Shown piece by piece: positions 1 to 64,000 of a DNA stretch of 64,000 nt. This DNA comes from an uncultured virus (IMG/VR IMGVR_UViG_3300029705_002947) (taxonomy: Duplodnaviria > Heunggongvirae > Uroviricota > Caudoviricetes). The translations under genes were made by a program, and so were the position numbers. Where the stretch lies: IMG/VR virus record IMGVR_UViG_3300029705_002947. One strand, 5' to 3'. A model generated the notes under the pieces. The model had not been told where the DNA came from, did no database searches, and worked only from the letters and a program-made list of their open reading frames with translations. Each line of letters starts with the position of its first letter. Position 1 is the stretch's first letter.

Positions 1-598
1 ATTCTCAACTATCATTCCAGACTGGTATAATACAAAAGGTGGTTTTGCGTCATATGATGCTTACGTACAATGCTACGACAGTAATTATACATTATTATTG
101 TCGGATACTTATCAACATACAGGATTTATAGGTAGAAACCTTATACAAGACAAAGGTAATCATGATGATGCTTATTATTATACACAATTCAATTTACCTG
201 CAAATACTGCTTATGTATTATGTAGATTAGATGTAAATGCTGGTATTGAGACTACTACTTTTACAAATATATTATTTGAAAAAGGAGATACTGGTTTTGA
301 ACCATTCAGAAACTATGTAAACGATAATCCAATATTTATAAATCCTGATGAAAATGGTAACTTTGCCGTACAAATAAAAGCAGACCGTGATTATGCTAAT
401 AGAATAGGATTTAATGTTGGAGATGCTTCTTCATGTGAAGCTAACGACCAAGTAATTATAACTGACCTTATGGTATTCGAAGGAGATATTCTTGATTGTC
501 ACCCTACAACTTATGTAGACCCAGCAGATACTAGATATCTTGTTGAATATAAATCATTCGGAAATCCATTCGGTTTTGGTAAAAATAAATTAATATAA
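1..598 (+). CDS. 3' part of a putative virion/tail protein with a jelly-roll-like domain (partial)
   Basis: Frame 2 is open from position 2 to TAA at 598, so the gene starts before the window; followed by a terminator. Confidence 0.6.
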   Translation, partial: FSTIIPDWYNTKGGFASYDAYVQCYDSNYTLLLSDTYQHTGFIGRNLIQDKGNHDDAYYYTQFNLPANTAYVLCRLDVNAGIETTTFTNILFEKGDTGFEPFRNYVNDNPIFINPDENGNFAVQIKADRDYANRIGFNVGDASSCEANDQVIITDLMVFEGDILDCHPTTYVDPADTRYLVEYKSFGNPFGFGKNKLI

Positions 599-604
599 AA
601 CACT

Positions 605-634
605 GAAGAGAAGCTTAGGCTTCTCTTCCTTTTA
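605..634 (+). terminator. Intrinsic terminator
   Basis: GAAGAGAAGC-TTAG-GCTTCTCTTC followed by a T-run. Confidence 0.8.
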
Positions 635-637
635 TTG

Positions 638-662
638 AACATCTTGATAAAACAATCTTATA
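638..662 (+). promoter_or_regulatory. Two tandem late-type promoter motifs (AACA-N6-TA)
   Basis: AACATCTTGATA (638-649) and AACAATCTTATA (651-662) upstream of ATG 701. Confidence 0.65.
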
Positions 663-700
663 ATGATAAAATAAGTAAATTAAAAGGAGTTGAACTGTTT

Positions 701-1948
701 ATGAGTATGGTAGATAAAGAGAAGCTTGCAAGATTAGCACAAGCGTTGGATGATAGAGCTGATGTTAAAGTTGCTAAAGAAGCAGAGAGGGCAGCTCAAG
801 CTGAAGCAGGTATACAAGCACATAGTGATGAAACTAGAAATATGCTTGGTGGTAAATCGCTTAAATATTTAACACAGGCAGAATATGATATTTTATCAGA
901 GGAAGAAAAAAATAATGCAAATATTATTTACTATATAACAGACCTTGAAGATAGAAGTCATGACCATTATAATAAAGAGGTTCTTGATCTATTAAATGAA
1001 GAATTTGTTAAAAACCTAGGTAAAGGTCAGTTATTGGAAACAGTTATACCTGGAGAAGAAGGTTGGTATAGAGTTGCTTCCGTTATGGCAAATGGTACAG
1101 GTCTAATAAGTATACGATGCGAACATCATGGAGATTATATGCTTATGATTGGTAATGGTATACAAGATGAACCTAATATGATGCAATTAGGTATGAATTC
1201 TGCGGGTACACGTAGAAATAATATAGTAAGAGTTGTTCATAATCCTAATGAACTAGAAGCATACTTAGAACTTTTCTATGTTTATTCTGATGAGGAATCT
1301 CCTGTAAAAATACAAATATTAGGAGAATCAGAATGGAAATTACAAGAACCCGTACTTATATCATCAGTAGATGAAAATATTTACGATATAAAAGAAATGA
1401 ACTTAGTACCAGGTAAGATAGTTGGAGAATTTGAAGGCGTTATAGAAGAATGTAATAAATTAGCAAATGCTAGAAATATAATAGTAGGAAACTCTACTAA
1501 AGTATTTGACGGTACAGAAGATATATCATTTACATTAAATGAAATAGGTGCAACACCTAGAATGCATGAATCATTAACTACTGATAATAAAGTAGTTATA
1601 GATGCTATCAATGAATTAGATGCTGACTTAGGAGTTGTTGAACACGCATTAAATGGATATAAAATATGGGTTGGATCTACTGCAGAACTAGAAGCCATAG
1701 TTGAAAGAGATCCTATGACTTTATACTTTGAAATAAGTAATGACATTGTTGCTACTGAAATAAATCCAGAACCAGAAGTAATGCCAGGAATAGCAACTAC
1801 TGATATATTCGATGAATCTATACCTGCATACCCTGGAGAAATGGAAGAAATACCTCAAGATGTTATTCTTGTATCACCATCAGGATTTAAATATAGATTA
1901 AAAGTTGATGATTATGGTAATTTATTTACCGAAGCAGTGATAGAATAA
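701..1948 (+). CDS. Tail-fibre adaptor/connector-like protein
   Basis: SD AAGGAG before ATG 701; phage fibre motifs LTQAEYD..L...IYYI, KIWVGS.AE......TLYF, LTTDNKVVIDAINEL; C-terminal SPSG..Y.L.VDD.G.L hairpin. Confidence 0.65.
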   Translation: MSMVDKEKLARLAQALDDRADVKVAKEAERAAQAEAGIQAHSDETRNMLGGKSLKYLTQAEYDILSEEEKNNANIIYYITDLEDRSHDHYNKEVLDLLNEEFVKNLGKGQLLETVIPGEEGWYRVASVMANGTGLISIRCEHHGDYMLMIGNGIQDEPNMMQLGMNSAGTRRNNIVRVVHNPNELEAYLELFYVYSDEESPVKIQILGESEWKLQEPVLISSVDENIYDIKEMNLVPGKIVGEFEGVIEECNKLANARNIIVGNSTKVFDGTEDISFTLNEIGATPRMHESLTTDNKVVIDAINELDADLGVVEHALNGYKIWVGSTAELEAIVERDPMTLYFEISNDIVATEINPEPEVMPGIATTDIFDESIPAYPGEMEEIPQDVILVSPSGFKYRLKVDDYGNLFTEAVIE

Positions 1949-1957
1949 CAACTACAA

Positions 1958-1969
1958 AACAATGAAATA
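1958..1969 (+). promoter_or_regulatory. Late-type promoter motif
   Basis: AACAATGAAATA upstream of the giant LRR gene. Confidence 0.6.
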
Positions 1970-1989
1970 AGAGAAAAGAAATAATTTTG

Positions 1990-2032
1990 AAAGTAAATTG
2001 GAGGGAGGAATAAATCCTCCAATTTACTTTTT
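1990..2032 (+). terminator. 15-bp stem-loop with T-run in the leader of the LRR gene
   Basis: AAAGTAAATTGGAGG...CCTCCAATTTACTTT. Confidence 0.55.
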
Positions 2033-2057
2033 AATACGAAAAAGGAGAGTGAATTAA

Positions 2058-5000
2058 ATGGCTAATATAGCTATATATAAATTTAATGACGGTATAGATA
2101 CTTTACCTTTATTTGAATCAAGTTATACGTATAGTTATACAGACGAATCTAATGGTGATGGAACTATTACTAGAACAATAACATCTGATACAATACCAAC
2201 TAGTATAAGTTTCAAAGATTTAGAAGGATTAGTTTCAGTAAGCTATATAAATACAGAAAGTATAAGTAATTTTAGTTATTTATTTCAAAACTGTGTAAAC
2301 TTAACTTCGGTAGATTTATATAATATAAGTTCATCTCAAGCAACAGATATGAAATATATGTTTGCTGGTTGTACTGGGTTAATGTCTATAGACCTAGGAG
2401 GATTAAATACAGGAAATGTACTAGATATGTCTGGTATGTTTATGGGATGTTCTAATATATTTGCGATAGATATAAAAGGCTTAAATACTAGTAAAGTAAC
2501 TAGTATGAATAGTATGTTCCAAAACTGTGAAAATTTAAGTAGTTTAGATATGACAGGAATGAACATATCTGCATTAAGTAATATAGGATTTATGTTTGCT
2601 GGTTGTACTAATTTAATGAGTGTTTTATTTACTGGGTTAAATTTAAATAATAGTATGACTATGACAGACATATTTAAAGATTGTCTAGTATTAAACGTAG
2701 TTAATATGGATAATTGTAATATAGATGATATTAATATGATGATAAATTATTTACCAGAAAGAGAAGCTGGTAGTAACGCTAAATTAAAAGTTAATAATAG
2801 TGACATAAGTGGAATTAACACAACTAATTTAACAGCTAAAAACTGGAATTTAGCAAGTTATGAAATATTCTTAAGATATGTATTTGACAAAAGTATTTAT
2901 GCTAATTTAATACCTGAATTCAATAGTGGATTCACTGGATACGTTGTAATAGACGAGGCTGTAAATGGTAATATGGTTACTAGAGCTATAGGACACGAGA
3001 ATTTAAAACCATCTATGATCAGATTTGGTAATCCTAATGGTAATGGTCAAAATCAATCTGCAAAACAACTTGCTATAATTAAAATATTATATCTAGACGG
3101 TAGTAATCTTACAACATGTGATCTTATGTTCCATCAGTGTCAGAATATTAATTATATCGAACCTTTTATTATAACTAATAAATGTACGAATACGCATGGA
3201 ATGCTTTCTGGTTGTAATAAATTAACTTCAATAGATATAAGCAATTGGGATACTAGTAATGTAACTAATATGAGTTATATGTTCCGTGAATTATTACAAA
3301 TGACTTCATTGGATGTAAGTAATTTAAACACTAGTAAAGTAACTGATATGACTGGTATGTTTAGTTATTGTACAAATGCAGAAATTATAAATATGAACGG
3401 ATGGAACACAGCAGCTCTTACAACTATGCGTACTATGTTTGATAACTGTAGAAAATTAAAAACTATAGTTGGTTTAGGTGATTTAAACACTAGTAAAGTA
3501 ACTGATATGTATGAAATGTTTAGTTATTGTGAGCAATTACCATCATTAGATTTATCTAACTGGGATACTAGTAATGTTACTAGTATGAGTAAAATGTTTA
3601 GAAATTGTCGTTCTTTAGTAAATATATCACTTACACCATCTAAGTTTAATACTAGTAAAGTAACTGATATGGGTGGTATGTTTGACAGTTGTTGGAAATT
3701 AACATCAATTGATATAAGTGGATTTAATACTAGCAATGTAACTACTATGTATAACATGTTCTGCGATTGTCGTGCATTAACTTCATTAAACTTAAGTTCA
3801 TTTAATACTAGTAAAGTAACTAATATGAAATATATGTTCAACGGTTCTGATGATTCTTATATGAATTTAGAAACTATAACATTTGGTCCAAACTGGAGTG
3901 TTGCTAATGTAACTGATATGGATTGTATGTTTGGAGATTGCTATTATTTAACTAATTTAGATGTAAGTAATTGGAATACTAGTAAAGTAACTAATATGAA
4001 CTGTCTGTTTAGAAATTGTCGTTCGTTAACTTCATTAGATGTAAGTAATTGGAATACTAATAACGTAACTGTTATGAGTAGTGTATTCTATAATTGTTAT
4101 AATTTAACTTCATTAGATTTAAGTAATTGGAATACTAGTAAAGTAACTACTATGTATTGTATGTTCTGTGGTTGTAAAAAATTAACTTCATTATCTATCA
4201 ATCATTTGGATGTTAGTAAAGTAACGAATATAGACAATTTGATCAATGACTGTTATGGTTTAACTTCAATAGACTTGAGTAATTGGGATACTAGTAGTGT
4301 AGTTAGTATGCGTTATGTATTTAATGCTACAGATGGTACATTTATGAATCTACAAGAAATAAAACTAGGACCTGGTTGGAGTAAAAATAACACTACTGAC
4401 ATGTACTGTATGTTTAGTGATAACGATAAATTAACAAAAATTGAAGGCTTACAATACTTAAATACTAGTAAAGTAAAAGATATGTCTTGTATGTTTATTA
4501 GATGTAAAAAAATAGAATCACTTGATATAAGTAATTTTGATACGAGTAGTGTAACTGATATGTATCATATGTTTGAGGAATGTTATAAAGTTAAAGAATT
4601 AGATGTGAGTAATTGGAATACTAGCAATCTTAAAAAAGCTTATAATTTATTTAGTAAATGTCATTCATTAACTTCAATAGATGTAAGTAATTGGAATACT
4701 AGTAATGTAACTAGAATGGATGGTATATTCCAATATTGCCAATCATTAACTTCGTTAGATTTAAGTAACTGGAGATTAATTGATAATGTAAATATTTCTA
4801 ATATGATTGACTATTGTACTAATTTAAAAACTTTAAATATAAATAATATAAAAATTACGACTGCAAATATAACTTCTAATACATTGGCAGATGATGTATA
4901 CTTAGAAAAAATATATACAAATGACGTAAACACGATACAATTTTTATTAAATACTAATGATATAAAAAATAGAACTGAAATGTCAACAGGTGTATTAGTA

Positions 5001-8000
5001 GTTCCTAGTACAGTTAATATTCCTACATCAACAATGGTCGAACTTATCAATAGAAACTGGGAAGTTAGAAATTTAGTTGTTCAATATACATTCGATGCTA
5101 ATACTTATGAAGATGTAATACCTGAGTTTAATGCTGAATTTACATCAGATAAATATGTTGTTAGAGATGAAGTAAATGAGACTTCTATTGGTAATTTTGA
5201 ATGGATAGTTGAAGGTATTGACGATACTGATGGTGGATTCTGTTCATCTTCAAATCCAGACATTGAAAGAAGAACAGGTTATATATCTATAAATGGTAAC
5301 ACTCGATATAATGTTGAATTTCTAGATCCAGGTACTATAATATATTATTATACTTCAGATAAAGTATATATTGAAAGAAAATCACTAATAGTTACTCTAG
5401 ACCACTTTATAACACCACCTAATGCTAAGTTTATAGCTATAAAAACAGGAGTGTCATGGAATGGAACAGATTTAGAAAAAGCTAATATAAGTAGTAAAAC
5501 TATAACTAGAACTATTGAAACTGTTACTGGTGAACTACCAACAAGAATAAGATTTGGTCATAGAGATGCAGAATCGGCAGCAAATGATACTTATGAAGCT
5601 GCACATGGTAACCCAGATGCTGCAAATGCATTATTAAAAGTATCTGAATTATCTACTAATGAATTAACAAATATGAACGATATGTTTAGAGAGTGTACAC
5701 GTGTTACTGAAATCAATACTAATAAATGGAATACTAGTAAAGTAACAGAAATGAGATGTACATTTGAAAAATGTGATAATTTATCTATCTTAGATGTAAG
5801 TAATTGGGATACTAGTAAAGTAACTCTTATGGGTTGGTTATTCAACGGCTGTTTATCATTAACTTCGATAGATGTAAGTAAATGGAATACTATTAATACA
5901 ATACAAATGCAAAGTATGTTCGGTAGTTGTCAATCATTAACTTCAATAGATGTAAGTAATTTCAATACTAGTAAAGTAAATCGTATGAATGGTATGTTCT
6001 CTGATTGTTTATCATTAACTTCATTAGATGTAAGTAAATGGAATACTAGTAATGTAATATATACTCATCAAATGTTCTATAATTGTCAATCATTAACTTC
6101 ATTAGATGTAAGTAAATGGAATACTGGAAATTTACAACTTATGAATAATATGTTTACTAATTGCTATAAACTAACTTCATTAGATGTAAGTAAATGGAAT
6201 ACTAGTAATGTAACTAATATGAATAGTGCGTTCCAAACTTGTCAATCATTAACTTCAATAGATGTAAGTAATTTTAATACTAGTAATGTAAAAAATATGG
6301 GTTATATGTTTAGACGTTGTGAAAACGTAACTTCATTAGATGTAAGTAATTGGGATACTAGTAAAGTAACTGATATGAGTTCTATGTTCGGACTATGTAA
6401 TAAACTAACTTCATTAGATGTAAGTAAATGGAATACTAGTAATGTAACTGATTTAGGTTATTTATTTGATGATTGTATAAAATTAACGGAAGTAAAAGGT
6501 ATTGAAAACTGGAATACTAGTAATGTGAAAGACATAAATGGATTATTCAACGATGCTGTTGCTATTAAGAGAATAGATTTAAGTAAGTGGGATACTAGTA
6601 AAATAACTAATTCAAGAGAATACTTATTTGCAAGTAGAGATAAAACTAATCCTATGGCATTAAAAACGCTTGATATAACAAACTGGACAATGTTATCTAC
6701 TGATAACATGGATTCTACTATATTCTTTGATAATAATCATGGTACTGAACTTCAATATATTAAATGTGGTACAGTTGAATTAGCAAATGTAATAATACCA
6801 TTATTACCAGATAGAACATCAAAAGATGCTGGTGTATTATTAGTTAACTCTGTATCAGGTATAGACACTGCAACACTATTAGCTAAAAACTGGAACTTAA
6901 TAACTGTAGAAAATGCTACTGTAGTGGCTGAATATAAATTCAATAAAGCTTTATATGATTTAGTACCTACATTCAATGATGATTTTATAGACTATTTCGT
7001 TATAGATAGTTATGAAGATACAGAAGATTACATTATAAACGATTATTTACAAAGTGGTGAAATCCCTCCAGAATTATTGTCACTTGAAGAGGATGAAATA
7101 GAAACTATAGCTACAGGAGATACTTATAGAGTTCCTGCAGCAAATATAGTTACTAGAAAAATAATATCTACTGGTAATTTACCAACAGCAATGAGATTCG
7201 GTCAAATGGATAATGTTTATAATGCCAAAGCTGCATCTTTATTATCGGTTAGTCAATTAAATACTGATAACTTAATTAATGCAAATTATATGTTTAAACG
7301 TTGTATGCATGTTAAACGTTTAGATATACCTAATTTAAATATGGAAAACGTTGTAACAATGGTGGACTTTATTTATAACTGTCCAAATATCGAATATGTA
7401 AATGTTGCAGGGTATAACCTTAGTAATGTACAAGATATGACAGGAGTAATGGCACATAACACTAAACTGACTACAATAGAAGGAATGAATACATGGGTGA
7501 CTAGCTCAAAATTAGTAACGGTTTATAATGGATTTGCTGGTGACCGTAAACTTACAAGTATAGATTTAAGTAGTTGGACTGTTGGTAATCTTAGAAATAT
7601 TGCTGAACTTTTTGCTACTTGTGTATCAATAACTTCAATAAATCTAAATGGTTGGGATACTACTCAAGTACGTAATATGGACCATATGTTTTTAAATTGT
7701 AGATCATTAACTTCATTGGATGTAAGTCATTTTAATACTAGCTATGTAAATAGTATGCTTGGTATGTTCCAAGGATGTAAAAAATTAACTTCATTAAACT
7801 TAAGTAATTTTGTTAATGATACTGTACAAGATTTATCTTGGATGTTCTATGATTGTAACGAATTAACTACAATAGGAGATGTAAGTAATTGGAATACTGT
7901 TAATGTATATACTATGGCTATGATGTTCACTAATTGTTATAAATTATCTTCATTAGATGTAAGTAAATGGAATACTAGTAAAGTAATTGACTTGAGCTCT

Positions 8001-11000
8001 ACATTTGCATTTTGTCAATCCTTAACTTCATTAGATGTAAGTAATTGGAATACGTCAAGTTTAGTTTATATGAGTTGCTTATTCGCTGGATCTAATAGAT
8101 TAACAACAGTAGGTAGCTTAGCTAAATGGAATATTAGTAAAGTTAATAGTCTTTATGCATTATTTAGTGCATGTGGTAGTTTACAATCAGTGCCAGGAAT
8201 TGAACTATGGGATACTAAAAATGTAACAAAAATGCATCATATGTTCTCTCAATGTGAAAATCTAACTTCACTAGACGTAAGTAAATGGGATGTTAGTAAT
8301 GTAACTGATATGAACAGAATGTTCAATAGATGTTTAAAATTAACTACACTAGGAGATGTAAGTAATTGGAATACTAGTAATGTAACTGACATGTCATTAT
8401 TATTCTATTTATGCCCACTTGTAACTTCATTAGATGTAAGTAATTGGGATACTAGTAAAGTAACTAATATGTCTCACATGTTTGGAGAATGTGCTAGTTT
8501 AACTTCATTAGATGTAAGTAATTTTGATACTAGAAATGTAACTAATATGTATGCTATGTTCTTTAATTGTCAATCATTAACTTCATTAGATGTAAGTAAT
8601 TTTAATACTAGTAAAGTAACTAATATGGGTAGTTTTGCGGGATTTTTAAAATCTGTAAAAACGCTTAACTTCAATAACCTTAACGCAACGCAACAAAAAA
8701 CTTCTATACACACAGATTATAGATTTATAATAGAACATGACAACTTAGAAAAATTATATATCAATGATTTATATACATTAGCTACTATTATAGGTTATTT
8801 ATTGGATAGAACTGGTAAAACTCCAGGTAAATTAGTAACTTCAATACGTGATATAATACCAGCAGATATAATAGCTATATTAAACGCTAGAAACTGGCAA
8901 ATAGTTGATATAGTTGCACATTATAGATTTAATCCTGATAGATACGAAAACTTATTACCAGAATTTAATGTAGAATTCACTGCAAATGATTATACTATAA
9001 TTGATACTGAACATGTTATAACATTAGATAATATGTATTGGGAACCAGGAATTATAGATTCAACAGGTGCGGATGCTGTTGATAGTAGTTACGCTAGTGC
9101 CGCACGTTCATCTTATTTACCAGTACGTGATAGTTTAACATATGATTTCAATATAGATTATTGTCAAGTATTCTGGTATGATGAAAATAAAGCTTTAGTT
9201 GCTGCTTCTGGTTTATATGGAAAAAATCAAGGGGTTTCTAATGGAAGTAAATGTTATGCACCAGCTGATGCTAAATATTTAAGAATTTATAGAGGAGTTG
9301 GTAGTACAACTAATGTATCAATAACTGCTAGATATATTGATAGAATTCTTGAAGCTACTACAACTAAATTACCAGCACGATTTATATTCGGTTTAAATGC
9401 TGATAGTGGTGATCAAACACCAAGAGAAGAATCATTATTAGAAGTTCTTGATTTAAACTGTAGTAATCTTTATGATGCTACAAAAACATTTGCATATTGT
9501 ACTAGAGTTAAATTTATTAGAAGTAGCTGGATTGGTAATCATATAAATAATATGTACGATATGTTTGCGGGATGTAGAAACTTAGTTTCCTTAGACTTAA
9601 GCAATTTAAATACTGCTAATGTAGGTAGACTAGACTTTGTGTTCTTAGTTTGTGAAAAATTGACAACAGTAGGGGATATAAGTAAGTGGGATACTAGTAA
9701 TGCATGGACTATGGCTGCAACGTTCCAAGGTTGTGTAAAACTTCAATCACTAGATTTAAGTAGATGGAATACTAGTAAAGTGAGAACTATGAATAAAATG
9801 TTCCTAAATTGTCATAAACTAACTACAATAGGAGATGTAAGTAATTGGGATACTGGTAACGTAACAACTATTGCAAATATGTTTAGTTATTGTTATTCAT
9901 TACAATCATTAAATCTAAGTAACTGGAATGTTGTTAAAGTGACTGATATGTATCAATTATTCTTACATTGTGAAACATTGACAACAGTAGGGGACATAAG
10001 TAATTGGAATACTGGAAATGTGAAAAATATGTCTAATGTATTTGTTAGATGTTATAAATTATCTTCATTAAATGTAAGTAATTGGGATACTAGTAATGCA
10101 ACTAGTATGCATGACATGTTTGGTTATTGTGAATCGTTAACTTCACTTGATTTAAGTAACTGGAATGTTAGTAATGTAACCGATTTAAGTGGTATGTTTA
10201 TCAAATGTTATAAATTAACAACTGTAGGTGACTTAGCTAATTGGGATGTTAGAAAAGTTAATTCTGTGGCTTGGATGTTTGAACATGCTGAAAGTATAAC
10301 TAACTTAAACATAGCTAACTGGCAAACAGATAGTCTTACAAAAATGAATTCGGCATTTACATTTACTTATAAATTACAAACATTAGACTTACGTAAATGG
10401 AATACTGTTAATGTAACAGATGCAAATAATATGTTTACAAGTGCAGCGTTTACAACATTAGATATAAGTAATTTTGATCTAAGTAATGCTACAAATATTA
10501 GTAACATGATTGCAGGTAATTGTGGACAGATTAAATATTTAAAATGTAACAATGTAACAACATTAAATAAAATCAAAGGTTTTTTACCAACAAAAACTGC
10601 AGCAGATCCAGGTTATATAATCTGTAAAGCTAGTAATATTTCTAGTTTAGATAAAGCTACATTCACATCTAAATATTGGAATATAGTAGATGTAAGTACA
10701 CAACTTAAAACTGTTGCTAGATATAGATTTAATAAAACTATGTGTGATTTAGTTCCTATATTCAATACTGGTTATATGGGATTCATTGAAGATATATCTA
10801 CAAATGGTGATTTAGTAACTAGAAAAATAGAACACCTTGTGTTACCTACAAAAATAAAATTTGGTGATAGTGGTGATTATGCAAACGGTGGTACACCAAT
10901 GTCACATTCACTATACAACGTTTATGAATTAGACACTAGTAATGCAACAGATTTAACTCAATTATTTAGATTCTGTACTAATTTAGAGACTATAGAATGT

Positions 11001-14000
11001 AAGATGATAGCTGAAAAAGTACAGTATATGATGGGTATGTTCAACTGTTGCTTTAAATTAAAAGCTGTAGATGTAACTGGAATAAAAACTGATAAAGTCT
11101 CATCGTTTGTTACGATATTTGCTGGTTGTCACGCATTAACTGCAGTAGATGTAAGTGGATGGAATACTAGTAAAGTAACTGATATGCATCAACTTTTCGA
11201 TGCATGCCATGCTATAACAGAAATAAAAGGATTAGAAAATTGGGATACTAGTAACGTAACTAGGATGTCAAACATGTTCTTATATAACCAAAAAGTTTAT
11301 GCGTTAAATGTAAATAATTGGAATACTAGTAAAGCTACTGATATGAGTCGTATGTTCGCTTACTGTCAACAATTAACAACACTAGATCTAAGTAACTGGG
11401 ACACTAGAAATGTAACTAGTATGGAATCTTTATTTGACAATTGTGTTAATTTAACTTCAGTTGGAGATTTAGGAAACTGGAATACTAGTAAGGTATGGGA
11501 TATGAAAACAATGTTCCAACATTGTGATAGATTATCTTCATTAAATGTAAGTAATTGGGATGTTAGTAATGTAAATAGATTACACTATACATTTGCTTAT
11601 TGTCAAAACTTATCTGTAATTGATGTAAGTAAATGGAATACTAAAAATGTTAAATATATAGCTGGAATATTCAACACATGTAAAAAGTTATATCATATAG
11701 ATGTATCTAAATGGGATACTAGTAATGTAGTTGATATGAACTGGGTATTCGGTCAATGTGATAATATAATAACTGATGTAAGTAATTGGAATACTAGTAA
11801 TGTAACTTCTATGCAAGGTATGTTTGCTAATACAAGTGTAGATAATGGATTAGATGTAAGTAATTTTGATACTAGTAAGGTATGGGATATGAAATATATG
11901 TTCTATAATTGCTGGGGATTACAATCTATAAATGTAAGTAATTGGGATACTAGAAACGTTGAAGATATGAATTATATGTTCCAACGTTGTAGATCATTAA
12001 AATCACTAGATGTAAGTAATTTTGATACTAGTAAATTAAGAGTTGCTGATAAATTTATTTGTGAACTTGAAAGTATAGAAACACTAAACTTAAACAATGT
12101 TGATTTTACAAATGCAAATATTACAGAATTCTTTAGTAACAAACTTAACACGTTAAATAAACTTTATGTAAATAAAGTAGAAACATTGGATCTAGTATTA
12201 CCAAATTTACCAGATAGATCTGCTACTACAAGTGGTAAATTAATGACTTCAATACGTGCTTTAATACCTGAAGAAACGGTAAATGCATTAACAGCTAAAA
12301 ACTGGATAATATGCGACACTATAGTTAATTATACATTTGACGCTAACAGATATGAAAACTTATTACCTGAGTTCAATATAGAATTCACTGAAGATGATTA
12401 TACTGTTATAGATGAAGTTCATGACCATGTACTTGATATTGAATTTAAAGATAACATTGATTGGTCATATACACAGCCTACTAATAGTTATTATCGTGAA
12501 GGCTATAAATGTACTAATCTTATAAATTGTATACCTAACATATTATATATATTAAAATCTCCTATAAACGTTATGTTCTTTGATGAAAATAAAAACTATA
12601 TTAGCGATGCATGCAATAGTGAAGGCGATACTTATCCTAAAACTATAGTATCACCAAGCAATGCTAAATATATGACTTTCGGAAGAAGTTTAACTAATAA
12701 CCGAGAATTTGACGTAAGATATAAAATAGTAAATAGAACTATTGAGTCTGTAAATGGAAAATTACCAACTATGATAAGATTTGGTGTAGAAGGTGATGGT
12801 ATAGAAGGTGATACAACTGAAAGAAGTATGTCCTTATTGTCAGTTCTTGACATGTGTACTAGAAACCTTACTATTGCGGCTTGTATGTTTAGAAGATGTA
12901 AAAACTTAACTAAAGTAAATATAAATCATTTCATAGTTCCAGAATTTGCTAAAGATATATTTGCTGAATGTAATTCAATAGAAAAAATAGATGTAAGTGG
13001 ATGGGATACTAGTAACGTAACTTCACTAAGAGGAATATTCTGTTATTGTTACGCATTAACTGAAATCGTAGGACTTGAAAATTGGAATACTACAAACGTA
13101 CAAGATATGCATGGAATATTTAATCAAGACGGTAAGTTAAAATCAGTGAATGTAGGTAACTGGAACACTGCAAATGTAACTAATATGAGATTATTATTCT
13201 CTGATTGTTCGAGTCTAACAAATTTAGATTTAAGTGGATGGAATACTGATAAAGTTGAAGATACGCATGCTATGTTCAGCAACTGCACAAGTTTAACAAC
13301 TATAGGTAATATAAAAAAATGGACTACTAGTAAAGTAAATAATATGGCTTGGATGTTTAATATGTGTAATAACTTAGAAATACAAGACGTAAGTGGTTGG
13401 GATACACGTAATGTAACTGATATGAATAATATGTTCTCTAACTGTTATAAAATGACTAAATTAGATGTAAGTGGATGGGATGTAAGCAAAGTAACTAATA
13501 TGGATTATATGTTTAACAATCTTAATTGTCTTACTCTAAACTTAGCTAATTTTAACTGGAGTAATGTAACTGCTAACTTCGACGGTATGTTTAGAACTAC
13601 TAATACTACTAGTCCATCATTAGTTAGATTAAACTTACCATCTTACGATATGAATACAAATTTAGGTACTGACTTCTTAGTAAATCAAAAAAATCTTAAA
13701 TTCGTTAAATGTGAAAACAAAAATAATATTATTAAGATAATAGACCATCTTCCAACAAGACCTGCTAATGACCCAGGTAAAATTTATACTAAAATAGCTT
13801 TATCAGAATTTACTGAAATAGCTATAAGTACATTAGCTGCTAAAAACTGGTCTATTGTAAGTGTAAGCGAAGGATTAAAAGTTTTAACTAAATATAAATT
13901 TGCTAAGAGTATATGGGGTAGTATGCTTCCAGTAATAAACAGACCAGATAAAGAACTTACAAACTATTTTATAGAAGACGAGTATTTAGATACTGATAGT

Positions 14001-17000
14001 GTAACTGTTAAATATATAGGAGTTGCTGAAGAGCAAACAACTATACCTGCTAATGAAATAGTAACTAGAACTATTTATTGTATAGAAGGGGATTTATCAG
14101 GAACTGCCAATGCAATTAGATTTGGACCAAACGGAAGTGACCCAACAGAATATGAAAAGAAACAATGTTCTTCACTATTAAATATTATAGAATTGGATTT
14201 ATCTTATTATGAAAAAATAACAGGCTTAATAAGATACTGTACAAATATAACATCAATGAATATAACAAAATATCCTACAGTACCTCTAGTGGGAATTGGT
14301 ATAGAATCAGCATTTGCGTCAGCTAAATCATTAACTTCACTAGATGTTAGTAATTTTGATATTAGAAATGTATTTAGTTTACAATGGACATTCTATGATA
14401 TGATGGCTGTAACAAATATAACAGGATTAGAAACATGGAACACATCTAACGTATCATCAACTAAAAGTATGTTTGATAGATGTTTTAATTTAACTTCATT
14501 AGATGTAAGTAATTTTAATACTAGTAATGTAAAAAATATGGGTTATATGTTTACTAACTGTCAAAAATTAACTGAAATAGTAGGAATAGAAAACTTTATT
14601 ACTACTAACGTACAATACATGGAAGGTATGTTTGCTAGTTGTTATTTAATAACTTCATTAGATGTAAGTAATTTTGATACTAGAAACGTAACTAGTATGG
14701 GATATATGTTCAAAGATTGTCAATCATTAACTTCATTAGATGTAAGTAATTTTGATACTAGTAAAGTAACTGATATGACTAAGATGTTTGAAAATTGTAA
14801 TGTGTTACAAACACTAGATGTAAGTAAATGGAATACTAGTAATGTAACTAATATGCTTGCATTATTCCATTATTGCTATGAACTAGATGGATTAGATGTA
14901 AGTAATTGGGATACTAGTAATGTAACTCATATGGAATCTGTATTTAGACATTGTAGAAAATTAAGTTCATTGGATTTAAGTAAATGGAATACTAGCAAAG
15001 TAAATAATATGGTTAGTATGTTTGGAGATTGTTATTCTTTAACTTCATTAGATATCAGTAATTTTGATATGAGTAATGTTATTAGAGCTGAATGGATGTT
15101 AGCTCGTTTAGACAATGCTACTACTATAAACTTAAATAATATTGTTATACATGATGATTGTGCAATAGAAAATTTCTTTACAAAAACAGAAAAAGCAGAA
15201 AGAATTTATATGAATGAAATAGACACATTAGATAAATTAGTTCAATATCTTCCAGATAGAAGTTCGACTACTACTGGACGTATAATAATGCCTAATAAAG
15301 ACCAAGTGTCTGCAGAAACAGTTGCTTTATTGGCTGGTAAAAACTGGCACCTTGGATACTTAATTGCTTCTTATAAATACGACAGTAATATCTATGAGGA
15401 CTTAATACCTATATTCAATTATGACTTTGGTGTGGATAAATATGTTGTTGTGGATACAAATGATAGTAAGGGTGTAATAACAAGAAATATAGAAGATGTT
15501 GATGGCACTATGCCTACTATAGTTAGATTTGGTAGATGGGATAATACACTTTATCCTAGATATACTTGCTTAATTGAATTATGTGATATGGATACCAACT
15601 ATATAACAAACAATGATTATATGTTTGCTGGTTGTATTAATTTGAAATATATAAATACTACTAATTTTAATACTAGTAAAGTAACTACTATGACAGCAAT
15701 GTTCTTTAAATGCCATAGTTTAACTTCATTAGATGTAAGTAATTTTGATACTAGCAATGTAACTAAAATGGATTGGACATTTGAACAATGTACTAGTTTA
15801 ACTTCATCAGATGTAAGTAAATGGGATACTAGTAAAGTAACTGCTATGAACGGTATGTTTATAAACTGTAATTCATTAACTTCATTAGATGTAAGTAATT
15901 TCGACACTAGTAATGTAACTGGTATGGAAGCTATGTTCCATGGTTGTAATAATTTAACTTCATTAGATGTAAGTAATTTTGATACTAGTAATGTAAATAC
16001 TATGCATGCTATGTTTGAGAATTGTAAATTATTAACTTCATTAGATATAAGTAATTTTGATACTAGTAATGTAACTAATATGAGTTATATATTAACAAAT
16101 ACTCCTGAATTAATTAAAATAACATCAAATGACCTAAATACAACTAATTCAATAATTCCACATTTACCTAACAGAACAGGTAAAGAAGCTGGTACTCTTG
16201 CTTACTATGATATAGACCCAGCATTATTAGATACAGAAACATTACAAGCTAAAAACTGGAATTTAAGCTATGAGCCTATAATGGTTAAATACATCTTTGA
16301 TAGTAATGTATATGAAAACTTCTTACCTATAACACCAAGTTATCCACAATCAAACTATGAAGTTATTGATGATGTGAAAGCTGATGGTAGAGTAGTTAGA
16401 ACATTAAAATATAAATCTGATAAGAGACCTACGAGAATAGTATTTGGTGATTCAAGTAGTGCGTTTACAGAAAGTGGTATTTTATCATTATTAGATGTTT
16501 TATATGTAGATATCAAAGAAAATATATCAAGTATGAATAATATATTTGCTAAAGCTGAAAATGTTACTAGAATTAATACTAGAAATTGGGATACTTCTAA
16601 TGTTATAACTTTATATTGTGCATTCTATTCTTGTAAGTCATTAAAACATTTAGAAGTTGGACATTTTAAAACTGATAATGTTACTGACATGACATTTGTA
16701 TTCTATAATAATAAAGTACTAGAATCAGTAGATGTTACTAATTGGAATACAAGTAATGTTACTGCAATGTATGGATTATTTGGTGGAAGTCCTTTCAAAG
16801 AATTGGATTTAAGTAATTGGGATTTTAGTAAGGCTACTAACGTAAGTGCTTTATTTATGAATTGTGAAGCATTAGAAACATTAAATATTTCAAACTGTAA
16901 CATAAATCCAAACTTAACAATTGAACATATGTTTGGCGGAGCTGATAAATTATCTTTAGTTAATGTTAATAATTGTAGTGCAGATGTTATCAACTTATTA

Positions 17001-17234
17001 TTATCAAAAGTACCTAATAGAACAAATAAAGATAGTATTAAGTTCTATGCATTACATAATACTAAAGAACATGCTTCATTAGATAAAACTACTGCTGATG
17101 CTAGAAACATAAAAATTGTTATTCGTGGTGGTAATATCAAAGCTATTCATTTACCTGATGAATTATTCCAATCTTTAGGATTAGGAAATAATATAAGAGT
17201 TAAACATGTTCATATAGGAGAAAGATTCCTTTAG
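2058..17234 (+). CDS. Giant DUF285/BspA-type leucine-rich-repeat protein (putative receptor-binding fibre), 5058 aa
   Basis: On the order of a hundred ~25-aa repeats LTSLDVS.W.TS.VT.M..MF..C in ten capped modules; SD AAGGAG. Confidence 0.9.
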   Translation: MANIAIYKFNDGIDTLPLFESSYTYSYTDESNGDGTITRTITSDTIPTSISFKDLEGLVSVSYINTESISNFSYLFQNCVNLTSVDLYNISSSQATDMKYMFAGCTGLMSIDLGGLNTGNVLDMSGMFMGCSNIFAIDIKGLNTSKVTSMNSMFQNCENLSSLDMTGMNISALSNIGFMFAGCTNLMSVLFTGLNLNNSMTMTDIFKDCLVLNVVNMDNCNIDDINMMINYLPEREAGSNAKLKVNNSDISGINTTNLTAKNWNLASYEIFLRYVFDKSIYANLIPEFNSGFTGYVVIDEAVNGNMVTRAIGHENLKPSMIRFGNPNGNGQNQSAKQLAIIKILYLDGSNLTTCDLMFHQCQNINYIEPFIITNKCTNTHGMLSGCNKLTSIDISNWDTSNVTNMSYMFRELLQMTSLDVSNLNTSKVTDMTGMFSYCTNAEIINMNGWNTAALTTMRTMFDNCRKLKTIVGLGDLNTSKVTDMYEMFSYCEQLPSLDLSNWDTSNVTSMSKMFRNCRSLVNISLTPSKFNTSKVTDMGGMFDSCWKLTSIDISGFNTSNVTTMYNMFCDCRALTSLNLSSFNTSKVTNMKYMFNGSDDSYMNLETITFGPNWSVANVTDMDCMFGDCYYLTNLDVSNWNTSKVTNMNCLFRNCRSLTSLDVSNWNTNNVTVMSSVFYNCYNLTSLDLSNWNTSKVTTMYCMFCGCKKLTSLSINHLDVSKVTNIDNLINDCYGLTSIDLSNWDTSSVVSMRYVFNATDGTFMNLQEIKLGPGWSKNNTTDMYCMFSDNDKLTKIEGLQYLNTSKVKDMSCMFIRCKKIESLDISNFDTSSVTDMYHMFEECYKVKELDVSNWNTSNLKKAYNLFSKCHSLTSIDVSNWNTSNVTRMDGIFQYCQSLTSLDLSNWRLIDNVNISNMIDYCTNLKTLNINNIKITTANITSNTLADDVYLEKIYTNDVNTIQFLLNTNDIKNRTEMSTGVLVVPSTVNIPTSTMVELINRNWEVRNLVVQYTFDANTYEDVIPEFNAEFTSDKYVVRDEVNETSIGNFEWIVEGIDDTDGGFCSSSNPDIERRTGYISINGNTRYNVEFLDPGTIIYYYTSDKVYIERKSLIVTLDHFITPPNAKFIAIKTGVSWNGTDLEKANISSKTITRTIETVTGELPTRIRFGHRDAESAANDTYEAAHGNPDAANALLKVSELSTNELTNMNDMFRECTRVTEINTNKWNTSKVTEMRCTFEKCDNLSILDVSNWDTSKVTLMGWLFNGCLSLTSIDVSKWNTINTIQMQSMFGSCQSLTSIDVSNFNTSKVNRMNGMFSDCLSLTSLDVSKWNTSNVIYTHQMFYNCQSLTSLDVSKWNTGNLQLMNNMFTNCYKLTSLDVSKWNTSNVTNMNSAFQTCQSLTSIDVSNFNTSNVKNMGYMFRRCENVTSLDVSNWDTSKVTDMSSMFGLCNKLTSLDVSKWNTSNVTDLGYLFDDCIKLTEVKGIENWNTSNVKDINGLFNDAVAIKRIDLSKWDTSKITNSREYLFASRDKTNPMALKTLDITNWTMLSTDNMDSTIFFDNNHGTELQYIKCGTVELANVIIPLLPDRTSKDAGVLLVNSVSGIDTATLLAKNWNLITVENATVVAEYKFNKALYDLVPTFNDDFIDYFVIDSYEDTEDYIINDYLQSGEIPPELLSLEEDEIETIATGDTYRVPAANIVTRKIISTGNLPTAMRFGQMDNVYNAKAASLLSVSQLNTDNLINANYMFKRCMHVKRLDIPNLNMENVVTMVDFIYNCPNIEYVNVAGYNLSNVQDMTGVMAHNTKLTTIEGMNTWVTSSKLVTVYNGFAGDRKLTSIDLSSWTVGNLRNIAELFATCVSITSINLNGWDTTQVRNMDHMFLNCRSLTSLDVSHFNTSYVNSMLGMFQGCKKLTSLNLSNFVNDTVQDLSWMFYDCNELTTIGDVSNWNTVNVYTMAMMFTNCYKLSSLDVSKWNTSKVIDLSSTFAFCQSLTSLDVSNWNTSSLVYMSCLFAGSNRLTTVGSLAKWNISKVNSLYALFSACGSLQSVPGIELWDTKNVTKMHHMFSQCENLTSLDVSKWDVSNVTDMNRMFNRCLKLTTLGDVSNWNTSNVTDMSLLFYLCPLVTSLDVSNWDTSKVTNMSHMFGECASLTSLDVSNFDTRNVTNMYAMFFNCQSLTSLDVSNFNTSKVTNMGSFAGFLKSVKTLNFNNLNATQQKTSIHTDYRFIIEHDNLEKLYINDLYTLATIIGYLLDRTGKTPGKLVTSIRDIIPADIIAILNARNWQIVDIVAHYRFNPDRYENLLPEFNVEFTANDYTIIDTEHVITLDNMYWEPGIIDSTGADAVDSSYASAARSSYLPVRDSLTYDFNIDYCQVFWYDENKALVAASGLYGKNQGVSNGSKCYAPADAKYLRIYRGVGSTTNVSITARYIDRILEATTTKLPARFIFGLNADSGDQTPREESLLEVLDLNCSNLYDATKTFAYCTRVKFIRSSWIGNHINNMYDMFAGCRNLVSLDLSNLNTANVGRLDFVFLVCEKLTTVGDISKWDTSNAWTMAATFQGCVKLQSLDLSRWNTSKVRTMNKMFLNCHKLTTIGDVSNWDTGNVTTIANMFSYCYSLQSLNLSNWNVVKVTDMYQLFLHCETLTTVGDISNWNTGNVKNMSNVFVRCYKLSSLNVSNWDTSNATSMHDMFGYCESLTSLDLSNWNVSNVTDLSGMFIKCYKLTTVGDLANWDVRKVNSVAWMFEHAESITNLNIANWQTDSLTKMNSAFTFTYKLQTLDLRKWNTVNVTDANNMFTSAAFTTLDISNFDLSNATNISNMIAGNCGQIKYLKCNNVTTLNKIKGFLPTKTAADPGYIICKASNISSLDKATFTSKYWNIVDVSTQLKTVARYRFNKTMCDLVPIFNTGYMGFIEDISTNGDLVTRKIEHLVLPTKIKFGDSGDYANGGTPMSHSLYNVYELDTSNATDLTQLFRFCTNLETIECKMIAEKVQYMMGMFNCCFKLKAVDVTGIKTDKVSSFVTIFAGCHALTAVDVSGWNTSKVTDMHQLFDACHAITEIKGLENWDTSNVTRMSNMFLYNQKVYALNVNNWNTSKATDMSRMFAYCQQLTTLDLSNWDTRNVTSMESLFDNCVNLTSVGDLGNWNTSKVWDMKTMFQHCDRLSSLNVSNWDVSNVNRLHYTFAYCQNLSVIDVSKWNTKNVKYIAGIFNTCKKLYHIDVSKWDTSNVVDMNWVFGQCDNIITDVSNWNTSNVTSMQGMFANTSVDNGLDVSNFDTSKVWDMKYMFYNCWGLQSINVSNWDTRNVEDMNYMFQRCRSLKSLDVSNFDTSKLRVADKFICELESIETLNLNNVDFTNANITEFFSNKLNTLNKLYVNKVETLDLVLPNLPDRSATTSGKLMTSIRALIPEETVNALTAKNWIICDTIVNYTFDANRYENLLPEFNIEFTEDDYTVIDEVHDHVLDIEFKDNIDWSYTQPTNSYYREGYKCTNLINCIPNILYILKSPINVMFFDENKNYISDACNSEGDTYPKTIVSPSNAKYMTFGRSLTNNREFDVRYKIVNRTIESVNGKLPTMIRFGVEGDGIEGDTTERSMSLLSVLDMCTRNLTIAACMFRRCKNLTKVNINHFIVPEFAKDIFAECNSIEKIDVSGWDTSNVTSLRGIFCYCYALTEIVGLENWNTTNVQDMHGIFNQDGKLKSVNVGNWNTANVTNMRLLFSDCSSLTNLDLSGWNTDKVEDTHAMFSNCTSLTTIGNIKKWTTSKVNNMAWMFNMCNNLEIQDVSGWDTRNVTDMNNMFSNCYKMTKLDVSGWDVSKVTNMDYMFNNLNCLTLNLANFNWSNVTANFDGMFRTTNTTSPSLVRLNLPSYDMNTNLGTDFLVNQKNLKFVKCENKNNIIKIIDHLPTRPANDPGKIYTKIALSEFTEIAISTLAAKNWSIVSVSEGLKVLTKYKFAKSIWGSMLPVINRPDKELTNYFIEDEYLDTDSVTVKYIGVAEEQTTIPANEIVTRTIYCIEGDLSGTANAIRFGPNGSDPTEYEKKQCSSLLNIIELDLSYYEKITGLIRYCTNITSMNITKYPTVPLVGIGIESAFASAKSLTSLDVSNFDIRNVFSLQWTFYDMMAVTNITGLETWNTSNVSSTKSMFDRCFNLTSLDVSNFNTSNVKNMGYMFTNCQKLTEIVGIENFITTNVQYMEGMFASCYLITSLDVSNFDTRNVTSMGYMFKDCQSLTSLDVSNFDTSKVTDMTKMFENCNVLQTLDVSKWNTSNVTNMLALFHYCYELDGLDVSNWDTSNVTHMESVFRHCRKLSSLDLSKWNTSKVNNMVSMFGDCYSLTSLDISNFDMSNVIRAEWMLARLDNATTINLNNIVIHDDCAIENFFTKTEKAERIYMNEIDTLDKLVQYLPDRSSTTTGRIIMPNKDQVSAETVALLAGKNWHLGYLIASYKYDSNIYEDLIPIFNYDFGVDKYVVVDTNDSKGVITRNIEDVDGTMPTIVRFGRWDNTLYPRYTCLIELCDMDTNYITNNDYMFAGCINLKYINTTNFNTSKVTTMTAMFFKCHSLTSLDVSNFDTSNVTKMDWTFEQCTSLTSSDVSKWDTSKVTAMNGMFINCNSLTSLDVSNFDTSNVTGMEAMFHGCNNLTSLDVSNFDTSNVNTMHAMFENCKLLTSLDISNFDTSNVTNMSYILTNTPELIKITSNDLNTTNSIIPHLPNRTGKEAGTLAYYDIDPALLDTETLQAKNWNLSYEPIMVKYIFDSNVYENFLPITPSYPQSNYEVIDDVKADGRVVRTLKYKSDKRPTRIVFGDSSSAFTESGILSLLDVLYVDIKENISSMNNIFAKAENVTRINTRNWDTSNVITLYCAFYSCKSLKHLEVGHFKTDNVTDMTFVFYNNKVLESVDVTNWNTSNVTAMYGLFGGSPFKELDLSNWDFSKATNVSALFMNCEALETLNISNCNINPNLTIEHMFGGADKLSLVNVNNCSADVINLLLSKVPNRTNKDSIKFYALHNTKEHASLDKTTADARNIKIVIRGGNIKAIHLPDELFQSLGLGNNIRVKHVHIGERFL

Positions 17235-17244
17235 AATTAACAAA

Positions 17245-17256
17245 AACAAATACATA
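17245..17256 (+). promoter_or_regulatory. Late-type promoter motif
   Basis: AACAAATACATA, embedded in the left arm of an inverted repeat. Confidence 0.55.
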
Positions 17257-17291
17257 AGAGATTACAACATCTCTTATGTATTTGATTTTTT
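17247..17291 (+). terminator. Terminator after the LRR gene
   Basis: CAAATACATAAGAGAT...ATCTCTTATGTATTTG plus T-run. Confidence 0.7.
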
Positions 17292-17347
17292 ATGTAAGTG
17301 ATGTTGTAAATTAAATATTCAATAATAAAGGAGAGTGTAAATTAATC

Positions 17348-20300
17348 ATGGCTGATAAAAGAAATAACGTCGTAATCGGTGGATCTTTAATGCCTTCTGG
17401 TAAAGATACACCTATAGACGCAAGATCAAGAATAGATACAATCGCAGATGTTGAAACGATTGAATTACCATATGTCGGTATGATGTTCTATGTTAAAGAT
17501 GAACAGAAATTCTATGTAGTAAACTCTTTAAAATCAAAAGTCATAAATGGTATAAAAGTAGAAGGAATGTTAATAGATAAATATGCTGAAATAGCCATGG
17601 GAAAATCTGCATTTGATATAGCAGTTGAAAATGGTTATGAAGGTAATGAATTAGATTGGTTAGATGGCTTAGTTGGACCTCAAGGACCTATGGGACCAGT
17701 TGGACCACAAGGTGAACAAGGTATACAAGGACCTAAAGGTGAACAAGGTTTAGTCGGACCTGTTGGACCACAAGGACCAAGAGGAGAACAAGGACCTATG
17801 GGACCAGAAGGACCTCAAGGTTTAAAAGGTGATAAAGGGGACCAAGGTGAACAAGGTATACAAGGACCTCAAGGTGAAATGGGACCACAAGGACCTCAAG
17901 GTAAAGCAGGACCAGAAGGTGAACAAGGTCTTCAAGGACCAATAGGACCTATGGGACCTCAAGGTATACAAGGACCAGAAGGACCTCAAGGACCAGTTGG
18001 ACCTAAAGGAGATCAAGGTATCCAAGGTATACAAGGACCTCAAGGGGAAGTTGGACCTAAAGGTGAACAAGGACCTCAAGGTCTTCAAGGACCTCAAGGT
18101 GAAAGAGGACCTAAAGGAGATCAAGGACCTCAAGGTGAACAAGGTCTAATAGGACCTATGGGACCTCAAGGACCTCAAGGTATACAAGGTGTAAGAGGAG
18201 AAAAAGGGGACCAAGGAGAAGTTGGACCAATAGGACCTCAAGGACCTCAGGGTGTACAAGGTATACAAGGTGAAGTGGGACCACAAGGACCTCAAGGTAT
18301 ACAAGGACCTAGAGGAGAAAAAGGTGAAAGAGGTGCTGATGGTACTTCTGTTAAAATAGTTGGTGTATTAGATGCTGTTAGTGATTTAGATAACCTTGCT
18401 GATGAAGAAGTTGGTAACGGTTACATCATAAAAGCAAACGGACACTTATACGTTTGCGTTGAACCAAATAAATTTGTTGATGCTGGTGAAATAAAAGGAC
18501 CAAAAGGAGACCAAGGTCCACAAGGGGAACAAGGACCTCAGGGACCACAAGGACCTCAAGGATTCTCTGCATATCAAGCATGGAAAACATTAGAAGGAAA
18601 TGCTAATAAAACTGTAGAAGAATATATGGAATCAATGAGAGGACCTGCTGGACCTCAAGGACCTCAAGGAGCAGTTGGACCTCAAGGACCTCAAGGTATA
18701 CAAGGTGAAAGAGGATTCTCTGCATATCAAGCTTGGAGAACTATAGAAGGAAATGAAGAAGGTACTGTAGAAGAATTTATAGAATCAATGAGAGGACCTC
18801 AAGGTATACAAGGACCTATGGGAGAAAAAGGTGAACAAGGTGTTCAAGGACCACAAGGTGAAATAGGACCTGCTGGACCAGAAGGACCTATGGGACCACA
18901 AGGACCTGTTGGACCACAAGGTGAAAGAGGTCACTCTGCTTATATGGCTTGGAAAACTTTAGAAGGAAATGAAGCTGGAACTGTAGAAGATTTTATAGCT
19001 TCTTTAAAAGGAGAACAAGGACCTCAAGGTGAAAGAGGAGAACAAGGTATACCTGGAGAAAAAGGTGAACAAGGTGTTCAAGGACCACAAGGATTACCAG
19101 GTGAAAAAGGAGACCAAGGACCACAAGGTGAACAAGGACCTAAAGGTGAAAAAGGAGATAAAGGTGACCAAGGTGAAAAAGGACCACAAGGACCTCAAGG
19201 TATCCAAGGTGAAATAGGACCACAAGGACCTCAAGGTTTACAAGGTGAACAAGGACCTATGGGAGAAACTGGACCACAAGGACCTATAGGACCACAAGGT
19301 GAACAAGGTATACAAGGACCTCAAGGTGAAAGAGGACCAGAAGGAAAACAAGGACCACAAGGAGAAGTTGGACCTCAAGGACCACAAGGACCACAAGGAC
19401 ACTCTGCTTATATGGCTTGGAAAACTTTAGAAGGAAATGAAGCTGGAACTGTAGAAGATTTCGTAGCTTCTTTAAAAGGTGAAAAAGGAGATCAAGGAGA
19501 AGTTGGACCTCAAGGACCACAAGGTGAAAGAGGAGAACAAGGACTTCAAGGTGAAAAAGGAGATCAAGGAGAAGTTGGACCTCAAGGACCACAAGGTGAA
19601 AGAGGAGAACAAGGACCACAAGGTGAAGTTGGACCTCAAGGACCACAAGGTGAAAGAGGAGAACAAGGACCTGCTGGACCACAAGGACCTCAAGGAGAAG
19701 TTGGACCACAAGGTGAACAAGGACCTCAAGGACCACAAGGTGAAAGAGGTGCTGATGGTACTTCTATACATATAATAGGTGTTATACCTACTGAAGCAGA
19801 TATAAAAGATATAGTTGGTGAACAAGCAGGAGATTGTTATGTTATAGAAGATAATGGTCATTTAATAGTATTTAATGGAACGGATTCATTTGTTGATCTT
19901 GGTAAAATAGTAGGACCACAAGGACCTAAAGGAGATCAAGGTGAACAAGGTCTTCAAGGACCTCAAGGTGAACAAGGACCTGTTGGACCACAAGGACCAC
20001 AAGGTGAAGTTGGACCTCAAGGTGAACAGGGTATACAAGGAGAAGTTGGACCTCAAGGTGAAGCTGGATATACTCCTGTTAAAGGTGTAGACTATTTCAC
20101 TAAAGAAGATATAGAACAAATAAGCTATGATGATTCGGAATTAAGAGCTTTAATAGATGAAGAAAAACCTTACTTAATGGATATAGATGCATATCCAACT
20201 AGTAAATTCTTATTTGCATGTGGTATACCTATGTACGTTAATGTAAATAAAGACCATAAATATAGTGCGGAATTACCTGAAGATGAAATAATCTGTAGTT

Positions 20301-21553
20301 ATATGTGGAATGAACGATTAGAGTATATAAATGTACCTGCAGCAGATGCTGGTAAATTAATGGTATTCGGAGGATACGGACCAAATAATGTTAATATTAA
20401 GAGAAGTTTACCAGCTACTAAAGTGGTTGCTAGAGGAGTTAATATCAAAGGTATTTGTGGTGGTAGCTACTTTGAAGGTATAGTTGGAAATGCTGAAATA
20501 GATATTAAAGATTGTGTTATGAAACAAATAATCGGTGCTGGTTGGTGTGGTGCGTCAGTAAATGGAAAACCAGCTAGAGTGAATGTAGTTCACGATGTTA
20601 TAATAAAAGCTGAAAATATGACTGGTTGTTCATTATTATTCGGTGGTTCTCAAGGATTCGGTATTGCTGATACAATTAATATAAAATTAATTAATTGTGA
20701 AGTAGGTTGGTTGACTGCTGGAGGTTCTAATGGATGTTCTAGAAATGCAGTAGTAGAAATAAACGGAGGAAAATATACTTGTGTTCAAACTACAAACAGA
20801 GGTATAGTAAATAATGCTAAAATTATATTAAATGACGGTTTAGTACAAGGATTCTACTGTGGAGGAGAAACTGAAGATAAATCGGTTAACGGTATTATAG
20901 AAGATTGTGAAGTAGTATTAAATGGAGGTACTATTAACAGATTCAATAAAGGTACAAATAACGGTGTTGATGGAGATGTTGATGTTCATGGTATTATAGC
21001 TAAAACTAACGTTGTTATCGGAAATATTCAAATGCTTGAAAAAGTAGACGAAACTATTGATGATAGTGACCTTATAAAACAAATTCAAGCTCTTAAGGAG
21101 GAATTAGCAATGGCTAAACAAGAATTACGAGATATGAAATATGGTATAGACTATGAATGGATACATGAAATAAAACAATCTGTTCCTGGAATGTATGTAT
21201 TCGATCGTGAAACGGCTCCTAAACTTTTTGAAGAAATGGATTTCGTTGAAGAAGAATATAACAACGGTAATATTACTAATGCAGAATATGAGGCTTGGTG
21301 GACTCAATTCATAGAAAAAGATAACTACAGACTTTATGCTTTAAGATTAGTTGAAGACCACAAGGCTTTAAACAGATATGATGCATTAATACCATATGAT
21401 GGAAGTTTAGTACAAGTAAAAGGAGAAGGTTTAGAAAACTGGGATGCTGTACCTAAAGCAAACTGGACTTGGACTTTTGATGGAGAACAAATAATATTAA
21501 ATGGAATGTCAACATCTAATATGGTATTTGTAATTTTAAAAGTTAAGCATTAA
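17348..21553 (+). CDS. Collagen-like (Gly-X-Y) tail fibre protein
   Basis: Long GPQ/GEQ/GEK tracts interrupted by SAY..W...GN.GT.E.F..S knobs; N-terminal P.DAR...Y.GM..YV domain; Gly-rich beta-helix-like C-terminal region. Confidence 0.9.
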
Positions 21554-21590
21554 TATAAATTAAAATCACATAAGAAAGAGGTGAAATTGA

Positions 21591-22310
21591 ATGGCACTTT
21601 CCGAAGAAGCTATACTTCAACAAATTAACGTATTGACTACTAAAACAGCAGAAAATGCTGAAATGATATTTAAATCAATTCCAGCATTAAATAAAGGATT
21701 GAATCCTGAATACTTTAAAGGTAATGATACTAAAATAGTCAATGCTATAAATAAATTGGCTGCTGAAGTTGACGTATTAAATGAAGCAGTTATAAATATG
21801 ATAACAAAAGTTAATAGTGTTCTTATGGATACTAATGGTACTGCTAATAAAGAAGAGTGGGAAGAAACTCAACAATTGATGGGTGAAGAAACTATCATAG
21901 AGGGTATCAAAGCTATGTTGGAAGGTAAACTTCAAGATAAGCTATTACAATTAGATCCAGCAGATAAAGATAAATTACTTTCAGTAGTAATAAATACAGA
22001 AGGAGTTCCTGAAGTTAAACCAGTATCTATAGATTCACTTACTGTGGAAGTTGGAGCATATGATGTTTCTTACGCTAATAGAGATTTTAAACAATTAAAC
22101 AGTATAGGTGAAGCAATAGATCATATTCTTGATGATATAAAACAACCAAAAGATTGGGATCAACTTGTAAATGTACCTAAAATAGCAGATGAATTGGTGA
22201 TAGAAGAAAATGAATTAATATTAAAATCATTAGAGGATGATGAATTATCTGTTATACCTATAACTAATGATAGTGATATAGATAATATAATCAACTCTTT
22301 AGATATTTAA
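21591..22310 (+). CDS. Fibre-associated hypothetical protein
   Basis: ORF with SD; KIVNAINKL motif; C-terminal ITNDSDIDNII motif. Confidence 0.65.
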   Translation: MALSEEAILQQINVLTTKTAENAEMIFKSIPALNKGLNPEYFKGNDTKIVNAINKLAAEVDVLNEAVINMITKVNSVLMDTNGTANKEEWEETQQLMGEETIIEGIKAMLEGKLQDKLLQLDPADKDKLLSVVINTEGVPEVKPVSIDSLTVEVGAYDVSYANRDFKQLNSIGEAIDHILDDIKQPKDWDQLVNVPKIADELVIEENELILKSLEDDELSVIPITNDSDIDNIINSLDI

Positions 22311-22321
22311 TGTCTTATAAG

Positions 22322-22333
22322 AACAATACAGTA
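22322..22333 (+). promoter_or_regulatory. Late-type promoter motif
   Basis: AACAATACAGTA, followed by a hairpin at 22343-22366. Confidence 0.6.
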
Positions 22334-22407
22334 AAGGTAAATTTGGGCTTATTTTTATAAGCCCAACTTATTAATAAAAATCTAATTAAAAAAGGAGTGT
22401 ATTATAA

Positions 22408-23319
22408 ATGTCTAAATTAGTAGATAAAGATAGACTTGCGAAATTAGCTAAAGCTCTTGATGATAGATCAAAAGCAGGAGACGCAGCTAACGCAGAAGCT
22501 ATCGCACAAGAAGTAGAAGATAGAGAAGCTGCTATAGCACAAGAAGTAGAAGATAGAGAAGCTGCTATAGACGAAGCTGTAACATTCGAAAACGGTATAA
22601 CTACTGTTAATGCTTTAGGAGGAATAGCTGCAGGTACAAGTTTAGATGGAAAATCTGTTACTGAAATACTTGACATGTTATTATTCCCTTATGTAAAACA
22701 AACTATATCTAATGTTAAAGGAACACCTAATGGTGGTACTTTCGAACATGGTAATAACCAAACTATAACTGCAGTTCAAGCTACAGTTACTAAAAAATCT
22801 AAAAAAATAACTAAAGTAGAATTATTACAAGGAACAAATGTATTAGCTGTTAAAGAAGGTGACGAAGTTGCTAATGGTGGTACTTTCACTTTCTCTGGAT
22901 TAAGTGTTGCTGTTAATTCTGTTAACGTTCAATTAAAAGTTAAGGCATACGATGAAACTGGTGCATCTGTTGAAGGTTCAACTGGAGCATTCTCTTTCGT
23001 TTATCCTTATTACTATGGAGTATGTGAAGCAGGAGCTGCTGTAGATGAAGCTTTAGTTGAAGGATTAACTAAAGATGTTTCTGGTAAAGGACAAAAAGCT
23101 TATTCATATACTACAAATAACCAATGTGCAGTAATAGCTTTCCCTAAAGCACATGGTGTATTAAAATCTGCATTAGACCCTAATGCGTTCGAAAATATAG
23201 CTGCATTTACAAGACATGAAGTAACTGTAAATGGATTAGATGGTAAAGATGTTGCTTACTACGTATACGTAAGTGGAGCATTCACTGGTTCTGGATTTAA
23301 ATATACATTCAAATATTAA
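22408..23319 (+). CDS. Virion fibre/decoration protein with Ig-like domain
   Basis: Strong codon bias; N-terminus similar to ORF 701; 30-nt tandem repeat (AIAQEVEDRE twice); YPYYYG...IAFP C-terminal domain. Confidence 0.7.
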   Translation: MSKLVDKDRLAKLAKALDDRSKAGDAANAEAIAQEVEDREAAIAQEVEDREAAIDEAVTFENGITTVNALGGIAAGTSLDGKSVTEILDMLLFPYVKQTISNVKGTPNGGTFEHGNNQTITAVQATVTKKSKKITKVELLQGTNVLAVKEGDEVANGGTFTFSGLSVAVNSVNVQLKVKAYDETGASVEGSTGAFSFVYPYYYGVCEAGAAVDEALVEGLTKDVSGKGQKAYSYTTNNQCAVIAFPKAHGVLKSALDPNAFENIAAFTRHEVTVNGLDGKDVAYYVYVSGAFTGSGFKYTFKY

Positions 23320-23353
23320 TATAAATAATAAATAGGTAAAGGAGTGAAAAAAG

Positions 23354-26056
23354 ATGGCTTTAGATAATCAATTCGGTAAAGGTATAGGGGTTGCCGCTGG
23401 TTTTGACCTTGGAGCCCAAAAACCTCTTGATGCGAGGGTTGCTGTTAATACGATAGCAGAAAGGGATGCTCATGTAACAAATAACAGAGCATACGAAGGG
23501 ATGTTAGTTTATGTTGCAGAAGCTAACATGACTTACCAATTAGTAAAAGGTGAAGAAGAAGGGCAATTAGTATGGAAAGAATTTGGATTTAACCAAGCTG
23601 ATTTCGATGAATCGTTCGATGGTGCTATCCAAGATGTAGATGACAGATTAAAAGCTGTTGAAGAAGATTTAGCTCAAGGTGGAGAAATAGAAGCTAGAAT
23701 AGCTCAAAATGAATCTGATATAGATGGATTACAAGGATTAGTAGGAAAACCTGTTGAAGGTGAAGAACCTGCTACTGGATTACATTTAGCTTTAGACAAT
23801 GCTAAAGCAGAATTAGAACAAGATATACTTGATGAAAAAGGTAGAGCTGAAGGACAAGAAGCTGCTATAAGACAAGAATTAGCTGATGAAGCTGCTGAAA
23901 TAAGAGGAGAAATGGCTGCTGAATTAGGTAATTACACTGTTGAAGCTGGTGAAGGTGTAGAAGGTAAAGAAGCATCTGGATTAAGAAAAGAAATAGAAGA
24001 TGCTCATAAAGCTATGAACCAAGCTATGGCTCAAGCTCATCAAGAAATGAACCAAGCTATGCAAAATGCTGTAGCTGGAGAAAAAGAAAGAGCTGAAGGA
24101 CAAGAAGCTGCTATAAGACAAGAAATGGGTGTTGAAGCTCAAAGAGTAGATAAAAAAATAGCTGACGATATAGCTGCTGAATCTGCTTTAAGAGTTGCTG
24201 AAGAACAAAGAATAGAAGGAAAAGTTGATGCTGAAGCACAAAGAGCTGACGCTGAAGAAAAACGTATAGTTGGTTTAGTAGAAGCTGAAGCAGAAGCTGC
24301 TAGAGCTGCTGAATTAAAATTAACTCAAGATTTAGCTAAAGAAGTTGAAGATAGAGGTAAAGCAGTTCAAGATTTATCTGATAAACATGATCAAGAAATG
24401 GAAGCAGCTGCTGAACAAGTTGGAAAAGATTTAGCTGCTTTAAAACAAGAATTACAAGGTGAAATAGATGCTGACGTTGCTGCTGAAGCTAAATTAAGAG
24501 AAGATGCAGACAAAGCATTAGATGAAAGAGTTAAACCTCTTGAAGCTCACGTTGCTGCACAACCAGGTGTAGATGCAGAACAAGATAGAAGAATAAAAGC
24601 TTTAGAAGACGATGCTCCAGTTAAACAAGCTGCTATAGAAGCTGCTCAAGCTGCTGCTGATCAAGCTCAATCTGAAGTTGACTTAGTTGAAGGTAGAGCT
24701 TTAGCTTTAGAAGGAAGAGCAGAAGCTTTAGAAGAAGATGTAGCTAGATTAGACGGAGCTGTTGATGTTGAAGGTTCTGTTAAGAAACAAATAAAAGATG
24801 CAGTAGATGCTATAAATGCAGATGCTGAAGCTTTAGAAGCTAGAGTTAAAGCTAATGAAGATGATATAGTTGAAATGAAAGCTGAAGAAGCTAAAATAAG
24901 AGAAGACTTTGCAGCTGCAGATGCTCAAGTATTAGCAGATGCTAAAGCTCATGCAGAACAAAAAATAGCTGATTTAGTTGACTCTGCTCCAGATGCAATG
25001 AATACTTTAAATGAATTAGCAAAAGCTATAAATGATAATAAAGGTATTTACGATGCATATGTAGAAGAACATAATACAGCAATGAACAACTTAAAAGCTG
25101 ACTTACAAAAAGAAATAGATGATGATGTTAAAGTTGTTGCTGATGAATTAGCTAAACAAAAAGATGCTGAACAAGAAGGTACTTTAGCTAACCAAATAAA
25201 AGTTGAAAAAGGTAGAGCTGAAGGTGTGGAAGCTGCTATAAGACAAGAAATGGCTGCTGAAGCACAAAGAGTTAACCAAAAAATAGCTGATGATATAGCT
25301 GCTGAATCTGCTTTAAGAGTTGCTGAAGAAGCTAGAATAGAAAAAGCTTTAGAAGATGAAGCTGCTGAAATAAGAGGAGAAATGGCAGAACAACATCAAG
25401 CTATGAACGAAGCTGCAGAACAAGCTCATCAAGCTATAAATAAAGCTATGGAAGATGAAGCTGCTAGAGTTAACAAAAAAATAGCTGATGATATAGCTGC
25501 TGAATCTGCTTTAAGAGTTGCTGAAGAAGCTAGAATAGAAGGTAAAGTTGATGCTGAAGCACAAAGAGCTGACGCTGAAGAAAAACGTATAGTTGGTTTA
25601 GTAGAAGCTGAAAAAGGAAGAGCAGAAGGTAAAGAAGGAGAATTACTTGCTGCTATAAACAAAGAAGTAGAAGATAGAGGAGCTGCTGTTCTAGCTGAAC
25701 AACAAAGAGCTGAAGGTCAAGAAGCTGCTATAAGAGGAGAATTATCTGATGCTATAGCTAAAGAAGTTGAAGACAGAAATGCTGCTATAAAAGTTGAAGC
25801 TGATAGAGCTAAAGCTGAAGAAGCTGATATAAGAGCTGACTTTGCTCAAGCTGATGCTGACTTACATGCTACTATAAAAGGTGAAATGGCTGCTGTTATA
25901 CAATCATTAGTAGCTGAAATAACTGAAGATGGTATGTTAAGAATAGCTTTAGGTGGAATACAAGGAGACGATGTTTTAGTAATAAGAGAACAAGAAATAC
26001 CTTTTGTTACTGATGATGAAATAGATGCAATAATAGCTGGATTAGATGCTGAATAA
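23354..26056 (+). CDS. Long coiled-coil fibre protein
   Basis: Ala/Glu-rich heptads, AAESALRVAEE three times, APDAMNTLNELA fibre motif; N-domain shared with the collagen protein. Confidence 0.75.
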   Translation: MALDNQFGKGIGVAAGFDLGAQKPLDARVAVNTIAERDAHVTNNRAYEGMLVYVAEANMTYQLVKGEEEGQLVWKEFGFNQADFDESFDGAIQDVDDRLKAVEEDLAQGGEIEARIAQNESDIDGLQGLVGKPVEGEEPATGLHLALDNAKAELEQDILDEKGRAEGQEAAIRQELADEAAEIRGEMAAELGNYTVEAGEGVEGKEASGLRKEIEDAHKAMNQAMAQAHQEMNQAMQNAVAGEKERAEGQEAAIRQEMGVEAQRVDKKIADDIAAESALRVAEEQRIEGKVDAEAQRADAEEKRIVGLVEAEAEAARAAELKLTQDLAKEVEDRGKAVQDLSDKHDQEMEAAAEQVGKDLAALKQELQGEIDADVAAEAKLREDADKALDERVKPLEAHVAAQPGVDAEQDRRIKALEDDAPVKQAAIEAAQAAADQAQSEVDLVEGRALALEGRAEALEEDVARLDGAVDVEGSVKKQIKDAVDAINADAEALEARVKANEDDIVEMKAEEAKIREDFAAADAQVLADAKAHAEQKIADLVDSAPDAMNTLNELAKAINDNKGIYDAYVEEHNTAMNNLKADLQKEIDDDVKVVADELAKQKDAEQEGTLANQIKVEKGRAEGVEAAIRQEMAAEAQRVNQKIADDIAAESALRVAEEARIEKALEDEAAEIRGEMAEQHQAMNEAAEQAHQAINKAMEDEAARVNKKIADDIAAESALRVAEEARIEGKVDAEAQRADAEEKRIVGLVEAEKGRAEGKEGELLAAINKEVEDRGAAVLAEQQRAEGQEAAIRGELSDAIAKEVEDRNAAIKVEADRAKAEEADIRADFAQADADLHATIKGEMAAVIQSLVAEITEDGMLRIALGGIQGDDVLVIREQEIPFVTDDEIDAIIAGLDAE

Positions 26057-26063
26057 TAAAATT

Positions 26064-26097
26064 AAGTAGATAGAGAATATTCTCTATCTACTTTTTT
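26064..26097 (+). terminator. Intrinsic terminator (30-nt perfect palindrome)
   Basis: AAGTAGATAGAGAATATTCTCTATCTACTT plus TTTT. Confidence 0.8.
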
Positions 26098-26105
26098 GTC
26101 ATCAA

Positions 26106-26117
26106 AACAATGATATA
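26106..26117 (+). promoter_or_regulatory. Late-type promoter motif
   Basis: AACAATGATATA upstream of the holin. Confidence 0.6.
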
Positions 26118-26149
26118 ATAAATATAATAAAAAGGTGGTAGATGTATAA

Positions 26150-26482
26150 ATGCCAAAAATAAACTGGACTATAAGAAAACAAAATCCTATGTTTTATATT
26201 CAATTAATATTATCTGTATTTGTACCAGTTTTAGCATATTTAGGAATCAACTGGTCTGATGTTACTACATGGGGAACATTTTTCCAAGTTATAGTTTCTG
26301 CTGTAAGCAATCCATATTGCTTAAGCATAGTTGCTGTATCATTATTTAATACTGTTGTAGATACTAGTAGCCCTGGTATAAATGATAGTAATCATGTGTT
26401 ATGTTTAAAATGTATATTTGATGATTGTGATGAACATGAAAAGGTTGAAGAACAACCTAAAGAACCTGAGAAAAAAGAATAA
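26150..26482 (+). CDS. Holin, phiLC3 family
   Basis: KINW.IR..NP.F, two hydrophobic segments, SNPY and VD..SPG..DS motifs. Confidence 0.85.
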   Translation: MPKINWTIRKQNPMFYIQLILSVFVPVLAYLGINWSDVTTWGTFFQVIVSAVSNPYCLSIVAVSLFNTVVDTSSPGINDSNHVLCLKCIFDDCDEHEKVEEQPKEPEKKE

Positions 26483-26520
26483 ATATATACGTATAGGATA
26501 ATTCCTATACGTATATATTT
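26481..26520. terminator. Bidirectional terminator between convergent holin and DHFR genes
   Basis: AAATATATACGTATAGGA...TCCTATACGTATATATTT. Confidence 0.8.
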
Positions 26521-27026
26521 TATTTTGAATATTTATAAATATGTGCATCCAATATAATGCTATTATAATGTTTAAATTTAATCGTTCTAATATATTCTCT
26601 TTTAGGTAAAACTTCAGCTAATTTAAATATATGAACGTATCTATCAGCAGAATAATGTTTATCTATAACCATTGTTACATAAGCTTCATCTAACATTCCA
26701 CTATCGATTATGGAATTATATAACTGAGCCCCACCGATTATAAATATATCATCATTCTTTCCAAGTTCGATTACTTGTTCTAAATTACTTAAAACTTTAA
26801 CATTTTCAGTTTCTTCAATATCACATTCGCCATCACATAAGATATAATTAACTCTATTAGGAAGGGGTTTCTTTGGTAAAGAAACCCATGTATTATATCC
26901 CATTACAACTTTGTGATACATCGTCATACCTTTAAAAAATTTCATATCTTCTTTTATATTATATAATAAATCATTATTAAATCCTATAGCACCCATAATA
27001 TCAGAACAAAAAATCATTTTAATCAT
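26520..27026 (-). CDS. folA: Dihydrofolate reductase
   Basis: IG..N.L...I.EDM.FFK..T, VVMG..TW.SLP..PLPNR.N, IIGG..LY. Confidence 0.95.
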   Translation of the reverse strand: MIKMIFCSDIMGAIGFNNDLLYNIKEDMKFFKGMTMYHKVVMGYNTWVSLPKKPLPNRVNYILCDGECDIEETENVKVLSNLEQVIELGKNDDIFIIGGAQLYNSIIDSGMLDEAYVTMVIDKHYSADRYVHIFKLAEVLPKREYIRTIKFKHYNSIILDAHIYKYSK

Positions 27027-27038
27027 TTATATGTCCTC

Positions 27039-27869
27039 CTATATAGCTATTGGTATAAATATTTTAGCTTGTGGTTCATAATCAACTACTTTAAAATCAT
27101 CTATTGTAAAATCATAAAAATTATTTGATTTAGGTTCAAATATTAATTTAGGTTGTTTTTCACTAACAGGTCTATTTAATATTTCAGCTGCTATTGGCAT
27201 ATGTCTATCATATATATGCACATTTTGAATGAAATGCGTAAACTTACCTGGTTTTAATCCACAATGCTTAGCAACCATCATCATTAAAGCTACATACTGA
27301 ACATTATTTATATTATTTGCTCCTAATATATCTTGTGCTCTTTGAACTAATGTACAATCTAAGAATTCACCTCTTACCGTCCATAACGTTTGGAAAGCAC
27401 AAGGAGGTAATCCTATAACTCCTCTTAGTTCTTCTTCTTGCCATAAGCTCATTATATGTCTTCTACCATAAGGATTCTCTTGAATTCCTTTTAATAATGT
27501 TCCCATTAAATCATATTTCTTAACTATTGCTCCATATGTTGAACCAATTGTTCCGTCACCTATATCCCAACTATCCCACCACATTATACCAAACTTTTCT
27601 CTCGCAACTTTTAAATCATTAGATGCTTCTTGATAAATCCATAACATCTCTCTAATTCCAGTTTTCCAAGCAGTTGGTTTAATTGTTGTTATTGGGAATT
27701 CTCCTTTAGATATATCAAATGTCTCAACATACTGAGTTGTAAATATACTATGAGCTGGTGTATGAGTTCCATCTTCTTCTAACCAATAAGGTCTTGGGTC
27801 CTTATCTATAATACCATTTTCAATTACTTCAGTTAAAATTTTTTTATAAGCTACATCTGCTTTATTCAT
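27039..27869 (-). CDS. thyA: Thymidylate synthase (ThyA type)
   Basis: LPPCA catalytic Cys, RRHIMSLW, QRAQD..(G)ANN.N, HIYDRH. Confidence 0.95.
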   Translation of the reverse strand: MNKADVAYKKILTEVIENGIIDKDPRPYWLEEDGTHTPAHSIFTTQYVETFDISKGEFPITTIKPTAWKTGIREMLWIYQEASNDLKVAREKFGIMWWDSWDIGDGTIGSTYGAIVKKYDLMGTLLKGIQENPYGRRHIMSLWQEEELRGVIGLPPCAFQTLWTVRGEFLDCTLVQRAQDILGANNINNVQYVALMMMVAKHCGLKPGKFTHFIQNVHIYDRHMPIAAEILNRPVSEKQPKLIFEPKSNNFYDFTIDDFKVVDYEPQAKIFIPIAI

Positions 27870-27892
27870 ATTATTACCTCCTAATAATTTAA

Positions 27893-28000
27893 TTATTTTT
27901 TATCATTCTTTTTACTTACATAATTAGAAATTTTTTCTAATAAATATGAACTTAAAACTAATGAACCTATTAACACTACACAAACTATCGCTTCTTGCAT
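27893..28000 (-). CDS. 35-aa single-TM small protein (not in the ORF track)
   Basis: MQEAIVCVVLIGSLVLSSYLLEKISNYVSKKNDKK; ATG abuts the stop of the upstream gene. Confidence 0.5.
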   Translation of the reverse strand: MQEAIVCVVLIGSLVLSSYLLEKISNYVSKKNDKK

Positions 28001-28001
28001 T

Positions 28002-28295
28002 TTACCACTTCCCATGTTTTATATTATCTAACGTATATTGTAAATATGTTTTTTCTGTATAAAATCCTTTATCGATTTCAGTTCGTATCATATTATAATA
28101 TTGTGAAACTCTTTTTCTTGGCACATTTTCAATCCAAACATCAATTTCTTCATCATCAAATTTTATATAAGCACCATCTTTTTCTCTAGTATATAAAACA
28201 TCATTAATTTTTTTAAATCCTAATTTTTCAGCTTCTGTTTTTAAATTCATTTTGGTATTTAATAATTGTACGTATCTCTCCAATGTCATTTTCAT
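28002..28295 (-). CDS. Hypothetical protein
   Basis: ORF with GGAGG SD. Confidence 0.7.
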   Translation of the reverse strand: MKMTLERYVQLLNTKMNLKTEAEKLGFKKINDVLYTREKDGAYIKFDDEEIDVWIENVPRKRVSQYYNMIRTEIDKGFYTEKTYLQYTLDNIKHGKW

Positions 28296-28309
28296 TTTAG
28301 CATCCTCCC

Positions 28310-28468
28310 TTAAAATATAATTAATGATAATAAACCTGTAACTAATAATATTACAACACCTTCATAAAATAAGTTTATGTCATGTTTCTTTAACCCTTTA
28401 TACGTAAATTCTGTACTTAAACATAATCCTGCTATTATACATAAAATTTTAATCAGTGTAAATAACAT
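28310..28468 (-). CDS. 52-aa two-TM membrane protein (not in the ORF track)
   Basis: SD AAGGAG; MLFTLIKILCIIAGLCLSTEFTYKGLKKHDINLFYEGVVILLVTGLLSLIIF. Confidence 0.7.
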   Translation of the reverse strand: MLFTLIKILCIIAGLCLSTEFTYKGLKKHDINLFYEGVVILLVTGLLSLIIF

Positions 28469-28500
28469 TTATCAATCTCCTTATTTATTATTTTTTTATC

Positions 28501-28512
28501 TACTTATTTGTT
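28501..28512 (-). promoter_or_regulatory. Late-type promoter motif
   Basis: AACAAATAAGTA on the minus strand at the head of the thyA/folA run. Confidence 0.55.
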
Positions 28513-28527
28513 ATTAGTGAAATAAAA

Positions 28528-28554
28528 AGTTAGTAGGAATAAATCCTACTAACT
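28528..28554 (-). terminator. Terminator
   Basis: AGTTAGTAGGA-ATAAA-TCCTACTAACT with A-run on the left. Confidence 0.75.
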
Positions 28555-28558
28555 AAAA

Positions 28559-29095
28559 TTACATTTTACCATATAAATCAACTACAAGTCTTCCTCCTAT
28601 ATTTTTTACAGCAAATTCTGGTTTTAAAACTACATGTTGTCCAGAAATACTATAATCTGTTTGAGCCAATCTTCCTAATTCTGAATGGAATATAATTATA
28701 TTATAAGCTCCCTCTCCAACGCCATATGTTTTTAATTCAAATTCTCTTTGATTTGCTACAGTAGATTCTAATACTTCTTGTCTTACGTCTAAACTCGCAA
28801 CTACAGTTTCATCAGATACTATAGGTTTTCTAAAACTTTGAATTAAATCTATCCATTCATCTGGTTTAAATTCTCCAGCAGTAGAATCTTCTACCATACA
28901 TTTGTAAATATGATGTTTGTCTTTAATATCTTTATAATAAACCTTTTGATTTAAATGATATACTTTAGTATCATCATAATCTTCTACTTCATCAATATTT
29001 ACACGTAGAACTATATCAAATAAAAAAGCTATTAAGTTATCATGATCAAACTTTTTAAGATTCTCTTTAAAATAATTGATACTCAAAATTATCAC
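28559..29095 (-). CDS. Virion-associated protein with a small CBM5/12-like domain
   Basis: YDDTKVY..NQ.VYY......IYKC.......F.PDEW; N-terminus paralogous to the upstream gene. Confidence 0.6.
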   Translation of the reverse strand: MIILSINYFKENLKKFDHDNLIAFLFDIVLRVNIDEVEDYDDTKVYHLNQKVYYKDIKDKHHIYKCMVEDSTAGEFKPDEWIDLIQSFRKPIVSDETVVASLDVRQEVLESTVANQREFELKTYGVGEGAYNIIIFHSELGRLAQTDYSISGQHVVLKPEFAVKNIGGRLVVDLYGKM

Positions 29096-29100
29096 CCTTT

Positions 29101-29892
29101 CTATTCTTTAATTGAGAACATTAATTCCCCATCTACCATTTCTATAACATATTCATTATCTTCTTCATCAAGAACTTTTATTTCTGTTTGTACAGTATAA
29201 ATACTTGTTAATTCGTAATATAAATCATCATCTAACATGAATAATCTATAATTTTCTCCAGTAACACTATCTTTAATGAATACTTCTGGTTTAGAATGTT
29301 TAAGATCTGTTTCAATAACAAACATATCTTCTCCAATTACACCTATTTCGTAATTTAACATGTTACTGCTTAATAAGATTAATCTATCTGGTAATCCTTT
29401 AGATTCTTTTATTTCTATAATAAGTCTGTCCCCAATTTCAATTTTAACATGTGGGAAAAATATTATTTTACCGTTTTCATCTACAATAAAGTCTTTACCT
29501 TCTATATATACTTCATTTCCATTATATATAGTTACAGACGAACCTGGTTTATACCCTGGTATTATTAGATTATCGATATTATCTTTATCAACGATAATTA
29601 TTTCTTCTTTTATTTCAAAGTTACAAACATTTTTTATTTCAGCATCATACGTATCCATTGCATGTTCCCATTCATCAGGATTAAATGGAACAGATGACTT
29701 ATCCACCTTACAACGATATATTTTATGAATACCATTTTCTTTTAAATATATAAAATCTCCTTTTACATACGATTTACCCTCTTCGTAAGGCAAAACGTCT
29801 TCTAAATTAACTACAGTTAAATCTAAAAGGAATCTTAATACATTATAACAATCCAATTTCCCATAGTTTGTTTGTATATATCTTATACTCAA
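29101..29892 (-). CDS. Virion-associated protein: CBM5/12-like domain plus three C-terminal beta-hairpin repeats
   Basis: TTG start with GGAGG SD; YEEGKSY.KGD..Y...IYRC...F.PDEW. Confidence 0.6.
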   Translation of the reverse strand: MSIRYIQTNYGKLDCYNVLRFLLDLTVVNLEDVLPYEEGKSYVKGDFIYLKENGIHKIYRCKVDKSSVPFNPDEWEHAMDTYDAEIKNVCNFEIKEEIIIVDKDNIDNLIIPGYKPGSSVTIYNGNEVYIEGKDFIVDENGKIIFFPHVKIEIGDRLIIEIKESKGLPDRLILLSSNMLNYEIGVIGEDMFVIETDLKHSKPEVFIKDSVTGENYRLFMLDDDLYYELTSIYTVQTEIKVLDEEDNEYVIEMVDGELMFSIKE

Positions 29893-29931
29893 AAGAAAAC
29901 ACCTCCTTTATAATTTAGTTTCTTCATCTAT

Positions 29932-29943
29932 TAAGTGATTGTT
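29932..29943 (-). promoter_or_regulatory. Late-type promoter motif
   Basis: AACAATCACTTA, identical to 40883-40894 (+). Confidence 0.65.
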
Positions 29944-29949
29944 TCGGTA

Positions 29950-31221
29950 TCATTTCTCATCTCTAAAGTTAACTATATCGGCAAGTAAATCGTTAAGATA
30001 AACTGTATTTACAGATAATATAAATCTATATTCTTGATTTTTATTACAGTTATAAACTAATAAAGTTAAATTATCCCAATCTATTTCATATTCTTTTCTT
30101 TCAATTTCCATTGTTCGATTATTCTTCAATACTTCAATATCCATGAATGTTGTTAATGGGATACCATGTTTATTATGATACTTTATAGCTTCCATTAGAC
30201 TTGTGTTTAATAATACTGAAAAATCTAATGGATATGGTCGTTCATTTGTATCTATATCGAATGCAGGAGTAGTGAATATTTGCCAACCATTAGGCAGTGT
30301 TCTACTATAAATCTTTTGAGGAGTTGTTACATTTATCAGTTTAGTTTGTTCTAACGCCCCTTCACTTATACCTTCTCGTTCAAATTCTTCGAATACGGTA
30401 TCATTATTAGATAGGTAAACATATAAACCTGCAGTATTGAAATCACATCTTAGTGTAAAGTTTATTAAACATTCATCGGAAACAAATCCTTTTTTAGTAG
30501 GATCGTCTATAGATAAATTTGTAATAGCCATATTAACATGTGAATGATGGTATCTAAAAAATTCATGTCTACCTGAAGCATTTTTATATTTGATAGTAAC
30601 TGGGTACATACTATTATTATTTACATATGATAAAAATTCACCTATTCTATTTTCTTCACTTGTAGTAAACACATCTTCAAATCCAGCATCTTTTGCTAAT
30701 AAATACATTATATCCCTGGATATAAAACTTTCTAATCCTACAACTGTAGTCATTTCCCAGTTCTGTCTAACTCTATTTTTGAAATAATGTACTAAATTTA
30801 TTTGTTCCATTTGTGTTTCTACAGCAATAGTAACATCAAAATTTATTCGTAAAGCATTTAAAAGAAATTGGATTTGTCTTTTATTATCTCTATCAAAAAA
30901 GAAATTTTGTAAGTTACCAGTTTCTATATCATCATTATTTATATCATAAATTCTTTGAGCTAAGTATGTTTGATTTATAGGAAGTTCATCTAAAGTATCT
31001 ATTTCTATTCTCGGTCTTAATAATATCATTGGTTTTTGTTTTTTAATAAATTCTTTTCTATTGTTATTATAAGTTGCAAAATCTTTATAAGCGATAGTAG
31101 AATTTATGTAGTTAGTTTTAAAATAATTTGGTGGAAATAGACTTAATAACCATGAATTAGCAAATGTTGCTATGTTTCCATAAGTGTGTGCCATACTAGC
31201 TGCTGCCATTGAATATCTCAT
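29950..31221 (-). CDS. Putative virion structural protein
   Basis: 423-aa ORF with SD and late-type promoter; no recognisable catalytic motif. Confidence 0.55.
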   Translation of the reverse strand: MRYSMAAASMAHTYGNIATFANSWLLSLFPPNYFKTNYINSTIAYKDFATYNNNRKEFIKKQKPMILLRPRIEIDTLDELPINQTYLAQRIYDINNDDIETGNLQNFFFDRDNKRQIQFLLNALRINFDVTIAVETQMEQINLVHYFKNRVRQNWEMTTVVGLESFISRDIMYLLAKDAGFEDVFTTSEENRIGEFLSYVNNNSMYPVTIKYKNASGRHEFFRYHHSHVNMAITNLSIDDPTKKGFVSDECLINFTLRCDFNTAGLYVYLSNNDTVFEEFEREGISEGALEQTKLINVTTPQKIYSRTLPNGWQIFTTPAFDIDTNERPYPLDFSVLLNTSLMEAIKYHNKHGIPLTTFMDIEVLKNNRTMEIERKEYEIDWDNLTLLVYNCNKNQEYRFILSVNTVYLNDLLADIVNFRDEK

Positions 31222-31248
31222 TTGTTAACCTCCTTCTTGTTTATTCAT

Positions 31249-31260
31249 TATCTCATTGTT
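31249..31260 (-). promoter_or_regulatory. Late-type promoter motif
   Basis: AACAATGAGATA. Confidence 0.6.
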
Positions 31261-31270
31261 TCGATAAGAA

Positions 31271-31304
31271 AAAATAGATAGATGAATGATCATCTATCTA
31301 TTTT
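31271..31304 (-). terminator. Terminator
   Basis: AAAATAGATAGATGA...TCATCTATCTATTTT. Confidence 0.75.
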
Positions 31305-31904
31305 AACTCTAACTTTGTCTGTTACATAATGTGTTATATAATTGCAATCTAGGATTTCAAATATTTTCATAAATATAAAATCTAATTGCTCTTCATTTAT
31401 CCCATTTAATAAATCATAAGGTTCAAATTCAATACCTTCTAAAGCAAAATCGTATACACTACATAATTGCATACCTTGATTATAGAATACTCCATTATGA
31501 TATACTAAATCATGTTTATCAAAAACTTCACCTGTTCGTAATGTTGAATCTAATACTAAATCGAATAAATAATCCTGTAAGACCCAGTACTCACACTCAC
31601 CTGCAGGTATCAATGCTCGTAAAAGTGTCATAAAATGTGATGTACCATCAATTACTCTATACATAGTATTATCTAATAAAATCATGTCATATTCTTTATT
31701 TAATATACCTTCATTAATTAAATATTTTATTCTTTCATTAATATAATTGTGATAAATTTCATAATGTTTTTTATCCAATATCTTATTATAAATTTCTCTA
31801 TTATACACTTTAGACACTACCCTATATTGATTTGAATCTATATCATAGAACCATTCAATACTAAGTTTTTTATTAATGATTTCTTTATTGAAACTTTCGA
31901 ACAT
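31290..31904 (-). CDS. Hypothetical protein
   Basis: ORF with AGGGGG SD. Confidence 0.7.
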   Translation of the reverse strand: MFESFNKEIINKKLSIEWFYDIDSNQYRVVSKVYNREIYNKILDKKHYEIYHNYINERIKYLINEGILNKEYDMILLDNTMYRVIDGTSHFMTLLRALIPAGECEYWVLQDYLFDLVLDSTLRTGEVFDKHDLVYHNGVFYNQGMQLCSVYDFALEGIEFEPYDLLNGINEEQLDFIFMKIFEILDCNYITHYVTDKVRVKIDR

Positions 31905-31917
31905 TATTATACCCCCT

Positions 31918-32277
31918 TTATAATAATATCATTTCTAACATAAAAGTTTTTTCTATATCGGTAATAGAAAGTTTACAACCTGGTATATGATTATTATATA
32001 AGAATAATTCGTCCATCATTGCTTGAACGTAATTTTCAATAGCTTCATCATCCCAAAATATCGGTACACATAAAGTAGCTACTAATGATGCTGATGGATC
32101 TAAGTTTATTTTACATGGAAGATAAACCCTATGTTTATTTAAAACATGTTCTTTTTCTGGTCCATTTATTTCATACTCAGATATAAACATTCTCATTTTC
32201 CCCGTTGATAAATCTACTTCTACTTTAATAAATTCTATGTTTAAATTTTTGTCTTTCATAACTAAACTAGAAATCAT
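31918..32277 (-). CDS. Hypothetical protein
   Basis: GGAGG SD places the start at ATG 32277; TACA-N6-TA variant at 32306-32317. Confidence 0.7.
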   Translation of the reverse strand: MISSLVMKDKNLNIEFIKVEVDLSTGKMRMFISEYEINGPEKEHVLNKHRVYLPCKINLDPSASLVATLCVPIFWDDEAIENYVQAMMDELFLYNNHIPGCKLSITDIEKTFMLEMILL

Positions 32278-32323
32278 ATTACCAACCTCCAATAAAAAAA
32301 TATATTAATAATTTGTATCAGTA

Positions 32324-32360
32324 ATAAAAAATAAAGAGGTTTCCCTCTTTATTTTTTTAT
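32324..32360 (-). terminator. Terminator after RNAP beta'-N gene
   Basis: AAAAAATAAAGAGG-TTTC-CCTCTTTATTTTTT. Confidence 0.75.
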
Positions 32361-33817
32361 ACTCTACAGAAATGACTTAAACCTATAGCTAAATCTTTTA
32401 TAGGCATCATATTACCACTTAATAATCCGTCATTATGAGATATCATTGAATGTAATTTAGGATTATATTTTCTTGTAGCTTTAATTTGATCTTTAGCAGA
32501 TAGCTTAGTTATTGTTAAGTTGTCGCCATCAAAATCTGCGTTAAGACCTGCTAATATCATTAATGAAATACCCATTGTATAATCATCAACTTTCTTTGTA
32601 ACATCAACTATCTTAACCTGTAATATACTACCCCAATCTATAGTTGGTGCACGGTTGATTAAGCAATATGTTAAATCTTGTGATATCATTAATTTTATAA
32701 TTTTGTATATCTTTTCACTAAAGTTGATACAACCCATATACCATTCACTGTATGCTTGACTTTCTGTAATGTTTTGTGTTGTTGCTAATTTTTGTATTAT
32801 CTCAAACTTATACATTTCTAAGAATGATATATAAGATAATATAATTTCATCTGCTGCTAAGTTTGGATTTGATATTATAACGTTTCTTGATGTATAGTTC
32901 ATTCTTCCTGCTAATACACCTGATTTTATAAACCCATCTTTCTTATTGATTAAACTAAACATCTTTTCATATAATTCATTTACTTTCTTTTGTATATAAG
33001 GTAATTTCTTATCTACTGATAATGTATCATTTGAATTATTCATTCTAGATACAGAACTGAATATCATATTATATATTTTATCAGTTCCATTTACAAAGTT
33101 AATTTCATTTTGTACCATTGCAAATCTTAATGCTGAACTAAACACTGGAATATATTGGAAGAATAATTTATCTTTGTTTGCTTTTACAAATGCAACATTT
33201 CCTTCCATATTTGAATTTCTCTTATTCTTTTCAGCATAATAATCTAATATTTCATCAAATCTTCTTTGGAATTCTAACATACCTATATTCTTAAATGGTT
33301 GATCTTTATCAATTTCAACTTCATCATCCAATAATGGATTACCGAATGCATCCGTATCTATAAACTTAGGTGGTTGTATAATATTCTCTAATATAGATTG
33401 CTTATTCTTTTCACCCATTATATTATTAAGATATAAATATAATGCTGGATGAATTATATGATAATCTTTAATTTTAATATAAGCAAACTTTTCTAAATCT
33501 ATATCAACCAATCTAACATTTGTTCTACAATAAGGACATATAGATGATTCATGTGATTTACCTTCAAGATAGCCACATTCACAACTATATCTTTCTTTGA
33601 ATGCATTTTCACTTGACATTTCACTATAGAAGAAATCCGAACGGATTCCTCCTTTATTATAACTACCATCTGTTGTCTTTTTATCTTTTATCGGTTCATA
33701 TACAACGAATGCTTTTCCTGCTTTTAAATCTAATTCTGCTTCTTTATCTATATCAGCAATTTGTAACATAAATCCATTCTTTTCAATTCCATTATTTCTT
33801 TCTATTATCATACACAT
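32357..33817 (-). CDS. Multisubunit RNA polymerase beta' subunit, N-terminal/catalytic half (probably virion RNAP)
   Basis: Zn finger CECG...CPYC, GRMNYTSRNVI, INRAPTI, catalytic NADFDGD; start may be 33811. Confidence 0.92.
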   Translation of the reverse strand: MCMIIERNNGIEKNGFMLQIADIDKEAELDLKAGKAFVVYEPIKDKKTTDGSYNKGGIRSDFFYSEMSSENAFKERYSCECGYLEGKSHESSICPYCRTNVRLVDIDLEKFAYIKIKDYHIIHPALYLYLNNIMGEKNKQSILENIIQPPKFIDTDAFGNPLLDDEVEIDKDQPFKNIGMLEFQRRFDEILDYYAEKNKRNSNMEGNVAFVKANKDKLFFQYIPVFSSALRFAMVQNEINFVNGTDKIYNMIFSSVSRMNNSNDTLSVDKKLPYIQKKVNELYEKMFSLINKKDGFIKSGVLAGRMNYTSRNVIISNPNLAADEIILSYISFLEMYKFEIIQKLATTQNITESQAYSEWYMGCINFSEKIYKIIKLMISQDLTYCLINRAPTIDWGSILQVKIVDVTKKVDDYTMGISLMILAGLNADFDGDNLTITKLSAKDQIKATRKYNPKLHSMISHNDGLLSGNMMPIKDLAIGLSHFCRV

Positions 33818-33835
33818 TACCTCCTATTTTTTTAT

Positions 33836-34150
33836 TTACATTATAACTTTATTTAAATCTAACACTATCATTTCTATTCTAAATACTGTATAATCATTCT
33901 TGTCTCTTATATCTGTTATATATTTTTCTAATCCTGTATTTTCATCTTTATACGCTTCTATTATTTCATAATTTTGACTATATGATTTCATTTTCATATA
34001 ATCGTCTATCAATAACTCAACATAATCTTCTGCCTTTTCTTTGTTCTTATAATATCTTGGTTCTCTAAAATATTCTAGATAAGTTACATTATAATTGTCA
34101 TCTTCTTCTACCTTACCACCAAATATTACAAATAATTGATTCTTTTTCAT
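33836..34150 (-). CDS. Hypothetical protein
   Basis: GGAGG SD; early-type promoter upstream; leader hairpin at 34175-34210. Confidence 0.7.
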   Translation of the reverse strand: MKKNQLFVIFGGKVEEDDNYNVTYLEYFREPRYYKNKEKAEDYVELLIDDYMKMKSYSQNYEIIEAYKDENTGLEKYITDIRDKNDYTVFRIEMIVLDLNKVIM

Positions 34151-34255
34151 AATTCATTCCTCCTTTAAATTAAATGCCATTATTATATTCATAGGAACAT
34201 AATAATGGCAAAAATTCTTCAAACTCAAACTCTACAACTATATTATTACATAGTA

Positions 34256-34286
34256 ATAATATAGTGATCAAATATTACGTTTTACA
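34256..34286 (-). promoter_or_regulatory. Early-type promoter motif
   Basis: TGTAAA-N17-TATATTAT. Confidence 0.6.
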
Positions 34287-34288
34287 CT

Positions 34289-34501
34289 TTAGTTGATTAT
34301 TAATTTATCATCTATTCCAATCAAACTTGATGTTGTTACTCTATATTTTTCATTGCCCAATTCTTCAACTGAATCAACTTTAAATTTATACCATACTCCA
34401 TTTTCTATACACATAACTGTACATCCTGGAATTGCTTTATATTGTACATCTATTGTAAATTCTCCATTTTCATAGAAATTTCTAACATTTATATTATTCA
34501 T
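34289..34501 (-). CDS. Small hypothetical protein
   Basis: GGAGG SD. Confidence 0.65.
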   Translation of the reverse strand: MNNINVRNFYENGEFTIDVQYKAIPGCTVMCIENGVWYKFKVDSVEELGNEKYRVTTSSLIGIDDKLIIN

Positions 34502-34555
34502 AAATAACCTCCTATTTTTATATTCTATATTATTTGTTAGTTTATAAATTAATTT

Positions 34556-34903
34556 TTATTCTACTTTTATTGTAGCACCTATCTCATTAAATTTTGCTTG
34601 TAATTCTGTAAATGTTAATCTAGCTGTAGATAATTTTCTAAATGTTAATTTATGATAAAGTTCACTTAAATCATTCCATATTATTGAACTATTATCATAA
34701 TACACGTATAAATATACACCTGTATCAACTATAAACGTATAAGGAACTTTATAAATATCTGCTAATGTTGTAAATTCTAATAAAGTTAATTCTTCAGTTC
34801 TAACTGAATCGTGTAACATTTCTAATGCCATTTTATCAAATCTTTCAATATTAGTTGCTTTATTAGTTTCCATTGCTTTTAATATTTTATTATTTAATAT
34901 CAT
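34556..34903 (-). CDS. Hypothetical protein
   Basis: ORF directly downstream of an early-type promoter. Confidence 0.7.
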   Translation of the reverse strand: MILNNKILKAMETNKATNIERFDKMALEMLHDSVRTEELTLLEFTTLADIYKVPYTFIVDTGVYLYVYYDNSSIIWNDLSELYHKLTFRKLSTARLTFTELQAKFNEIGATIKVE

Positions 34904-34942
34904 AATATCAACCCCTAAATAATATTTTTGTATTACACTTTT

Positions 34943-34974
34943 ATAATATATAATCGAAATTTAATCTTTTTACA
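34943..34974 (-). promoter_or_regulatory. Early-type promoter motif
   Basis: TGTAAA-N18-TATATTAT. Confidence 0.7.
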
Positions 34975-34985
34975 GTATTGAAAAA

Positions 34986-35021
34986 AATAATACTGAATAC
35001 CTAATTGTATTCAGTATTATT
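34986..35021 (-). terminator. Terminator after RNAP beta'-C gene
   Basis: AATAATACTGAATAC...GTATTCAGTATTATT with A-run. Confidence 0.8.
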
Positions 35022-35026
35022 AAATT

Positions 35027-36238
35027 TTAGAATGTCATATCATCTAAATCTATTTCATTAACTTTTACTGATGTGTCATGCATTGCTTTCATTTTAAGGT
35101 TAAGTAATGCTCCAGTTAATGTAGACGTAGTTAATCCTATTGCATCTATTTGAAGTTTTTCAAATAGTCTTCCTACACATGTTAAACAAGCTCCTGAGTC
35201 ACATCCACAATACATTATTGATCTAAGCTTAACTTTCTTACCAGCATATTTACCTATATTATTTTCATCTAATAAAACTAGTTTACCATTCTCAATTATA
35301 TATCTATATAAAAATTTTGATTTTAATGATGGTGGTATAACTAATTCTATATATCCTTTAGTACCACAATCAGGTACATCTTTTCTTAACACAACTGCTT
35401 GACCTAAACTTGATATTTGTTTAGCCTTATATCCTGATACTGCTGTACCACATGATTTAGGATATTGTGCATTTATAACGTTTGTACCTGCTGCAGCTAT
35501 ATCTTCTTTACGTAATCCCTCAAAGAAACTTCTTTGAATGAATTGATATTTACCTATAGTTTTATTATAAACTGGTCCTTTAACTATACTCAGCTGTTTA
35601 TAGTTATTTGGTATAGAACCCCTTGCACCAGAATAATATAAGTCCATAGATGGGTCATCACTTACTTCAGCTTTAGCTAATTCAACTAATTCTTTTTCTA
35701 TAGCTGACATTACCATTATATCACCTTTTTCTAAAGCTTCAGCATTTTCTTTTATTAATTCTTCTCTACGTTTAATAACTTTAGGTACTGGTTTTAATCC
35801 TCTCATAGTAAATGATGCAGCTAATGGTTCATGGAATTGCATTCCTAGCCATTGTATTCTATCAAAATAATCAGCAAAATCAGTAGTGTTTATTTTATCT
35901 TCTAATAATAATTGTGCTAATTGACTTTCTAAATCTTTTAATCCATCAGCATCTATTACATTATTTACATACCCTATATGCTCAGCAAATCTTGGTTCTA
36001 TAATAAACTTATTAAATATAAACGATCCTACAGTAGTACCCATATCGGTTTTATTCATATATTCTCCAGCTTTAAGTAAGAATACATCAGTAGGTTCAAA
36101 TCTAGATTTAACTTCAACTAATTTTCCATCTCTATTCTCAACATGATCTGCAAATAATTGCATACCTAGTGTATATGTAATATCCTCAGGTTTTAATGAT
36201 AATAAATATTGTTTATCTTCTTCACTAATTCTAGCCAT
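35027..36238 (-). CDS. Multisubunit RNA polymerase beta' subunit, C-terminal half
   Basis: SGARGS, RSFFEGL, bridge-helix-like TAVSGY, DCGT, KLRS.MYC...C..C Zn site; SD favours ATG 36238. Confidence 0.88.
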   Translation of the reverse strand: MARISEEDKQYLLSLKPEDITYTLGMQLFADHVENRDGKLVEVKSRFEPTDVFLLKAGEYMNKTDMGTTVGSFIFNKFIIEPRFAEHIGYVNNVIDADGLKDLESQLAQLLLEDKINTTDFADYFDRIQWLGMQFHEPLAASFTMRGLKPVPKVIKRREELIKENAEALEKGDIMVMSAIEKELVELAKAEVSDDPSMDLYYSGARGSIPNNYKQLSIVKGPVYNKTIGKYQFIQRSFFEGLRKEDIAAAGTNVINAQYPKSCGTAVSGYKAKQISSLGQAVVLRKDVPDCGTKGYIELVIPPSLKSKFLYRYIIENGKLVLLDENNIGKYAGKKVKLRSIMYCGCDSGACLTCVGRLFEKLQIDAIGLTTSTLTGALLNLKMKAMHDTSVKVNEIDLDDMTF

Positions 36239-36267
36239 ACTATCATATCCTTTCATAAAAAATAAGT

Positions 36268-36289
36268 AGGGATATCATACGATATCCCT
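36268..36289 (-). terminator. Probable terminator
   Basis: AGGGATATC-ATAC-GATATCCCT. Confidence 0.55.
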
Positions 36290-36298
36290 TAATATATT

Positions 36299-37168
36299 CT
36301 AAGATGTATAAATTCTATATACTATAGTTATATCTTTTGATAAAACTAACATTTCATTTGGTATATTTAATTTAGAGAATAATTTTACTTGTTTATAATC
36401 AGCTTCTCCATATTCATTAGTTGATAATATTCCTGTAAATAACCCTATTGAATTTATTCTTGCGGCTTCTATATCCCCATTTATTTCAAAGAATTCTCTA
36501 CAATCTTTTTTATTTACTTTTAATATCATTTCAACGAACGTTTCTATCGGCTCAGTTCTATCTGTATTATGAACACCAGTAGCAACTTCTGAACCATCTT
36601 CTCCTTCTTCTCCGTCTTTCCAAAGAACTTTTATTTCTGGTTCATGTTCAAAAGATTTTAAGAAATAAGATATTTTTCCATCTACTTCATGACGTTTAAA
36701 CCAATATCTCTCTTTATTAGAACCTGTAAATTCTTCATCAGTTATTCTAAATGGTATCATGTTAAATATTTCTCTTTCATAATATTTAACATCTTCAACA
36801 GCTCTTGATGCATCACCGCAACCACCAGTTCCTACACCGAATAAGCAAACTGCTGTTTCTTTTGGATATCTTTCTTCAATTGGTGCATTAACACAAATAC
36901 CCATTATATCATTTAAATATTGAACCTCTATAGGTGCTTTAGCATTAAACACTTTTTCTAATATGAATAAAGCTCCACCTAATACTATTTGGTTTTCTTC
37001 TTCAAATAATTTTTCACCTGTTAGAGTATCTAATCCAGTTATTTTTGTTCTTAACACCTTACCTTGTGTACTTTCAACTCGTAAAGGCTCTATTTTCTTA
37101 GCAGGAGAACCAGCTATAGAATCATTTGAATTTATTTTATCATTTAAATTTATAACGTCTTTACTCAT
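36299..37168 (-). CDS. Putative baseplate/tail-fibre-associated virion protein
   Basis: N.IV..G..F, FGVGTGG, INSIGLF and C-terminal I.YRIY pattern typical of tail-collar/baseplate proteins; SD favours ATG 37168. Confidence 0.55.
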   Translation of the reverse strand: MSKDVINLNDKINSNDSIAGSPAKKIEPLRVESTQGKVLRTKITGLDTLTGEKLFEEENQIVLGGALFILEKVFNAKAPIEVQYLNDIMGICVNAPIEERYPKETAVCLFGVGTGGCGDASRAVEDVKYYEREIFNMIPFRITDEEFTGSNKERYWFKRHEVDGKISYFLKSFEHEPEIKVLWKDGEEGEDGSEVATGVHNTDRTEPIETFVEMILKVNKKDCREFFEINGDIEAARINSIGLFTGILSTNEYGEADYKQVKLFSKLNIPNEMLVLSKDITIVYRIYTS

Positions 37169-37210
37169 TTCATTACCATCCTTTCTACTAAATTCACTAA
37201 AAATCAATCT

Positions 37211-37222
37211 TATATTAATGTT
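37211..37222 (-). promoter_or_regulatory. Late-type promoter motif
   Basis: AACATTAATATA. Confidence 0.6.
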
Positions 37223-37232
37223 TCAGTGTGTA

Positions 37233-40200
37233 TTAATCTTCATGGATAATTTTTACACTATCTATTATTGTTATTGCCCCATTACTACTACATTTAGCAT
37301 CCAATAAGCGAACTACGTCATTATACTCCCAATCAAGTTCATCTTCTTTTTCAAGTAAAGAATCATATGAATACTCATGTTTTAATTTATAGACTTCATT
37401 TTGATTATATTTAGGGAATACTAAATACTTAATTATAGGAACAAAATTGTCATCATTTTTATGTTTGTTAATAATTTGTATGTTATCATTATATTCTAAA
37501 TCTAGTTTATCATACTCTTCTAAGGCTATCATAAATGATTGAAGTTTGTCTTCTGTTTTGTATATTTCATTGTTATATATGCAATCAAATATCATTCTTA
37601 AATCTTTTAATTTCATTTTATCTAAAATATATAATATATCTATAAACGTCATATGATCATTGTATAGGAAATCAAAATTATCTTCTTTATTCAGTCCTAT
37701 TCTTATTTGTTCGATTTTATCAAACATTTCTGGATTGAATTTATGATATATAACTCCTTTATAATGATCTAGTTCTTTTATTACTAATTCATCATTATCA
37801 ACTATTTCTTTAGATCCATGTACAGTATCTTTATAATCTAATTCTAACGATTCTTCATGGTGTAATCCGATAGATAACATGTAATCTTCATCATAATCAA
37901 CATAATCTTTAGGTATTATTCTATTACTCATTCTAGTTTTATCAACTATTATCAAGTTATCATATTTATCAGTATAAGTTGAATATGTCAGTGTATCACT
38001 ATATAATAAAGCAGGTGTTTCAGGGAATAATATATTAAATAATTTAGGGTCATCTATCATGAATATTTTGTTAGTTGCTTTATTGTCGAATATGTATAAT
38101 ACATTTAAATTTCTTAAATCAACAGTATACGATTTAAAGAAATTTATTAATCCTATTAAAGCATTAACTATATTATTATTTGTACCATTTAATGATGTTA
38201 TATATTCTAATTTTGGTATAAGTTCATTTAATTTACCTAATACATGTTCAATGTATATACCCGTTTTATCTTTATGTAATTCGTCTATGAATGAAGCTAT
38301 ATTAGGTAGTTTATCATAAAGATAATCCAAATATGTTGTAGCTACAGTACCATCATATTTTCTAAACGCTTCACATGTTTCATTTCTTACAGTGAATACA
38401 TTATATAGTTCTCTATAAGCACGGTATTCATTTATATCTGTAGTATTAGCTAAAACATCCTCACAGAATTCAGCAAAGTTTCTAAAATTAGTATATAGTG
38501 TATCTATATCTTCAACCGTTCTTATATCTAATAAATCTAAATATTTAACTATCTCTGGATTTTTAAAAATTCTTTTATATTTTAAAATGTTTTCTCGAAT
38601 CAAATCAAAATTTAAGTCAAAATTAAATCCTTGTACAGCTAATATCTTTGAAGGGTTATTTGCTATAATATTACCTTTCATACCATTCTTTTTAGATAAT
38701 AAAGCACATAATATTATAACTGAATCGAATATTGAAACTGGTACTGAAGAAAATCTATCTAAGTTAAGATATAAATAATCCGTACCAATTTTCATAGCAT
38801 CTTTATTTAAAATCCTTTCATCTAAAGCAGTTGTGTTATCTTTATGGTCAACTAATAAATTCAAGAAATAGGTTGTCTCATATAGCATTTTAGTTACATT
38901 TTGCATTATATTTATTCCTATATATTTAGTATCAATAAAGTTATAATCTCTCTCATAAAGCTCTTTTTTAAGTTCTTCTGTTTCCCACCAATACACATCG
39001 TCAGTTACAACTTCATCATAATGATATCTATTATATTTAGTTTCTAATGCACTTATAACGTTACGTTCAAGTATATCTGTTGATTGGAAATAAACATCAA
39101 ACATTTTTTCATAATCATAAACTTCAATTATATTAAAAGCATATGGGTCTGTTTTTAGTTTATTTTTATCAATATGCAATTTAAATCTTCTACCATCTTC
39201 ATTAAATAAATATATTGTATCATATAAATAATTTGCAGCTTCAGTTGCTAATTCAGCACATAGTCTATCATCCTTCATAAATATTCTATAAGTATCATCA
39301 GTATCATCATCTTTTATGTATAAATTTTTTGGTGCATACACTGTATGATCAATAGCTTCTACTGAAGCTAATTTATCACCTTTTATACATAATAAATAAT
39401 TACGCTTATTAGAACTTTTTAAAATAATACGTTTTCTGTTAACTTTTGAATAATCTATTTCATCTGGAAGTGGGTAAACTGAAGTATTTACATGCCCATT
39501 AATATCTATAGATATTCTGAATATTTGGTTTTGTCTATCATAAATTAAAAAATCATCACGATATAATCGTTCTTTTTTATCTTCGATTTTCTCACTATGC
39601 AATACTCCATCCTTAATAAATATTTTATATTTATTTCCAACTCTATCTTTTAAATAATACTCGTCTATAGTACTAGTATATATAGTTGATTCAATACTAC
39701 ATAATCGTTGCTTATCGTTTACAGAAAGATAGTAGACTTTATTGTTATTAATATCTTTAAAGTAAGTTTTAACATGGTCGTCATCTACAGCCATATATTT
39801 ATATGCTGTAATAGGTTCACCCTCTTCATCATACTTTCGTTCTCTAACTAAATAGAATTTATTTATATGAACACGTTCATAGAATAATGTATTAGCAACA
39901 TCATATAATACTTTATCGGTAGATTTTAATCTTAGTAATCTATTAACATTTTTTACAATCATTCTTTGATAATCTAATGGTAAATCATCATAAAATGGTA
40001 TTCCATACACATTAAATAATTTTTGAACTGATACTAAGTCATAATAATCTCTTTCTATACCCATTTTAAGTGTGTCAACTATTAATCTTTGTATAGTCAT
40101 TATCATTATATGCATACCTATGAAATTATCATAAAGATTATACCTAACCTTAAACGCTTTATTATATACCATTGACATAAAATATTCCCTACAAAAATCA

Positions 40201-40850
40201 TACGTTTCAAAGAATGCTCTTAAGAATACATTATCTAATATAACATCTGAGAATATTATTTCATAATTTTTAGCCTGTCTAGCTCTAACAAGATTAACTG
40301 TCTTACTCCCTAAATGTTTTAAATATTCTTTTTCAGGATATTCTTCAATCATTCTTTTTATAACAGAACGTTCCAATTTAATTTGAATTTCCTTAGGATA
40401 TTCATGAATTGGTCTATCTTCATCTATTTTATAATAGTATCTTTCATCATCAGTTAGATAAAGATAATCTGATTCACCTTCTTCAATTGGAGGTAAACCG
40501 ATAAGTTCTCTATAATAATTATTACCTTCAACATATTCATTTATTACAGTTTCCCTCATAGATTTAAGAACAGCTTTCCTTTTATTACGTGGTATTTTAT
40601 TCTTATCAGCAGCATAAATCATAAATTCACTAGCTTGTGTAATCCCAGCACTAACCAATACATCTATAGGATATTCTCTATATGAATTAAACGTATCACG
40701 TTCTAAATACGCTGCAATATATCGATCTGCATCACGTTTAGTATCTACAGTTTCATATTCTTCTGCTTTATGCGATAACTTTATAACTAAGTTATTTATA
40801 ATAGTTTGTATGTCATCAAGCATATATTCGACTTGAGATTTATCGTTCAT
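37233..40850 (-). CDS. Large virion structural (baseplate-wedge-like) protein with six inserted beta-hairpin repeats
   Basis: NNYYR.L.GLP, NVNRLLRLKST, FFKSYTV motifs; late-type promoter variant upstream. Confidence 0.6.
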   Translation of the reverse strand: MNDKSQVEYMLDDIQTIINNLVIKLSHKAEEYETVDTKRDADRYIAAYLERDTFNSYREYPIDVLVSAGITQASEFMIYAADKNKIPRNKRKAVLKSMRETVINEYVEGNNYYRELIGLPPIEEGESDYLYLTDDERYYYKIDEDRPIHEYPKEIQIKLERSVIKRMIEEYPEKEYLKHLGSKTVNLVRARQAKNYEIIFSDVILDNVFLRAFFETYDFCREYFMSMVYNKAFKVRYNLYDNFIGMHIMIMTIQRLIVDTLKMGIERDYYDLVSVQKLFNVYGIPFYDDLPLDYQRMIVKNVNRLLRLKSTDKVLYDVANTLFYERVHINKFYLVRERKYDEEGEPITAYKYMAVDDDHVKTYFKDINNNKVYYLSVNDKQRLCSIESTIYTSTIDEYYLKDRVGNKYKIFIKDGVLHSEKIEDKKERLYRDDFLIYDRQNQIFRISIDINGHVNTSVYPLPDEIDYSKVNRKRIILKSSNKRNYLLCIKGDKLASVEAIDHTVYAPKNLYIKDDDTDDTYRIFMKDDRLCAELATEAANYLYDTIYLFNEDGRRFKLHIDKNKLKTDPYAFNIIEVYDYEKMFDVYFQSTDILERNVISALETKYNRYHYDEVVTDDVYWWETEELKKELYERDYNFIDTKYIGINIMQNVTKMLYETTYFLNLLVDHKDNTTALDERILNKDAMKIGTDYLYLNLDRFSSVPVSIFDSVIILCALLSKKNGMKGNIIANNPSKILAVQGFNFDLNFDLIRENILKYKRIFKNPEIVKYLDLLDIRTVEDIDTLYTNFRNFAEFCEDVLANTTDINEYRAYRELYNVFTVRNETCEAFRKYDGTVATTYLDYLYDKLPNIASFIDELHKDKTGIYIEHVLGKLNELIPKLEYITSLNGTNNNIVNALIGLINFFKSYTVDLRNLNVLYIFDNKATNKIFMIDDPKLFNILFPETPALLYSDTLTYSTYTDKYDNLIIVDKTRMSNRIIPKDYVDYDEDYMLSIGLHHEESLELDYKDTVHGSKEIVDNDELVIKELDHYKGVIYHKFNPEMFDKIEQIRIGLNKEDNFDFLYNDHMTFIDILYILDKMKLKDLRMIFDCIYNNEIYKTEDKLQSFMIALEEYDKLDLEYNDNIQIINKHKNDDNFVPIIKYLVFPKYNQNEVYKLKHEYSYDSLLEKEDELDWEYNDVVRLLDAKCSSNGAITIIDSVKIIHED

Positions 40851-40882
40851 TCATCACATCTCCTTCATTTTTTATAGTTCTA

Positions 40883-40904
40883 AACAATCACTTAAGTAAT
40901 TGTA
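40883..40904. promoter_or_regulatory. Overlapping pair of late-type promoter motifs for divergent genes
   Basis: AACAATCACT-TA-AGTAATTGTA: AACA-N6-TA (+) and TACA-N6-TA (-) share the TA at 40893-40894. Confidence 0.6.
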
Positions 40905-40936
40905 CAAAAGCTAGTTTTTGGAAAGGAAGTGAAATA

Positions 40937-41611
40937 ATGGCTAATAAAATACCAGGAATTGAAGTCAATAAACCAAATCAAAATCCAACTATAGATTCAG
41001 AAGATAGTTTTTACGAAATACCATTCTATAAAGATCCAGATTATATGTTTAGTATAGAAAATGAGGTAGCATTCGTAAATGCTGTTGAAAGAATGGTTAG
41101 AACGTCTAAATACTATTCAAGATATATAGCTCATTTAAAAGTTGATTTAGGTTTATGTTTCTGTCAAGTTAAAGGTAATATTTCCGAAGACGAAGAAACT
41201 GGTGTGAAAGACTTAATAGAAATGCATCATGGTCCTATATTAACATTATTCGATGTTACTTCCATTATATTGAATTATATGTTAATTAAGGGTATGAAAG
41301 TAACTACATTTAGTGTAGCTAATAAAGTAATCGAAGAACATTTTAAACACAGGGTTCAAACTGTAATGTTATGTGAAACCGTACATCAATTAGTTCACGA
41401 TAACAAAATATTTCTAAATTACAAACAAGGTTTTGGGGATTTATATAGTTTCCTAGAAATATACTGGGAAGGAATGGATAGTACACAAGTATATAAAATA
41501 TTGGACTATATTGAGAAATCTGAGAAATACGATAGTAATGATTTTGATAATCTTAAAGTCATTATTACTAGATGGAAAACAGAACATTTTGAATTTGATG
41601 ACGAATTTTAA
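40937..41611 (+). CDS. HNH-like (His-metal finger) protein, paralogue of 52751-53446
   Basis: ER.VR.S..Y..YI, IEMHH.P..TL.D, LCETVH.LVH. Confidence 0.6.
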   Translation: MANKIPGIEVNKPNQNPTIDSEDSFYEIPFYKDPDYMFSIENEVAFVNAVERMVRTSKYYSRYIAHLKVDLGLCFCQVKGNISEDEETGVKDLIEMHHGPILTLFDVTSIILNYMLIKGMKVTTFSVANKVIEEHFKHRVQTVMLCETVHQLVHDNKIFLNYKQGFGDLYSFLEIYWEGMDSTQVYKILDYIEKSEKYDSNDFDNLKVIITRWKTEHFEFDDEF

Positions 41612-41629
41612 TTAAATGGAGGTAAAACT

Positions 41630-42037
41630 ATGATTACTTTTTTATCAATATTATTGTTATTATCTATACTTGGTTTAACATCAGGTATAGCTGTATACGC
41701 TTACTATGATATAAATAATAAAAAAATTGTAGCTGATAAAAATAAAAATAAAAAAATCCGTACTGAAGAAGAATTAATGGGTATAGTGTTTAATATATTA
41801 GAAAGAAAATGGGCTTATAGAGTTCAGTTTCATTTTAAAATAAAAGAAATAGGAATACCTAAGTTTGAATTTGAATGGAATTACTTATTAGAAGAAACTA
41901 TAAATGCATTATCACCAGATGTATTGGAAGAATTAAAATACTATTATAAAGATGATGAAACTACAATAAAAGCAGTATCTGAGATGATACAAATATATTT
42001 ATACAATTACATGGAAAGTAAAATGATAAAAAGATAG
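41630..42037 (+). CDS. N-terminally membrane-anchored protein
   Basis: Hydrophobic first ~25 aa followed by a Lys-rich stretch; GGAGG SD. Confidence 0.75.
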   Translation: MITFLSILLLLSILGLTSGIAVYAYYDINNKKIVADKNKNKKIRTEEELMGIVFNILERKWAYRVQFHFKIKEIGIPKFEFEWNYLLEETINALSPDVLEELKYYYKDDETTIKAVSEMIQIYLYNYMESKMIKR

Positions 42038-42066
42038 ATGATAACCTTAGGTTATCATCTATCTTT
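42030..42066. terminator. Bidirectional terminator
   Basis: 18-bp inverted repeat AAAGATAGATGATAACCT/AGGTTATCATCTATCTTT. Confidence 0.8.
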
Positions 42067-42133
42067 ATTCATATATGTTAACAATATAGGATACCTGACT
42101 AGTATGGTATCTTCTATTGGGGTTTTACCCTGT

Positions 42134-42901
42134 TTAAATTAAACTAGTACATATAGGTACTAAATATTTAAAATAATTATATGAAATGTCTATCGAATCG
42201 AAGCCCGAACTGTCTATGTTATCGAGACCGTATACTCTATTTTCAACGATAATGTTAAGCCTGTACGTAGACTGCACATTCATTTCTCTATAATATCCTA
42301 AATCTAATAATCTTGATTTATAGCAATACACAAAATTAGTTACATAATCAATCAATTTGGATTTATTATTAATCTCCATCAATGAAAAATATGTTTTAAA
42401 GAATTCGATCATGTGATGTCTATGCTGATCGTACACAGCATCACCAATTCCCTTTATATCTAATTGATTGGAGTTATAATAAAACTCCAATTTATTCAAT
42501 TCCATATAACTGGTATAAATATTTTTAGGTATAAATTCAATATTACCGAATTTCCTGATATTACATCTTCTAGAAACGAAAATGGCATCTTTCTTTATAG
42601 CCACAATATCCTCCACATTCAATTTGTTCGTAACAATAAACAATTTACGAGCTTCTATGAAGGCTTCATTTTCCTTCTTACTTATTTGTTCATCTTTTTT
42701 CTTAAGTAGACCCATGTGAATATTACGGTCCCTTTTGTCCATTTGCTCTAATTTCTCTATGATCCTTTTATCTATATAACCAAACTCTTTAGCTAAATTT
42801 AATCCTGCTGCTCGTATATCGTATTCTATTATTTCACCATTTATAATTTGTCCTATGTCATGATTAGTAAAATTATGTCTCTCCCAAATGTTTTTAGACA
42901 A
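42134..42901 (-). CDS. Stand-alone family-B DNA polymerase-like catalytic core (no exonuclease domain)
   Basis: Motif A-like EYDIRAAGLN, motif B-like RNIHMGL, motif C-like IKKDAIFV, then LDIKGI; TTG start with GGAGG SD. Confidence 0.6.
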   Translation of the reverse strand: MSKNIWERHNFTNHDIGQIINGEIIEYDIRAAGLNLAKEFGYIDKRIIEKLEQMDKRDRNIHMGLLKKKDEQISKKENEAFIEARKLFIVTNKLNVEDIVAIKKDAIFVSRRCNIRKFGNIEFIPKNIYTSYMELNKLEFYYNSNQLDIKGIGDAVYDQHRHHMIEFFKTYFSLMEINNKSKLIDYVTNFVYCYKSRLLDLGYYREMNVQSTYRLNIIVENRVYGLDNIDSSGFDSIDISYNYFKYLVPICTSLI

Positions 42902-42945
42902 TAATATTCACCTCCCTTTTTATTAATTGTTTAATAAACGATAAA

Positions 42946-42976
42946 AAAATATAAGAGTCAAACGCTCTTATATTTT
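42946..42976 (-). terminator. Terminator
   Basis: AAAATATAAGAG...CTCTTATATTTT. Confidence 0.7.
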
Positions 42977-43795
42977 CATATATGGTACATCAGATTCTTT
43001 TAATATACCTTCGTCAATTAATATTTTTATATCTGCTTTATATGACATTGCACATAATCTTTTTGCTAATAATCGTCTTGCTTCTTCTTCATATATATAA
43101 ACTTCTGAATCAAATCTTTCATCTAAGAATCCTAATTCATCTAACTTTCTCATTATATCATCCATTCCAAATTCTCTTAGTTTTGTATAATAAGTTATCA
43201 TTCTAAACTTAAATGCTTCTCTAAATACTCTTAATGCTTCAATCTTATGTTCTGCTCTTGCATTCGCTTTTATCTGTCTTTGTTTTGATATAAACATTTT
43301 TCTATTAAATTCTGGTTCTAATTCGTTAATATTTAAACCATATTCATCCCATCTTATTATCGTCATCCCTTCTTCTTGTGAGAATTGTTTTATAAATGTT
43401 TTGACTATATAATCTAATATATCATCGGTTAATGTTACTGTATTAACTCTCTGTGTTGTATCTTGGAATATTGTTGGAAATACTATAACTAAATCGGGAT
43501 AATCTATAAAATCATTAACTATAGCTATTTGTCTACCTTCACTGAATACGTCATGTACAAATTCACTCCAAGCTTTTTCCATTTCTGGACCTGGTTTTTT
43601 ATATCTATTAGAATTTATCTTATTACCTAATCCTGAAAATAATAATGCGTCTTGTAACACATCTAAATTATATCTCTCTATAGTTTTATATTTTTCATCT
43701 GAATCGAATAAGAACTTATATTTAAATTTTGTATTATCTAATTCCTCTACAACTCTTTCTAATTCATTTTCAAATATAGCTATACATGTACTCAT
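42968..43795 (-). CDS. Hypothetical protein (early)
   Basis: GGAGGTAA SD sets the start at 43795. Confidence 0.7.
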   Translation of the reverse strand: MSTCIAIFENELERVVEELDNTKFKYKFLFDSDEKYKTIERYNLDVLQDALLFSGLGNKINSNRYKKPGPEMEKAWSEFVHDVFSEGRQIAIVNDFIDYPDLVIVFPTIFQDTTQRVNTVTLTDDILDYIVKTFIKQFSQEEGMTIIRWDEYGLNINELEPEFNRKMFISKQRQIKANARAEHKIEALRVFREAFKFRMITYYTKLREFGMDDIMRKLDELGFLDERFDSEVYIYEEEARRLLAKRLCAMSYKADIKILIDEGILKESDVPYMKI

Positions 43796-43826
43796 ACAGT
43801 TACCTCCTAATATTATATTCACTTTT

Positions 43827-43858
43827 ATTATATATAATTAAAATATTTACCTATTACA
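43827..43858 (-). promoter_or_regulatory. Early-type promoter motif (variant)
   Basis: TGTAAT-N18-TATATAAT. Confidence 0.55.
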
Positions 43859-43868
43859 CATGTAGATA

Positions 43869-46784
43869 TTATTCTACATGTGTAAGGAAATCTAATCTTG
43901 TAGTTGCTCCACTTAACTCTAATATATTTATCTTCATTACTCTATTAGCATAAGCATCTGTTAAATTTGTTTCTGCTAAATCATTCATTAAGATTTTAGT
44001 TTCACCACACATGTTATGTTTTTCATTTAACATATCAACTATCGCCTTCTTAACTAACTTATCCACATCTTTAATTGTTGCTATAGATAACATATCTTCA
44101 TATTCGTTTATAATTTCTATTTCCTTTTCTGTCAATGCATATCTCATTATATCGTTACTTCTTTTAATTGCATAATCCTTCATGACTTTTTCTGTGAAAT
44201 TTAAGTTTCTTCTTTGTAAATTACGTTTAAGTTCACTTTTCTTAGTTATTTCATCAGGTATTTCTGTATCAAATATTGCATCGTATCTTAACTCTATGTT
44301 TATTAACACATATTCTTTCTTATTGAACATTTCTGGTTTAAATGTATCTTCATTAGAATCTATATCAACTAACTTAGCTTTTATTCTTGGTCTTACTATT
44401 CTAGGATGAGTTACACAACCAACTTCTTTAGCTAAACTTCCACCATATTTAAATACGTCGAATACACTATCAGGTAATACATTTCTATATTGAAGATAAT
44501 ATTCGTTTAATATATGTTCTTTTACATTTGTTATATTTGTGAAATCTGTATTAGTTATTATATCTAATATATTAAGTTCTGTTGGAGACATTACAGCTTC
44601 CATATCATAATAATATACTATCTTATGATCATCCAATAAACCTTCTAATCTATATCCCTCATTTAATAATTCATCTCTTAATTCCATTTTAGCTTCTCTT
44701 AACATTTTAACCATTTGATCACTATCTTCAGCTATATTTAAATAATAATCAGGATGGTTTATATCTACACTATTTTTAGATGGTTGAACTACTTCATAAT
44801 ACTTGTCTAACATTTCATAATATTTCTTTAATTCTCCTCCAATGTTCATTATTAAATTATGTCTAGGTGGTTTCATACTATCTTCAAATCTATTCATAAT
44901 TTGTCCAACTACCATATTTCTGTTTGTTATAACATCATATAAATCTTCTGGAACTTCAACTTCTTCGTCTATTCTATAAACTGCTTGGAATTCTGATTCT
45001 ATCTTATCCATGTCATAATCAAATTTGATTAACATATGTCTGTATAATGGGAATGCGAAATCGTTTGGTTTCCATCCTCCTAAAATATTCTTAGCATTTA
45101 CTCTTGGACTATAATCTAAATCTATAAACTCACCATTTAGATAAGTTGTATAAATATCTCCTGTTGTATAATCAGATTCATCTTCTTCTAAACATCCAGC
45201 TTCTTTATATCTTAATTTTATTACAGTTGTTAATGCATCTTCTAAATCATCGTAAGCTTGGCGTAAATCTTTTTCTGCACTATAAACTTTATAATCTTTA
45301 TCTAATTTTTCTTGTTTCTCTTGTTCTTCTTTAGCTTTTATTTTTTCTTCAGCTTCCATTCTTTCATTAATTTCAAATAATTTTACTAAATCATCCATTG
45401 AAAGTTCATCACCCATACTTTCAACTTGATTCATAAAATCACTTTCTGCATCAAATGTAGTTCCAAAGCTGTTTTGGAAATCTGCTGTAAAGAAATCATC
45501 TAAAGATGTTGATATAACTTTATTATTTTCATCTTCAGCTACTCTATCTATTATCTTTAATTCTGATTCATAACCTTTAACTATATATTCTTCATCTTCA
45601 TAACTATCTGGAAGATCTTCTAATTCCTCTTCAGCTTCTTGTTCTTTATCAAATTCTTTCTTTAATTCATTAAATAACTTATCATATCTAGCTTTAGAAA
45701 ACTTTTCAAAATCTTTTATATAAGCATCTACATTTTGCATTGTTAACTCTAATGCTACTAATAAGAATGGATATAACACCTCATCATATTCTTCTTTTCT
45801 AGATATAATTTCTTCTTTAAGATCATAATAATTATCTAAAGTTATACCATAAGGACTTTTAACTAAATCTGTTAGCATATTAAATTGATCCATAGTTCTA
45901 TCAATTCTTTCTTTTATATCTTCTGGCATTTTAAATTCTTCTTTAGGTGCTTCTTCTATAACTATTTTGTCTATTACATCTACCATTATTTCACCGTTAG
46001 CATCAAACTTAATATATCTATCATCATGAAGATTATCAACTATGTTATCTATTATATTTGCATAACCAAATGCATTTCTTAATGTTGTATACTTAACTTC
46101 TGTATGACAATCTGTTTTTGTACATACCAATTGTGAATATCCTGATTCATATTCTAATGAACTTCCACATACAGGACATCTAGCAATTTTCTTCCAAGCT
46201 TCATTAGTTAATTCATAAAGATATCCATAATCTAATACAACTATATCACCATTCATTCTTCTTCCCCAGTTACCATAATTCTTATTACTTGTACCCATAT
46301 CACCTAAGATATAATTCTTAACTATGTTATTATTATCACCTAGTTCTATTGATAATGTGTCTAATATCTTCTTAAGCGTTGAGTTATAATCAATGAAATC
46401 TTCCTGATCCATAACTGTAACATATTCACTTACTAAGATAATACCATTTGTTTCATATGCTTGTGCTAAATATTTACTTTTATATTTAGCTTGTGCCAAT
46501 TCGTTCATATTATCTATATAAGCTAGATAATTATATGCTACTTTTATAATATGATTGTCAAGAAGACAAACGAATCTGTTTGTCCCCTCACCAATTCTTC
46601 TATAATCTTTTCTGTGACCAAACTCTTTTGTAAATAATTCATCAAATATGATTGTCTTTTCTACTATACTTATACAATCATTTGAATAAACATCATAAAT
46701 TTTTCTCATAAATTCCTCTGAGAAATTTTTCTTAATTAAACTTTGAATTTTAACCTCATCAACTTTTACTAATTTTGTTTTCAT
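43869..46784 (-). CDS. Protein-kinase-like domain plus Zn ribbon plus long acidic region
   Basis: IGEGTNR Gly loop, IIKVA Lys, N.NE, LVSEYV, GD......N.G, VVLDYG; CPVC...C....C. Confidence 0.7.
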   Translation of the reverse strand: MKTKLVKVDEVKIQSLIKKNFSEEFMRKIYDVYSNDCISIVEKTIIFDELFTKEFGHRKDYRRIGEGTNRFVCLLDNHIIKVAYNYLAYIDNMNELAQAKYKSKYLAQAYETNGIILVSEYVTVMDQEDFIDYNSTLKKILDTLSIELGDNNNIVKNYILGDMGTSNKNYGNWGRRMNGDIVVLDYGYLYELTNEAWKKIARCPVCGSSLEYESGYSQLVCTKTDCHTEVKYTTLRNAFGYANIIDNIVDNLHDDRYIKFDANGEIMVDVIDKIVIEEAPKEEFKMPEDIKERIDRTMDQFNMLTDLVKSPYGITLDNYYDLKEEIISRKEEYDEVLYPFLLVALELTMQNVDAYIKDFEKFSKARYDKLFNELKKEFDKEQEAEEELEDLPDSYEDEEYIVKGYESELKIIDRVAEDENNKVISTSLDDFFTADFQNSFGTTFDAESDFMNQVESMGDELSMDDLVKLFEINERMEAEEKIKAKEEQEKQEKLDKDYKVYSAEKDLRQAYDDLEDALTTVIKLRYKEAGCLEEDESDYTTGDIYTTYLNGEFIDLDYSPRVNAKNILGGWKPNDFAFPLYRHMLIKFDYDMDKIESEFQAVYRIDEEVEVPEDLYDVITNRNMVVGQIMNRFEDSMKPPRHNLIMNIGGELKKYYEMLDKYYEVVQPSKNSVDINHPDYYLNIAEDSDQMVKMLREAKMELRDELLNEGYRLEGLLDDHKIVYYYDMEAVMSPTELNILDIITNTDFTNITNVKEHILNEYYLQYRNVLPDSVFDVFKYGGSLAKEVGCVTHPRIVRPRIKAKLVDIDSNEDTFKPEMFNKKEYVLINIELRYDAIFDTEIPDEITKKSELKRNLQRRNLNFTEKVMKDYAIKRSNDIMRYALTEKEIEIINEYEDMLSIATIKDVDKLVKKAIVDMLNEKHNMCGETKILMNDLAETNLTDAYANRVMKINILELSGATTRLDFLTHVE

Positions 46785-46789
46785 ATAAA

Positions 46790-48706
46790 TTACACATCCT
46801 TTCTTTCATTTTTCATTGATTTTTCTAATAATGTTGCATCAAACATTGGTTTACTTTCATCTAATGCTGCATCTACGAAATCATCTATATTAGTTCTTTC
46901 ACTAAACATATTATTACCGTCTTTCTCAGATGTTAATTCGTATACTTTATTAGCTAACTCATCATTATTTTTCATATAGTTTAATAATTGTGATGGTTTT
47001 GGTTCTAAATAGAATCCATGCACTCTTGTATCTATTTCATTATATCCAGTTGCTTCATCTCTTGTCATTGTTGATTTATTAACATTATCTGCGTCTTTTG
47101 TCAACTCTGTTAATTTACCTTTAGCTCTTTGTCCTAATTTTCTAACATAAGCTGAAACGTTACTTTCACCACTTCTAACTTCTGCTTTAACTGATTCTCC
47201 AAATGTTGCTGAACCTTTTGTTTCATATACTGAACTTGCAACTTGACTCATATTAGATTTACGTTTTTGATCTTCTTGATATTCTTTACTGAATGTATAT
47301 TCTACTGCATATTTAGTTAATTCTGTAACTTTTGTTTTATCCACGGTATTACTTAAATCATATCCGTTTATTGCGATCAATTGTTCTTCTAAGAACTTTT
47401 TATAACCTTCTTTTGTATATTCATTATTAATTAATTTTGCTTCTGCTATTGTTCTATCGTAATCATTTTCATACATCAATTTATCATATTCAAGTTGTCC
47501 TACTACTGCATTTAATGATAAATCATCAAGATCACTTACATTATAGAAATCTGATTCATAATAATGTTGTGTTGATAACATCTTATCACTATCTAAACTT
47601 TCTTGTATTAAATAACCTTCAAGTTGTTTATCTGGGTCTCCTGATCTGATTAATTCTTCTGCGTAAGCTTTTATAGATTTGAAATTGTTGATTTGTGTAA
47701 ATCCATTAATGTTATATTGATCTGTTTTATATAACATTTTAAGATCTTCAGGTAGGTCTTTAAACTTAGGTGGTGTGTTATCATATATTTTATAATCTAA
47801 TCCATCTACTTCTATTTCTTCTATTTCATCTTCAAATTCTTCTCTTATACGTTTACCCATATCTTTAACCAATGCTAATGCATTTAGATTTATACCTTTA
47901 TCTAATTTTATATTTCTAGCATTTTTCTTGAATCTAGGTTTAACTGTTGGATAATATTCATAAGCTCCAAATATACCACCCAATTCTTTTGCATAGAAAT
48001 AATCTTCTTTACTTCCATACTTATCGAATAATGCTTGTTTATAAGTTTCTATTAAATCCTTTGCTTCTTCATAATCTTCATAACGTTCATATATAGATCT
48101 CCCTAAACCTCCTTTACCTTTATCTTTTAATCTTTTAACAAACTCAAAATATTCTTCTTTAGTTTCTATTAATCCTGGAATTATTACACCAACATCTTCT
48201 CTAAGATCATCTGGAATATCAGCTTCATTCATTTTATATGTTGAACCATTATACGTATTAACATATATATTATTCATTACTTCATCAAATGTTGGTTTCG
48301 TGAACTGTGCTATCGCCTCAGATTCTTCTTCCTCTTTAGAAACTATTTCATTATATCTATCAACTGCTTTCTTACTAAAACCGTTTTGCATAACAGCTTT
48401 AGGTTTACTACTAACTCTATTACTATTGATACATTCTTCTATAAAATCCATTGCTACATCTGTTTCCATAAATCCATATGAATTATCTTCTTCTGAATTC
48501 TTTATTGGACATTTTCTCTCATCGTTTATTATTGTTACTTTAAACTTCGGATGTGTATCTTCTATTATATCCATATGATAGTTAAGATAATCATCATCAG
48601 ATTTGAATTCATTATATATCTCATTTAACTTTTCTCTACTCATTGGTGTTCTTACTCTTTCTACAATATAATTTACTGATTTACTTTCATCAATTTTCTT
48701 AGCCAT
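46790..48706 (-). CDS. Hypothetical protein (early)
   Basis: 638-aa ORF, GGAGGTAA SD. Confidence 0.75.
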   Translation of the reverse strand: MAKKIDESKSVNYIVERVRTPMSREKLNEIYNEFKSDDDYLNYHMDIIEDTHPKFKVTIINDERKCPIKNSEEDNSYGFMETDVAMDFIEECINSNRVSSKPKAVMQNGFSKKAVDRYNEIVSKEEEESEAIAQFTKPTFDEVMNNIYVNTYNGSTYKMNEADIPDDLREDVGVIIPGLIETKEEYFEFVKRLKDKGKGGLGRSIYERYEDYEEAKDLIETYKQALFDKYGSKEDYFYAKELGGIFGAYEYYPTVKPRFKKNARNIKLDKGINLNALALVKDMGKRIREEFEDEIEEIEVDGLDYKIYDNTPPKFKDLPEDLKMLYKTDQYNINGFTQINNFKSIKAYAEELIRSGDPDKQLEGYLIQESLDSDKMLSTQHYYESDFYNVSDLDDLSLNAVVGQLEYDKLMYENDYDRTIAEAKLINNEYTKEGYKKFLEEQLIAINGYDLSNTVDKTKVTELTKYAVEYTFSKEYQEDQKRKSNMSQVASSVYETKGSATFGESVKAEVRSGESNVSAYVRKLGQRAKGKLTELTKDADNVNKSTMTRDEATGYNEIDTRVHGFYLEPKPSQLLNYMKNNDELANKVYELTSEKDGNNMFSERTNIDDFVDAALDESKPMFDATLLEKSMKNERKDV

Positions 48707-48746
48707 AAGTTACCTCCTATTTATTTTTATTTTATTAATCACTTTT

Positions 48747-48778
48747 ATAATATATAATTGAAATTATACCTTTTTACA
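48747..48778 (-). promoter_or_regulatory. Early-type promoter motif
   Basis: TGTAAA-N18-TATATTAT. Confidence 0.7.
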
Positions 48779-48790
48779 GCAGGGTAAAAA

Positions 48791-48826
48791 AAATATGAAA
48801 AGGATCATACAATCCTCTTCATATTT
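48791..48826 (-). terminator. Terminator
   Basis: AAATATGAAAAGGAT...ATCCTCTTCATATTT with A-run. Confidence 0.7.
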
Positions 48827-48834
48827 ATTAAGTT

Positions 48835-50046
48835 TTACATTTTACCATCTTCTTTCATTTTTATTATAACTTTCTTTAACCATGTATCATATCTACCCAT
48901 TAATTCCATATTTCCTAAATCATATTTTGTTAAATGAGCAATATCGTGTTTTTCAGGTTCACCACTTTCTATTTTATATTCTAACATACTTGTATCTATT
49001 TTTATTAAAGATATAACACCCATATGTTCAGAACTAACTTTATTATCGTTAGATTGAATTAAATACATAGGTTCTATTTCTATTATATCTTCAACTTTTA
49101 ATGTTAACTCTTCAGTTACTTCTTTCTTTAAATTTCTATTCATTATCGTTTTTAATCTTGATCTAGATGTATCTCTTTTATCTACAGCCATATGTCCTTG
49201 GATCATTGTAAATTTACCTTTGAATCTCTCTCCCTTACATTTTAAAACTATTAATTCATTTTTATGAACATCATATACAACAGCTCCGATTACTAACTGT
49301 TTTACATCATCTCCATTATATTCTAGCGTATTTCTATTAGCTTTAAATAAGTTTATTCGTGTGTATAATTTATCTGTTACTGGAAGAATTTCACAAGGTA
49401 ATTTGAAATCTGTATAATATATCATTTCATCATATCTTTCATATAATCCATTTTGTCTAAATACTAAATCTCTGTTTATTTTAAACTGTTCTGTTCCAGG
49501 TGTGTATTTATAAATTTGTGCTACTAACGGATCTATAGCATCCATATCATCATCTGATATAGCACTCGAACCTACTGGAGTTCTGTATATAGAACCGTCT
49601 AATTTAACTAATTTAACACCTGCTTCTTTAGCCATTTGTTTTGTAAACTCGTTTTCATATTCGTCAATATAATATATTTCTTTAATTCCTGATTGAACTG
49701 TTAATTTAAAACATGTAACACAAGGATACGTGTTTACATATAGAACAGCTCCTCTTAAATCCTCTCCCGTTTTTAATGCGTTCATTATTGCATTCTGTTC
49801 AGCGTGTACAGCATAACACATATCAAGCATTTGTCCTGATGGTATGTTATGTGCACTTCTATAACATCTATTACAATTATCTATACAATTAGGAAGCCCA
49901 CTAGGAGCTCCATTATATCCTGTTGATAAAATTCTATTATCTTTAACTATAACTGCACCAACTTTTCTTCTCATACATGTACTTCTTAAACTAACTTGAA
50001 CACAAATGTTCATATAATAATCGTTAACATTAATTCTTCTATTCAT
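48835..50046 (-). CDS. dCMP deaminase fused to a Nudix-like domain
   Basis: RSTC.RR.VGA, TGYNG, HAEQN, PCVTC; C-terminal QGH...LKKEVTEEL and HMG. Confidence 0.85.
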   Translation of the reverse strand: MNRRINVNDYYMNICVQVSLRSTCMRRKVGAVIVKDNRILSTGYNGAPSGLPNCIDNCNRCYRSAHNIPSGQMLDMCYAVHAEQNAIMNALKTGEDLRGAVLYVNTYPCVTCFKLTVQSGIKEIYYIDEYENEFTKQMAKEAGVKLVKLDGSIYRTPVGSSAISDDDMDAIDPLVAQIYKYTPGTEQFKINRDLVFRQNGLYERYDEMIYYTDFKLPCEILPVTDKLYTRINLFKANRNTLEYNGDDVKQLVIGAVVYDVHKNELIVLKCKGERFKGKFTMIQGHMAVDKRDTSRSRLKTIMNRNLKKEVTEELTLKVEDIIEIEPMYLIQSNDNKVSSEHMGVISLIKIDTSMLEYKIESGEPEKHDIAHLTKYDLGNMELMGRYDTWLKKVIIKMKEDGKM

Positions 50047-50059
50047 ATTTTATTACCTC

Positions 50060-50809
50060 CTAATCATTAATTTCAACTTTATAATTATACATAGCCTCAT
50101 AAAGATTGTTTGGTATAATATCTCTATATTCATCTGCAACTTTTTGAATATATTTTTCTTTAAACATTTTATAAGCCTCAAAAGCTTTTATTGTCGTATC
50201 ATATCTACCTAATTGGACTCTACCATCGAGTGTATTACATGATACATATATACTTTTACCATGATAATAACAACCGATAGGTAAATTACCTCGACGCATA
50301 TCATTTTTTGTAAATAAACTATTTATCCTTTGTGGTACGAATGTACACGTTTCAGATGAATATTGTAAATTACCTTTAATTAAAATATCTTTATCCAAAT
50401 GCATAATTTCGCCTGGTATTTCATAATAATTTTCATCGAACCAACTTGCGAAATTTTGAAAACAAAGCCAATCATCAGATACATAACAATTGATATATGA
50501 AGGATTTGATGTTGCAGTTACTTTATCATAACAACGAGCTATCATATGTTTCCATACATTATAACTATGAGGATGGGTTTTATGTGAATACTGTCCTTCA
50601 CCTATATACCCTACTCCATATACAGATTTGTCATAAACATTTTTAACTTCTCCTTTTATAAATGCTTGATAATTTGTATAAGTTTGATATTTGTATTCAT
50701 CTTGAAATTCAACTAACACTTTTCTATTATTAATATATTCTATTATTTTCATGACAGTTCCCTTCTTATTAAAAGACTCTTCTCCTAAATGATCTACTGA
50801 TTTTCTCAT
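50060..50809 (-). CDS. Free-standing HNH-type homing endonuclease
   Basis: W..MI.RCY, W.CFQNF..W, LDKDIL..GN..YS.ETC.FVP..IN, C-terminal LG.Y.T...AF..Y. Confidence 0.75.
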   Translation of the reverse strand: MRKSVDHLGEESFNKKGTVMKIIEYINNRKVLVEFQDEYKYQTYTNYQAFIKGEVKNVYDKSVYGVGYIGEGQYSHKTHPHSYNVWKHMIARCYDKVTATSNPSYINCYVSDDWLCFQNFASWFDENYYEIPGEIMHLDKDILIKGNLQYSSETCTFVPQRINSLFTKNDMRRGNLPIGCYYHGKSIYVSCNTLDGRVQLGRYDTTIKAFEAYKMFKEKYIQKVADEYRDIIPNNLYEAMYNYKVEIND

Positions 50810-50834
50810 AAATCTACCTCCTATTTTTTATTCA

Positions 50835-50846
50835 TATATTTTTGTT
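50835..50846 (-). promoter_or_regulatory. Late-type promoter motif
   Basis: AACAAAAATATA upstream of the HNH gene. Confidence 0.5.
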
Positions 50847-50850
50847 ATAT

Positions 50851-51414
50851 CTAATTTAATTTTTCATAAGCCATTTTATCAACTATTTGATTACCTTCGA
50901 ATATCATTTTAAATGTTTCTAAATCTATATCAAAATATTTGTCTATGAATTTCTTATGCATATGAAGTATTTTACTTTCGTTATTATGTGAATTAATATG
51001 GCATATATAAACTGGAATAAACAATTGTAATGATAATATATTTATATATGCAGATTTAATTAATTCTTGGTTCTTTACTTCTCCTGTTGTACTCATAAGA
51101 GTTTCGTCAGTTGCTTTCTTTAACCAACCTTTCATCCATTCATTTAACGATTTTTCGCATAATTGTGAATCAGTTATAATTACGACATTATTGCAATCAT
51201 GTATCTCAACCATGTTTTCTAATACATATTTAGTTCCTTTATATATAGCGTACATTTCAGCATAATTATTCGTATGGTTTCTTAACAAGATAGATTCTTT
51301 ATGAACTATTTTACCATTTACATATATAACATATGCAGCAGCTGCATCAAATCCTTTAGAATTATTAGCACTTATAGAACTGCCATCAGTTACAACATAA
51401 ATAGAATTATTCAT
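50851..51414 (-). CDS. rnhA: Ribonuclease HI
   Basis: TDGS, TNNYAE, TDS, VKNQEL, H..SH, GN..VD..A; SD sets the start at 51414. Confidence 0.9.
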   Translation of the reverse strand: MNNSIYVVTDGSSISANNSKGFDAAAAYVIYVNGKIVHKESILLRNHTNNYAEMYAIYKGTKYVLENMVEIHDCNNVVIITDSQLCEKSLNEWMKGWLKKATDETLMSTTGEVKNQELIKSAYINILSLQLFIPVYICHINSHNNESKILHMHKKFIDKYFDIDLETFKMIFEGNQIVDKMAYEKLN

Positions 51415-51445
51415 ATTAAATACCTCCTTATATTTATTCACTATT

Positions 51446-51477
51446 ATAATATATAATCAAAATAACACCAATTTACA
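51446..51477 (-). promoter_or_regulatory. Early-type promoter motif
   Basis: TGTAAA-N18-TATATTAT. Confidence 0.7.
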
Positions 51478-51490
51478 CAAACATATCTAT

Positions 51491-51580
51491 AAGTAGTCAT
51501 AGGACTACTCTAAGATCTCTCTGGGATCATTAGAATTTTACCTCCAATAAAATTTGATAAAATATATTTTTTATTTAATT
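51491..51580 (+). ncRNA. Candidate sRNA with an anti-SD (CCUCC) loop
   Basis: AACATATCTATA motif at 51480-51491 with no + ORF downstream; three contiguous hairpins; 3' end uncertain. Confidence 0.5.
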
Positions 51581-51593
51581 AAACAGTACGGAA

Positions 51594-51640
51594 AAAATAT
51601 GTGTATATAGTGATATGAATTCACTATATACACATATTTT
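51594..51640. terminator. Long bidirectional terminator
   Basis: AAAATATGTGTATATAGTGA...TCACTATATACACATATTTT. Confidence 0.8.
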
Positions 51641-51867
51641 ATTTAGTTAATAATGCTATCTTACCTTATCCACTATTGATAAGTAACACTATTAACAAAT
51701 ACCGCTCACTCCTACATCAGTATACGGTACACCACACTATTAGCCAAAAGTGTGATTAGTTGAGAATAAACCTACTAAGCCTCGGTGGCGAGATGCAATC
51801 TAGCGAGCATATATATAATGTAGTATATACACATACTCCCGTACCCTCCACTTTTATTCTTCTCCCT
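51594..51867 (-). ncRNA. Candidate ~270-nt structured ncRNA
   Basis: AACAATTATGTA motif at 51878-51867, locally raised GC, several G-U-containing stems, ends in a terminator. Confidence 0.6.
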
Positions 51868-51896
51868 ACATAATTGTTATGTTGGATAAAATTTCA

Positions 51897-52397
51897 TTAA
51901 CGTTTATGTCTCTTTTTATTTTTAGTTTCATTTCTCATATCGTCTCTTTTTGAAATTCTATGTGTTTTTTTCGAAACATAATTATTCATTTTTGCAGCTG
52001 CATTAAATTCATTATTATTTTCACTCATCGTTTTTAATGAAATATTTTTAACACTTTCTATTAGGTCATAACCTAAGTACATTAAATCTGATTTAATATC
52101 TGGCATAACATCTAGTGTTAAATAGTTCATTATTTCATCTCTATATTCATTGTCATAATCTAACAGTAATATATTTATACCCTCTTCTGATATAAAAGTG
52201 TCATCCTCAATAGTCATTAGATAACATCCATTTATATACTCTTCTTCATCTATTTGTAATATCCTAAGAACGTTAACTAATTCATACCATTTATAGCCAA
52301 GGTCATCGATAAACACAGGAGAATCTACTTCAAATAAACAATAAAGTTCATTTAATAGAATTTCCAATGTACAGTATTTATTATTTAAATTGTACAT
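51897..52397 (-). CDS. Bro-N-like DNA-binding protein
   Basis: W+....V..IL and FISEEG+..L+ pattern; likely start MYNL at 52397. Confidence 0.5.
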   Translation of the reverse strand: MYNLNNKYCTLEILLNELYCLFEVDSPVFIDDLGYKWYELVNVLRILQIDEEEYINGCYLMTIEDDTFISEEGINILLLDYDNEYRDEIMNYLTLDVMPDIKSDLMYLGYDLIESVKNISLKTMSENNNEFNAAAKMNNYVSKKTHRISKRDDMRNETKNKKRHKR

Positions 52398-52707
52398 TAT
52401 ATAAGCACCCCTCTTTCTCGATTTTATCTTTAACAAATTCAACGAACTCATCAGTTATTTCAAAAATGAAATGTTGTCTACCACGTTTAAAAATAAATCT
52501 CTCCCTAAAATATAATGCGTATAATTCTCTTTCCCTAGCTCTAAATTTTATATTAACACAGAGTTTTCCTAATTTAACAGTAGTATTAGGATTTTCTTCT
52601 ATTGCCAATATACCCATAGATTTTAACATATTGGTTACACTTTCAGTATCAGCGTTCACTAGTTCACCTATCATATTATACGGATAATATCTTATTTCGT
52701 TTTCCAT
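52381..52707 (-). CDS. Hypothetical protein
   Basis: AAGGAG SD; AACAAATATTTA motif at 52730-52741. Confidence 0.7.
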   Translation of the reverse strand: MENEIRYYPYNMIGELVNADTESVTNMLKSMGILAIEENPNTTVKLGKLCVNIKFRARERELYALYFRERFIFKRGRQHFIFEITDEFVEFVKDKIEKEGCLYNVQFK

Positions 52708-52750
52708 CTTTTACACTCCTTCCTTGTTTTAAATATTTGTTTTATTTTTC

Positions 52751-53446
52751 TTATTTTTTTGGATCTGTAACAATCTTCTTCATAAATTCTTCCTGTCCTA
52801 TTAAAGATAAAGGTCTGAAACCATCTACATCAATATATGTATATTTAGTTTCCAATAGAGAATAATCTTGACATTCTTTAGAGAATTTTACTATATTCTT
52901 TAACTTGTCTTTCATATCTTGAGGCATATAAGGTTCATATTCTTTATAGAATAATAACCAATCTCCTCTAACATTTTGAACAGGTATAAATAACATTCCC
53001 TCATGTACTAACTTATGAACTGTTGTTGATAAAGGTATTAACCCAACTCTACATTGATAATGTAATTTCATAACTTCTTCACATATTTCAAATAGATTAA
53101 TTTCCCCATAATAATCCATGTGTTTAAGAAGAACCGTCATAGTTATATCATATAATGTAAATGGCGAATGATGAATTTCTACTTTAAACTTACTATAATG
53201 ATCCATCTTAGAATTTCCAAAGAAACTACATTTAGTCATATCAATATAATCTTTAAGAAACTTAATGTAATCTTTATACTCTAAACTAGAACGTATCATT
53301 CTTTCACATGTCTTAACAGTTTTAATCTTATCTTTCTCAGAAGCTATATTATATATCATATCAACATCAGGGATCTTAGAAATATCAACTTCCTCTATAA
53401 GTCTATCATTCTTATAACTTTCTATTTGTTTTGGTACCAATCTCAT
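52751..53446 (-). CDS. HNH-like protein, paralogue of 40937-41611
   Basis: ERMIRSS.EY..YI, VEIHHSPFTLYD, LSTTVHKLVH; TACA-N6-TA variant at 53462-53473. Confidence 0.6.
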   Translation of the reverse strand: MRLVPKQIESYKNDRLIEEVDISKIPDVDMIYNIASEKDKIKTVKTCERMIRSSLEYKDYIKFLKDYIDMTKCSFFGNSKMDHYSKFKVEIHHSPFTLYDITMTVLLKHMDYYGEINLFEICEEVMKLHYQCRVGLIPLSTTVHKLVHEGMLFIPVQNVRGDWLLFYKEYEPYMPQDMKDKLKNIVKFSKECQDYSLLETKYTYIDVDGFRPLSLIGQEEFMKKIVTDPKK

Positions 53447-53486
53447 TGTATCACTCTCCTTTATAAAATTGTAGATAAGAAAAAAA

Positions 53487-53508
53487 GATATAACCTGAAG
53501 GTTATATC
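53487..53508 (-). terminator. Terminator
   Basis: GATATAACCT-GA-AGGTTATATC with A-run. Confidence 0.7.
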
Positions 53509-53509
53509 C

Positions 53510-54031
53510 TTAATATAATCCTGCTTCTGGTTGATATGATGCTAAGAATCTTTCTAAACATAATGGTATGTTTAATATTGCACCATAAACCGAATCTTCT
53601 ATTACGTCCGCTTCACCATATATATTTAATGTATTTACTGTATACATTAATTCCCCTAAATGTTCTCTTAATAAACCAAACCCATCATCTAATATTTCAT
53701 ATTCATATTCACTAAATCTCAGATTATCTAAATCTCTTTCAATATTATCAAAATACATAAATAATTGATTATATTGTGATGTTAGATATTCCATAAATTT
53801 TGTTATCATCATAGGAGTTAGATAATGTCCTGCCAAATATTGTATTTCATAATCACTTGCTAAATTATCATAAAAGCTGTCAACCATTATTTCTCCACCC
53901 TTACAGAAATGGTAATGTTCTTCTCTAAATCCATTTATCATATTTTGATCTTTAGTTACACCAATTATAAATGGACCAGGATCAACATTGTTATATCCAT
54001 ATATTATACAATATTCTTGTTCCATATACAT
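53510..54031 (-). CDS. Hypothetical acidic protein (early)
   Basis: GGAGGTAA SD; start may be 54025. Confidence 0.7.
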   Translation of the reverse strand: MYMEQEYCIIYGYNNVDPGPFIIGVTKDQNMINGFREEHYHFCKGGEIMVDSFYDNLASDYEIQYLAGHYLTPMMITKFMEYLTSQYNQLFMYFDNIERDLDNLRFSEYEYEILDDGFGLLREHLGELMYTVNTLNIYGEADVIEDSVYGAILNIPLCLERFLASYQPEAGLY

Positions 54032-54037
54032 TACCTC

Positions 54038-54274
54038 CTAATATCTATTAATATGTGTTTCTATATAATTAACATCTACAAACTCATCTAATTCACTTAT
54101 TTTAGCACGTCTTAATTGTGCTATTTTTTCTGCTGTAATCATAATTGCATCAGTTATTCTTTCTTTCTCATTTTCTGTTACGTTTAATAAATCCAACATT
54201 TCATATAAATCTCTTGCAGAGTTATCAATGTTATTTACTATATCAGCAATTGTTATTAATGTAGATTTTTTCAT
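54038..54274 (-). CDS. Small helical hypothetical protein (early)
   Basis: GGAGG SD directly after an early-type promoter. Confidence 0.7.
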   Translation of the reverse strand: MKKSTLITIADIVNNIDNSARDLYEMLDLLNVTENEKERITDAIMITAEKIAQLRRAKISELDEFVDVNYIETHINRY

Positions 54275-54309
54275 ATTACCAACCTCCTTATTTTCTTGTA
54301 TTCCTCGAT

Positions 54310-54341
54310 ATAATATATAATTGAAAAATACATGTTTTACA
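54310..54341 (-). promoter_or_regulatory. Early-type promoter motif
   Basis: TGTAAA-N18-TATATTAT. Confidence 0.7.
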
Positions 54342-54347
54342 TAAAAG

Positions 54348-54381
54348 AAAATACATAGAGGAAAAGTCCTCTATGTATTTT
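54348..54381 (-). terminator. Terminator
   Basis: AAAATACATAGAGGA-AAAG-TCCTCTATGTATTTT. Confidence 0.8.
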
Positions 54382-54388
54382 AAAAATT

Positions 54389-57300
54389 CTATAAGTAAAT
54401 TTGTTGTTGTTTAATCCAATCTTCAGATACAGCTTTAGCTGCATTATAGTTAGTTACTTTAGTACATTGATGTAATGCACCCCAGAAACCATTTTGATCT
54501 CCTTGTAATGCTGTAAATTTAGCTCCGTTCCAGAATTCAGGAGATGTACCTTCAAGATTAGCACATCTATAGAATATACCATAAACCATTCTTAATTTTT
54601 TATTTTGACCTCCACCATTTAAGAATGTCGCTCCAACACTCGTCATATTAGTAAATGCGAACATTTTTCTTGCATCTGTAATAGTGTTTATTGAGTTTCC
54701 AAATAATAATGGAGATACAGCACCTGTAACTGGTGTACCCATAAATAATTCATAAACAGTAGTAACTTTAGCTTGTTTATCAAATGTTCTAGGATGTACT
54801 TGACAGTTAGTAGGAACTTTATACATTCTATTAAATACAGAACTACAATCTGTTAGTGCTGTACATTTTTCAAATAATACAGGATTACAAATATAAGTTA
54901 TACCTGTCTCCTCTTCAATATAACCTTTATTTATAGCTTGACAATCTTTAAATAATCCTGAAATATTTGTAAGTTTAGTATATTTACGAGATTGATTTTC
55001 TGTAAATAATAAGTCATGTGGTATTCCACCTGGCATTTTTATACATTTATTAAACATGTTAGAAATACTAGTAAGTTCTAAACATTCCGCCAATAATCCT
55101 AATTGATTAACTTTTATAGCATCACCTATTTCAGCTATAACATAATAGTTACCACTAGCATTAATTATAGTAGCTAAGTTAGGAGATAAGTTAACAACGT
55201 CCGAATAAGCAACTTCTGTAAATGGATCGTTCATAAATTCTACAACACGTAACGCACCTTCAGTATCCGCTGTTACTAGTTTATATGATGTTATACCTTG
55301 CACAGTTTCATATTCACCAGTTGGTAATTCTTCATCGATAGATTCACAACCAGCAAACATACCTGTTGTATTAGTTAATGTTTTTCTACAAGTATCGAAT
55401 AATAATAATGGTATTCCTCCAGAAACCATTTTACAATTTTGCATGAAGTATTGTGCTTGTTGTAAGTTAACACAATCTACAAATAAATCTTCTGGTATAG
55501 TACCAGTGAAAGTTTCACAACCATTTATAAATGCTGAAACCGATGTTAAACTTCCACAATTTTTAAACCATTCATTACTTATACCAGTTTGTGGGTCTTC
55601 ACCATTTCTAACATCTATATTAACTCCTGAAAGAGCAGCACAACCACTAAACATATATGAAACAGTTTGTAATAACTGAGCTGAATTTTTAAATAAACCT
55701 TTAGGAATATGTCCTTCAATTTTACTACATCCTTCAAAGAAACAACCCATATCATAAATAAGTTTGTTATTTATAAATAAATCTTCACAAACACTATTTC
55801 CACGTGTTAATACGTTAGATCCTTCATAGTAGTGACAGTCCACTAATGATTTACAGTTTCTAAACATTCCTGCTACTATTTGTACTTTAGGTACAGTATT
55901 TAAGAATGTTTCATGATAACCTGTTATACTAGTAGCTTGGAAGAAACCTTCATTTGGATACCTAGCAGTTGACCAAGGTTGGTTATCTTCTGTATTCATA
56001 CCAAGGTTAACTAAGTTTTCAGCACCTAAGAAGAATCTAGAACTTACTATACCTTCCATAGCGTTACATTCAGCAAATACACCAACAGCTTTAGTTAAGT
56101 TAGGTAATTTATTAGTATCCCCTATATTAACTCTAAATAAACTTTCTGGTACTGTTGGTATTTTTCTACATCTTTGGAACATACCATTCATCTTAGTCAA
56201 TTTAGTATTTTTAGATAAGAATCCATTAGGTATTTCACATGTTAAGTTTTGATAACAATCGAAGAACATGTAAGCACAGTTAGTTAAATTAACCAATGGA
56301 TACATCATTTCTCCTAGTCCTTCTTCTCCAGATGCTAATGTATAACAACCACTAAACATTGCAAATGTAGAAGTTATATTTGGACTTCCTATAAATATAT
56401 TAGGATATTCATCTATATAATGTGTTAATTTATGTGAACTTGCAAATATAGATGAAACTGTGTTTAATTTAGGTTTATTATGTAGTAAATTTGGTCCTAC
56501 TGTAGTTAAGTTAGGCATTCTACTAAATGTATAAGATAAATTATTTATTGTGTCTGCACAAGGATTGAATAAATCTCCATGTACAGAAGTATATCCTGTA
56601 ATATCAAATGCATGATAAGCATTTTGTAAATTACGGTTTTCACTAAATAAATCAGCAGGTATTTCAGTTGTAGTATCTTCGGAAGTACCTAGTATACCAA
56701 CTAGTTGGTCTTCACTATACATATGACACATTCCTGTAATGTCTGTTAACGTTCCACCACAAGCATCTAATAATTTTTTAATCATAGGTGTTTTTGCTCT
56801 AAAACATCTATCGAACATATAAGACGCATTAGTAACTCCTACAAAGTTAAAATCAAGTCCATCTATATCTGATAATAAATAACAACTTGCAAATAAATTT
56901 GAAATTGAATTATTTGCGTTTGTTAATTCTCCTGATATTTTAGTTAAATTCTTACATGCATAGAATAATCTTTGTAAGTTTCCTGTAAATTGTATATCTC
57001 TTATTTCTGTTAATGATGTTGCACTATCAAATGATAAGAATGATAGATTAGTTAATTGAATCATATCAATAACTTCATCTTTAACATCTTCAGAACCGTA
57101 TTGTATCTTTGTTACACTTGAGTTTGATAAGTCTAGATGTTCTAACGTATCCCATGGTAAAGCAGACTCACCATTAGCTGCTTTAATTGCTTCTATTTCA
57201 TTTAAATATTTAGGTAATCTTATAGTATGTGCTGATGTTGTTTGTGAAACTATAAGTTTCTTCAAGTTGTACATTGAATACAGTTTTAAGTCCCTCATAA

Positions 57301-60300
57301 CTGGACTAGTATTACCTTTCATATTTAAAGTCTCTATATTATAACTATTAGTAACATCAAAACCTGCTATAGACTTACATTCTGATAAATTAACATCTTT
57401 AACTTTTGTACAGTTAGTTACTGTGAAATTTTGTATTGTTGAACCAGCAACATCAACAGTTTCAATTCTATTACATCTGTTTAATTCGAATTTATTTATA
57501 TTATCACAACCAGTAATTCTTATATCGTCTAAGAACTCTGCCCCATCTATTGAAATATTTTTAATACTGCTTCCTGTTAAGTTTATACTATTAAGCACTG
57601 TATCTCTAGGGAATACTATACCTGTAAATGCAGTATAAGCTATATCAACAGTTTTTAAGTTTTTACAGTTACTTAGGTCTAATGATTGAGATTCAGTAGC
57701 TGTACCTAATAAATAAGAGTTAGTACAGTTAAGATTTCTTAAGTATATATTATTACCTACTTTAAGACCATTCATACGGTTAGAATATGAGAAGTCTAAT
57801 TCAAGTATTTTAGTTGCATGTTCTATTCTGGCTTCAGTTAAGTTCAATGATTGTAATCTGTTTATACGCTTAATATTACCTGCTCCAGTTATAGCCATCT
57901 CTTTATTTACACCTCTTATTGGGAATGAGAATAGTGTTCCTTCATGTTCTATTCCTGTATCAGGGTCTTTATATCTAGATTCAGGACCAACATAAGCAGT
58001 AACTTTACCATCGGCACCAGAACCGATACTTACTGTTACATATTGTGGTGAATATGTACTTATACCTAAATAACAACGTACTGTAGTACCTTCACCTTGA
58101 CCATATGCAGCATCTGAACGTAATCCTATTTCAGTATTTAACGAACCTGATTCTTTATAATCAAATATAGTATCTAAGAATATCAATCTTTCTTTTAAGA
58201 ATTTTTTATATTTTTGTGCTCTGTTACCATGAAGCATTTGTAAATAAGTAGAGTCTTTTTCTGTAACTTGAGATAAATATTTAGAAGCGGCATCTTTATT
58301 AAAATAAATTTCTCCTATTACATCATCTGTATCCGCCCATATAGATCTAGTTATATTCTCATAAGAATACACTCCACTACTTCTTAATTGATTATATGCT
58401 TTTTTAATTTCATCTTTAAACTCTTCAGCGAAAGCATTCCAAAGTTTACTTGATGTAGTATTATAGTTCATGTAACGTAAATCTGTTGTTTCATCAATAT
58501 GACTAGAACCTGCAAACGTACCTTCTGCGTTGGTAGGTGACATATCGTCTAATATTTCTGCGTCAACACGTATTATTTCTGTACCTGTATTTGAAAGTCC
58601 CATCTGTGTATCCATGTCATATGGTCTTGGATAGAATTTAACTCCATCCCATGTATCCCACATTGAGTTTTTACCACAGTTGTCGACTTGTGTGAACATT
58701 TGCATTTGTAAATAATATGCTAATGTGTAAGTTAAATCTAAATGAGCTTCAAAATCTTTTTTGAATGTTCCAGCTTTTATAGAATCACTTACCCAATTAA
58801 CCAAGTCAACCATTGGTCTATAAGTAGCTTTTTCATCGTCTTCGTTAAATGTATATCTAGCTTCAAAGTCATCCATTATATAATCTATCTCATCATAATC
58901 TGCAACGAATTCTTCGAATGTCAAATAACTTATAGTTCCATCAGCTATACCTGCTTTAAATTGATCCATTGTACATTTTTCTGGAGTAAGACCGTATTCT
59001 TTAAGATATTCTTCATAAGAGTCATCTAAATAATATTTATAAACGTTTTTTATAGAATCTTCTAGTTTATAGAAACATCCTGCTGTATCATTTGCATTGG
59101 CAGTTGCTTCGTAAGAAATACAACTATCTTTACCAGAACCTATAACATCACCGTGGTCATCATATAAATCACATTCAAATCCTAATTCTTTACCCTCTTT
59201 ATCTATATTAAACATAAATGATCCAACTAAAACGTTTTCACTACTAGCTTCACCTTCATTATAATAAACTATACAAGGGAAACCATCTATAGCATCATGA
59301 TACCCGTCTTTTTTAGCTGGAGACATACCACCTAATTCGTCTATAACTTGATTATAGAATCTTGCAGTAGGTGTATTATTTTTATGTGATTGCTCCATAT
59401 AGTCACATTTCAATGTATAGCAGCTATCTTCTACCCAATCAGGTGCGTTAGGAGGAGCAAATTTAAATTTAGATGTTTTTTCTTGATCTACCCATGTTTT
59501 TATTTTATAGTTTTTAACAGGATATTGTAGTGAAGATGTACCTTGTAAATATACGTCAACATTATCAAAAACTATAATATTACCTTCACCATCATCATAT
59601 TCCATTACACAGTCAACAAATGTCTTTTTAGATTCTTTTTTATCTTTAATTGAGTGTAATGTAGCAAATTTAGCGTTTCCTTTAAATTCTTCTCCACCTT
59701 TTCTTTTAAATACTATTGTAGGTAAAGATGCAATTTCTAAGTTATTTTTATCATTTTTTTTCTGTTGTTCTTCACTATCATATATATGAGATATGTAGTT
59801 TTGTAATACTTCAGAAGATTTTAAGAAACTATTATAAATACGTATGAATTTTATTTCACATTCCCCAAAGTTCTCAAATGATATTTCGCCAGCAGCATTA
59901 ATCATTCTACAAGCATTAAGAATCAATGGATAAGCTTGTTTTGAACCATCTAAGAATTCATCTTTTTCCGATAATGTAGTACAAGAACAAAGAACACCGT
60001 TTATATATACACGAAGTGTTTTTGTAGGGTTAGCATCTTCTATCATGGCTTGCCCGACATGATCGAATGTTCTGACATTATTATCTACTACTAATGTTAT
60101 ATGAACCCATTCATCTTCCACGAATTGTAATTTGTTTACTTGTAAGTTAGATCCTATAGCCATAGTATCATATGATATAGCAACACCTGGGTCGCCTATA
60201 GAGTCTGCTTTCATACATGTCATGACTCTAGCATTTAATTCCCCTATATTTCTAGTACGTATAGCTGTTTCAAGTGTAAATCCTTGTTGACCACCCATAC

Positions 60301-61966
60301 TAAATATTGAGAATGGACTATAAGGACGTGGTTCCCCATTTACCATTTGAACCAGTTCCCCATATGACTCACCTGTAAATTTAAGCATCATTTCTCCGTC
60401 ATCTTCATCAGTTAATGTTTCATCAATATGTTTCCATCCATTAGATGAATAGTTTAATCCATGAAGTAATATTCTATATTTATCCCCTGTATGTCTAGAA
60501 GAGTTTTGCCATACATCTGGAGAACCGTCATTATTTCTTTTTGCATTAGCATCGAAATATGCGATTAAGTTAGGGTTATCTATATAAGGAACTTTTTGAT
60601 ATGTTGATGTAACTACTGTCATAACTTTTATAGCTGGTTCTTTTGTTTCAACAAGTCTATCGACAGTATATGCTTTTAAAATATATCTATAAGTACCTTC
60701 TTCTAATTTACCTACTGACCAATAGTTAGTTATATTAACCCTAGAAGAAATTCCTGCATCGGCAGTTTTAGCAACTAATTCCCATGATCCTAAGTTATCT
60801 TTATAAAGTTCACCTGTCATTACAAAGTAATCTGCTATTTTAGATATAACCCTAAAAGGAATAGAGAAATACATATTAGTATCAACTTGTTGGTCTTTAG
60901 CTTCATCTATGATAGCTATTTCATTTTCTTCAAGAACTCTAAATACATATTCTAGTTTATTAGATGTAAACACACCTTCAGTAGTATCATTTACACTTTC
61001 ACCTGTATATGCTTGAGCATGTAATCTATATAATCCACGTTTAGGTATTCCAGTTGAAGTCCATACAGATTCCATATATGTTCCTTCTAACACTTCTGTA
61101 GTTTCTGCTACAGTTTCACCAGTTTCAACATTTACGATTCCTATGTTTAATTTCATATTAGCACTAGCATCTGCTAATGAAGCTATATATGGGAATTCTA
61201 CAGAATCACCTTCTTCATAAATAGCAGTTAATAAGGTTTCTTCAAATGTACTTGTTAATTTTAATCCTCCGACTATAACTTTAAATGTTAATGTTTCTGG
61301 AGCAGGTATAGTTAAATAATCAGTAGCAGTTACTGTTATAGTATATGAACCATCAGTAGTTATTCTACCTAAGTTAGCTATAACAGAACCTTTAGCTCCA
61401 TTCCATGCTTTTACTAAAGAACCATCTCTATACACACGATACTTACCATCACCATATGTATTACTCATAAAGTTAAATTTTATAATTAATTCTTCATCGT
61501 CTTTTAAATATATTTTAGTACCCTCTGGCATACTAGCATCATATGATAAAGTTGGTATTGATGATTCTTTTTTATTTATTTTATCCCAAGTTGCTGGTAC
61601 TTTTTTACCATTTTCATCTTCTTTAACAGAAGTTACTATATAAAATCCTGGATTGTCGTCATCAGACTCATCTGAAATTATATAAAATATAGATCCAACA
61701 TTAGCTTTACTTTTAAGCATATCTCTATAATTTGGAACTATAGTTGTACTTGTACTACTTACTGAACTCCATACACCTGGTGTACCACCTTCATTACAAA
61801 TCCATATAGGTTCATCTACAGAAGTAGCACTGTCATTAATAATCATATCCCCAGTTAAATAAGTACCTTCAGTTGGAATAGAACTACCTCTCATTATTCT
61901 ATTCTCTGTAAAATAGGTATTATTTTTATCAGAGATTAATTTATTCTTTTTATTATTCTCAGACAT
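54389..61966 (-). CDS. 2525-aa putative tail/receptor-binding protein: Ig-like, LamG-like, CotH-kinase-like and LRR domains
   Basis: WVHITLV...LRVYING...IKFIRIYN (LamG); QGTSS..YP.KNY, LKCDY.E.SH, IDGFP, VDN.GKN, PYDMDT.MG (CotH-like); BspA-like IP..LF..C..L repeats. Confidence 0.75.
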   Translation of the reverse strand: MSENNKKNKLISDKNNTYFTENRIMRGSSIPTEGTYLTGDMIINDSATSVDEPIWICNEGGTPGVWSSVSSTSTTIVPNYRDMLKSKANVGSIFYIISDESDDDNPGFYIVTSVKEDENGKKVPATWDKINKKESSIPTLSYDASMPEGTKIYLKDDEELIIKFNFMSNTYGDGKYRVYRDGSLVKAWNGAKGSVIANLGRITTDGSYTITVTATDYLTIPAPETLTFKVIVGGLKLTSTFEETLLTAIYEEGDSVEFPYIASLADASANMKLNIGIVNVETGETVAETTEVLEGTYMESVWTSTGIPKRGLYRLHAQAYTGESVNDTTEGVFTSNKLEYVFRVLEENEIAIIDEAKDQQVDTNMYFSIPFRVISKIADYFVMTGELYKDNLGSWELVAKTADAGISSRVNITNYWSVGKLEEGTYRYILKAYTVDRLVETKEPAIKVMTVVTSTYQKVPYIDNPNLIAYFDANAKRNNDGSPDVWQNSSRHTGDKYRILLHGLNYSSNGWKHIDETLTDEDDGEMMLKFTGESYGELVQMVNGEPRPYSPFSIFSMGGQQGFTLETAIRTRNIGELNARVMTCMKADSIGDPGVAISYDTMAIGSNLQVNKLQFVEDEWVHITLVVDNNVRTFDHVGQAMIEDANPTKTLRVYINGVLCSCTTLSEKDEFLDGSKQAYPLILNACRMINAAGEISFENFGECEIKFIRIYNSFLKSSEVLQNYISHIYDSEEQQKKNDKNNLEIASLPTIVFKRKGGEEFKGNAKFATLHSIKDKKESKKTFVDCVMEYDDGEGNIIVFDNVDVYLQGTSSLQYPVKNYKIKTWVDQEKTSKFKFAPPNAPDWVEDSCYTLKCDYMEQSHKNNTPTARFYNQVIDELGGMSPAKKDGYHDAIDGFPCIVYYNEGEASSENVLVGSFMFNIDKEGKELGFECDLYDDHGDVIGSGKDSCISYEATANANDTAGCFYKLEDSIKNVYKYYLDDSYEEYLKEYGLTPEKCTMDQFKAGIADGTISYLTFEEFVADYDEIDYIMDDFEARYTFNEDDEKATYRPMVDLVNWVSDSIKAGTFKKDFEAHLDLTYTLAYYLQMQMFTQVDNCGKNSMWDTWDGVKFYPRPYDMDTQMGLSNTGTEIIRVDAEILDDMSPTNAEGTFAGSSHIDETTDLRYMNYNTTSSKLWNAFAEEFKDEIKKAYNQLRSSGVYSYENITRSIWADTDDVIGEIYFNKDAASKYLSQVTEKDSTYLQMLHGNRAQKYKKFLKERLIFLDTIFDYKESGSLNTEIGLRSDAAYGQGEGTTVRCYLGISTYSPQYVTVSIGSGADGKVTAYVGPESRYKDPDTGIEHEGTLFSFPIRGVNKEMAITGAGNIKRINRLQSLNLTEARIEHATKILELDFSYSNRMNGLKVGNNIYLRNLNCTNSYLLGTATESQSLDLSNCKNLKTVDIAYTAFTGIVFPRDTVLNSINLTGSSIKNISIDGAEFLDDIRITGCDNINKFELNRCNRIETVDVAGSTIQNFTVTNCTKVKDVNLSECKSIAGFDVTNSYNIETLNMKGNTSPVMRDLKLYSMYNLKKLIVSQTTSAHTIRLPKYLNEIEAIKAANGESALPWDTLEHLDLSNSSVTKIQYGSEDVKDEVIDMIQLTNLSFLSFDSATSLTEIRDIQFTGNLQRLFYACKNLTKISGELTNANNSISNLFASCYLLSDIDGLDFNFVGVTNASYMFDRCFRAKTPMIKKLLDACGGTLTDITGMCHMYSEDQLVGILGTSEDTTTEIPADLFSENRNLQNAYHAFDITGYTSVHGDLFNPCADTINNLSYTFSRMPNLTTVGPNLLHNKPKLNTVSSIFASSHKLTHYIDEYPNIFIGSPNITSTFAMFSGCYTLASGEEGLGEMMYPLVNLTNCAYMFFDCYQNLTCEIPNGFLSKNTKLTKMNGMFQRCRKIPTVPESLFRVNIGDTNKLPNLTKAVGVFAECNAMEGIVSSRFFLGAENLVNLGMNTEDNQPWSTARYPNEGFFQATSITGYHETFLNTVPKVQIVAGMFRNCKSLVDCHYYEGSNVLTRGNSVCEDLFINNKLIYDMGCFFEGCSKIEGHIPKGLFKNSAQLLQTVSYMFSGCAALSGVNIDVRNGEDPQTGISNEWFKNCGSLTSVSAFINGCETFTGTIPEDLFVDCVNLQQAQYFMQNCKMVSGGIPLLLFDTCRKTLTNTTGMFAGCESIDEELPTGEYETVQGITSYKLVTADTEGALRVVEFMNDPFTEVAYSDVVNLSPNLATIINASGNYYVIAEIGDAIKVNQLGLLAECLELTSISNMFNKCIKMPGGIPHDLLFTENQSRKYTKLTNISGLFKDCQAINKGYIEEETGITYICNPVLFEKCTALTDCSSVFNRMYKVPTNCQVHPRTFDKQAKVTTVYELFMGTPVTGAVSPLLFGNSINTITDARKMFAFTNMTSVGATFLNGGGQNKKLRMVYGIFYRCANLEGTSPEFWNGAKFTALQGDQNGFWGALHQCTKVTNYNAAKAVSEDWIKQQQIYL

Positions 61967-62008
61967 TTATTTTTCAACTCCTTTTAAAAATAAATTATAT
62001 TTATTCAT

Positions 62009-62020
62009 TACAAAATTGTT
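62009..62020 (-). promoter_or_regulatory. Late-type promoter motif
   Basis: AACAATTTTGTA. Confidence 0.6.
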
Positions 62021-62036
62021 TCTGTGATGAAAACAA

Positions 62037-62067
62037 GTATTAGATAAGCCAATGGCTTATCTAATAC
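62037..62067 (-). terminator. Terminator
   Basis: GTATTAGATAAGCCA-A-TGGCTTATCTAATAC. Confidence 0.75.
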
Positions 62068-62069
62068 AA

Positions 62070-62360
62070 TTATTTTTTATCTATTAATTTATCTATTTCT
62101 CCTAATAATTCTTCTAATTGTGCAACTCTGTTTTGTAATTGCACAATCTCTTTGTCTTTATTATCTTTAGCTACTCTTTCTTGTTCTAAAGCTTTTTCTA
62201 ATTCTGCTATTTTTTCATCTCTTGCTTCTACATCATCTTTAACTGCTAAAAATTGTTCTTTAAGCATATCAATATTAGCAAATAATTCTTCCACCGATAA
62301 AATTTTCATTGGTTCTAATTCAGGTTCTACTTCTTTTTTCTTTTTAAAAAATAATCCCAT
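62070..62360 (-). CDS. Small coiled-coil protein, paralogue of 63385-63858
   Basis: GGAGG SD before MGLFF; own promoter motif AACAATCTTATA at 62397-62408. Confidence 0.75.
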   Translation of the reverse strand: MGLFFKKKKEVEPELEPMKILSVEELFANIDMLKEQFLAVKDDVEARDEKIAELEKALEQERVAKDNKDKEIVQLQNRVAQLEELLGEIDKLIDKK

Positions 62361-62409
62361 ATATAAAACCTCCAATTTTTTATTATTGATATTCATTATA
62401 AGATTGTTT

Positions 62410-62545
62410 CTAATGATAAATATAAAGATTGGAGTATACCCCGTACTTAAACGAAGTATACTACAATCATCAACCATGGTTATAAATTTCTATCTTCGTC
62501 AACTCGAGGACAGATCTCTGTGGCATAGACTTGTATGCCTAACTT
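62410..62545 (-). ncRNA. Candidate ~135-nt three-hairpin ncRNA
   Basis: AACAATATAGTA motif at 62556-62545; hairpins 62539-62522, 62514-62489 and 62468-62427. Confidence 0.55.
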
Positions 62546-62560
62546 ACTATATTGTTAGTA

Positions 62561-63385
62561 TTAATATAATTTTATATAATCACCACAAATAAATGCTTGT
62601 TTTCCTTTATATATAACACCAAACCAATTGTTAAGACAATATTTAACTGTAACAACTTCTCCTTTTTTATATTGACCAAGGATTTTTTTATATTCTGCAG
62701 TTCCAGGTCTTCCTGCTCTAACATTTAATGCTGATGCAGTTATAACTGCTTTTTTATTATAAGTTCCATTTTTAAACTTACCATCGGCATTTTTATGTGG
62801 ATCTACAGGTTCTTTCGGTTTAGTTACTTCAACAACTGGTGCTGGAGTTGCTTCTATTTTAGCAATTATAGATTTTAAAGTTACTGCATATTTTTTATCC
62901 GTAGCCCATGTTCCAGATAAGCCTTCTACTGTAGGACACTTACCATATAAATAGGTAAAATGTCTTGGATCTAATGTTGTACCATTGGCTTTGTATTTAT
63001 CATTTGGATAATTTTTAGTTTCAGGTGAATACTTAGGACAATTCTTAGCTCCTGCATATAATCCAAGATGATCAGCATGGGCTTGAATTCCATCAGCCCA
63101 TGATTTAAATCTCATATGTGCGTTAGCTTCATAATCTCCTCCACCTTTTGTAGTTTTTAATCCACACGTGTTATGGAATGAAGCATTTAATACTCCACCA
63201 AAATTAAAATATCCTGTCTCACAACAAACTTGTGCTAACATAACAACAGGATTTATTCCATTACCTTCTGCAGCTTTCCATATTATTGGTAAGTTTTGTA
63301 ATAATAATTTATTTGCTGTTTTTATTGATTTAACCCATGCTTCTGCTTGTGCATATGTTGCTGTTGCTTTTCCTAATATATTCAT
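62561..63385 (-). CDS. Endolysin: GH73 glucosaminidase-like domain plus SH3b cell-wall-binding domain
   Basis: GINP....AQ...ETG, N.CGL, F.SW..GI.AH, WATD..Y; C-terminal LNVR.G...W.......FI...YI. Confidence 0.88.
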   Translation of the reverse strand: MNILGKATATYAQAEAWVKSIKTANKLLLQNLPIIWKAAEGNGINPVVMLAQVCCETGYFNFGGVLNASFHNTCGLKTTKGGGDYEANAHMRFKSWADGIQAHADHLGLYAGAKNCPKYSPETKNYPNDKYKANGTTLDPRHFTYLYGKCPTVEGLSGTWATDKKYAVTLKSIIAKIEATPAPVVEVTKPKEPVDPHKNADGKFKNGTYNKKAVITASALNVRAGRPGTAEYKKILGQYKKGEVVTVKYCLNNWFGVIYKGKQAFICGDYIKLY

Positions 63386-63858
63386 TATTCATCATCTCCA
63401 TCTTCTCTTATTATACCACATATACTATTTATTTTTCTTAATAAATCATTCTTCTCATTTACTACATCAATAAGTTTATCTTTCAATTTACAATTATCTT
63501 CATATCTTTCTTGTGCTTCAGATTCCAATCTTTTTATTTTATTATCTCTTTCTTCTATTCTATTTTGTTGTTCTTTTATAACATTATTCAACTCATTTAT
63601 ATTTTCTTCTTTCACAGCAAGCTCATTAATATAACCTTGCATATCTTCTGTAAGTTTTGCTATTATATCATTTAAAGCTAGTTTATCATTCTCAAGTTCT
63701 ATAACTAAGTTGTCTCTTTTTTTAACTTCTTCTAATATTAAGTTTAACTGTTCAGACATAACATCTACACCAGCTATTAGTTCTTTTACTGTTAAGTTAT
63801 TAATTTTGTCATCATCTTTTTTACTTTTTGTGTTTGTTATTTCCAATCTATAACCCAT
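63385..63858 (-). CDS. Coiled-coil protein
   Basis: AAGGAG SD before MGYRL; heptad periodicity. Confidence 0.75.
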   Translation of the reverse strand: MGYRLEITNTKSKKDDDKINNLTVKELIAGVDVMSEQLNLILEEVKKRDNLVIELENDKLALNDIIAKLTEDMQGYINELAVKEENINELNNVIKEQQNRIEERDNKIKRLESEAQERYEDNCKLKDKLIDVVNEKNDLLRKINSICGIIREDGDDE

Positions 63859-63874
63859 TATTACCAACTCCTTT

Positions 63875-64000
63875 TTATAATTCGAATGTAATTTCTCTTG
63901 CTTCAACATTAACATTTGTTAGTTTAACTGTTACCTCATCCCCAACTCTGAACGCTATTATGTGCATTTCATCACTATGTCCTTGACCTATTAATTCATG
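63875..64000 (-). CDS. C-terminus of an S1-domain protein, RNase R-like (partial)
   Basis: Open frame HELIGQGHSDEMHIIAFRVGDEVTVKLTNVNVEAREITFEL*, resembling the RNase R S1 end (L.G...F..GD.V.V....V....R.I.F.L). Confidence 0.55.
   Translation of the reverse strand, partial: HELIGQGHSDEMHIIAFRVGDEVTVKLTNVNVEAREITFEL

Follow-up and report, generated by a model that had tools for sequence, protein, structure and literature searches.

A conserved non-coding element of an AR9-like jumbo phage, predicted to specify a late small RNA with an accessible anti-Shine-Dalgarno motif

This study describes a conserved non-coding element (51480-51650, + strand) in the 455-nt gap between the RNase H gene rnhA and a 184-aa open reading frame (ORF) of a jumbo phage. 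On its sequence, the element is a predicted RNA whose kind is known but whose sequence family is new. A late + strand RNA is probably made from it, and the single most likely mechanism among several, which we propose tentatively, is that this RNA acts through pairing of an open CCUCC motif with Shine-Dalgarno (SD) regions. An initial annotation had proposed a late small RNA with an anti-SD loop at this place; its observation was partly confirmed and its interpretation is partly supported by the present analysis. All positions given here refer to the window, that is, the whole stretch of 64,000 nucleotides that was analysed.

The window corresponds to bases 75030-139029, read on the reverse strand, of one virus contig of 202,636 bases, which has a G+C content of 28% (72% A+T) and represents an AR9/PBS1-like jumbo phage of 202.6 kb from animal-gut metagenomes. 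In the neighbourhood of the element, the protein encoded at 52751-53446 shares 41% identity with hypothetical proteins of the Bacillus phages AR9 and PBS1, and it is also similar to proteins of Staphylococcus, Listeria and Yersinia jumbo phages. A 486-aa ORF matching the Rpb1 domain 2 presumably represents a split beta'-like subunit of a phage multisubunit RNA polymerase, and the PF00562 beta domain had no match anywhere in the contig. No tRNA or tmRNA gene was found in the window or in the whole genome. The features that are needed for the following discussion are as follows.

32357-33817, - strand: RNA polymerase beta'-like ORF of 486 aa
50851-51414, - strand: rnhA (RNase H), whose true start is the ATG at 51414
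51439-51470, - strand: early promoter of rnhA, GGT..GATTATATATTAT-N6-G, with the start at G51439
51480-51491, + strand: AR9-type late promoter motif AACA-N6-TA, AACATATCTATA, with the predicted start at A51491
51493-51510, + strand: stem-loop 1 at the 5' end, AGTAGTC-ATAG-GACTACT, 7 bp with the loop AUAG
51510-51533, + strand: stem-loop 2, CTAAGATCTC-TCT-GGGATCATTAG, 10 pairs including one U.G, and one bulged A
51510-51545, - strand: consensus-like ribosome binding site (RBS) GGAGGTAA, 10-nt spacer and mini-ORF ATG..TAG (MIPERS), not conserved
51534-51554, + strand: open linker with UUACCUCC at 51538-51545, invariant in five rows of the alignment
51553-51583, + strand: AU-rich hairpin or tract, UUGAUAAAAUAUAUUUUUUAUUUAAUU, nearly invariant
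51590-51878, - strand: RNA B, a predicted structured non-coding RNA of about 280 nt, with a late promoter at 51878-51867, ending at the terminator common to the element
51594-51640, both strands: bidirectional intrinsic terminator, a 20-bp perfect inverted repeat common to the convergent - strand RNA
51897-52451, - strand: ORF of 184 aa without an assigned function, the other flank of the 455-nt gap

Several other genes of this phage were noted along the way. Between a dCMP deaminase gene and rnhA lies a gene (50060-50809, - strand) for a free-standing HNH homing endonuclease of PHROG 953, and it is a mobile insertion, because its homologue in the related genome G001 occupies a different locus (28665-29449). 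The dCMP deaminase domain is fused to a C-terminal part of about 250 aa that belongs to a PHROG without an assigned function (48835-50046, - strand), a fusion protein that fits the nucleotide metabolism of uracil-DNA phages. Two giant ORFs encode 5058 aa (2058-17234, + strand) and 2525 aa (54389-61966, - strand), the latter matching solely PHROGs without an assigned function.

Concerning the promoters, the available part of the AR9 transcription study gives an early consensus of AAATATATATTAT-N6-G and a late consensus of AACA-N6-TA/G, the last base of which is the start (PMC5312081). The early sites of the present phage are of the same kind as those of AR9: about 17 of them, all on the same strand, share aGGTaaaATTTC-[A/G]ATTATATATTAT-aaaagt-G, and their consensus is AATTATATATTAT-N6-G. 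The late motif AACA-N6-T[AG] occurs 391 times genome-wide on both strands. Its density is 5.2 per kb in non-coding DNA (66 instances in 12,615 bases) versus 1.7 per kb in coding DNA, and 61 of the 66 non-coding instances are oriented toward the next gene, mostly 20-50 nt upstream of it. This distribution indicates that the motif serves as a putative promoter in this phage. Two of the five motifs that lack such an orientation are located at the locus of the element.

The element and the early promoter of rnhA stand back to back, as the initial annotation had described. The early promoter (GATTATATATTAT-N6-G at 51458-51439, - strand) is real, since the phage's own matrix of early promoters gives it a score of 36.4, the eighth highest genome-wide. 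On the other side, AACATATCTATA fits AACA-N6-TA, and no + strand ORF of at least 20 aa with an RBS follows this motif, in agreement with the original description of a late motif without a downstream ORF. The context of this late promoter is atypical and weak compared with the canonical late promoters of the phage: together with its flanks the motif has a score of 1.2, which all 47 canonical late promoters exceed under direct scoring and 98% of them exceed by leave-one-out, and which 59% of 325 chance instances of the motif in coding DNA equal or surpass. The homologues have context scores of 0.6, 5.9 and 1.0. The 13-mer, taken literally, does not form a repeated motif (19 matches with at most two mismatches, versus 16.2 expected). 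In the four lineages that carry the element, the sequence reads AACA-TATCTA-TA, AACA-TATGTA-TA, AACA-AAATTA-TA and AACA-TTACAA-TA; none of the six motif columns varies, as against five of the six spacer columns. For this pattern of a kept motif and a free spacer, the hypergeometric probability is 6/792 = 0.008, a value computed after the data had been seen.

Hairpins 1 and 2, as well as UUACCUCC, were read in the sequence at the places originally claimed for them. In stem-loop 1, every cell is paired in the five rows, one pair being U-A in two rows and U.G in three. The loop of stem-loop 2 differs between lineages, and its stem shows two one-sided changes, both to G.U on the + strand. Inversely, the third hairpin of the initial annotation, with seven A-U pairs and a 7-nt loop, did not hold: folded alone it has an energy of +0.40 kcal/mol, its pair probabilities are 0.02-0.04, it is missing from both the minimum free energy fold and the RNAalifold consensus, and its 3' arm pairs into the AU-rich hairpin. 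The display of an anti-SD sequence was therefore upheld in one respect and corrected in another, since CCUCC on the + strand is accessible and invariant but lies in the open linker, not in the loop of hairpin 3. About 19 nt of the linker containing CCUCC are unpaired in single-sequence and consensus folds, and the mean probability of being unpaired for UUACCUCC is 0.75, 0.92, 0.98 and 0.91 in the four homologues. The terminator hairpin, which serves both strands, contains seven pairs with compensatory changes among the four lineages. When the terminator is left out, the + strand fold has a z-score of -2.38 (5 of 200 shuffles as good) and the - strand fold one of -1.11 (23 of 200 shuffles as good). 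No Rfam family reached the gathering score in the window, and the matches obtained with E values up to 10 for the window, L002 and L012 were miRNA-like hairpin noise.

The element was found in four lineages, namely the window itself (identical with L001, the same phage), L013, L012 and L002/L003, the RNase H of the last being 55% identical. The whole genome of L002 (G001) was compared with the contig of the window (G000). The 80 nt at 51499-51578 are 93.8% identical between the two, against 76.2% for aligned coding DNA and 77.5% for aligned non-coding DNA, and this is one of only six fully non-coding segments among the 102 80-nt segments with at least 90% identity. Three of the other five are located at the contig end (G000 201397-202636, outside the window); they are 95-97.5% identical to G001 and represent the most conserved non-coding DNA of this comparison. 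According to a covariance model, the element is single-copy in both genomes.

The block is kept in all four lineages despite differing flanks, including an extra gene in L002, and a core of about 95 nt is near-invariant throughout. Because the whole core is near-invariant, the invariance of CCUCC is not specific; such conservation of the entire core suggests, on sequence grounds, that constraints beyond a seed may act on it. None of 21 listed sequencing runs was an RNA run containing the stretch; in the contig sets of four runs, two of which are probably DNA, many related phages from animal-gut samples cover the block. Scans of IMG/VR, both protein-seeded and with DNA patterns, recovered the element only from the phage of the window and the L002/L003 lineage, and a metagenome scan gave five hits, of which two were true (L012 and L013) and three were chance. 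The element was not found in scans of prokaryote genomes, and distant DNA searches of GenBank phages gave no match or AT-rich noise only. The covariance model detected no homologue in AR9, where the best match reached 33 bits on a terminator hairpin. The candidates L010, L032, L035, L037, L050, L053 and L054 were rejected as chance matches in coding DNA.

The convergent neighbour, RNA B, is better supported than the + strand RNA of the element. Its promoter, directly after the stop of the 184-aa ORF, is the best-scoring late promoter of the genome (21.1), and the homologues of this promoter score 18.6, 14.9 and 15.0. The stretch behind it is more G+C-rich, is conserved with indels in the four lineages, measures 280 nt in the window, 320 nt in L012 and 398 nt in L002, and has a T6 run at the terminator. 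The - strand consensus fold has -44.6 kcal/mol and 76 pairs, 27 of them compensatory, compared with -24.3 kcal/mol and 34 pairs for the + strand of the same region; folding and covariation thus strongly favour the - strand orientation of this predicted RNA. As read in the sequence, its reading frames break between the window and L013, and no Rfam family matched it.

A 12-nt perfect complement was noted between the terminator arm (51598-51609) and the 5' part of RNA B (51824-51835), which is probably low-complexity chance. The idea that this repeat forms an anti-terminator was abandoned, as the repeat is not kept in L013 and L012. A separate structured non-coding family with three copies was observed outside the window (G000 about 22430-22560, + strand; 67870-67990, + strand; 173190-173320, - strand). 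Its members consist of an early-promoter-like AT-rich box followed by a closing stem, CAACAACTTcTT...AAgAAGTTGTT, that encloses two hairpins; they show compensatory changes between copies, have similar copies in G001 and are not tRNAs according to ARAGORN.

Concerning the possible targets, 38 sites in the genome carry GGAGGTAA, the complement of UUACCUCC, including the one on the - strand of the element itself. GGAGG of the RBS type occurs 76 times genome-wide and continues with TAA in 30 cases. The seven genes initially listed as targets all carry GGAGGTAA, and all seven sites are of the RBS type, none being among the 86 of the 162 genomic GGAGG sequences that lack an ORF of at least 30 codons 4-12 nt downstream. 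Among the strong RBS forms of the phage, the one to which UUACCUCC is complementary is the commonest, but the complementarity is not selective. The genes preceded by GGAGGTAA number 4 of 11 among those proximal to early promoters, 8 of 60 among those proximal to late promoters and 18 of 91 among those inside operons (Fisher p=0.082), and the median predicted energy of the duplex between the seed and the translation initiation region is -12.6, -9.8 and -10.7 kcal/mol for the early, late and operon-internal genes, respectively (Mann-Whitney p=0.085). The selective silencing of early or metabolic genes that had been proposed thus amounts to a non-significant trend. Because the class bias of GGAGGTAA is non-significant, a late anti-GGAGG RNA would also strike many late genes.

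From these data, we infer the transcription of the element, its timing, its 3' end and any effect on translation as follows. The stretch from 51491 to about 51650 on the + strand would be a small non-coding gene of an AR9-like jumbo phage, whose weak-context AACA-N6-TA promoter would be read by the non-virion RNA polymerase of the phage late in infection. Its product would be an RNA of about 155 nt that starts with two stable hairpins, continues with about 19 unpaired bases containing UUACCUCC and an AU-rich hairpin, and ends at the 20-bp terminator common to the convergent RNA gene. The open CCUCC may pair with GGAGG(UAA) Shine-Dalgarno regions in the style of Gram-positive sRNAs with a C-rich seed, and this pairing would lower ribosome loading on a subset of phage, perhaps also host, mRNAs.

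The choice of strand is central to this proposal. On the + strand, 96.6% of the 117 cells pair, and four stem pairs vary, each through a change of one partner that yields G.U, with a fifth change of this type in the AU-rich hairpin. The same stem changes read on the - strand give A.C or C.A, and stem 1 shrinks to four pairs. The strand-biased substitutions amount to four to five events versus none (one-sided p 0.06-0.03), and RNAalifold gave -44.4 kcal/mol for the + strand and -33.3 kcal/mol for the - strand. The shuffle control for stem pairing (500/500) was uninformative. No two-sided compensatory change was found in hairpins 1-3; the only compensatory pairs, seven in number, are in the terminator. 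Taken together, the promoter pattern, the stems that change only to G.U and the poor conservation of the mini-ORF favour a late RNA of the + strand.

Under the alternative that the - strand is the functional one, the block would be a leader ahead of rnhA that combines a strong RBS with a very short, start-stop-like ORF and is carried on transcripts that arise by read-through or went unrecognised, or else it would be the relic of a lost gene start. In three of the four lineages, GGAGGTAA is indeed followed by an ATG 9-10 nt downstream, the invariant - strand hairpin AUUUUAUC/GGUAAAAU could mask the SD sequence, and the upstream AT-rich block agrees at 12 of 13 positions with the AR9 early consensus as given in the available part of its source. 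The ATG at 51530 and the stop at 51510 that delimit the mini-ORF MIPERS exist as the initial annotation stated, and a translated mini-ORF had been named there as the finding that would speak against a + strand RNA. The frame, however, is not conserved: it encodes MIPERS in the window, MI-stop in L013 and MIYERP in L012, and has no ATG in L002/L003 (6, 2, 6 and 0 codons), with a frame-breaking internal indel of 1 nt, so that neither the reading frame nor the peptide of a leader or upstream ORF is kept in the four lineages. Further, the mini-ORF sits behind the 20-bp terminator with its T6 run. The AT-rich block was rejected as an early promoter, as it lacks the +1 G and obtains a score of -8.3 (rank 1662) with the phage's own matrix of early promoters; this being the best early-matrix score in the block, no upstream promoter for a leader peptide was found on the same strand. 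In addition, rnhA is served by an early promoter that lies downstream of the block, the stem substitutions become C.A mismatches, and the fold z-score is -1.11. We therefore give little credence to a functional - strand.

Even if the late + strand RNA is real, it may work without titrating SD sequences, through protein binding, through 3' pairing with RNA B, to which it would have 50-60 nt of perfect 3' complementarity, or as an antisense guard, pairing with late transcripts that read through from RNA B into rnhA and destroying them. This explanation accommodates the conservation of the entire core and not of the seed alone, the bidirectional terminator that is common to the strongly promoted, structured RNA B, the perfect complementarity of the element RNA to any - strand read-through and the absence of significant class selectivity among the predicted SD targets. 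An open CCUCC that matches the commonest RBS form of the phage would be left unexplained, however; we regard this explanation as unlikely, while giving it real weight. The element may also act as DNA, either as a binding site for a phage protein or as a replication origin composed of a promoter and an unwinding element. In T4 oriF/oriG and ColE1, the transcript forms an R-loop at the origin, and such an R-loop transcript would fit a promoter that reads into a near-invariant 27-nt AT-rich tract between hairpins, a perfect 20-bp palindrome and an adjoining RNase H gene. The conserved AT-rich tract is present downstream of the promoter, but the genome itself is 72% A+T. The segment 51400-51900 contains no iteron-like repeats and only short families of two copies, the GC skew tracks gene direction without an origin signal, and the one-directional G.U pattern indicates selection on RNA, which makes a DNA-level role improbable. 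Lastly, the block may have no discrete function, being promoter and terminator clutter that looks conserved owing to recent short-patch exchange among related phages. These phages are mosaic, with the HNH endonuclease gene here in one lineage and elsewhere in another, only four lineages are known, and the promoter context is poor. The differences between lineages nevertheless fall in the spacer, the loops and the G.U-compatible stem positions rather than at random, and the block is kept in all four lineages though the flanks differ, so that we see only a slim chance for this explanation. SD pairing by a late + strand RNA accordingly stays our preferred, tentative reading.

Jumbo phages with their own RNA polymerases make small RNAs, none of which has an established function. 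If the RNA of the element is made, it offers a testable idea of how a virus may retune translation, namely by masking ribosome binding sites with an RNA whose timing is set by the late polymerase. In a more far-reaching proposal, which we consider speculative and rather improbable, AR9-like gut jumbo phages would encode a class of late anti-SD RNAs, made by the phage polymerase, that titrate the strongest GGAGG(UAA) RBSs and act as a temporal switch lowering the translation of early genes (and of the host) once late transcription starts, perhaps jointly with RNA B. Between an early operon and an early gene, the locus accommodates two conserved, predicted non-coding genes in convergent orientation, which makes it a compact system for the study of RNA biology in uracil-DNA jumbo phages. 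Should the element prove untranscribed, it would still count among the few non-coding blocks that are strongly conserved between both genomes, and its conservation would need explaining.

Several likenesses and differences link the element with known systems. Late units of AR9 have the same AACA-N6-TA/G motif, whose last base is the start, and terminate at predicted hairpins, as is predicted for the element; the available part of the same source also describes late promoters that no gene follows, and from seven of these antisense RNA is made (PMC5312081). The phage of the window is uncultivated and distinct from AR9, with protein identities of about 41% at most. Among the late motifs that are orphan or have long leaders (35 in AR9 and 40 in G001), none in AR9 has a free CCUCC, and the only CCTCC in G001 is that of the homologue of the element. 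In AR9, CCTCC occurs within the first 10 nt in two cases, in both as the antisense to the RBS and ATG of a gene, and in a third case it lies 146 nt downstream.

Small RNAs of other jumbo phages are comparable in their layout. Eleven sRNAs, one of them conserved with phiKZ, are given for 201phi2-1 (PMC11512511), and the intergenic sRNA candidate misc_4 for phiR1-37 (PMC4848604), in the available parts of these reports. As described there, these units are short, non-coding and bounded by a promoter and a terminator, and some are conserved across relatives, all of which is like the element; they differ in having been seen as transcripts, the element being known from sequence prediction. They have no sequence relation to the element, and the same parts of the reports mention no anti-SD motif. 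A search of the literature for phage-encoded sRNAs with an anti-Shine-Dalgarno motif returned only an unrelated paper.

The closest functional parallels come from Firmicutes, in which RNAIII of S. aureus is an sRNA whose C-rich seed pairs with SD regions. RsaE/RoxS are likewise sRNAs of Firmicutes with C-rich seeds that pair with SD regions, according to the available parts of two studies (PMC6158497, PMC5419742). Compared with the RsaE/RoxS type, the element has a single CCUCC in place of repeated UCCC/CCC motifs, is encoded by a phage under a putative phage-polymerase promoter, and matches no Rfam model in sequence or structure. Like RsaE/RoxS and RNAIII, it combines a short RNA, predicted in this case, with an unpaired C-rich motif complementary to the SD sequence and an intrinsic terminator.

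Follow-up and report, generated by a model that had tools for sequence, protein, structure and literature searches.

The window, that is, the whole stretch of 64,000 nt analysed here, comes from a 202.6-kb IMG/VR virus record. Within it, a gap of 455 nt between an upstream ORF of 184 amino acids and a downstream RNase H gene is occupied on the minus strand by what is very probably a structured RNA, present as a single copy in the source record. The features at this locus are as follows:

51592..51867, minus strand: structured non-coding RNA of ~276 nt (highly probable; from folding, covariance model, and covariation)
51867..51878, minus strand: putative AR9-type late promoter AACA-N6-TA, of which the final A (51867) is the predicted start, followed by GGGAG
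51594..51640, both strands: two-way terminator, shared with the convergent small RNA (from a terminator scan and compensatory changes)
51491..51648, plus strand: apparent convergent small RNA of ~155 nt, with two hairpins, a single-stranded ACCUCCAA, and the shared terminator
51480-51491, plus strand: putative promoter AACA-N6-TA of the convergent small RNA
50851-51414, same strand as the RNA: RNase H gene, downstream of the RNA (Pfam RNase_H, E = 1.8e-13)
51897-52451: 184-aa ORF, upstream neighbour of the RNA, 53% identical to a weakly Bro-N-like ORF in the related record L004; its product ends in a basic tail
52751-53446: conserved neighbour (the marker protein), PHROG 12252, 41% identical to AR9/PBS1 g242

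Relatives of the PHROG 12252 neighbour also occur in uracil-DNA jumbo phages of Staphylococcus, Listeria, and Yersinia. The similarity of this neighbour to g242, together with a beta-prime-like RNA polymerase ORF encoded in the same genome, identifies the carrier as an uncultured AR9/PBS1-like jumbo phage. The stretch is found in DNA runs of metagenomes from animal faeces and bovine gut. An earlier model reading of the letters alone (hereafter, the sequence-only reading) had placed the RNA near rnhA, and the RNase H gene does lie downstream of it. This gene comes next after the RNA in the window and in the related contig L029, while L004 has an extra ORF in between.

Relatives were recovered via marker proteins and DNA patterns. 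The marker-protein scan built from a seven-sequence alignment returned 80 metagenome, 79 viral, and 2 genome loci (a scan from a two-sequence alignment had poor patterns). The DNA-pattern scan gave 0 matches in genome contigs, and in viral contigs only three known records and chance matches (L007-L009, L011, and L013). Four distinct sequences, here called lineages, were compared: that of the window, to which the sibling record L003 is identical across the 451 nt compared; L029, a metagenome contig that is 87% identical to the window over the RNA element; L004, which forms a pair of near-identical records with L005, with identical nhmmer and covariance-model scores; and L026, a metagenome contig that blastn could align to the window only in part. 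When the window and L029 were used to build a covariance model, the model recovered L026 over its full length (E = 6.6e-20) and L004 as two halves (E = 5e-11 and 0.15). The length of the RNA across the lineages ranges from 276 to 388 nt.

The RNA was present at every locus with a marker identity of at least 86% whose sequence reaches the RNA position; L027 and L028, with marker identities of 85% and 73%, are contigs of 1.4-1.5 kb that stop short of it. No homologue was found by nhmmer in the approximately 160 loci with a marker identity of 54% or less, and the covariance model gave no credible match over 84 + 76 distant loci. Marginal covariance-model matches in L065 (E = 1e-4), L162, L139, and L173 were set aside; the one inspected among them, in L065, is a terminator-like hairpin. 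The whole records G001-G004 and AR9 likewise contained only a terminator-like match and no homologue of the RNA, and a blastn search against 50,697 phage records gave no match. The distribution of the RNA is narrow, with four lineages found.

At the 5' end of the RNA, the motif AACA-N6-TA followed by (G/U)GGAG is kept in all four lineages. The late consensus reported for AR9 is AACA-(6N)-TA/G, with the last base as the transcription start (PMC5312081). Within the -150 to -10 intervals of 130 ORFs in the carrier's own genome, AACA-N6-TA occurs 59 times in the sense and 16 times in the antisense direction, which corresponds to densities upstream of ORFs of 3.2 and 0.9 per kb, respectively, at a genome mean of 0.66. 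From the conservation of the motif, its match to the AR9 late consensus, and its enrichment upstream of ORFs, we infer that transcription starts at 51867. As in an AR9-type late transcription unit, the motif lies directly at the 5' end of the RNA, in a phage that uses this motif. A scan listed no sigma-70-like site at this position. The RNA therefore does appear to have the promoter of its own that the sequence-only reading had proposed (51878-51867), although of the AR9 late type and not a sigma-70 promoter.

The terminator proposed for the 3' end was called at 51640-51594 by a terminator scan, and shows compensatory changes in the relatives. It consists of a perfect 20-bp stem with a loop of 7, followed by a T run (a U run in the RNA). 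Further downstream, a conserved block matches the AR9 early consensus at 12 of 13 positions, yet was rejected as an early promoter. The motif that does recur in this phage, a longer box with five copies, differs from this block, and the exact word of the block is unrepeated within the 64-kb window.

On the plus strand, the same terminator would end the convergent small RNA. The promoter of this RNA is kept in 4 of 4 lineages, and its hairpins contain three one-sided changes that lead to G-U pairs on the plus strand and would give A-C on the minus strand. Because of these two features, the convergent small RNA with its anti-SD word, which the sequence-only reading had also described, looks real. 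Conservation exceeds 90% over the 130 nt that separate the terminator from the RNase H gene. Judged from these signals, the locus looks like two convergent late RNA genes arranged around one two-way terminator.

Folding of the minus strand at 51594-51878 (285 nt) gave -93.3 kcal/mol, with z = -6.9 and 0 of 200 shuffles as good. The plus strand of the same stretch gave z = -3.4, mostly due to the palindromic terminator. Many of the pairs are G-U on the minus strand only, as had been argued in favour of this strand from the window alone, and changes from A-U to G-U are tolerated among the relatives. In the predicted fold, helix P1 closes a three-way junction bearing hairpins A and B2, and is followed by the word CAACUA, hairpins C, P5, and D, and the terminator, with an unpaired linker between the latter two:

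51853..51862, minus strand: 5' arm of P1 (nt 6-15), pairing with 51762-51770
51805..51838, minus strand: hairpin A (nt 30-63), 13 bp with three G-U pairs; loop word CUACAU at 51823-51818
51780..51793, minus strand: hairpin B2 (nt 75-88); loop CCAC at 51788-51785
51762..51770, minus strand: 3' arm of P1 (nt 98-106), continuing into the conserved CAACUA (51762-51757)
51731..51756, minus strand: hairpin C (nt 112-137), variable, 26 nt in the window and ~120 nt in L004
51700..51729, minus strand: hairpin P5 (nt 139-168); loop word AUGUAG at 51717-51712
51646..51696, minus strand: hairpin D (nt 172-222), with the conserved loop AAUAGUGGAUAA; GUGG at 51673-51670

Pairing was tabulated over the four sequences in a hand alignment that used the conserved 5' end, the CCAC loop, and CAACUA as anchors. 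All cells of this table were paired in hairpin A (42/42, with 7 of 13 columns compensatory), hairpin B2 (20/20; 3 of 5 columns), hairpin C (26/26; 7 of 8 columns, with three compensatory pairs from the window and L029 alone), the P5 stem (24/24; 5 of 6 columns), and the tip of hairpin D (24/24; 3 of 6 columns). P1 had standard pairs in 35 of 39 cells, with 6 of 11 columns compensatory; in its slide control, 88% were paired, versus 36-52% when slid. The collection of homologues and search for covariation, which had been proposed as a check, thus yielded four lineages and approximately 34 compensatory columns across the hand-aligned helices and contacts of the RNA; when the 3' partner is slid by 1-3 nt, only 10-65% remain paired. 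A count from the alignment of the window with L029 alone gives roughly 36 differing sites over the RNA element. Of the 79 modelled pairs, 8 have a compensatory double change between these two sequences, 4 have a one-sided change after which they still pair, and 1 is broken.

For the 3' half, the same structure was found in an unfitted MAFFT alignment, in which RNAalifold detected P5, D, and the terminator, with 47 pairs, 14 of which were changed on both sides. In this alignment, 92.9% of the cells were paired and none of 500 shuffles reached any of five measures, while slid controls were 26-56% paired, with 3-5 pairs changed on both sides. For the 5' half, RNAalifold predicted 0 pairs in a plain MAFFT alignment, because MAFFT misplaces the diverged 5' domains (the L004 domain), so that the 5' helices rest on the hand alignment. 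The covariance model's own alignment of L026 contains several non-standard pairs in P1 and A. As there are only four lineages, R-scape-type statistics are not possible. An inner extension of P5, UACU/AGUG, was rejected, with three broken cells and a clash with the contact between the loops of A and P5 described below. Taken together, we are confident that positions 51867-51592 of the window encode a real, selected, structured RNA.

Variation is also seen within these elements. Hairpin A measures 13 bp in two of the lineages but only 8 bp in the others. Strain variants at 51810, 51811, and 51813 in the sequencing runs keep its pairing (G-U to G-C or U-A to U-G), and a base inserted at 51785 in a strain variant lengthens the B2 loop, as seen in L029. 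A loose end of 30 letters in run X15, the RNA status of which is a guess, carries a fifth variant of hairpin D with the same loop word. In DNA run X8, one contig contains a skipping joint from 51639 to 51785, with 21 letters on the shorter side.

All complementary segments listed in the sequence-only reading are present in the minus strand at their given places, and the relatives separate those that are supported as pairs from those that are not. Its 13-bp stem with three G-U pairs is hairpin A, its AUCACACU/AGUGUGGU stem is hairpin C, and its long stem is hairpin D, and all three are supported by the related sequences. The pairing of AGAAUAAA with UUUAUUCU is likewise supported by the relatives, but it is the nested closing helix P1 and not a pseudoknot. 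Three further proposals were not supported. GGUAC/GUACC, which had been taken to close the junction, shares four nt with the 5' arm of P5, of which 5 of 6 columns covary, and L004 and L026 lack a counterpart where it would be expected by homology (alternative pairings for it in these two lineages lie elsewhere and may be due to chance). GCUAGAU/AUCUCGC would compete with hairpin B2, in which 3 of 5 positions covary, and UUAGU/ACUAA is without a complementary partner in L004 or L026.

Two contacts between hairpin loops were found in addition to the helices. The loop of hairpin A pairs with that of P5 over 6 bp, as CUACAU/AUGUAG in the window and L029, CUGCAU/GUGCAG in L004, and CUGCAA/UUGCAG in L026. 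Pairing holds in all 24 cells, with 2 of 6 columns compensatory; in the slide control, 100% were paired, versus 16-50% when slid. The loop of B2 pairs with that of D over 4-5 bp, as CCAC/GUGG in the window, CCACA/UGUGG in L029 and L004, and CCACG/CGUGG in L026, with 19 of 19 cells paired and 1 of 5 columns compensatory. In three of the four RNAs, the B2 word can pair nowhere but in the D loop. For the A-loop word, the D loop of L029 and L004 offers another possible partner, which leaves some ambiguity in its pairing. Of the two possible pseudoknots proposed earlier, the pairing of the CUACAU loop with the downstream AUGUAG is therefore a true loop-loop contact, with two covarying columns, while the other is the nested P1; the B2/D contact was absent from that proposal. 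Covariation does not separate contacts within one molecule from contacts between molecules.

A search for known families gave no assignment. Rfam 15 had 0 matches at the gathering score in the whole 64-kb window, and at E up to 10 the 16 matches listed for 51400-52000 were only of microRNA type or to pestivirus, on the AT-rich terminator. No riboswitch aptamer or ribozyme family was among these matches listed at E up to 10, and ARAGORN found no tRNA and no tmRNA in the 64-kb window. The ARAGORN and Rfam results agree with the earlier statement that the RNA is not recognisable as a tRNA, tmRNA, SRP RNA, RNase P RNA, or known ribozyme, and extend it to 6S RNA. No published description of this RNA was found in a literature search. 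By sequence and structure, the RNA is a new family, and the description of an uncatalogued structured RNA on the minus strand of a jumbo phage is borne out by the empty Rfam scan and the AR9-like carrier.

Neither a coding nor a leader function was apparent. No ORF of at least 15 aa is common to the four lineages. Conservation of nothing but an internal 19-codon ORF had been named as an observation that would speak against a functional RNA; neither L004 nor L026 has this ORF, and its C-terminus differs in L029. A mini-ORF after GGAGGU on the minus strand was rejected, as it is not kept in L004. With respect to an antiterminator, the best upstream pairing of the 5' arm of the terminator was -9 to -11 kcal/mol, compared with -23 to -25 kcal/mol for the terminator itself. 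This was no better than that of shuffled arms, of which a fraction of 0.07-0.31 was at or below the observed pairing. A candidate antiterminator involving the 3' arm of hairpin A, with a shared 12-nt word in the window, was also rejected; it is not present in L029 or L026 and is not significant.

Expression was considered through 24 listed runs, of which 20 contain at least part of the stretch and 3 are recorded as RNA; four runs were compared over 51200-52100. The metatranscriptomes X16 and X17, from different studies, each have one contig over these 901 nt, at 51636-51858 (224 nt) and 51689-51844 (156 nt), respectively, both wholly inside the RNA. With depths of 3 and 5.5, these contigs show neither strand, ends, nor level. 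X16 and X17 have no contigs on the flanking genes, an absence that carries no evidential weight; DNA run X8 covers the whole 51200-52100 stretch. The examination of RNA libraries that had been suggested thus gives contigs confined to the RNA in two metatranscriptomes, which, at this low depth, is a weak hint that the RNA is expressed.

In the reading that we favour, the phage's non-virion RNA polymerase would transcribe the RNA from its AR9-type late promoter, and the RNA would be released at the terminator as a discrete molecule. Once folded, it would act by its shape, serving late in infection as a scaffold or decoy to which a protein of the phage or its host binds, and not as a base-pairing regulator or a leader. 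This is suggested by the conserved loop words, which are spent on internal contacts, and by the lack of an ORF, an antiterminator, or a known family. A shape-specific protein-binding RNA is a guess by exclusion, to which we give somewhat less than even confidence.

The loop words would serve a different purpose if one or both contacts formed between molecules, building a ring or larger particle late in infection as in pRNA or the cages of ROOL and GOLLD. Two pairs of complementary, covarying hairpin loops and a promoter of late type would fit such self-assembly, and the variation of hairpin A between 13 bp and 8 bp is not obviously compatible with one fixed intramolecular contact. There is precedent in ROOL and GOLLD, phage-borne RNAs of unknown function with kissing loops: a ROOL contact first read as tertiary from covariation proved to be quaternary, between chains (PMC12286853). 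However, the four loop partners lie on one molecule in an order that permits internal folding, the RNA is much smaller than ROOL or GOLLD, and no Rfam match to these or to pRNA was listed even at E up to 10, and we regard self-assembly as unlikely. In its strongest form, which is likewise unlikely, both loop contacts would be intermolecular and the RNA would assemble late in infection into a defined ring or cage that might scaffold, enclose, or be packaged with components of the phage. If true, AR9-like jumbo phages would possess a small-scale equivalent of pRNA or ROOL that arose independently. The order of an aptamer-like fold with loop contacts, a terminator, and a same-strand gene, which is RNase H in the window and L029, would also suit a cis-acting sensor, either a riboswitch or a protein-dependent attenuator, in which the fold decides between a stop and read-through into the conserved leader and RNase H. 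We consider this quite unlikely, since no alternative pairing competes with the terminator, which is a perfect 20-bp stem set apart from hairpin D by an unpaired linker. Moreover, the next gene varies between lineages (the extra ORF in L004), the stretch between terminator and gene is taken by the small RNA gene on the opposite strand, and no riboswitch family was matched.

Regulation by base pairing could involve the few conserved unpaired words (the 5' AGGGAG, CAACUA, and the 3' part of the P5 loop) acting on phage or host mRNAs, or a duplex with the small RNA formed at the terminator that both share. By construction, the two convergent RNAs end in hairpins complementary to each other over ~47 nt, and UGGAGG in the window and L029 complements the CCUCCA of the small RNA. 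Yet UGGAGG is absent from L026 and only partial in L004, the best-conserved loops are engaged in internal contacts, and a multi-helix fold of 276 nt far exceeds the needs of seed pairing, making this reading decidedly unlikely. Several small ribozymes are built around a three-way junction that loop-loop contacts hold in place, and by this analogy the RNA might be a new class of self-cleaving or otherwise catalytic RNA, with the conserved words UAGAU and CAACUA in its junction strands. This is very unlikely: the Rfam matches listed at E up to 10 include no ribozyme family, L029 lacks the hammerhead-like CUGAUG word of the window, and there is no cue to a cleavage site. Finally, the locus could hold no RNA gene at all, but a DNA-level element (an origin, packaging, or protein-binding site) or a neutral folding spacer. 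That the plus strand also beats its shuffles (z = -3.4) would agree with this, although mainly through the palindromic terminator. G-U pairs confined to the minus strand, tolerated changes from A-U to G-U, approximately 34 compensatory columns including covarying long-range loop contacts, a unit bounded by promoter and terminator, and RNA-library contigs confined inside it all speak against this reading, which is extremely unlikely.

It is rare for an RNA of complex fold to have tertiary contacts that covariation proves, and all classes found so far have had a specific job. The size of 276 nt suits chemical probing, crystallography, and cryo-EM, and the two clean loop-loop contacts can be broken and restored by design. 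In addition, the RNA sits in a transcription unit of a promoter type that is already understood from AR9. If such kissing-loop RNAs of giant phages bind proteins, as in the reading that we favour, or self-assemble, they would represent an unexplored layer of jumbo-phage biology.

Among known systems, the closest in position is the g242-g243 intergenic region of AR9 (KU878088, L021 5703-6262), which shares the neighbourhood of a phrog_12252-type gene and RNase H. This gap has AACA-N6-TA at its start, ~490 nt without an annotated gene, and z = -5.95. It was rejected as a homologue, having no similarity by nhmmer or the covariance model, and the AR9 late-promoter table (in the supplement) contains no start site for g243. 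Other AR9-like isolates (BpSp, S6, LPJP1, and phiR1-37) have no such gap at that place, and the AR9 gap is a positional analogue at most.

Riboswitch aptamers resemble the RNA in plan, with helices radiating from a junction, distal loops that kiss, and a terminator that follows; the purine and lysine aptamers are braced by a loop-loop contact. The RNA described here differs from them in its two separate loop contacts, its own promoter, and the lack of an antiterminator or family match, and the space downstream of it is occupied by a convergent RNA gene.

The pRNA of phi29 is likewise phage-encoded, stand-alone, and folded, with a three-way junction and complementary hairpin loops. The pRNA loops covary among relatives and pair between molecules. 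In contrast to pRNA, of which the three-way junction and self-assembly have been described (PMC3753930, PMC5340915), the present RNA has two loop pairs instead of one, measures ~276-388 nt, is preceded by an AR9-type late promoter, and is carried by a 200-kb AR9-like phage instead of a small phi29-like phage. The pRNA family RF00044 had no gathering-score match in the window and was absent among the 16 matches listed at E up to 10. ROOL (RF03087) and GOLLD (RF02032) gave no match either, at the gathering score in the window or among the matches listed at E up to 10. These RNAs are much longer, with many GOLLD members exceeding 800 nt (PMC12286853), and often lie near tRNA islands, whereas this RNA has 276-388 nt and no tRNA in the 64-kb window. 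What they share with it is that they are phage-borne, with an elaborate fold, kissing loops, and an unknown function; for ROOL and GOLLD, which occur in phages and prophages, covariation of the kissing loops was reported before a role was known (PMC12286853). In kind, the RNA belongs with these phage-borne, loop-braced RNAs of unknown function (pRNA, ROOL, and GOLLD).

Convergent with the main RNA, a structured non-coding RNA of ~276 nt on the minus strand, lies a second, smaller RNA gene; it is listed here with other features of the window, of the whole phage record and of AR9.

Window 51480-51648, plus strand: convergent small RNA gene, ~155 nt, with promoter motif, two hairpins and terminator
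Window 51442-51560, minus strand: conserved block in which three lineages out of four have GGAGGU, nine bases, AUG and then 2-6 codons
Window 50060-50809, minus strand: HNH endonuclease-like ORF (PHROG 953, E = 2e-54)
AR9 locus L021 5703-6262 (KU878088 about 207909-208468): 560-nt gap that follows g242, is free of annotated genes and folds with z = -5.95
Phage record G000 4642, 68037, 84708, 90271 and 184693, plus strand: recurring box of ~25 nt, aggtWaatttYc then AATTATATATTAT

The small RNA gene carries the AR9-type late promoter motif AACA-N6-TA in all four lineages that have the main RNA, and its terminator is the same hairpin as that of the main RNA. One-sided changes in its two hairpins give G-U pairs on the plus strand only. 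It also contains a single-stranded ACCUCCAA. The gene is antisense to the spacer 5' of the RNase H gene, within which the minus-strand block resembles a mini-ORF; its start codon is absent in lineage L004, and its GGAGGU is probably nothing more than the anti-SD word of the small RNA read on the opposite strand.

Hairpin C of the main RNA is an AU-rich arm of ~120 nt in L004 (2144-2265) and the near-identical L005, against 26 nt in the window. In sequencing run X15, the loose end of a contig beyond window 51644 gives a fifth variant of hairpin D (30 letters visible), with the loop word unchanged and a differing 3' arm, nearest to lineage L026.

The ORF directly 5' of the main RNA has a strongly basic (K/R-rich) C-terminal tail (window 51897-51970, minus strand), also found in L029 and L026; its product could be a nucleic-acid-binding partner. 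The HNH endonuclease-like ORF is flanked by the RNase H gene and a dCMP deaminase fusion gene.

The AR9 gap starts with AACA-N6-TA; no similarity was found between it and the main RNA, and g243 has no entry among the start sites tabulated for AR9 late promoters. The recurring box differs from the AR9 early-promoter consensus by a single mismatch, and is probably the early promoter of the window's phage.
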